A stretch of 28,978 bases of DNA from Oligoflexales bacterium (lineage in GTDB: Bacteria > Bdellovibrionota_B > Oligoflexia > Oligoflexales > Bog-1112), in the NCBI GenBank assembly GCA_045105515.1, contig JBGCDR010000158.1, positions 1 to 28,978 on the forward strand, given 5' to 3'. Each line of letters begins with the position of its first letter. Within the stretch, counting starts at the first letter, position 1. The translations under genes and the position numbers were made by a program. Shown one piece after another: positions 1 to 28,978 of the stretch. Under the pieces are notes generated by a model. That model was not told the origin of the DNA. It did no database searches and saw only the letters and a list, made by a program, of their open reading frames with translations.

Positions 1-473
1 TTGCGCGCATGGGCACCCCCAAGATCTTTTGATTTTCCGACAATTATAGCCTTTTTAGAGAAACTGGGGAAATTCGCTAAAGATTATAGTGCTCTAAGCC
101 TTACACACAAAAGCGGCGGTGTGTTTCCAATCAGGCACTAAGTACTTTATCAAGTATTACTACAGCAAGTGGGCAGAAGTTCTTAGAGTGGGATGTTATT
201 GGGGGCAGTATTAGTATTTCAATTTACACCCCAGATTTAAATGATATTAATAGTGAATATTTCTGCTTTAAGGAGCCGTGTGGAGAGTCAAAGAAAATAG
301 ATTGGAAGGATGCAGGAGTAGTTTTTTATAAAATTGATCCTGCGACAGCATATCATATTCCAGAGGGAATTATGGCTATCAATGATCAAAAGTCTAGGGC
401 GAATAGTCAGAGAGAAAATATTGATCTTGCATCCTGCAAGGAGTTTTTATTGTCCAGAGCCGGGATATCATAA
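1..473 (+). pseudogene. 3' part of a hypothetical protein gene, apparently split by a frameshift near 124-126
   Basis: Frame 1 is open from the window edge to TAA at 139-141 (LRAWAPPRSFDFPTIIAFLEKLGKFAKDYSALSLTHKSGGVF...). Frame 3 is open from 90 to TAA at 471-473 (...SNQALSTLSSITTASGQKFLEWDVIGG...KEFLLSRAGIS*) with no early start codon. One extra base at GTGTTTCC would join the two. No family recognised. Confidence 0.4.
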
Positions 474-650
474 CAATGGTTTCTTTAACCTCTGTTGATA
501 GGAATTTATTATGAACCAGGCATTTACCTAGTCCGGAAATAATTTGGAAAATTTAATGTAATGGATCACTAAACTTTTTATGTGTCACAAACTTGTGTAT
601 CGTCTAGCAAATATCTACTGAGCTAAAATTCTCATAGTGACTAAGCGGTT

Positions 651-1619
651 TCATTGATCAGTCTTCTTCTTACCCAATCCGTAGTGACCTTCCGTTGTTG
701 TAACAATTTTTAGTTCTTGAAAGCCAGCTTCGGTAAAGAGCTTTTCAAAATCTTGTTTGGAATATCGGTGATTGACTGGAGCCAATAACCTGTCTTCTAA
801 GTCTCCAATTATACTGGATATATCGTTTCCCCAATGCATAGGGAATTTATTCCCAAGTTTTCTGGTTATCGGAAAAATTTTTAATAGTTGTGCAGGCCAA
901 GAGAAGAATAAAAGCATAAAAGGTGCAAGAAAATAACAGATTTTCTTGCCCATATTATGAGGAATATTTTTAGTAATTCTCATTATAATGTTTTCGCCTA
1001 TGACTCCAATCCATTTTAAAAAATTATCTTCATGGTTTTTATAGAGGTAAATACTTAGCTTCCCCCCCCTTTTTAACACTCGGTGTGCTTCTTTCATACA
1101 CTTTTGAGGTGAAGGTGTGTGGTGAAAAACTCCAAACGAAACTATTGAATCTATACATTCGTCTTGAAAGGGTAGATTTAATGCGTCACATCTCACATAT
1201 CTGATGTTCTTGACATTTCGATCTCTGAAACCGAGGCTGAAAAGATTTTCTCCAAGATCTAATCCGATAAACTCTTTAGCTGGAGATTTATTTGCTGCAT
1301 TGTAAAGATCATACCCTGGGCCACAACCTATCTCCAATATAGTATTCCCAACATATAGATCCTCCCCGAAATGCTGACGCATCTTATCATGATGCCAGGT
1401 TTCTGGGATAGAGTTGCACTCCTTGTGCAAATTTTCACCCCAGTTTTCTACCGCTCTTTCGTAGCCAAAATCACTTTTATTGTAGTCAACAAAATCTACT
1501 ACATTTTCATGGTAGATATAAGATTTATTAGCTTTATCAAATACAACTTTGTCTTTAAATACACTACACTTGGAGTCCCCTGTTCGTGGACAACGAATGA
1601 TTTCCATAAGTGCGCTCAT
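651..1619 (-). CDS. Class I SAM-dependent methyltransferase (Methyltransf_11-like)
   Basis: Motif I ILEIGCGPG, acidic GLD, CDALNLPF, VFHH, HRVLKRGG. ATG at 1619 (MSALMEIIRCP) preferred over the track's TTG at 1655. Confidence 0.88.
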   Translation of the reverse strand: MSALMEIIRCPRTGDSKCSVFKDKVVFDKANKSYIYHENVVDFVDYNKSDFGYERAVENWGENLHKECNSIPETWHHDKMRQHFGEDLYVGNTILEIGCGPGYDLYNAANKSPAKEFIGLDLGENLFSLGFRDRNVKNIRYVRCDALNLPFQDECIDSIVSFGVFHHTPSPQKCMKEAHRVLKRGGKLSIYLYKNHEDNFLKWIGVIGENIIMRITKNIPHNMGKKICYFLAPFMLLFFSWPAQLLKIFPITRKLGNKFPMHWGNDISSIIGDLEDRLLAPVNHRYSKQDFEKLFTEAGFQELKIVTTTEGHYGLGKKKTDQ

Positions 1620-1700
1620 AGAATTGATTCCAATTATAAGGTTTTGGCCAAGCAATTGCTGATAGGTTTTATTACTACCATAACATAGGTAAAATATATC

Positions 1701-2756
1701 CTACCACTTGAAACGAACTAAGTGTAAGTCTTGATAAAAAGAAGGAGCACTGTCTCTGAAGCTTTGGGGCAGATCAGGCCAAGTGTGACATTCTAGGCTA
1801 GCTCGTTTTAGTCTTGAAACGACTTTTTCAATGTTATTCTTACTGCAGTAAAAAGGATATCCTAAGGGGCTCGTATTTTGTGGTAAGCTCTGGTAGATCG
1901 GCTCTATAGGGCTTGAAGCAAGGGCTTGCTCAGCTCTGTGGTACAGTTCTCTACGTCTAGTTACTTCAAAATTTGGATCTAGTGTTGAGAGATCATGTAA
2001 AAATGTTAAATTTTTATCATCGCTGACAGGGATCTTATATTCAGAGTCAGGACTTGATGTAATCATAGGGTTACCACTTCGAATTTTACGGAGCATGCGT
2101 ACTAGTTTTGAAGACAATAAAATATGTTGGTTACCAAGCAATGGCGAAAATATCCGCATAACATTTCTTTTTTGATAGGTAAGCGGAAACACTCCAATAG
2201 GCATTTGATCTGTAGTAATATTATGCCTTTCCAATAGGTTTGGGTTATTGACAACAAATGCAGACCCATTTCGAACAGGGACGACTTTTCTGAAACTGAA
2301 TATTCCAATATCTCCCCGGAATCCAAGAGGACATTTGTTTTCATCAACACTAAGAAAACCGTGAGCATTGTCTTCAATTACTACAGCGCCATGCTTTTTA
2401 CAGTAGAAGTGAAATGAAGCCATGTCTTGAGGAAATCCAAAATAGTTAATTGCTAAAATCAAACTTGCAGGTTCAAGGGTTTCTAGACCAATAGGCTGTA
2501 ATCTGTGGTCAACGTCATAATAAATTATCTTTAAATTTAAAATGTTTATTGGCGCTAGTAAATCTTTGCATATTAATGAAGGTAGCGCGATTTTATCTCC
2601 TGACCTGATATTTAGCAGGTTTAGAGCATTCAAAAGGCTTTCACGAGCAAAATTTCCCAGTTTAAAAGGCAAGGAACCAAAATAGTCGGTATTTAGGTTG
2701 TACTGGCCTTTCATAAAGGGGGATTGCATGTACAGCCTACCATTCCGGTAGTTCAT
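1701..2756 (-). CDS. DegT/DnrJ/EryC1/StrS-like PLP-dependent enzyme (divergent sugar aminotransferase)
   Basis: GDKIALPSLIC, YYDVD, INYFGFPQD, IEDNAHG and GDIGIFSFRK (probable PLP lysine). Confidence 0.8.
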   Translation of the reverse strand: MNYRNGRLYMQSPFMKGQYNLNTDYFGSLPFKLGNFARESLLNALNLLNIRSGDKIALPSLICKDLLAPINILNLKIIYYDVDHRLQPIGLETLEPASLILAINYFGFPQDMASFHFYCKKHGAVVIEDNAHGFLSVDENKCPLGFRGDIGIFSFRKVVPVRNGSAFVVNNPNLLERHNITTDQMPIGVFPLTYQKRNVMRIFSPLLGNQHILLSSKLVRMLRKIRSGNPMITSSPDSEYKIPVSDDKNLTFLHDLSTLDPNFEVTRRRELYHRAEQALASSPIEPIYQSLPQNTSPLGYPFYCSKNNIEKVVSRLKRASLECHTWPDLPQSFRDSAPSFYQDLHLVRFKW

Positions 2757-2774
2757 TTTATCACCTTTTGAGAG

Positions 2775-3560
2775 TTATATTGATGACGAGGGCTTTATGC
2801 TCCTATACAGGTTTTGAGCTAAGGGATTTCCTCTTATGTACCTTGAAAGGTTGTTTGTAAAGCTTGTCATTAAGCTGTCTGACTTGACGAAATGTACAGG
2901 AATTGCAAATGTCGCCAGTCTGCCAATATTATCTTTTGACTTCAACTTTCGAACTGCGTGTCTTAGCCTTGCGTTGAAAAACAATATACTTCCTGGTTTC
3001 ATCTGTGAATCAAGGTCAATTTCTTGTCCATCGTCTCGAATACATACTAAGCCACCTTCTTGGTAGTCTATTCCCTTAAAAGTAATAGGAATCATAAAGT
3101 GAATAATGCTTTCACCAGGAGGGCATGCGTCACGATGGATATTCAACCTGCCAATTTCTGGAGGATAGTAACTAGTTGAAATGTAAACTCCAAAATTTGC
3201 TGAGTTGTATATCAATCCTTCATCGCTAGGCTTTCCTAGAACTAAGTTTTTATATTTATGAAGCTCGACTGCCAAATCTCGGGTAAGAGAATGGGTAGGA
3301 TAGTTCCAAAGAAAATCAAAGTGTCTATGCAGACAACCGTAATAATCTGTATTTTCGAATCCAGTGAAGTTTTTTTCGCCAAGCACAAGGTTACCTCTGA
3401 CAACATATGAGTTACCCTTGTTTCGAAAGAATTTTATCCAAAAATTTTTGATTTTAAGTATATCATCAGGGTTGATAACTGATGTACCTATAAAATAACC
3501 ATCGCGCTCTATTGAGGATTGAATTTGAGCCTGAGTTGGTAAGTGACTTAGGTTAATCAT
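2775..3560 (-). CDS. 2-oxoglutarate/Fe(II)-dependent oxygenase family protein
   Basis: HxD...H triad (LNIHRD...LRHAV), YQEGGL, PGSILFFN and a distal Arg (GRLA) in the usual double-stranded beta-helix order. Confidence 0.8.
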   Translation of the reverse strand: MINLSHLPTQAQIQSSIERDGYFIGTSVINPDDILKIKNFWIKFFRNKGNSYVVRGNLVLGEKNFTGFENTDYYGCLHRHFDFLWNYPTHSLTRDLAVELHKYKNLVLGKPSDEGLIYNSANFGVYISTSYYPPEIGRLNIHRDACPPGESIIHFMIPITFKGIDYQEGGLVCIRDDGQEIDLDSQMKPGSILFFNARLRHAVRKLKSKDNIGRLATFAIPVHFVKSDSLMTSFTNNLSRYIRGNPLAQNLYRSIKPSSSI

Positions 3561-3707
3561 TCTTCACCTTTATAAGGCTGTAGTCTAGAACTTGGTTAAT
3601 ATATAATAATACTAAAATATCCTAGCATTCATTATTTGAAATACACAAGATCTATATTATTAGTATGATCGGATAACAATTTTCTTTATTCTAAAATTGA
3701 TTTTTTT

Positions 3708-4682
3708 CTAGTGAGAGATTATTTTTTTCATCGATCTAAATCCATATTTATAATAACCTTCCAGATAGGCAGCTAACTTGGTAATGTCAATGGTTAGACC
3801 AATGGCAGGAAGCATGAGAAATATTATTGGACCAGAAGAAAAGAATTTGATGTTCCTTGATTTTAAAATAGGGATCATATAGCCTCTTGTTAAGAGGTAA
3901 CATCCAGTGATTATGTACAAATAGTTGATTGATAGAACTGAAATCGCCGAAATGACTAAAACGATCAAAATATAAAGAATAGGCCAATAGTACCCTTCCA
4001 AAAATACGGAGTCCCTTCCGTAATTTCTAATCTTCTTGATCAAAGTCGCAAAATCTCTGGCATAGTTTGTTCCTAAGTATTCAATCTTCAGCTTAGGATT
4101 ACCACCTCTCTTAAAACCCGTTTTATTTAACCGGTTGACCCAATCAACATCGTCTCCCGATCTTCTTTTTTCGAGAAATGGACCAGTTTCCTTGAAAACC
4201 AGCAGTTCCATCAAACTGCCAGGAAGAACTAATCTCGGTCTGTCATAGCCGTAGGTCTGGCACACTGCGGCTATGTCCACTGAGCCTTTTCCCTTTAGGA
4301 AGCAATAATTCGAAACAATCTGGAGCTTATGCTCCCTTAGGTGCTTGTTCTGACTTTCCAGCCAATTAAGAGGGAAGTTGAGACCGCAGTCCATGAATGC
4401 AATTAGATTGCCTGATGCTAGAGAGGCTCCTACATTTCTCGAACTGCTGGGATAACCAGTATTTGCTCCAATATTTTTGAAAATTATTTTGTCGCTATTG
4501 GACTGAATCCACTCATCTATAATTTGATACGAACTGTCCGTTGACCCTGAGTCAACTAATATTACTTCGTAAGGCTTCAATGTTTGGTTTGCAAATTTTG
4601 ATAAGGTTTTTTTAATGGTTTCAGATTCATTCCAGTATGGTACGACCACAGAAATCTTATCAGTCTTCAAAACGTGCTCCAT
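3708..4682 (-). CDS. Family 2 glycosyltransferase with C-terminal membrane segments
   Basis: ISVVVPYWNE, VILVDSGSTD, SRNVG, IAFMDC, GDDVDW and a hydrophobic C-terminal region. Overlaps the upstream dehydratase stop. Confidence 0.9.
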   Translation of the reverse strand: MEHVLKTDKISVVVPYWNESETIKKTLSKFANQTLKPYEVILVDSGSTDSSYQIIDEWIQSNSDKIIFKNIGANTGYPSSSRNVGASLASGNLIAFMDCGLNFPLNWLESQNKHLREHKLQIVSNYCFLKGKGSVDIAAVCQTYGYDRPRLVLPGSLMELLVFKETGPFLEKRRSGDDVDWVNRLNKTGFKRGGNPKLKIEYLGTNYARDFATLIKKIRNYGRDSVFLEGYYWPILYILIVLVISAISVLSINYLYIITGCYLLTRGYMIPILKSRNIKFFSSGPIIFLMLPAIGLTIDITKLAAYLEGYYKYGFRSMKKIISH

Positions 4683-5697
4683 TACGCCAAGATAGATATT
4701 TAGAAAACCACTCGATCGTTTTGCTTAGCCCATCTTCAAATGACGTTGAAGGTTGCCAGTCAAAATCCCTTCCAACTTTTTCGCTATCCATATATTGGCA
4801 TTTTATTTCGCCTTTAGTTTGCTTCTTGGACATTAATTTGAGGATTTCATCAAGTTTAGGTTTTTGGTTCATCAAGGTAAAAACTTTTTCAACAACTTCT
4901 TTAACTGAGCGAGGGTGATTTGAGCCTGCATTATAGATTTCCCCAAAATGCTTCTTTTCTAAGGAAAGAGAGCCACTCATCGTCATGTAAAGGTCACAAA
5001 CATCTTCAACGAAGATATAATCCCTTTTCTGACTACCATCTCCCCTGGGTATGAAATCGCTGTATCCCAATGCCGAACGAATACAGTCTGGAATGAGTGC
5101 TGAAAAATTTAACTGTCCTGGGCCATAAATATTCGAAAATCTTGTAACACAAAGGGGAAACTGGTAGAGATCACTTGTATATGATTGAGCAATCATGTCA
5201 CTGCAAGCTTTAGAAACATCATATGGGAACTTGGGAATTAGGGGATAATCTTCTTTATACGGCATTTTATTTTCAGGATATTCTCCATAAGACTTATCAC
5301 TAGACGCAACAATAATGGAGTCTACTAGGATCCCGGACTCTCTAATTGCTTCCAAAACAGTATATGTTCCTCTGATATTTGTTTCCCAGGTTAAGTAAGG
5401 AAGCTTGGCGGCGACTCCAACTTCTACCTGTGCGGCTAAATGGAAGCAATTTTGAATATTATGGTCGACAAAAACTGACTTCATGAACTGGAGATCACAA
5501 ATGTTTCCGCTTTCTATTCTTATCTTTCTATCAATTTCGTTAAAGTACAACAAAGATGTTTTTGCTTTGGATCGCTCAATGCCAACGACATTAGCTCCTG
5601 CGCTAGTAAGCTTCTTAGCTAAATTGCTTCCGATAAAACCAGATATACCGGTGATCAGCACATTCCTGCCGTTCCAAAAGTTAGTGTTTTTTAACAT
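4660..5697 (-). CDS. NAD-dependent nucleotide-sugar 4,6-dehydratase/epimerase, CDP-glucose 4,6-dehydratase (RfbG)-like
   Basis: FWNGRNVLITGISGFIGS, FHLAAQ, ASSDKSYG, catalytic YDVSK, RFSNIYGPG, RDYIFVED. ATG at 5697 directly follows the upstream stop at 5699. Confidence 0.85.
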   Translation of the reverse strand: MLKNTNFWNGRNVLITGISGFIGSNLAKKLTSAGANVVGIERSKAKTSLLYFNEIDRKIRIESGNICDLQFMKSVFVDHNIQNCFHLAAQVEVGVAAKLPYLTWETNIRGTYTVLEAIRESGILVDSIIVASSDKSYGEYPENKMPYKEDYPLIPKFPYDVSKACSDMIAQSYTSDLYQFPLCVTRFSNIYGPGQLNFSALIPDCIRSALGYSDFIPRGDGSQKRDYIFVEDVCDLYMTMSGSLSLEKKHFGEIYNAGSNHPRSVKEVVEKVFTLMNQKPKLDEILKLMSKKQTKGEIKCQYMDSEKVGRDFDWQPSTSFEDGLSKTIEWFSKYLSWRNGARFED

Positions 5698-5698
5698 G

Positions 5699-6406
5699 TT
5701 AATATGCCTCAATTCGTTTTATAAAGTATTCTATATTCTTTTCAGCTTCATCTAGTTCTTTAATGGTATTCACGGTTATGTGAGATCCTTGATGGAGAAA
5801 TGATTTGAGCTCATTTTTTCGGATTTTATCCTGCAAATACTCCACAAGATCATTATGCTCAAGGATAGATTCAAAATGATTCTTACTAAAGTAGTAGTAA
5901 CCTATGTTCATCACTTCCTCTAGCAGTGGTTTCTCTCTAAAACTCAAAACTTCGCCTATTTTGGAAGTTCTCATTAGGCCAAAGGGGATCCGTAGCTGAT
6001 AAGAGGTAATAGTCAGTTGTTCTGGATTGCTGTAGTGAAATTTCCTAAGCTCTTGAATGTCAACATCAGCTAGAGTGTCTCCATACGCAAGAATAAAATC
6101 TCCTTTAATCAGTTGCATCCCTCTTTTGATTCTTTCAATAATTGAGACATCTCCATTATCTATGACTTCGACCTCTAAATGCTTTAGGTTTTTTTCCACA
6201 TAAGTCTTTATAACTTCCGATTTATATCCTGCTGCAATGACAAATTTATCGATCCCTTGCGCTTGAAAGTGCTGAAGCATATAGTCCAAAATTGGTCTTT
6301 CACGGATTTTGACAAGCGGCTTTGGTATCTTTTCTGTCATTGGTCTTAATCGTTCACCCTTCCCGCCGCAAAGAAGCAATGCTTTAATGTCTCTCATCCT
6401 GTTCAT
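5699..6406 (-). CDS. Sugar-1-phosphate nucleotidyltransferase (glucose-1-phosphate cytidylyltransferase RfbF-like)
   Basis: LLCGGKGERLRPMTEKIPKPLV signature, AGYK, YGDTLADVD, FREKP. Coupled to the RfbG-like gene. Nucleotide specificity is inferred from context. Confidence 0.85.
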   Translation of the reverse strand: MNRMRDIKALLLCGGKGERLRPMTEKIPKPLVKIRERPILDYMLQHFQAQGIDKFVIAAGYKSEVIKTYVEKNLKHLEVEVIDNGDVSIIERIKRGMQLIKGDFILAYGDTLADVDIQELRKFHYSNPEQLTITSYQLRIPFGLMRTSKIGEVLSFREKPLLEEVMNIGYYYFSKNHFESILEHNDLVEYLQDKIRKNELKSFLHQGSHITVNTIKELDEAEKNIEYFIKRIEAY

Positions 6407-6596
6407 ATTTTGATCCCAATTGTTTTTAAAATTATTTTGAGGTTGTTTCTCAAAAATAGCAATAAGAATTGTTTTCTTCCAACTAGCATGGCTAGCTTTC
6501 CTGTAATTTGTTTAAATGTTTCCTCAATTGTTGGAGCTTACTCTTATCCCAGCAAATATTGTCAAGTAGGCTTCGTATAACTGCTAGAATAAATTA

Positions 6597-7598
6597 TTAA
6601 TTTAGTTTGTTAGGAATAGATTTTTTGAAAGTAACTATAAGATCGTTGCCGTTATCAGAATTTTTGGATAGCCTCATTAAACTGCGATTAAAATAGAATG
6701 CTTCTAAGAGTGACATTTTTCTAAATGAACTAAGTTTGGGATAGCATTCGGCTGAATTTAGAAACATTGCAGGGTAAGAGAAGGTTTCAATAGATTCAAG
6801 TTCCAAATTGTTCAACTTTATGTAGGCCTTAAGATCTTCTGGGCGGAAATGGTATAAATGAACAGGAAGTTCTAGGCAGTCGGGGAAAAGTCTATAAAGT
6901 ATACCATTCATGTTAGGCACGCAAACAACACCCATTCCCCCTGGGCGCAGGTGATCATAAATAAACTTGAAGTACTTTTGTGGATCGTGAACATGTTCTA
7001 GTGACCAGTTCATTCGTATACAATCAAAAAATTGGTCTTTAGGAACTTCATCAAGGTTTTTCCAAGCAGGTATATTTTGCATTAATTTTTTTAAGGCAGA
7101 TTCTGAAGTTTCGACACCAGCAACATCATAATGCTTGCTATACGACTTTAGACTTCCTTTCATTCCAAAATAATGTGCTGATAGCCCGGAGCCGCAACCT
7201 ATGTCTAGAAACTTTGGCGAATAGGCCGAAGTTGTTTTCTTTTTAAGAAAACGATATACAGGGTCATCGATCTTTTTTCTTATCCGCAAAATTAAGGATC
7301 GAGATATTTTTGGAATATTATTAAATAATATAGCCCAAAATAGTGAGTTAGCCATTTTCGAAAGTATCTTTTCTATCCATAGGGATATCTTTGTTCGAGA
7401 TTTGTGAAAGGAATATGATTCGATATAATATTTCCCAATGGTCTCTGCATCTGGACGAGGATTTGTATAAGCTAGTCCGCAATCTTTGCAAGCTACCACT
7501 TTGAATAATTCATTTGTTGATCCATGCACTATATCAGTTTGAGACGCTACTGCATGCGCTGCCTCAGATCCACAAAGGTTACAGGGGACAGACTCCAT
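6597..7598 (-). CDS. Class I SAM-dependent methyltransferase with N-terminal Cys4 (putative Zn) domain
   Basis: CNLC...CKDC followed by NPRP, FLDIGCGSG, SLEHVHDP, LRPGG, VPN, HLYHF. Confidence 0.9.
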   Translation of the reverse strand: MESVPCNLCGSEAAHAVASQTDIVHGSTNELFKVVACKDCGLAYTNPRPDAETIGKYYIESYSFHKSRTKISLWIEKILSKMANSLFWAILFNNIPKISRSLILRIRKKIDDPVYRFLKKKTTSAYSPKFLDIGCGSGLSAHYFGMKGSLKSYSKHYDVAGVETSESALKKLMQNIPAWKNLDEVPKDQFFDCIRMNWSLEHVHDPQKYFKFIYDHLRPGGMGVVCVPNMNGILYRLFPDCLELPVHLYHFRPEDLKAYIKLNNLELESIETFSYPAMFLNSAECYPKLSSFRKMSLLEAFYFNRSLMRLSKNSDNGNDLIVTFKKSIPNKLN

Positions 7599-7718
7599 AT
7601 CTTTATCCCTATCAATGAGGTTAATTTAAAATAGTTAAGATATTAATATGGTATACATTAGTATTTTTCATGATTCACATCTATACGAAAGTTTTCTAAA
7701 GTATTTAAAATGGGCAAT

Positions 7719-8438
7719 TTATTTTCCCTTCTTAACTGTCATAGCAAGGGCTGTGGAAAAAGCCGAAGGCCATTGCCTTGAAAGCCACCTTTTTATTAAT
7801 GATCCTCCTGGAAAACGACGGAGGAAGGGGAAGTAAGAAAAGTGGTGGCAATAATTTTTTTCTGTGACAAGGTCTATTTCTTTTAGAAATAGTTTCATTC
7901 CTTTTTGCGAGAAAAATCTAATATGAGGATAGTTCCACTCTTTTGCATCGGGGAAATAATTTTGTGTATCTATATTTATAGAAAAAACAAACTTTAGGCG
8001 GTGAAAAATCGTAAAATGATTCGGAACCAATAAAAAAATAAGACCAGTATCCTTTGTTATCCTTTTTAATTCTGAAAGCAGATGTAAAGGATCGAATAGG
8101 TGTTCCAATACATCTTTGCAGATAACTAGGTCAAACTCATTATTTTCATAAGGCAATTTATCAACGCTAAAATCATTGACTTTGATTGTCTTTTTGTACC
8201 CAAGTATTTTAGCTTGCTCAAGTCCGTAGTGACTAGCATCGAGGCCGTGTAGTTCAATGCCATTGTTGTGGAGTAGACTTTTTGAGAAGAATCCATTTCC
8301 ACAGCCTACATCGCAAACTTTATAAATATCTTTACGAGTACTAAAAATATCTTCATAAATTGGCTCCATATAGTTTTTAATACCGCCAATTCTGTCCAAA
8401 TCATTTTTTGAAAACCACTCTCTTGAAACAGCAGTCAT
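7719..8438 (-). CDS. Class I SAM-dependent methyltransferase
   Basis: VCDVGCGNG, GLD, LPYENNEFDLV, DVLEHLFDP, VPN, HIRFF. GGAG lies upstream of the ATG. Confidence 0.9.
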   Translation of the reverse strand: MTAVSREWFSKNDLDRIGGIKNYMEPIYEDIFSTRKDIYKVCDVGCGNGFFSKSLLHNNGIELHGLDASHYGLEQAKILGYKKTIKVNDFSVDKLPYENNEFDLVICKDVLEHLFDPLHLLSELKRITKDTGLIFLLVPNHFTIFHRLKFVFSINIDTQNYFPDAKEWNYPHIRFFSQKGMKLFLKEIDLVTEKNYCHHFSYFPFLRRFPGGSLIKRWLSRQWPSAFSTALAMTVKKGK

Positions 8439-8575
8439 TGGTTCTCCACAGACATGAATACGGGGTTAAACCATCTTAAGATGGGAATTGTAATAATCTG
8501 CTTGGATTTTGATAGCATAGCAGATAAAGGTCCAATATTTCAATTATTTTGTTTGAGGTAGGTCCAAATAAAAAA

Positions 8576-8604
8576 TTGACATATGTAGTAACTTTATTAA
8601 TAAT
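8576..8604 (+). promoter_or_regulatory. Putative sigma70 promoter for the 8636-14195 operon
   Basis: Perfect TTGACA (8576-8581), 17-nt spacer, AATAAT (8599-8604) and an A-tract just upstream. Lies 31 nt before the ATG at 8636. Confidence 0.5.
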
Positions 8605-8635
8605 TTATGATATTTCAAAATAAAAAAGAGCAATA

Positions 8636-11017
8636 ATGGCACAGAAACTTTCAGCGGCAGTAATTGGTCTAGGGCAAGCTGGCTCTAGGTTTGACGAAGA
8701 AGATAGGCGTGATATTTGGTCTCACGTGGGAGCGTACCTCCATTTACCAGACTCTTTTGATCTAGTAGCGTGTTCAGATCAAAGCGAGTTGTCGAGAGAA
8801 GCCTTTAGGAAGAGATGCCCACAAATACCTTGTTATTCTGATCACAAAGATCTTTTCAGGAATCATAGTATAGATGTTGTTAGTATTGCCACACCACCAG
8901 ATGTTAGATCCTCAATAGTCGGGGATATTGTATATCATGATGATCTCAAAGTAATAGTTCTGGAAAAACCAATGGCAAGCAGCCAGCGCGATAGAGAAGA
9001 AATAGTTAAGTTGATTAAAGATTTTAACAAGTCTTCTATTGTGCATTATAATAGGCGTTTTGCCGATATATATCAAATAATGAAAGAGAAGTTGCTGAGT
9101 GGATTGATAGGCGATATTACGAGCATCACTATAAGATATTCAAATAGATTGTTGAGTATAGGTTCACACGCATTAGATCTCTTATGTTTCCTTTGTGGAT
9201 CTGAATTTAAGTCTTATACAATACATTCAGTACCCGCTCTCTATCAAGATAGCGAGCCAGCGGTAGATTTCCTAGCAAATTTGAAAAATGGAGCCGTTGC
9301 CCGACTGCTCAATCATGGGAAAAAACACCTTGGTTTGTTTGAAGTAGATATCATTGGGTCAAATGGGCGTTTGGTAGCATCTCAAAACGGATCTCTGCTA
9401 ACTTATTTTAAATTCTTGCACTCGAAAGAGTATGCCGGCTATCTCGAAGAAAGTGAAGCACAAGTATTGGTAAAGAGGTCATCTCAAGAGTCGACCTTTA
9501 CCAAGATTATAATGGAAGCTGCGGAAGTAGCTTTGAAACGACGCTCACCTTCGCTCTCAGCTCTTGAAGCAGCAAATTCTGAAAAAATTCTTGATACTTT
9601 AGGAGAGTCTATGGATCGTACGTCTTCAGATAGCAAATGCCCGTTATTACCAGCAATTCTAGGAGGGGAGCCTATTAGGCAGACCTTCCACAAGATTACT
9701 CCTCATATCAATCATTGCGAGGAAGAGGCGGTACTTAAAACCCTAAGGAAATCAAGCCTATCACAATATATTGGTTCTGATAGCAAGGGGCTGGAGGCTC
9801 AGTTAGCTCTTTCTAGTAGATCCGCAAAAGAAATAAAAGCTGAGTGGCATTTTCTCGGAGGTCAAGAGGTACGTAATTTTAGTGCAGAGTTTGCAGATAA
9901 ACTTGGAGCGGAGTTTGCAATTCCTACAAACTCAGGTACCACAGCTATCACGACAGTGTTGGGAGCATTTGGTCTGGAGCCGGGCGATGAAGTTATCGTG
10001 CCTGCCATATCGTTTTCTGCAACAGCTACTGCCGTATTGAATTATAATTTAATTCCTGTTTTCGTCGATGTGGATAAGGACAACTTTTGTTTGTGCCCAA
10101 AGGAAATGGAGAAGAAAGTAGGGCCCAAAACTAAAGCTGTCATTGCAGTGCATCTGTTAGGAAATACACCTGATATGGATGCAGTGATGCAAGTAGCGGA
10201 TAAACACGGATTACTTGTCTTGGAGGACTGTGCCCAAGCCCCAGGGGTTAAGTGGCGTGATAAGTGTGTCGGGACTATCGGTCATGCAGGTGTTTTTAGC
10301 TTAACTCAATCGAAAAATATTACGACTGGGGAAGGTGGGATGATTCTCACTAATGATGCAGACATAGCAAGAAAATCTAGGCTAATTAGTAATCATGGTG
10401 AAGTTGTGATGAAAGATAGGCACTCTGATGAAGAGCTTGCAAATATTATTGGTACAAACTATCGGCTGACTGAAATAGCTGCAACTATTGGCCGAGAGCA
10501 ACTTAAAAAATTGGATAAAATTAATGAAATTAGAAATAAAAATGCAAGCTATTTAATCGAAAAAATGAAATCTAAGAAGGCATTGCATCCCCCGATGATA
10601 GATACAAGGACATCATGGGTTTGTCATGTTTTAGCTTTTAAATTTGATGAAGTGGAAGCCGGTTTGCCCAGAGATATATTTATCTCTGCACTTGAAAAAG
10701 AAGGCATTTATTGTGGTACTGGTTATCTTAGTACTCTTTACGACAAGCCTATATTTTTAAGGAAAATAGCCTTTGGTTCAAATGGAGATCCATGGACGAG
10801 CGCTAATTCTACGGTAGAATACAAGAAAGGAATGTGCCCGGTAGCAGAAAGGCTATTAGATAAAGAGTTTCTATGGTTTTATCAAATAGCATATCCAAAT
10901 AGTACAAAAGAAATGGACGAAATTTTTGATGGCATTGACAAGGTTCTAGCTAATGCAAAACAGATTTGGGCAAATGCCGAAAAGTGTGGAACCATGAAAC
11001 GACAAGGGAGGCTTTGA
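8636..11017 (+). CDS. Fused Gfo/Idh/MocA oxidoreductase (aa 1-325) and DegT/DnrJ/EryC1/StrS aminotransferase (aa 326-793)
   Basis: N-terminal half: VIGLGQAG, DVVSIATPP, LEKPMA, YNRRF, GSHALD. C-terminal half: NSGTTA, PGDEVIVP, PVFVDVD, LEDCAQA, SLTQSKNITTGEGG, NYRLTE. An internal SD and ATG occur at 9601-9613. Confidence 0.88.
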   Translation: MAQKLSAAVIGLGQAGSRFDEEDRRDIWSHVGAYLHLPDSFDLVACSDQSELSREAFRKRCPQIPCYSDHKDLFRNHSIDVVSIATPPDVRSSIVGDIVYHDDLKVIVLEKPMASSQRDREEIVKLIKDFNKSSIVHYNRRFADIYQIMKEKLLSGLIGDITSITIRYSNRLLSIGSHALDLLCFLCGSEFKSYTIHSVPALYQDSEPAVDFLANLKNGAVARLLNHGKKHLGLFEVDIIGSNGRLVASQNGSLLTYFKFLHSKEYAGYLEESEAQVLVKRSSQESTFTKIIMEAAEVALKRRSPSLSALEAANSEKILDTLGESMDRTSSDSKCPLLPAILGGEPIRQTFHKITPHINHCEEEAVLKTLRKSSLSQYIGSDSKGLEAQLALSSRSAKEIKAEWHFLGGQEVRNFSAEFADKLGAEFAIPTNSGTTAITTVLGAFGLEPGDEVIVPAISFSATATAVLNYNLIPVFVDVDKDNFCLCPKEMEKKVGPKTKAVIAVHLLGNTPDMDAVMQVADKHGLLVLEDCAQAPGVKWRDKCVGTIGHAGVFSLTQSKNITTGEGGMILTNDADIARKSRLISNHGEVVMKDRHSDEELANIIGTNYRLTEIAATIGREQLKKLDKINEIRNKNASYLIEKMKSKKALHPPMIDTRTSWVCHVLAFKFDEVEAGLPRDIFISALEKEGIYCGTGYLSTLYDKPIFLRKIAFGSNGDPWTSANSTVEYKKGMCPVAERLLDKEFLWFYQIAYPNSTKEMDEIFDGIDKVLANAKQIWANAEKCGTMKRQGRL

Positions 11018-11733
11018 TGGAAGTTGCTAAAATTATTGCAGTCATCCATGCCAGAGGGGGATCAAAGAGAATTCCTCTTAAGAACATAAAACCACTCAAT
11101 GGCACTCCACTAATTGTTTATTCAATAACTTCATGTCTGAAATCTAAGTATCTTGATCGAGTAATAGTTTCGACTGATCATGAACATATTAAAAGTATAT
11201 CACTTGGGGCAGGCGCTGAGGTGCCATTTGATAGACCAAAGGATTTGTCAGAAGATGTACCATCAGAATTGGTAACTAAACATGCTGTTGAATTTGTTGA
11301 AAATGAGCAAGGTGAAAAGATTGATATAGTTGTTACAATTCAACCAACGACACCTTTTTTTAGCGCGGAAGATATTGATGCAACTATAGAGCTCATCCGC
11401 AAATCTGATAAGTTTAATACTGCATTCACGGTTTCGAAAGTTTCAGAGAGGCCTGAGTGGATGTTTTATAAGTCTGGGGATCACCTTGTTTCTTATGAAA
11501 AAAATAAACTACAGGGAGATATAGGAGTTGTTCAAAGTTTGAAGGAATTGTGGCACCCTAATGGTGCAATCTACGTCACCCGACGCCCCACGCTTTTCGA
11601 AGGTGGGGTTTTAATTGATGATTCACCAGCTGGCCATGAGATGTCTCATGAAAGTTCAGTTGACATAGACGAACCTATAGACTTTTTATTCGCGGAATTT
11701 ATAGCTAAAAATCTAAATGAACATAAACTTTAA
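11017..11733 (+). CDS. neuA: Acylneuraminate (CMP-ulosonate) cytidylyltransferase
   Basis: IHARGGSKRIPLKNI, VIVSTD, RPKDLSED, QPTTPF, NGAIY, SVDIDEPIDF. The start overlaps the upstream stop (TGATG at 11015-11019), so 11017 is preferred over 10966. Confidence 0.9.
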   Translation: MEVAKIIAVIHARGGSKRIPLKNIKPLNGTPLIVYSITSCLKSKYLDRVIVSTDHEHIKSISLGAGAEVPFDRPKDLSEDVPSELVTKHAVEFVENEQGEKIDIVVTIQPTTPFFSAEDIDATIELIRKSDKFNTAFTVSKVSERPEWMFYKSGDHLVSYEKNKLQGDIGVVQSLKELWHPNGAIYVTRRPTLFEGGVLIDDSPAGHEMSHESSVDIDEPIDFLFAEFIAKNLNEHKL

Positions 11734-11768
11734 GAATTGTAACTCTAGCTGAACTAGGATAATTAGGT

Positions 11769-13172
11769 ATGGTGTTTCATTCTAACACATTTTTTGTTTA
11801 CATATCGCTGTTTTTATCTTTGTATTTCTTAATGAGACGATTAGGAAATACAGCTACAAAAGTTTATATATTGATTTTTAGCTATATATTTTATTCTTGG
11901 AGTTATCCACCCTACATTATCCTGCTTTTCTTGAGTACAATGGTCGATTTTATCGTTGGAAAGAAGATATATTTTGAACAAAGCATACAAAGAAGAAAGA
12001 TATATTTAACAATTAGTTTAGCTTTGAATCTAGGATTGCTTGGTTTCTTTAAATATACAAACTTTTTCTTAGATAATATAGCTAATCTTTTCACTATTGA
12101 AAAAGATTATATCGATATTATACTGCCCGTAGGAATTTCTTTTTTTACTTTTCAGAGTATGTCTTATACGATTGACGTGTATAGAAAAGTTATTAAATAC
12201 GAAGAATCATTTTTAGATTTTGCAGTCTACATCTCATTTTTCCCACAATTAGTAGCTGGTCCTATTGTATTGGCGAAAGACTTCTTAATTCAGCTTAAAG
12301 ATAGCAGAAATATTGATCTAAATTCAGTGTTCAGCGGTTTTTATCTGATTATATTGGGGTATTTTTTAAAGTCAGTTGTAGCCGATAATCTTTCTGTTGG
12401 CGCTGATAACTTTTTTATGAGTCCTTCAAATTTTAATCTTATTGAATCATGGTATTATTTATATTCCTATGCTTTTCAGATCTTTGGCGATTTCGCAGGA
12501 TATTCATATATAGCAATTGGTATAGCTAAAATAATTGGATATCAATTACCAACTAATTTTAATTACCCGTATCTTGCTACTTCTATTACCGACTTTTGGA
12601 GAAGGTGGCATATATCTCTTTCTACTTGGCTAAAAAACTATCTATATATATCTCTTGGTGGAAACCGGATAAGCCCAGCCAGAACTAGCCTCAATCTGAT
12701 GATTACGATGCTGTTGGGGGGGCTTTGGCATGGTGCTAATTGGAACTTTGTTATCTGGGGTGGAATCCATGGCTTAGCTTTGGTGGTAGATAAAAAAATG
12801 GTTTTATTAGCACCAAGTTACTACAATTCAAGTAACCTAGTTGTAAAGTCATTTCAGATATTCATAACGTTCAATATTGTATGCTTGTCATGGATTTTTT
12901 TTCGAACTCAAGATATAACTCATTCTATACAGGTTCTAAATGCACTTTTTCTCAACGAGAATGGAATATTGATACCCCATCTTTTAGGAAGAGTAGCATT
13001 TTTTCTTGGAGTAAGTGTTTATGTATTCGTTGCAATTGATAGCTATCTTAAATCCTACAAAATAGTTCGGCAATTCCAGTTCGTCTTTTATTCTGCAGCA
13101 GTTCTGCTCATGTTTGTCCTAAGCTTGGGTTTAGGTATGAGGTCAAGCAGTTTTATTTATTTTCAATTTTAA
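11769..13172 (+). CDS. MBOAT family O-acyltransferase (AlgI/DltB-like)
   Basis: LPVGISFFTFQSMSYTIDVY, FFPQLVAGPI, DFAGYS, NFNYPY, FWRRWHISLSTWLKNYLYI, GLWHGANWNF; polytopic membrane protein. Confidence 0.95.
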   Translation: MVFHSNTFFVYISLFLSLYFLMRRLGNTATKVYILIFSYIFYSWSYPPYIILLFLSTMVDFIVGKKIYFEQSIQRRKIYLTISLALNLGLLGFFKYTNFFLDNIANLFTIEKDYIDIILPVGISFFTFQSMSYTIDVYRKVIKYEESFLDFAVYISFFPQLVAGPIVLAKDFLIQLKDSRNIDLNSVFSGFYLIILGYFLKSVVADNLSVGADNFFMSPSNFNLIESWYYLYSYAFQIFGDFAGYSYIAIGIAKIIGYQLPTNFNYPYLATSITDFWRRWHISLSTWLKNYLYISLGGNRISPARTSLNLMITMLLGGLWHGANWNFVIWGGIHGLALVVDKKMVLLAPSYYNSSNLVVKSFQIFITFNIVCLSWIFFRTQDITHSIQVLNALFLNENGILIPHLLGRVAFFLGVSVYVFVAIDSYLKSYKIVRQFQFVFYSAAVLLMFVLSLGLGMRSSSFIYFQF

Positions 13173-13184
13173 AAGAGTAAAAAA

Positions 13185-14195
13185 ATGAGATATTTCACTG
13201 TTTTTATTTTATTCCTAGGAATAATAGGTTTTCTGCAGATAAAAACATCGGCAGAAAGGAATATAAAATATTTTTATCCAGATTGGTACAGAATTTCTAA
13301 AAACCTAAATGAAGCTGCAAAAGAAGGCATTAGTAATGTGGGTTTGATAGTTGGTAATTCTTATACCTATACGGGTGTAAACCCGGTATTATTGGATCGG
13401 AGTGATATTAAGTATTATAACCTGGCAAGGGGGGGGACCTCTTCAGTAGAATCAATGATTTGGTTGATTAGAAATAAGGTTTTTCCCAATCAGCTTCTTA
13501 TAGAGTTAAATTCCACACATCTCAGTGATCGCTATTTTGGAAAATTTTCTGCAACTCCCACAAATAATCAAGATAAATGGTTTGATATTTTTAAGAAGGG
13601 AATTGAGATTGACTTAAGGTATTTTAGTTCGAGATATCTACCTTTTGTTAATTATCGTATTAATGCAATTGAAATCATTAAAGTTCTCAGAGCTGGCGGT
13701 CTTTACAAGCTGATACAATATATGTTTTTGCCTGATAAAAGAACGGTAGAACATTTTAAGAAAGTTCGTGTAAAGCATATTGATAAAGGATTTATGGAAG
13801 ATCATCGTGTTTTTACCAAAAAAGAGATCGAGGAAAGAATCGAAGAGCATACCTCAGATCTTGATACATATGCAGATAAAGTACCTTATTCAAAATATAC
13901 GGCAAAGATTCTAACGCAGTTGTCAGAACAATTTTATAACAATGGCACAAGAGTCATTTTTTTTAGGCTTCCTAAAAATGAGGCCATTATTAGTACTGAA
14001 AACGAGGTACTTTTTCATCAGTTTGAGATGGCAAGAAGTCTAGCTCGTGATAATGCTAAAGTTGATTATCTAGATATGACTGACAAGTCAATATTGAAAA
14101 TATTTACTAGCGGTCTAAGTGATGGCGCTCATTGGCTTCCTGAAGGAGCAGCAAGAATATCGGCATTCTTTGCAAAGAAACTTGAAACGATTTGA
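13185..14195 (+). CDS. Membrane-anchored SGNH-like acyltransferase partner (AlgJ/DltD-like)
   Basis: N-terminal hydrophobic anchor, IVGNS (block I), YNLARGG (block II), DGAH (DxxH). Starts 12 nt after the MBOAT gene. Confidence 0.75.
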   Translation: MRYFTVFILFLGIIGFLQIKTSAERNIKYFYPDWYRISKNLNEAAKEGISNVGLIVGNSYTYTGVNPVLLDRSDIKYYNLARGGTSSVESMIWLIRNKVFPNQLLIELNSTHLSDRYFGKFSATPTNNQDKWFDIFKKGIEIDLRYFSSRYLPFVNYRINAIEIIKVLRAGGLYKLIQYMFLPDKRTVEHFKKVRVKHIDKGFMEDHRVFTKKEIEERIEEHTSDLDTYADKVPYSKYTAKILTQLSEQFYNNGTRVIFFRLPKNEAIISTENEVLFHQFEMARSLARDNAKVDYLDMTDKSILKIFTSGLSDGAHWLPEGAARISAFFAKKLETI

Positions 14196-14216
14196 TTTCT
14201 CAGAGTTCCTATATAT

Positions 14217-15233
14217 CTATTGCTCAGTCTTAATTTTTACTACGGCCCTGATCATAGCTCCTGTATTTCCATATGAAAAATACTCGTGTTTAAGCATTTC
14301 ATGAAATGCTGGTTCCATTAGTTTTCTTCTAATTTTCAACAACGCATTTGATAAGGGTAATTTTTTTATTTGATCTACGAAAATCTTTCTTAGTTTATGA
14401 TCTCTCCTTTTTTTAGGAATTGGATTGGTTTTTTTAGGTATTGCCGTACTAAAATTCCCACCATATGATAGAAACTTAATCTCAAAGTTACTGTGTAATA
14501 ATCTCCTCAATGAATTTTCAGAGAAGAAACTTAGGTGCGGTATAAGATTGCGATTTGAACTTAATACCTCGTCGTGTTGGTATGGTACCTCAATGAGGAG
14601 TATTCCATCCTTATTTAATATGGACTTAATTCCCAAAAGAAACTGACTTAATTCGTCGGGCTGAAAGTGTTCTAGAACATGTGACATTAGGATGAAGTCG
14701 AACCTCTTTTCTATTTTTTCGAAGTTTTCCATATTTAAAGGAAAAGCGTATAGGCTGCAACCCATAGATTCCAGAGAAGAGTGAGAATGAGCATCAGGTT
14801 CCCATGCGTGAGTATGAACATTATTGAATAATTTATCTGCTGCTAGTATAGCCATCCCCGGTCCACTCCCTATATCAAGGAAGTTTATATGTTTAGCATT
14901 CCCATTAAGCTTGAGAAACTGTTTGCCAAGCATTAGCTGAGAGATAGCTCTAATGCCATATTTGCTTTTAAGTGAAATGTCGTTTAACTGGATGCTAGCA
15001 AAATTTCCTCTTGAACGATATGTGTTTTTATAATAGTTATCAAGCTTTTTAGGATCAATATGGGGAGTGGTAAAGTAGTAATCACATTTACTGCAATGTT
15101 GAATTTGCAATTGAGAAAACAAGTCATCGTTGGCCCTTTTGGAACTAGCATTATATATTTTAGCAGAGGGTTGTAATGCTGATAAGCAGGCTGGACAGCC
15201 TAAGATGCTAGTATTACTTTCTGCTGAAATCAT
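14217..15233 (-). CDS. Class I SAM-dependent methyltransferase with N-terminal Cys4 domain
   Basis: CPAC...CSKC, FLDIGSGPG, FDFILMSHVLEHF, LIEVP, PHLSFF. Confidence 0.9.
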   Translation of the reverse strand: MISAESNTSILGCPACLSALQPSAKIYNASSKRANDDLFSQLQIQHCSKCDYYFTTPHIDPKKLDNYYKNTYRSRGNFASIQLNDISLKSKYGIRAISQLMLGKQFLKLNGNAKHINFLDIGSGPGMAILAADKLFNNVHTHAWEPDAHSHSSLESMGCSLYAFPLNMENFEKIEKRFDFILMSHVLEHFQPDELSQFLLGIKSILNKDGILLIEVPYQHDEVLSSNRNLIPHLSFFSENSLRRLLHSNFEIKFLSYGGNFSTAIPKKTNPIPKKRRDHKLRKIFVDQIKKLPLSNALLKIRRKLMEPAFHEMLKHEYFSYGNTGAMIRAVVKIKTEQ

Positions 15234-15324
15234 GTTAGTTTTCCTTTTAATCTATTATTTTGCGGATTGTAGAGTTAAAATGGCAAAATATGATTATCTT
15301 AATATATGGTAAGTCAGAATTATT

Positions 15325-15978
15325 TTAAATCCGATATTCAGTAATTTTTTCTTTGGCAGGTACGCCATAAACTGTAACCCCTGATGGAACATTCTTTGTT
15401 ACAACCGAACCAGCCGCAATAATTGAGTTTCGCCCAATATCTTTGCATTGAAGAATAGTGCACCCTGTCCCAATTAGACATCCAGAATCAATATTTACCC
15501 CTCCTGAAATATTCACTCCTGGGTTAATTACGCAGTAGTCACCTACGTTGAGATCATGTCCATAAGTACTGCTTCTGTTTAAATAGTTAAACGAACCAAT
15601 TTTGATATCTGTCGTGAAAATATTTCCCGCGGTAACTATATTACCTTTTCCTAATGTTAGCCTATCTGCATCCCAAATAGTACCGGGATGAATAAGATTC
15701 GGAAATTTTAGTTTTTTGTTTTGAGATAGCTTTTTAGCTACTTTCTCTATAATTTTTGGATCACCTATTCCAATTGCTAAATTTAAGTGATCTTTTTCGA
15801 GAAGATCATCTTCTTTGTAGCATATTCTGTATTTTCCGACCATTTTTCCAATGTTAATATCTGATAGTTCGGCAAATCCGAGAATATTATACATTGGACG
15901 TAACCTATTTATCTGCTCTAGTAGAAAAGCTACTTCTTTAGCCGCACCACCTGCTCCTATAATTATTAAATCTTCCAT
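15325..15978 (-). CDS. neuD: Sugar O/N-acetyltransferase, NeuD/PglD hexapeptide-repeat family
   Basis: IIIGAGGAAKEV, IGIGDP, PNLIHP, left-handed beta-helix hexapeptide repeats, GHD, AGSVVTKNVP...GVPAK. Follows neuC. Confidence 0.88.
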   Translation of the reverse strand: MEDLIIIGAGGAAKEVAFLLEQINRLRPMYNILGFAELSDINIGKMVGKYRICYKEDDLLEKDHLNLAIGIGDPKIIEKVAKKLSQNKKLKFPNLIHPGTIWDADRLTLGKGNIVTAGNIFTTDIKIGSFNYLNRSSTYGHDLNVGDYCVINPGVNISGGVNIDSGCLIGTGCTILQCKDIGRNSIIAAGSVVTKNVPSGVTVYGVPAKEKITEYRI

Positions 15979-15992
15979 ATGTTCGCCTAGAT

Positions 15993-17156
15993 TTACCTAT
16001 TGAGGTTCATAAATCGCTTATTCAATAATGAGTCGCCATTTTTTAAATTTGAGATTATTTCATGAATTTTAGAAGATGTATCGCCTGAACCATAAATATT
16101 CTTGATATTCTGGCATTTGTTTAAATGTTCAGGTGCTAATGCAGTATTTATTGTGTTGAATATTTCAGGAACTGAATATCCAGTTTCCAATACATTTTGT
16201 GTTTTGATTCGTCCTTTCTGTCGAGTACCGATATCTACTGCTGGAACTTTATAGTATAAGGATTCGAGAATTCCGCTAGAAGAATTGCCTACCATAGCTG
16301 TTGCATGACTAATGGCTGAAAGGTAGCCCTCTGTTCCGAAATTGTTGACCAAATGGGCATTATCATTACTTTTTATATAATTTTTAATCTCTTTTGATAT
16401 TGTCGCCCCGTATGTGTCATTATTGGGGGCTGTAAATATTTTTTGAATATTAAATTTCTTTAGAGCTGTTAAAAGATTATTAACGTATGTTTGAGTTTGG
16501 TCTAACTCTTTGGTTACTGGGTGGAAAGTAATTAGTAGATATTCTTCTTTGAATTCAAAATTATAGCGCTCACTTAGTTCCGCAAGAGAAAGTGGATTTA
16601 GATTCAAAACATTTTCACAACTTAATGCACCAACATTAAAAATTCTATGTTGTTCAACCCCAAGTTGAGTAACCCTTCTTGCATATTCATCTGTGCTAAC
16701 AAAATGAAGGTGACTCATCATTGTCAAGGAATGTCTAATAGCGTCATCAAAAGCGCCTTCAGTTAACTCGCCTCCATGTATATGGGCAATTGGAATATTA
16801 AAAGGTAAGCTGGCAATAGCTGCAGACATAATTTCAAATCTATCACCTAAAAGCACCAAAATATCACATGGGTCGTTGGCAAACAAATCTGCAAAACCGA
16901 CAATACCTAGGCCAATGGATTTTGAAGTACCTTCTTTCGAGTGAGAAGCAAGTAAAGTATCAATTTTTCTGTATATAGGAAATTGGTCTTCGATAATACC
17001 ATTTATTGTGTAGCCTTGGTCAGGGCAAAGATGGCTACCGGTGACACATAGCTGCAAATTTAGATTAGGGTCAGTATAAATTCTAGATATCAGTGGCTTG
17101 AGTAATCCATATTCGGCTCGAGAGCCGGTAATGACTCCAACGGTTCGCTTACTCAT
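15993..17156 (-). CDS. neuC: Hydrolysing NDP-N-acetylhexosamine 2-epimerase (NeuC/LegG)
   Basis: TGSRAEYGLL, VTGSHL, LGDRFE, HIHGGELTEGAFDDAIRH, TFHPVT, GNSSSG, GTRQKGR, YGSG. Confidence 0.95.
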   Translation of the reverse strand: MSKRTVGVITGSRAEYGLLKPLISRIYTDPNLNLQLCVTGSHLCPDQGYTINGIIEDQFPIYRKIDTLLASHSKEGTSKSIGLGIVGFADLFANDPCDILVLLGDRFEIMSAAIASLPFNIPIAHIHGGELTEGAFDDAIRHSLTMMSHLHFVSTDEYARRVTQLGVEQHRIFNVGALSCENVLNLNPLSLAELSERYNFEFKEEYLLITFHPVTKELDQTQTYVNNLLTALKKFNIQKIFTAPNNDTYGATISKEIKNYIKSNDNAHLVNNFGTEGYLSAISHATAMVGNSSSGILESLYYKVPAVDIGTRQKGRIKTQNVLETGYSVPEIFNTINTALAPEHLNKCQNIKNIYGSGDTSSKIHEIISNLKNGDSLLNKRFMNLNR

Positions 17157-18190
17157 AATAGATCATCTCTATTGATTAATTGATCCGAACCAATCTTTTT
17201 CTTGGTAGTACGACCTAGTAAATTTGGTAAGTTGATGGGTTCGATTCCGGTACCAGGACGCTTAATTTTCAGCATAGATTCATCTAATACTATGCCTTTT
17301 TCTATTTCTCGGCAGGCCACAATACTTTTCCTTGATTTAGCACGGACGTCTAGTTCACACTCTGTTGGAACTTTTACCCCATCTCCAAGCGCCGACTCGA
17401 TTGATCTTATCCCTTGTACGAGATCAAAGAGTTCATTTGGCTCCAATGAACAAGCATGATCTGGACCTTTTTGTCGTCGGTTTTCGGTAAAGTGTTTTTC
17501 GATTATACACGCGCCCCTTGCCACGGCAGCAAACGAAATTAGATTACCCATGTGATGATCGGAATAGCCTACTGGGATATTAAAAGCTTGTTTCAAGGTG
17601 TCGAGGCATCGTAGGTTTGAATATTTAGATTCAGCGGGATAAGAACTAACGCAATGAAGCAGAGCAAAATCTGTTCGCCTGTGATTCTGCATGATCTGAA
17701 TGGCTTGATCTACCTCGCCAAGAGTGCTCATTCCAGTCGAAATAATTAGAAACTTACCTTTTTTTGCTAGGAAATCTAATAAGGGTGTATTTGTCAGTTC
17801 ACCAGATCCAAGTTTAATGATTTCTAGCCCCATTTTAAATAAGAATTCAGCGCTGCTTTTGTCAAAGGGAGAGGATATAAATATTATGCCCCTAGATTTG
17901 CAGTGCTCCTGTATCTTCTCAAAATCTGAAAATGGTAATGCTAAGTCTTTTATCATTTCCAGCATAGAGTTACTATGATCACCATCTAGTTTCTGATAAT
18001 TCGCTTTTTGAGCAACTGAAGATACCACTTCACCCGGTATAAATGTTTGGAACTTAACAGCATTTGCTCCTGCTTCGACGGCGATATCTACCAATTTAAG
18101 TGCTTTATTTAGGTCTCCATTATGATTAACTCCAGCTTCTGCAATTATAAAGCAAGCATGGTTCGGACCAATTTTTATGGGTTTATCCAC
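17153..18190 (-). CDS. neuB: Nonulosonic acid synthase (NeuB/LegI type) with C-terminal SAF/antifreeze-like domain
   Basis: FIIAEAGVNHNGD, VKFQTF, KLGSGELTN, STGM, LHCVSSYP, GYSDH, IEKHFT, GPDH and a SAF domain containing KRPGTG. GTG start preceded by GGAG. Confidence 0.95.
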   Translation of the reverse strand: MDKPIKIGPNHACFIIAEAGVNHNGDLNKALKLVDIAVEAGANAVKFQTFIPGEVVSSVAQKANYQKLDGDHSNSMLEMIKDLALPFSDFEKIQEHCKSRGIIFISSPFDKSSAEFLFKMGLEIIKLGSGELTNTPLLDFLAKKGKFLIISTGMSTLGEVDQAIQIMQNHRRTDFALLHCVSSYPAESKYSNLRCLDTLKQAFNIPVGYSDHHMGNLISFAAVARGACIIEKHFTENRRQKGPDHACSLEPNELFDLVQGIRSIESALGDGVKVPTECELDVRAKSRKSIVACREIEKGIVLDESMLKIKRPGTGIEPINLPNLLGRTTKKKIGSDQLINRDDLL

Positions 18191-18486
18191 CGTAAAAACT
18201 CCGCCTTCATATTATGATTTCGATTCACCAAGCATATCTTTAGTGAATTAAATTTGCTAGCGTATATTCAATTGGCTACATTTGCGGAATAGTCGAAAAA
18301 AACTTTGTAGCAGTAAAATGCTGGAGTCATTGAGATACTAGTTAAATTTAATTGTATGATCATCAATTGATGACTATGATATTTTAGATAAATTCAAATG
18401 AATCTCAGTAAGTCTTTATTCGGCCGATTTTATACCCGGATTTACAAACAATTTTGGTGAATGTTGGCTTTTAAAATGGAGTGGTC

Positions 18487-20199
18487 ATGGAAGAGAGAAA
18501 TGCTGTCTTGTATGATGGTGCGACAATTCAAGAAGCCATTCATTCTATTGATCAAGCTGTTTCAAAAGGCGGTGAATCTGGAATAGCAGTAGTGCTTGAT
18601 TCTAAGAAAGTCTTGCAAGGTGTTATTACCGATGGGGATATTCGAGGAGCGATTTGTAAAGGCATTAGCTTTAATAAACCAGTTGAATCAATAATGTCAA
18701 AATATCCAGTTTGCATACAAAGAGGTTTTGAAAATAACTCGGCGCGAAGAATATTGAGCCAACTTAGGGAAAAGAAAGTTAGTGTAAGTAATGTAGTATT
18801 GGTGGATGAAGAAAATCGATATCTTGATCTCTTGAATATTAACTCCCTATTTCTTCATGATGATGTTTGGCATAAAAAAATAGCCGTTTATGGTTTGGGG
18901 TTTGTAGGCCTTACCTTGGCTCTTGTTTTGGCAGAGGATGGATTATTTGATGTTGTAGGCTTAGATATCAATAAAGATGTGGTAAATACACTAAATTCAG
19001 GGAAAGCCACTTTTTTTGAAAAAGGTTTACAATCCCTATTAGAACAGACCCTATCAACTGAACATCTTTCAATTCTTCACGCTGAAAGTTGCGAGGCTGA
19101 TGTACATATTATTTCCGTGGGAACTCCTCTGGATAAGGATAATAAACCGGACTTTTCATATTTAAATATCGCCGCAAGAAATATTTCCAAGGTTTTGAAA
19201 GAGCACGATTTAGTAATTTGTCGTTCAACTGTACCCGCAGGAACAACAAGAAAATTCCTCATACCACTTCTTGAACAGTTATCAGGATTGAAGGCATCAA
19301 AAGATTTTAGTGTTGCGTTCGCCCCCGAGAGAACTGTCGAAGGTAATGCACTGATGGAATTGAGGTCATTGCCGCAAGTTGTGGGAGGACTAACTAGAAA
19401 TTGTGTCGAAAAAGCTTCGGCATTATTTAAAAAAATTACTAGGACAGTTATACCGATGGAATCATTGGAGGCTGCGGAAATAGTCAAATTAATAAATAAT
19501 ACTTATCGAGATGTGATATTTTCCTTTGCGAATGAGGTTTCATATCTATGTGACAACTATAATTTAGAAGCGTTAAAATTAATTTCAGCCGCAAATGAGG
19601 GGTATCCAAGAAATCCAATTCCTATGCCTAGTCCAGGGGTTGGTGGCATATGCCTATCTAAGGATCCCTATTTGTACTGTTACCATGAAGCAGACAATAT
19701 GTTTGCGCCCATCAACTATGGAAAATATAGCAGGGAGACAAATCAATTAGGGGTGGAATATGTTCTCCATCAAATTGATAGATTCATGAATATGCATCCT
19801 GACATTGATGCTACGAAAGTTATGATTGTTGGAATTGCCTTTAAAGGAAAGCCTGAAACCTCTGATCTGAGGGGTTCATTGGCGATAACGTTGTCGAAAA
19901 GGCTTGTAAATAGGGGTTATAGTGTAAGTGGATTTGATGCTGTTGTCGGAGCAGAAGAAATCTCAAAACATGGGATAAATCCTCTTAGTTCATTATCTGA
20001 GGGGTTTGCATCTTGTAATATTTTCCTCTTTATGAACAATCATGAGGAAAACATGAACTTCGAGTTATTTAGTGAACTCAAAAGGGTAAATAGGCCAGCT
20101 CTTTTCTTTGATGGTTGGGGGCAATTCAATCGTAACGAAATTGAAGATGTGCCGAGAATGGTTTATGCGACAATGGGATATATCACAGGAAAAGACTAG
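18487..20199 (+). CDS. CBS-domain-containing nucleotide-sugar 6-dehydrogenase (UDP-glucose/GDP-mannose dehydrogenase family, WecC-like)
   Basis: The first ~125 aa look like a CBS pair (LQGVITDGDIRGAI, VESIMS, VLVDEENR). Then GLGFVGL, SVGTP, RSTVPAGTT, APERTVEG, AEIVKLINNTYRD, GVGGICLSKD (catalytic Cys), AFKGKPETSDLR. ATG at 18487, or GTG at 18481. Confidence 0.9.
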   Translation: MEERNAVLYDGATIQEAIHSIDQAVSKGGESGIAVVLDSKKVLQGVITDGDIRGAICKGISFNKPVESIMSKYPVCIQRGFENNSARRILSQLREKKVSVSNVVLVDEENRYLDLLNINSLFLHDDVWHKKIAVYGLGFVGLTLALVLAEDGLFDVVGLDINKDVVNTLNSGKATFFEKGLQSLLEQTLSTEHLSILHAESCEADVHIISVGTPLDKDNKPDFSYLNIAARNISKVLKEHDLVICRSTVPAGTTRKFLIPLLEQLSGLKASKDFSVAFAPERTVEGNALMELRSLPQVVGGLTRNCVEKASALFKKITRTVIPMESLEAAEIVKLINNTYRDVIFSFANEVSYLCDNYNLEALKLISAANEGYPRNPIPMPSPGVGGICLSKDPYLYCYHEADNMFAPINYGKYSRETNQLGVEYVLHQIDRFMNMHPDIDATKVMIVGIAFKGKPETSDLRGSLAITLSKRLVNRGYSVSGFDAVVGAEEISKHGINPLSSLSEGFASCNIFLFMNNHEENMNFELFSELKRVNRPALFFDGWGQFNRNEIEDVPRMVYATMGYITGKD

Positions 20200-20204
20200 T
20201 TGAA

Positions 20205-21050
20205 ATGGTTTATATTGCTACACTAGATGAAAAAAGTTTTGAGTTTATAGATGGGGCAGCTAAAAAGTATGTTGTTGAGTTGCCTGGTAAGGAGCAATTA
20301 AAGTGCTGGCATACAACCAAAGACGCATATAACCAGGTGAAAAAGGGTGCTGTTTTATGGGCCTCTGGGGGAGGTACTTACTTAATAAATGATGAATGGA
20401 TTCCATTGGTAAAAAGAGATGGGAGCAGCCCTACAAATCCTAATAAATTGACGATCGCAACAGGTAGAGCAGATTCAATTGAAGAGCTTTATTGTCCAGA
20501 TAAGATTGCCAGAGAGCTTTTTGAGGAAATTATAATCCTTGAGGGTGGCAATATTATCGCTCCCATTTTTTGTGAAAATAGTTTTCCTCTTAGTAATGAA
20601 CAGATCCAGGAAGTGATAAGCGGGTCAGCTGTCGCAGCAGGGATCAAGTATGATAATGTGGAAGCTGTACCCGCTACCGTCCCACATGATATGAGCTCAG
20701 ACACGATTGTAGTGAAATCTACAGATGGTTTGATTAATAATGTAATAGAGAGTTTTTTGCACTATGAGAAAGATACTGGAGAGGTTAATTTCCTAGCTGT
20801 TGTAAAACTAAATCTTCAAGATATTTCAGTCTGTTCATTTAAAGATGCTGAAGTAGTTGTTGATGATCAAAAATCTTCAATTTTAGATAGAGAGATATAC
20901 CTTTTTCATCTTCCAACAAAAAAGTTATACAGCACATCAGCTGATGGAAGCTTGTATATGGAGGAAGAAAAGTTAATTTCATTGACGCCACACGCTAGAT
21001 ATCTGATCGATTTGATTGAAAATAAGCTAGATAAGGAGCAGAGATGGTAA
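20205..21050 (+). CDS. Hypothetical protein with a divergent Nudix box (putative nucleotide-sugar pyrophosphatase)
   Basis: LVKRD...PNKLTIATG-RADSI-E-ELYCPDKIA-RELFEE is G-x5-E-x9-RELFEE, against the canonical G-x5-E-x7-REUXEE. Tightly coupled to both neighbours. Confidence 0.65.
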   Translation: MVYIATLDEKSFEFIDGAAKKYVVELPGKEQLKCWHTTKDAYNQVKKGAVLWASGGGTYLINDEWIPLVKRDGSSPTNPNKLTIATGRADSIEELYCPDKIARELFEEIIILEGGNIIAPIFCENSFPLSNEQIQEVISGSAVAAGIKYDNVEAVPATVPHDMSSDTIVVKSTDGLINNVIESFLHYEKDTGEVNFLAVVKLNLQDISVCSFKDAEVVVDDQKSSILDREIYLFHLPTKKLYSTSADGSLYMEEEKLISLTPHARYLIDLIENKLDKEQRW

Positions 21051-22000
21051 ATATTATCGCTGAATTTTGCCAGAATCATAACGGTGACTACAGTATACTA
21101 AAAGAGATGATATATGCAGCTGCTGAGGCAGGGGCTACTCATGGTAAAATCCAGTCAATTTTTGCTTCTGATCTAACTAAAAGAGATAGATTTGAGACAG
21201 GTTTAGTTGAAAAAGGGATTACTAAGGTTATCAAGAGACCCTACAGAAGTGAATATGAGCGACTTAAAAAGCTTGAATTGGATTATGAACACCATAGTAA
21301 ATTCATCAGTGACTGTAATAAAGCCAATCTAAAACCCCTTACAACCTGCTTTACTCAGTCTTCTATTGACTATCTTTCTAAATTTGACTGGGAAGCAATC
21401 AAAGTTGCCAGTTATGACTGCAGCTCTTATCCTATGCTAGAGAGGCTAAGTAAAATATTTCCCAAAGTTGTAGTATCTACTGGGGCAACCTTTGACGAGG
21501 AAATTGAAGGAGCAGCTAAAATATTAAATGAAAGCGGTAGTAAGTGGTGTTTTCTTCACTGTGTGACAATTTATCCTACGCCATTAGATCATCTTAATCT
21601 TAAGCGTATGGAGTATCTAAAGAAATATTCACCTGAAGTTGGCTTAAGTGACCATTCATTAGTGTCCAAGGATGGTGTTAAAGGCTGCTTGGCTGCTATT
21701 TTTTTGGGCGCGCAATGGCTTGAGAGACACTTTACCATACTCCCTGAATCAGAGACTAAAGATGGGATTGTATCCATTAGGCCAGAGCATATTACTGAGA
21801 TTTTAACTTTTTCAAAGTACAACAAAGCAGAGAAGGAAGCCTATATTAAGGAGCACATTCCAGAATTCGAACAAATGATTGGTAATGAAACTCGAAGCCT
21901 TACTCCTGCTGAATTATTAAATAGAGATTATTACAGAGGTCGATTTGCAGCACATGTCGGCGATAAAGTAGTTTATAACTGGGAATCAATGAATACATAG
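21044..22000 (+). CDS. Divergent NeuB-family PEP-dependent ulosonate synthase lacking the SAF domain
   Basis: IIAEFCQNHNGD, KIQS, KVASYD, STGA, LHCVTIYP, GLSDHS, LERHFT. Ends at 318 aa with no KRPG-containing SAF domain. Confidence 0.88.
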   Translation: MVNIIAEFCQNHNGDYSILKEMIYAAAEAGATHGKIQSIFASDLTKRDRFETGLVEKGITKVIKRPYRSEYERLKKLELDYEHHSKFISDCNKANLKPLTTCFTQSSIDYLSKFDWEAIKVASYDCSSYPMLERLSKIFPKVVVSTGATFDEEIEGAAKILNESGSKWCFLHCVTIYPTPLDHLNLKRMEYLKKYSPEVGLSDHSLVSKDGVKGCLAAIFLGAQWLERHFTILPESETKDGIVSIRPEHITEILTFSKYNKAEKEAYIKEHIPEFEQMIGNETRSLTPAELLNRDYYRGRFAAHVGDKVVYNWESMNT

Positions 22001-22011
22001 GGATCTTTGTA

Positions 22012-22731
22012 ATGGAACACAATATATTAGGAGTCATTCCGGCTAGGGGTGGATCTAAGGGGATTCCAGATAAAAATATATATCCTTTATGTGGAAAACC
22101 TTTAATAGCTTATACAATTGAATCGGCGAAGAAATCGAAGCTTTTTAGTGATCTGATAGTGTCAACTGATTCAGAACAAATAGCTGAAATTGCGAGTAAA
22201 TGGGGTATTGATATTCCATTTATCAGACCATCACAGTTCGCTACAGATACTGCTCATGCAGTAGATGTAATGAAGCATGCCCTATATGAAATGGAAGGAC
22301 AAAGTGGCAAAACTTATGAATTTATAGCTATGTTACAACCAACTACACCCTTAAAAGATGTAGAAGATATTGATGCATGCCTTAAAAAAATCATAGAAAC
22401 AGGCTGTGACTCAGTCGTTTCACTTGTAGATGTAGGCGCCAATCACCCTGCAAGAATGTATACTGTAAACAAAAAGGAACAATTAGTATCGATATTTGAT
22501 GAGGGAGTTGCCATGAAACCGCGACAAGAGCTGCCCCCTGTCTATATTCGAAGTGGTGCTGTATATGTAACCAAAAGAAATATTTTGCTTGAACACAATA
22601 GTTTAATCGGGAAGGACTGTAGAGCGTATATCGTTCCACAAAGCAGGTCAGTTAACATTGATGAGTATCAAGATATTGTATTGGCAGAATATTATGTAAA
22701 CGAAAAACTAAAAAGACATAATCATGTATAG
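22012..22731 (+). CDS. neuA: Acylneuraminate (CMP-ulosonate) cytidylyltransferase, second copy
   Basis: IPARGGSKGIPDKNI, VSTDS, PFIRP, LQPTTPL, RQELP, GAVY, SVNIDE. Confidence 0.92.
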   Translation: MEHNILGVIPARGGSKGIPDKNIYPLCGKPLIAYTIESAKKSKLFSDLIVSTDSEQIAEIASKWGIDIPFIRPSQFATDTAHAVDVMKHALYEMEGQSGKTYEFIAMLQPTTPLKDVEDIDACLKKIIETGCDSVVSLVDVGANHPARMYTVNKKEQLVSIFDEGVAMKPRQELPPVYIRSGAVYVTKRNILLEHNSLIGKDCRAYIVPQSRSVNIDEYQDIVLAEYYVNEKLKRHNHV

Positions 22732-23689
22732 AATATTAAATTTAGATCCTAAATCCTTCAAAGGAGCATCTCTTGATTTATTAATGCTCAACGCTCAGAT
22801 CGACAGCCATGAACAAATTGGAAATATCGATAGAGAGCTTACTAAAAAATATTTAGGTATGGTATGCAGGTTGGGAGTGACCCTAGACGCTCAAATCCTA
22901 TCTAGATTCGAAAACCTATCATTTATAGCAACAGTAACAACTGGGTTGGATCATATTGATCTAGATTATTGTGATAGAAATAATATAAATGTCATCAGTC
23001 TAAAAAATGAAAAACAGTTTCTACACACTATTCGAGCCACTCCGGAACATACATGGGCACTTTTACTAGCGTTACTCCGCCGAATAGAGCCTGCTTTCCA
23101 GTCCGTTAAAGAACAGCGGTGGGAACGCCAAAATTTCTTTGGAAGAGAACTCTTTGGAAAGAAGATTGGGATCATTGGTTTTGGCAGGGTAGGTTCGATT
23201 ATAGGAAGGTATGCTAATGCATTTGGAATGGAAGTCATTGCAAATGATATAGTTGATATTATGCCAGGAGATTTTCTTGTTCGTCAGGTAAGCTTAAACC
23301 AGTTGTTAGAGGATTCTGATATTGTAACTGTGCATGTACCCCTAGAATCAGATACTGCAAATTTAATAGGATACAATGAGCTATCATTGATGAAAAGAAG
23401 TTCTTTTCTAGTAAATACCTCCAGGGGAGCCATAGTTAATGAATCAGCATTGATAAAAGCCCTTGAAAATTCGATTATTGCAGGTGCGGCAGTTGATGTA
23501 CTGTCAGACGAAACAAAACCTAATTATCACTATAGTAGTAACAAGATGATCTCTTTCGCAGCATCAAGCGAAAATCTATTAATAACTCCACATATTGCTG
23601 GGAGTACAATAGAATCAATGGAGAACACCTCGTTATTTATAGCAAAAAAGATTGTAAAGATTCTAGAAAGACTAAAATATGAGTTATGA
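22724..23689 (+). CDS. D-isomer-specific 2-hydroxyacid dehydrogenase (SerA-like, no ACT domain)
   Basis: TTGLDHID, GIIGFGRVG, VTVHVPL, LVNTSRG, AAVDVL, ITPHIAG. Confidence 0.92.
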   Translation: MYRILNLDPKSFKGASLDLLMLNAQIDSHEQIGNIDRELTKKYLGMVCRLGVTLDAQILSRFENLSFIATVTTGLDHIDLDYCDRNNINVISLKNEKQFLHTIRATPEHTWALLLALLRRIEPAFQSVKEQRWERQNFFGRELFGKKIGIIGFGRVGSIIGRYANAFGMEVIANDIVDIMPGDFLVRQVSLNQLLEDSDIVTVHVPLESDTANLIGYNELSLMKRSSFLVNTSRGAIVNESALIKALENSIIAGAAVDVLSDETKPNYHYSSNKMISFAASSENLLITPHIAGSTIESMENTSLFIAKKIVKILERLKYEL

Positions 23690-24326
23690 CGTTTTTGTCT
23701 TTGACTGGGATGGAACTCTTGTCGATTCAATGAAGTTCAAAATTAACAATCTAGCAATTTTGTTAAATGATGAATATAAAGCTGACAGGAATGATGTACG
23801 TATGAGTTATGAGGCTCATTCTGGAATTCCTAGAAAACAGCTTTTTAAAAAGATAATTAATGAAGTTGCTAATTTTGATATCAGTGAAAGCGACTTTAAT
23901 AGATTATCTATAAAATTTACAGATATGAATAGAGAAACATATTTGAAAAATGGACTAAAACTATTTCCGGATGCCGAAGTCATGCTAGAAAAATTAAGAG
24001 AAAAAATAAACGTAAAGATATATATATCTTCGTCGGCTAGCCAAGAAGAGCTGGATGCAGCTGTTAAAAGCGCAGCATATATGTATAGATTTAATGGTAT
24101 GTTTGGTAGTAAGGAAGGCTTTTCGAAGGGGATAGAGCATATTAGTAGAATTAAGAAGTTAGAGCAGTGCAATAGCGATCAGATATTATTCGTTGGAGAT
24201 GATAAAAATGATGTTCGTTTAGGACAGCAGGCTGGAGTTGATACAAAAAGAATTTTGAGAAAAACAGATGCTAAGGATAGTAGCAAGTTTTTAGGCACTC
24301 TTAGTGAGCTTCTTCAATATACGTAA
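23679..24326 (+). CDS. HAD-superfamily phosphatase
   Basis: Motif I FDWDGTLVDS, motif II ISSS, a Lys in FSKG and motif IV FVGDDKND. Confidence 0.9.
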   Translation: MSYDVFVFDWDGTLVDSMKFKINNLAILLNDEYKADRNDVRMSYEAHSGIPRKQLFKKIINEVANFDISESDFNRLSIKFTDMNRETYLKNGLKLFPDAEVMLEKLREKINVKIYISSSASQEELDAAVKSAAYMYRFNGMFGSKEGFSKGIEHISRIKKLEQCNSDQILFVGDDKNDVRLGQQAGVDTKRILRKTDAKDSSKFLGTLSELLQYT

Positions 24327-24522
24327 ATAAATTTAAACCAAGTAGGCTTTGATATAAAATGAGTTATAGATGAATAATGCCTTAATATCGAATCTATTTT
24401 TCCTAATGATTGGTTTTGGCAATCTTTTCAGAAGCAAACATGACTTGAAAATTTAAATATTTTAGATTATTTAGCAGTTTTTGAATCTAGTAATATCTGA
24501 TCACTTATATCGAGGTTGCAAA

Positions 24523-25323
24523 ATGAGAAACGATGAACTGAAAGAATTTTACAACGAAATATATATTGGTGACAAGAATGAACATTTCTTAAAGTACAGA
24601 AATAATCAGGATGTCGGAAATGTTCATCAACTTGTTTATTCTTGGCTAGAAGAGCAAAATCTTTCAGGCAGCTACGAAATTTTAGATTTTGGTTGTGGTG
24701 AGGGTGGATTTCTAGGTAATTTAAATGGATGTAGGAATGGTGTTGGGTTAGATTATAGCTCAGTCGCAATTGAGACGGCAATAAACCGATACCCCAATGT
24801 GCAGTTTATTCTAGATGATATCACTGCAATTTCTCAGTTTACCAACAAGTTTGATGTTGTAACTTCCTTTGGGACAATCGAACATGTCGATGATCCAGTT
24901 GAAACTTTAAAATCTTTGAGTCTCGCTCTTAAAGATAATGGTATAATGATTATTTCATGCCCTTCATTTTTAAATATTAGGGGTGTAATATGGATGACTT
25001 TGGTATCATTATTTGATGTTCCGATGTCACTGAGTGATAAGCACTTTATCACAATACAAGATTTTAGAGATTATACTCAAGAATTGGATCTCAACCTAAT
25101 AGACTACCAATCGGTTGATTTTGATGTTGCACAAGGATCGTATTTTGAAAAGGATATGTCAAAGCGTCTAAATAATGCACTAAGAGACAATAGTATGGAT
25201 AATAAATACGTTTCGAGCTTAATTGAATGGGTAGAACGAAATAAAAAAGACTTCCCGGTAAATGAATACTCAGGAGCCGAAATGGTATATTTTATTAAAA
25301 AAATAAGAACTAATAAGTCCTGA
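24523..25323 (+). CDS. Class I SAM-dependent methyltransferase
   Basis: ILDFGCGEG, GLDYS, FDVVTSFGTIEHVDDP. ATG at 24523 preceded by GAGG, preferred over TTG at 24481. Confidence 0.88.
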   Translation: MRNDELKEFYNEIYIGDKNEHFLKYRNNQDVGNVHQLVYSWLEEQNLSGSYEILDFGCGEGGFLGNLNGCRNGVGLDYSSVAIETAINRYPNVQFILDDITAISQFTNKFDVVTSFGTIEHVDDPVETLKSLSLALKDNGIMIISCPSFLNIRGVIWMTLVSLFDVPMSLSDKHFITIQDFRDYTQELDLNLIDYQSVDFDVAQGSYFEKDMSKRLNNALRDNSMDNKYVSSLIEWVERNKKDFPVNEYSGAEMVYFIKKIRTNKS

Positions 25324-25346
25324 AATTAAATAGATAAGTCAGCAAC

Positions 25347-26315
25347 TTATGCTAAGAAACCTTTATAAACTAGGCAATCTGAAATTAGGTTATTTTCGAC
25401 TAAATCATTGTATTCCTTAGAAATCCTTGCTGCTAATCGATTAATTTCTATTTCTACCTCAGTATTACTGATAGTAGGCTCAGGCCAGTTTAGAGCCAAG
25501 TCCGCAGAAGGTTGAGGGATATTATTTCTGACCCAGTGAATTTGATTGAAAAAAGGGTACATCTGAAACCCACTTACAGTACCTTCAAATCCAGCTTCTG
25601 AAAATAAATGTTGTAATGAAGTAGCCGTGAAGTAGTGAATATGAGCTTTATGATAGTAAAAATTCTTGTATCTTGGGGCATTGAGGTGCTTCAATAGGGC
25701 ATCTTTGTGATTAGGAACTTCTATATTAATATAACATTTTGGTTTCAATAATTTTTTTAACTTCATAATGAAATGAAAAGGCTTAGATATATGTTCTAAA
25801 ACTTCAAAGCTGGTGATTATGTCAAAAAAATGGTCAGGTAATTCCGAATTTTCAAAGTATGAATGAAGTATTTTAGCATCTGGAAAACGTGGACTTAAAA
25901 AGTTTACATCTCTTTCATTTGGTTCAACAGCCCATACCTCTACACCTTTTTGTTTAGCAACTTGAGATAAAACGCCACCAAAAGAACAGCCCACTTCTAA
26001 GTACTTAGTTTTTCCGTCTAATTTTTCCTTAAACTGGGAAAATTGGCGTAGGTTTAGATCTTTATATATTCTCAATAGTTCTTCAGGTTTGTCAGATTTT
26101 CCAATTGTAGCTGAAAAATCGTCTCTATATTTGGTGTCATAATAGCCTTGGGCCTCCCAAAATTCTAAATCTAGGATGCCATGGCCAGAATTTTTTTCCA
26201 CCCAAAGCAGAGCTTCTCGTCCATCACGAAGAACTATATTTTCTGTATTGAATGAATCTGCGCTAAATATTTCGTCTAATCCTGTTTGTTGCAATAACTC
26301 ATTGACTTTAGACAT
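25347..26315 (-). CDS. Class I SAM-dependent methyltransferase
   Basis: YLEVGCSFG, VEPN, FDIITSFEVLEHI, IEVPN, HIHYF. AGGAG lies upstream of the ATG. Confidence 0.88.
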   Translation of the reverse strand: MSKVNELLQQTGLDEIFSADSFNTENIVLRDGREALLWVEKNSGHGILDLEFWEAQGYYDTKYRDDFSATIGKSDKPEELLRIYKDLNLRQFSQFKEKLDGKTKYLEVGCSFGGVLSQVAKQKGVEVWAVEPNERDVNFLSPRFPDAKILHSYFENSELPDHFFDIITSFEVLEHISKPFHFIMKLKKLLKPKCYINIEVPNHKDALLKHLNAPRYKNFYYHKAHIHYFTATSLQHLFSEAGFEGTVSGFQMYPFFNQIHWVRNNIPQPSADLALNWPEPTISNTEVEIEINRLAARISKEYNDLVENNLISDCLVYKGFLA

Positions 26316-26347
26316 GGTTTCTCCTGAGGATTATTCTTATATAAAAG

Positions 26348-27769
26348 TTAATTAACTAATAAGGAGCAAACATTTTTTCCAACTCTCCCGTTTACAGGTA
26401 CGAATAACTCCTGATCTTTAATTACTTTCGATTTTTGAGTGCTGTATTTTTGGGGATTATCAATTAGTTGCTGTATTTTATTTAAATAATCTGAATACAA
26501 GTCGCTAGAGATTACAGATTTATACTTAGTAAATCCTTCAAAGGTCCAGTTGTATACTTTTACATTCATCACAATAGCACCACAGGCTAAAGCCCATAAA
26601 CCAGTTGACGATCCTGATGAAATATAAATATCACAAAACGGTACGATGCTAGCAGTTCCACTTCTCGCAATTTTACATTGGTATTTTCTTTCTAAAAATT
26701 CATAATTTTTTATTTCCATCTTTGGATGTAAAACCAATATTAGATTGGCGTCTAACTGGCAAGTTTGTTTCACGAGTTTCTCATTTATTTGCCAGTGTTC
26801 ATCCCATGAACTTACTATTCGATGCTCTTTTAGTTGAACTAGAGAAAGAACAAGTAATTTCTTATTTGGATTTAGGTCATATTTTAAGTAAACTTGTTCT
26901 TTTGACAAGTTTGACTTCCATTTATATAACTTATCAAGCTGTATGTGGCCAGTTGTAACAATACACTCATCAGCAACTCCTAGAGATTTGTATTCAGCTG
27001 CCATAGAGTAATCGTCGACACAAACGATGTCAGAGTAACTACCACCCCTAGTCCAAGGATTTTTTGGAAGACATTTCCAAATAGCCATAGCTAGTGTTTC
27101 ATGCGGTAGTGCAAATAATAATTTTTGGCCTTTTAAATTCACAAATTGATTGGGGAAATAATCTGAGACTAACCTTTTCAAAAGGCTATTTTTACTTAAG
27201 GACATTAATTGGCTTCCGAGCCTTCCAGCTGCAGTCATAGACCTATCAAAAAAAGCCGCATAAATAGTTATAATTTTGACATTAGAATTCTTACAAGCTT
27301 TCATTAACAATGCAACAGGTCCACCTAGATTATCTACGTAGGAGCAAAGGCTTTTTGGATCAATAATTTTAAGTAAACCCCAATTATAAAAGAAATATCG
27401 CAAATAAGAGAAAGATTCTGAAAGTGCCAATATCGTTATTAAAAATGATTGACTTCTATGGCCTATCATCCGGCATAAATAGCGATTTATGAGGGTGAGG
27501 GGTATAAGAAGGTAGGATAATAAAAATGAAAAGCACGCAATCAGCTTTATTAAAAAATGTGTCCTTGACAGTTTTACCATACTGAAATTAACTCTGCCAA
27601 AGAAGAAATAAGGTATATTATTTTTCTTACACCAATTGATCTTGTCTTTAGTGAGGTAATTCAGAGCAATGATCGGCTTTAATTGAACGGAAGATAATTG
27701 TAAGGCTATCTCAGATATAGATTGCCAGGCAGTATTGTTAATAGCTAAGAATATCACGTAATCTTTCAT
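26348..27769 (-). CDS. Putative GT-B glycosyltransferase, candidate CMP-ulosonate (sialyl/Kdo-type) transferase
   Basis: TTGHIQLDKL, LVLHPK and DIYISSGSSTGLWALACG recall the HP and S(S/T) motifs of CMP-sugar transferases and CDP-glycerol transferase-like GT-B proteins. Context contains two neuA/neuB sets. Confidence 0.55.
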   Translation of the reverse strand: MKDYVIFLAINNTAWQSISEIALQLSSVQLKPIIALNYLTKDKINWCKKNNIPYFFFGRVNFSMVKLSRTHFLIKLIACFSFLLSYLLIPLTLINRYLCRMIGHRSQSFLITILALSESFSYLRYFFYNWGLLKIIDPKSLCSYVDNLGGPVALLMKACKNSNVKIITIYAAFFDRSMTAAGRLGSQLMSLSKNSLLKRLVSDYFPNQFVNLKGQKLLFALPHETLAMAIWKCLPKNPWTRGGSYSDIVCVDDYSMAAEYKSLGVADECIVTTGHIQLDKLYKWKSNLSKEQVYLKYDLNPNKKLLVLSLVQLKEHRIVSSWDEHWQINEKLVKQTCQLDANLILVLHPKMEIKNYEFLERKYQCKIARSGTASIVPFCDIYISSGSSTGLWALACGAIVMNVKVYNWTFEGFTKYKSVISSDLYSDYLNKIQQLIDNPQKYSTQKSKVIKDQELFVPVNGRVGKNVCSLLVN

Positions 27770-27945
27770 TTATTAATTCTCAATTTTCTATTATTTTTGC
27801 ATTATACTATTAATCGCTAAAATTTTGATATAACTTTATTTATTCCTATTTTTGTGTCAGGCTAAGTTAAGATATACTGATTTCAGATTGATTGATCTGT
27901 GAGATCTTAAATTTCCCTATATCTAAGCTACTTAGGAAGAATAAT

Positions 27946-28746
27946 ATGAAAAAAATTATTAAGGATCTTTGCCCTCCAGCCATATTAAAAATAAAGAGAA
28001 ATATTGCAAACTATTTAGATAGTAACAGAATAATCTTTAGTGGTCCCGTGGATTCTTTTTTTAAAGGAGAGAATCCATGGCTGAGTGAAGGTTGGATCAA
28101 TCATTCGAAAGAACGACTTAACCTAGCAGATAGATTTAATCCAGGTGTATCAATTCAAAGTCTCTCGCTGTTAATTAATTCAATTCTTGCGGAAAGGGAA
28201 CAGGTCTCAGTACTTGATTTTGGTGGCGGTACTGGTTTAATGTATCATGTTTTGGAGCGTATCACTAAATCTTCAGAAAAAATGGAGTGGATCGTTTTTG
28301 ATGACAATGAACCATTAATGAAGCTTGGAAAAGAATATAGTGCGAATAACAAGAATATTAAGTTTATAAAGAGTATTAACGAAATAAATAAGGTGGATAT
28401 AGTCTACATCAATACCTCAGTACAATATTTCGACGATTACAAGGTTGTGTTTGATAGTATTCTGAAATTGTCTCCAAAACATGTTGTCTTAAGCAGGTTG
28501 TTATGTGCAAAAAATGAAAGTATTATTACTCGACAGAAAATATACGGGAAAATTTCACCGTGCAAGTTTGTAAATAAAAAGGAATTAGTATTTTATTTTA
28601 AAGATCATGGATTTAAAAACTCATATGAAAGTAAAAGTCATGAAGATTTCACCTATATGATGACCAAAGAAGTTGCTAAAAAAGTGGATAATCGTCCTGG
28701 TTGGAATTTAGTTTTTACGAAACAAGATGCTTTGGCTTATCATTAG
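27946..28746 (+). CDS. Class I SAM-dependent methyltransferase (TIGR04325-like)
   Basis: VSVLDFGGGTG, NTSVQY and N-terminal MKKIIKDLCPP. ATG at 27946 preceded by AGGA, preferred over TTG at 27892. Confidence 0.8.
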   Translation: MKKIIKDLCPPAILKIKRNIANYLDSNRIIFSGPVDSFFKGENPWLSEGWINHSKERLNLADRFNPGVSIQSLSLLINSILAEREQVSVLDFGGGTGLMYHVLERITKSSEKMEWIVFDDNEPLMKLGKEYSANNKNIKFIKSINEINKVDIVYINTSVQYFDDYKVVFDSILKLSPKHVVLSRLLCAKNESIITRQKIYGKISPCKFVNKKELVFYFKDHGFKNSYESKSHEDFTYMMTKEVAKKVDNRPGWNLVFTKQDALAYH

Positions 28747-28759
28747 TAATTTGACTATT

Positions 28760-28978
28760 AGAGTTGTCTAACAATTGATAAAACCCTTTGGTAGCTTAAT
28801 TTATGTTATTTTATAGTTCCAAAGACCTGCTGCTGCGCAACCTATTTCATCACGAAGCTTATCAATTCTGACTCTTAACTTTGAAGAAGCTGCGTTGAAT
28901 ATTTTAATACCTCCTATTGCATGCTCTATCTTCACTCGACTTGATGATTTTACCTTATTTTCAAGCTTTTGATCTTTA
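28760..28978 (-). mobile_element. Downstream end of an IS5-family insertion sequence
   Basis: Transposase stop at 28801, with a candidate terminal inverted repeat (TT)AGAGTTGTCTAACAA about 40 nt beyond it. The partner repeat would lie outside the window, so the boundary is approximate. Confidence 0.65.
28801..28978 (-). CDS. C-terminus of an IS5-family (DDE_Tnp_4 / ISL2 group-like) transposase, truncated by the window edge
   Basis: Manual translation of 28977 to 28801: KDQKLENKVKSSSRVKIEHAIGGIKIFNAASSKLRVRIDKLRDEIGCAAAGLWNYKIT*. Contains N-x6-R-x2-IEH-x-IG-x2-K (third DDE residue) and terminal GLWN. Not in the ORF track. Confidence 0.85.
   Translation of the reverse strand, partial: KDQKLENKVKSSSRVKIEHAIGGIKIFNAASSKLRVRIDKLRDEIGCAAAGLWNYKIT

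Follow-up and report, generated by a model that had tools for sequence, protein, structure and literature searches.

A candidate bacterial pathway to a C9-carboxylated nonulosonic acid, centred on a SAF-less clade of NeuB-family synthases

Six genes of an Oligoflexales bacterium (assembly GCA_045105515.1, contig JBGCDR010000158.1; the window, i.e., the whole stretch of DNA analysed, comprises 28,978 nucleotides) represent one version of a widespread bacterial pathway, the product of which is probably a surface sugar akin to sialic acid and bearing acid groups at both ends. According to the boldest reading, to which a probability of roughly 0.55 is assigned, bacteria of at least 15 phyla would make a fourth nonulosonic core, a 1,9-dicarboxylic "nonulosarate" (C9-carboxy Kdn), by means of a uronate-fed clade of NeuB enzymes devoid of the SAF domain, the nucleotide being released by three or four unrelated and interchangeable enzymes, among them a guanylyltransferase homologue working in reverse, and feedback operating via the CBS pair of the dehydrogenase. 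In the accessible text of PMC8157484, the known nonulosonic acids are distributed among three cores (Kdn, Neu, as well as Pse/Leg/Aci), all with a neutral C9.

The six open reading frames (Table 1) are tightly packed, with junctions of +5, -7, +11, -8 and -11 nt, in agreement with the earlier note, which had described co-oriented genes separated by 11 nt or less or overlapping. Gene 1 may start at GTG 18481 or at ATG 18487, the latter being the likelier start because a GGAG occurs just 5' of it. None of the six genes encodes a NeuC, LegG or PseG, as had been stated before, and neuC lies in a divergently transcribed neuB1-neuC-neuD unit that starts about 290 nt upstream. This unit, on which the earlier note was silent, as it was on the downstream methyltransferase, is a canonical one (424.1 bits for TIGR03569, 435.4 for TIGR03568 and 173.5 for TIGR03570, all above the NCBIfam cut-offs); it is separate from the conserved module and a possible source of ManNAc. 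The methyltransferase is located 154 nt downstream of the operon and often accompanies the module, possibly in a tailoring role; its homologues occur at 11 of the 41 genome loci, as well as at further metagenome loci.

Table 1. Features of the six-gene operon and its immediate surroundings in the window.
Feature	Coordinates	Strand	Family or fold match
Canonical neuB1 (with SAF)-neuC-neuD unit	15325..18190	-	TIGR03569, TIGR03568, TIGR03570
CBS-pair + NDP-hexose C6 dehydrogenase (gene 1)	18487..20199	+	PF00571, PF03721/00984/03720
Divergent, putative Nudix-fold protein (gene 2)	20205..21050	+	Fold, family profile; no Pfam/NCBIfam match
SAF-less NeuB-family PEP-condensing synthase (NeuB2)	21044..22000	+	PF03102
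Predicted CMP-ulosonate synthetase (NeuA2), cytidylyltransferase	22012..22731	+	PF02348
D-2-hydroxyacid dehydrogenase	22724..23689	+	PF02826/PF00389
HAD-IA phosphatase	23679..24326	+	PF13419; TIGR01549 above cut-off
SAM methyltransferase	24481..25323	+	Methyltransf_31/23

The arrangement is not due to chance, since the complete gene order recurs in a Bacteriovoracaceae locus (L001) and five of the six genes recur in another locus (L043), up to the end of the contig. The conserved unit is smaller than six genes and consists of the dehydrogenase, a release module, NeuB2 and NeuA. From its sequence, NeuB2 falls into a SAF-less, uncharacterised clade of large size, which comprises at least 3,098 sequence clusters from at least 15 phyla and the members of which are presently labelled in databases as legionaminate synthase, SpsE or "general stress protein". 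Among 83 dereplicated locus groups, a sugar C6-dehydrogenase occurs in the NeuB2 locus of 66 and NeuA in 68, while NeuC is found in just seven, mostly alongside a second canonical NeuB. Where the local dehydrogenase is lacking, an orthologue was located elsewhere in three of the five genomes checked, twice with a Nudix or GT-B partner. The recurrent neighbours of the NeuB2 loci comprise neither a non-hydrolysing 2-epimerase nor a kinase or mutase; the recurrent SDRs correspond to Gmd/Fcl, and DegT is only sporadic.

NeuB2 is assigned by sequence and model to the NeuB/sialic acid synthase superfamily. It matches PF03102 with 169.6 bits (gathering threshold 22.1) over a TIM barrel, no SAF domain being detected by the Pfam domain search, and its AF2 model (pLDDT 96) adopts the NeuB fold, the top 10 Foldseek matches all being NeuB, PseI or SpsE, with approximately 24-28% identity to the solved NeuB structures. 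The metal- and PEP-binding residues, mapped by alignment (Nme E25, K53, Q55, T110, K129, S132, S154, Y186, S213, H215, E234, H236 and D247), are conserved in 119-120 of 120 NeuB2 sequences. The roles of the catalytic Glu are documented in the accessible part of PMC8208679. The scores remain far below the equivalog cut-offs for N-acetylneuraminate synthase (TIGR03569, 175.9 versus 399.65) and PseI (137.9 versus 340.25).

With respect to the substrate, Tyr124 and Thr175 are present in 118 of the 120 sequences, and R47, R65, R73, R294 and R300 in 119-120. Tyr124 aligns with Gly133 of the N. meningitidis enzyme, a site where, in the portion of PMC7371886 available, a Phe clashes with the N-acetyl group of ManNAc and where an aromatic residue, as in PseI, is the sign of a gluco-configured C2, as handled in the Pse pathway; invariant arginines fall in the loop which the same text ties to C4-C6 specificity. 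A bulky residue such as Tyr124 should thus block ManNAc, and would also be compatible with a gluco-configured C2. Tyr124/Thr175 are altered only in L035 and L041, two copies which are not sisters (AU p 7e-17) and sit near NeuC, and no orthologue of the dehydrogenase or of its partner was found in these two genomes. The genomes G043 and G044 may be incomplete.

The dehydrogenase forms, as judged from sequence, a subfamily of its own. The catalytic Lys336 and Cys391 (numbered from GTG 18481) occur in all 87 homologues, and the CBS pair most closely matches that of arabinose-5-phosphate isomerase. The enzyme apparently fits neither the AlgD nor the WecC/Cap5O residue signature. A WecC/Cap5O identity was discarded, since only three of nine residues specific to the UDP-ManNAc dehydrogenase group (PMC4794789, Table 3) are kept, namely Arg152, Arg211 and Val254, and the score for NF008286 is 219.9 for a cut-off of 459. 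An AlgD identity was likewise rejected: of the markers His217, Ala263 and Arg122, only Arg122 is present. Arg122 is a marker of GDP-mannose dehydrogenases. In seven loci, which form a single clade, the CBS-type enzyme is replaced by a CBS-less AlgD orthologue with His217 and Arg122 (E 1.4e-165 to AlgD in L038), next to a NeuB2 that keeps the same invariant residues. These data point to GDP-mannose, short of proof, as the most likely substrate rather than a UDP-HexNAc of the WecC type; both ManC and Gmd homologues are present in the genome, so that GDP-mannose is available.

It could be assumed, instead, that the substrate oxidised by the CBS-dehydrogenase is a UDP-HexNAc or NDP-glucose, so that the same route would yield a C9-carboxylate with an N-acetyl group or a gluco C5, e.g., Neu5Ac-9-oate or its C5 epimer. 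The window enzyme is indeed nearer to WecC/CalS8 than to AlgD, its nearest solved relatives being UDP-ManNAc dehydrogenases and CalS8, the Arg152/211/244 set of UDP-ManNAc dehydrogenases is retained in it and in 80/80 CBS-type copies, and the aromatic residue at position 124 of NeuB2 is the gluco-type mark mentioned above. However, Arg244 is also found in UDP-glucose dehydrogenase, six of the nine WecC-specific residues are missing whereas Arg122 is present, the recurrent neighbours comprise no 2-epimerase, the NeuB2 residues are identical in the AlgD-type loci, and one of the release modules points to GDP, which makes this alternative rather unlikely.

The slot beside the dehydrogenase is filled by one of three mutually exclusive modules, i.e., a Nudix-like protein with a HAD, as in the window, a GT-B-fold protein that no HAD accompanies, or a homologue of mannose-1-phosphate guanylyltransferase (ManC) with a HAD. 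Gene 2 matches no Pfam or NCBIfam model, including PF00293, which gives weak matches in four of the 25 members of the family. Its Nudix-like character emerges from Atlas features (0.92), from structural comparison (TM 0.52/0.66, on a low-confidence model of pLDDT 0.52) and from a match of the family profile to a MutT-like structure (E 0.013). The Nudix box reads GX5EX7REUXEEXGU; in gene 2, the G, RE and EE (G87, R103-E104 and E107-E108, in 25/25 members) are invariant, with a spacing two residues wider and without the final xGU. The protein is proposed, from sequence and model, as a putative NDP-uronate pyrophosphatase yielding uronate-1-phosphate. The dehydrogenase and the Nudix protein are fused in L049 and in four clusters at 50% identity, and a distant HAD-Nudix fusion occurs in P0263. 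In the ManC homologue, the Trp preceding the Asp of the catalytic motif is changed to Arg in 10/10 module copies, and the same Trp is retained in three solved enzymes, three ordinary ManC of the loci and the ManC of the genome itself; this replacement suggests a guanine nucleotide combined with an anionic C6.

The GT-B partner, considered as a candidate PseG-like NDP-sugar hydrolase and carrying an invariant N-terminal His17, finds its best fold matches in true glycosyltransferases (GT1/MurG), PseG not being among the matches listed, and the PseG model TIGR03590 recognizes it weakly (4/17, best E 2.8e-5), without surpassing the models for MurG and MJ1255. This resemblance favours another view, in which the NDP-uronate feeds a glycosyltransferase, the GT-B protein being a real one, and NeuB2 makes ordinary Kdn from mannose (GDP-mannose via Nudix and HAD) or Neu5Ac from ManNAc of the neighbouring NeuC. 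NeuC adjoins the genes here and in L001, NeuB2 and the dehydrogenase are unlinked in three genomes, and UDP-ManNAcA and CMP-Neu5Ac are separately used capsule precursors in different serotypes of C. jejuni (PMC10919079, as far as its accessible text goes). Against two such independent cassettes, the dehydrogenase remains a companion of NeuB2 in 12 phyla or more, even when swapped for AlgD, and is fused to the Nudix protein in four clusters; the GT-B partner excludes Nudix and ManC, whereas other putative transferases vary freely among loci; NeuC is infrequent, Tyr124 disfavours ManNAc, and a neutral mannose would not need the Trp to Arg change. This view is held to be improbable.

The HAD is confined to the two modules that would yield a sugar-1-phosphate, occurring within the loci in 18/23 Nudix- or ManC-type groups versus 0/36 GT-B groups, an exclusion that represents only two independent pairs (sign test p 0.5). 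More generally, the ManC-type loci form approximately one clade, and the module and dehydrogenase swaps correspond to few independent events. The HAD is also absent beside dehydrogenase and Nudix in L028, despite long flanks, and in G045. The pattern fits the release of a free uronate before NeuB2 and stands against a 9-phosphate route. The alternative raised in the earlier note, with a HAD acting after NeuB2, has been weakened because this HAD family is missing from the loci of all 36 GT-B groups, which speaks against a phosphatase obligatorily linked with the synthase, the count referring to the loci within the genomes. Kdo and Kdn phosphatases are HAD of type IIIA. Although the operon has a HAD and the invariant arginines of NeuB2 could bind a phosphate, a Kdn-9-phosphate-like route, with NeuB2 taking a hexose-6-phosphate and the HAD dephosphorylating the product, is very improbable, given the unchanged NeuB2 residues in the GT-B groups, a window HAD of type IA (TIGR01549 above cut-off, HAD-IIIA below), the lack of a recurring kinase or mutase and a dehydrogenase and Nudix protein left unexplained.

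Four-electron oxidation of C6 is the established chemistry of the dehydrogenase family. In the preferred uronate-fed route, the CBS-dehydrogenase would carry out the first committed step and oxidise an NDP-hexose, for which GDP-D-mannose is the likeliest candidate, to the uronate, its CBS pair probably sensing the CMP-sugar end product; the Nudix protein would split the pyrophosphate into mannuronate-1-phosphate and GMP; the HAD would remove the phosphate to liberate D-mannuronate; NeuB2 would condense it with PEP into 3-deoxy-D-glycero-D-galacto-non-2-ulosarate (C9-carboxy Kdn); and NeuA2 would produce CMP-3-deoxy-nonulosarate. This order, suggested in the earlier note, is supported by the fusions, the module swaps, the AlgD swap and the specificity residues of NeuB2. 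On sequence grounds, a uronate-derived C9-carboxylate of some configuration appears rather probable, and C9-carboxy Kdn made from GDP-mannuronate in particular comes slightly short of an even chance. NeuA2 (PF02348, 87.1 bits versus a gathering threshold of 22.6) is predicted to be a CMP-ulosonate synthetase nearer to PseF/NeuA than to KdsB (176.3 bits for PseF, below the cut-off of 205.7; KdsB models at most 62.6). The D-2-hydroxyacid dehydrogenase, present in 49/122 loci, adjoining NeuA in 41 of these 49 and retaining the motifs of its family in 42 full-length copies, is an optional, putative tailoring enzyme. Since it and the methyltransferase may optionally act on the product, the displayed sugar may be C8-oxidised, C8-epimerised or methylated. 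From stereochemical reasoning, the proposed product would present at C8 an alpha-hydroxy acid of the L type, ill-suited to a D-specific dehydrogenase.

The pseudaminic acid pathway (PseG, PseI, PseF) offers the closest logic, with an NDP-sugar modified first, freed of its nucleotide, condensed with PEP and activated by CMP, and with an aromatic residue at the C2-specificity site; here, in contrast, C6 would be oxidised instead of deoxygenated, release would depend on Nudix and HAD, and NeuB2 lacks the SAF domain. A pseudaminic or legionaminic pathway was rejected from the PseI score and from the lack of a conserved set of 4,6-dehydratase, aminotransferase and N-acetyltransferase. The Neu5Ac (NeuC, NeuB, NeuA) and legionaminic pathways share the NeuB-fold synthase with its intact Mn/PEP site and the NeuA-type synthetase, but the module has no NeuC/LegG, position 133 (N. 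meningitidis numbering) carries Tyr in place of Gly and SAF and its Arg314 are absent; the Neu5Ac pathway was discarded on these features, on the TIGR03569 score and on the position of NeuC outside the conserved unit. The Kdn-9-phosphate pathway, known from Bacteroides and animals, resembles the proposed route by a probably mannose-configured, non-acetamido precursor and a HAD phosphatase, and differs by a HAD seemingly placed before the synthase, a C6-oxidised nucleotide sugar as precursor and a C9 carboxylate in the product. AlgD and WecC/Cap5O possess the same four-electron machinery with catalytic Lys and Cys, but the uronate seems here to lose its nucleotide rather than being handed on to a polymerase, and the CBS pair is added at the N-terminus. 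Dha (3-deoxy-lyxo-heptulosaric acid) is, in the accessible sources, a natural dicarboxylic ulosonic acid, but of seven carbons, and no tie to these genes was found. The methyl glycoside of 9-carboxy-Neu5Ac, likewise dicarboxylic, is a product of chemical synthesis, according to the available part of PMC12654856; no natural nine-carbon ulosarate was found in the literature searched.

If the proposal is true, a doubly anionic nonulosonic acid would represent a new surface monosaccharide, and the hypothesis provides exact masses to seek in existing DMB and nucleotide-sugar surveys. Functions are proposed, at the same time, for two unnamed families, one of Nudix and one of GT-B type, as well as for an altered guanylyltransferase. 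NeuB2, which may accept uronates, becomes a candidate synthase for chemoenzymatic synthesis. Owing to the thousands of environmental sequences of the NeuB2 clade that are labelled otherwise, pathways predicted from the annotation of a NeuB are probably erroneous where this clade is concerned.

The six ORFs of the operon lie where the earlier note had placed them (18487-24326), with junctions of +5, -7, +11, -8 and -11 nt. The gene families it had named are borne out by Pfam and NCBIfam for five of them, namely a nucleotide-sugar dehydrogenase carrying a CBS pair (DH, with residues numbered from the GTG at 18481), a NeuB devoid of a SAF domain (NeuB2), a CMP-ulosonate synthetase (NeuA), a D-2-hydroxyacid dehydrogenase (2HDH) and a HAD-IA phosphatase (HAD). 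Gene 2 has no family match in either collection; it is probably a divergent Nudix protein, as indicated by Atlas features and structure, by a MutT-like structure retrieved with the family profile (E 0.013) and by an invariant RE/EE core. The product of this gene set is probably a uronate-derived, C9-carboxylated ulosonate (probability about 0.65). Its narrower identification as C9-carboxy Kdn (3-deoxy-D-glycero-D-galacto-non-2-ulosarate), formed from mannuronate and PEP, is tentative and falls somewhat short of even odds.

Relatives of NeuB2 were found in 41 genome loci, at 47-58% identity and under labels from 15 phyla, and the best 80 of 484 metagenome relatives were added to the locus set; a clade profile at E<=1e-60 recovered at least 3,098 clusters among 8,000 candidates scored. 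Merging the 121 loci and the window at 80% identity in NeuB2 gave 83 groups. With neighbour profiles derived from the initial 41 loci plus the window and run on all loci, many of them on short contigs, 66 of the 83 groups contain the DH and 68 contain a NeuA. Among five genomes checked in which the DH was missing from the NeuB2 locus, three possess a DH orthologue elsewhere, one adjoining a Nudix and another a GT-B partner; the remaining two are the genomes of L035 and L041 (see below). The conserved synteny expected for all six genes holds in part: the exact order recurs in a Bacteriovoracaceae locus (L001), but 2HDH occurs in only 49 of 122 loci, and the conserved unit therefore consists of DH, a partner, NeuB2 and NeuA. 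Since a search of 40 relatives of this genome met only ordinary NeuBs (E 3.7e-45 at best) and no member of the NeuB2 clade, and the contig has a GC content of 35.9% versus 38.3% for the genome, the cassette has a patchy distribution and is probably mobile. No member of the clade turned up in the plasmid and phage collections (best 32% and 29%); the plasmid dehydrogenases closest to the DH (36%) belong to a GT/Fcl polysaccharide cluster lacking NeuB, and 2HDH has only generic plasmid matches (30-37%).

Depending on the group, the slot beside the DH is occupied by a GT-B protein of about 340 aa (36 groups), a Nudix (16 groups, including the L049 fusion) or a homologue of the mannose-1-phosphate guanylyltransferase ManC (7 groups), and no group contains two partner types together. 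A HAD is present in 18 of the 23 groups with Nudix or ManC and in 0 of the 36 with GT-B; four of the five exceptions end at a contig edge, the fifth (L028) being a genuine absence. If all three partners free a sugar from its nucleotide, this pattern is the expected one, because a pyrophosphatase or a reversed pyrophosphorylase gives a 1-phosphate in need of a phosphatase, while a glycosidic hydrolase needs none. The Fisher p of 5e-11 for the exclusion of HAD and GT-B ignores kinship, is overstated and is not relied on; on a quick tree, the exclusion comes down to some three changes, with two pairs that are independent, and a phylogenetically corrected test is not significant. The prediction that a HAD would flank the displaced DH-Nudix pair of one genome (G045) failed. 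The DH is fused to the Nudix in L049 and in four clusters at 50% identity, and a predicted complex of DH residues 130-572 with the Nudix protein scored 0.00, which is evidence for neither side. The GT-B partner (AF2 pLDDT 92, invariant His17) retrieves GT1/MurG transferases at Z of about 22; the PseG HMM matches only 4 of 17 such proteins and, PseG not being among the fold matches listed, the candidate hydrolase role of the GT-B partner is drawn from gene context. The familyless protein of L031 resembles a GT-B protein by eye but is unmatched by the partner profile. A barrel protein in two other loci is possibly a fourth solution for release. A more distant family of 290-330 aa (P0238-P0273 and Atlas clusters), automatically named 'metal ABC transporter ATPase', contains a Nudix-like core, joined to a HAD in one of its proteins (P0263). 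Downstream of the ManC-type module, L074, L078, L087 and L091 encode long NeuB fusions, of about 640 aa when complete, that have a NeuA of their own.

The catalytic Lys336 and Cys391 of the DH are kept in 87/87 homologues. Its CBS pair is most similar to the one in arabinose-5-phosphate isomerase (E 3.7e-4; also TIGR00393), a pair that binds CMP-Kdo; this would be in keeping with feedback by the end product on a first committed step. Compared with the group-specific residues set out in the accessible text of PMC4794789, the DH exhibits three of nine UDP-ManNAc-dehydrogenase markers and, for GDP-mannose dehydrogenase, Arg122 without His217 or Ala263; these residues set it apart as a separate subfamily, whose substrate is not readable from sequence. 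Arg244 is also kept in the DH; in WecC this residue touches the N-acetyl group (PMC4794789), which counts against GDP-mannose, though UDP-glucose dehydrogenase uses the same Arg to bind the 2-OH. GDP-mannose is favoured by three lines. Seven loci of one clade, ordered DH-GT-B-NeuB2, have as their DH an orthologue of AlgD that lacks the CBS pair; the second and third lines are the guanylyltransferase homologue and Tyr124 of NeuB2. In the ManC homologue, Arg replaces in 10/10 sequences the Trp that precedes the motif Asp in solved and ordinary ManC enzymes; this Trp is a putative counterpart of Trp224 of RmlA, an equivalence that alignment did not establish, and the analogous W224H change of RmlA was reportedly made for uronate acceptance. 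W224H is described as widening sugar-1-phosphate tolerance (PMC9415975, in part).

The metal and PEP site of NeuB2 is intact in 119-120 of 120 sequences, its model adopts the NeuB fold, and a conserved Arg-rich C-terminal motif (N293-F301) stands in place of the SAF domain. SAF-less NeuBs of environmental bacteria are mentioned without function in the accessible part of PMC8208679. Tyr124 aligns with Gly133 of the N. meningitidis enzyme, a site that is Gly in Neu and Leg synthases and at which the Phe of PseI clashes with the acetyl group of ManNAc (PMC7371886, in part). Tyr124 and Thr175 are kept in 118/120 sequences; the exceptions, L035 and L041, have Ile and Ser there, and no other consensus position is changed in both. 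These two are not sisters (AU p 7e-17; quick trees with an outgroup of only six canonical NeuBs), both lie near a hydrolysing NeuC, and their possibly incomplete genomes showed neither an orthologue of the DH nor a GT-B partner or a Nudix. This looks like a convergent reassignment to an N-acetyl sugar, in two events only, which would imply another substrate for the main clade. That NeuB2 makes an ordinary sugar next to a separate uronate cassette is unlikely, if still worth weighing. The loop after strand 2, assigned to C4-C6 specificity in PMC7371886, is lengthened and contains invariant R47, R65 and R73, candidate ligands for a C6 carboxylate or, alternatively, for a phosphate. A 9-phosphate route is very improbable.

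With respect to tailoring, 2HDH adjoins NeuA in 41 of its 49 loci. The C8-OH/C9-carboxylate would be the sole alpha-hydroxy acid after CMP activation, so 2HDH fits a C9 carboxylate; the C8 centre would be L-type, and a D-specific enzyme would therefore suit the C8 epimer or the 8-oxo form. 2HDH could also supply an acyl group. In many Nudix-type loci a CmoA-like gene is followed by a second methyltransferase-fold gene, together with a distinct NeuA subtype; 2HDH is never present there, and carboxymethylation of a sugar is possible.

Two neighbours escaped the earlier note. One, a canonical neuB1-neuC-neuD unit, starts about 290 nt upstream and is transcribed divergently; the other, a methyltransferase gene, lies just downstream. 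In the gap between the unit and the operon, no promoter signal rose above chance in a scan. The unit has no NeuA of its own, and the Gfo/Idh-DegT fusion, whose gene overlaps that of a second NeuA, may provide an amino-substituted ulosonate in its service.

Features of the window and of related loci
Feature	Location	Strand	Remark
neuB1-neuC-neuD	window 15325-18190	-	transcribed away from the operon; same pairing within one operon in L001
Gfo/Idh oxidoreductase-DegT aminotransferase fusion, 793 aa	window 8636-11733	+	overlaps second NeuA
MBOAT acyltransferase and familyless partner	window 11769-14195	+	likely O-acylation pair; MBOATs also near NeuB2 in L014, L041, L052
473-aa protein	window 26348-27769	-	no Pfam/NCBIfam match; 28% like an L038 ORF; candidate CMP-ulosonate transferase
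Crowded glycan locus	window 651-28746		seven SAM methyltransferase-fold genes, 2OG-Fe(II) oxygenase, second DegT-like gene, RfbF/RfbG-like pair
Third NeuB of the genome, NeuA nearby	G000:C204:2142-6452		open frame 291 aa; probably SAF-less, outside NeuB2 clade
CmoA-like genes	L005-L007, L009-L014, L016, L019, L028, metagenome loci (e.g. L006:8995-10802)		carboxy-SAM synthase TIGR00740, 158 bits, under cut-off
Endonuclease-IV/xylose-isomerase-like barrel	L070:6774-7778, L090:7069-7953		release-enzyme slot beside NeuB2; pair 46% identical
396-aa protein of no family	L031:6818-8008		directly before NeuB2; GT-B-like by eye

In a literature search that left subscription journals, a frequent home of bacterial glycan structures, mostly outside its scope, neither the term 'nonulosaric' nor a description of NeuB with an NDP-sugar dehydrogenase/CBS and uronic, GDP-mannuronic or dicarboxylic sugars was found, nor a cultured NeuB2 carrier with a known glycan structure. 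In their accessible text, PMC10919079, PMC3438082 and PMC9875253 present standard routes or nothing further, and 9-carboxy-Neu5Ac appears in PMC12654856 as a synthetic compound only. Two surveys (PMC8157484; bioRxiv 10.64898/2026.04.20.719630) report, supplements aside, unassigned and higher-carbon ulosonates and no dicarboxylic one; their supplements might contain a dicarboxylic mass. By membership tests, the gene set falls outside the Neu, Leg, Pse and Kdn-9-phosphate pathways, in line with the earlier note. In its general course, the proposed pathway would resemble the pseudaminic acid route, in which an NDP-sugar is modified, released, condensed with PEP and activated by CMP.
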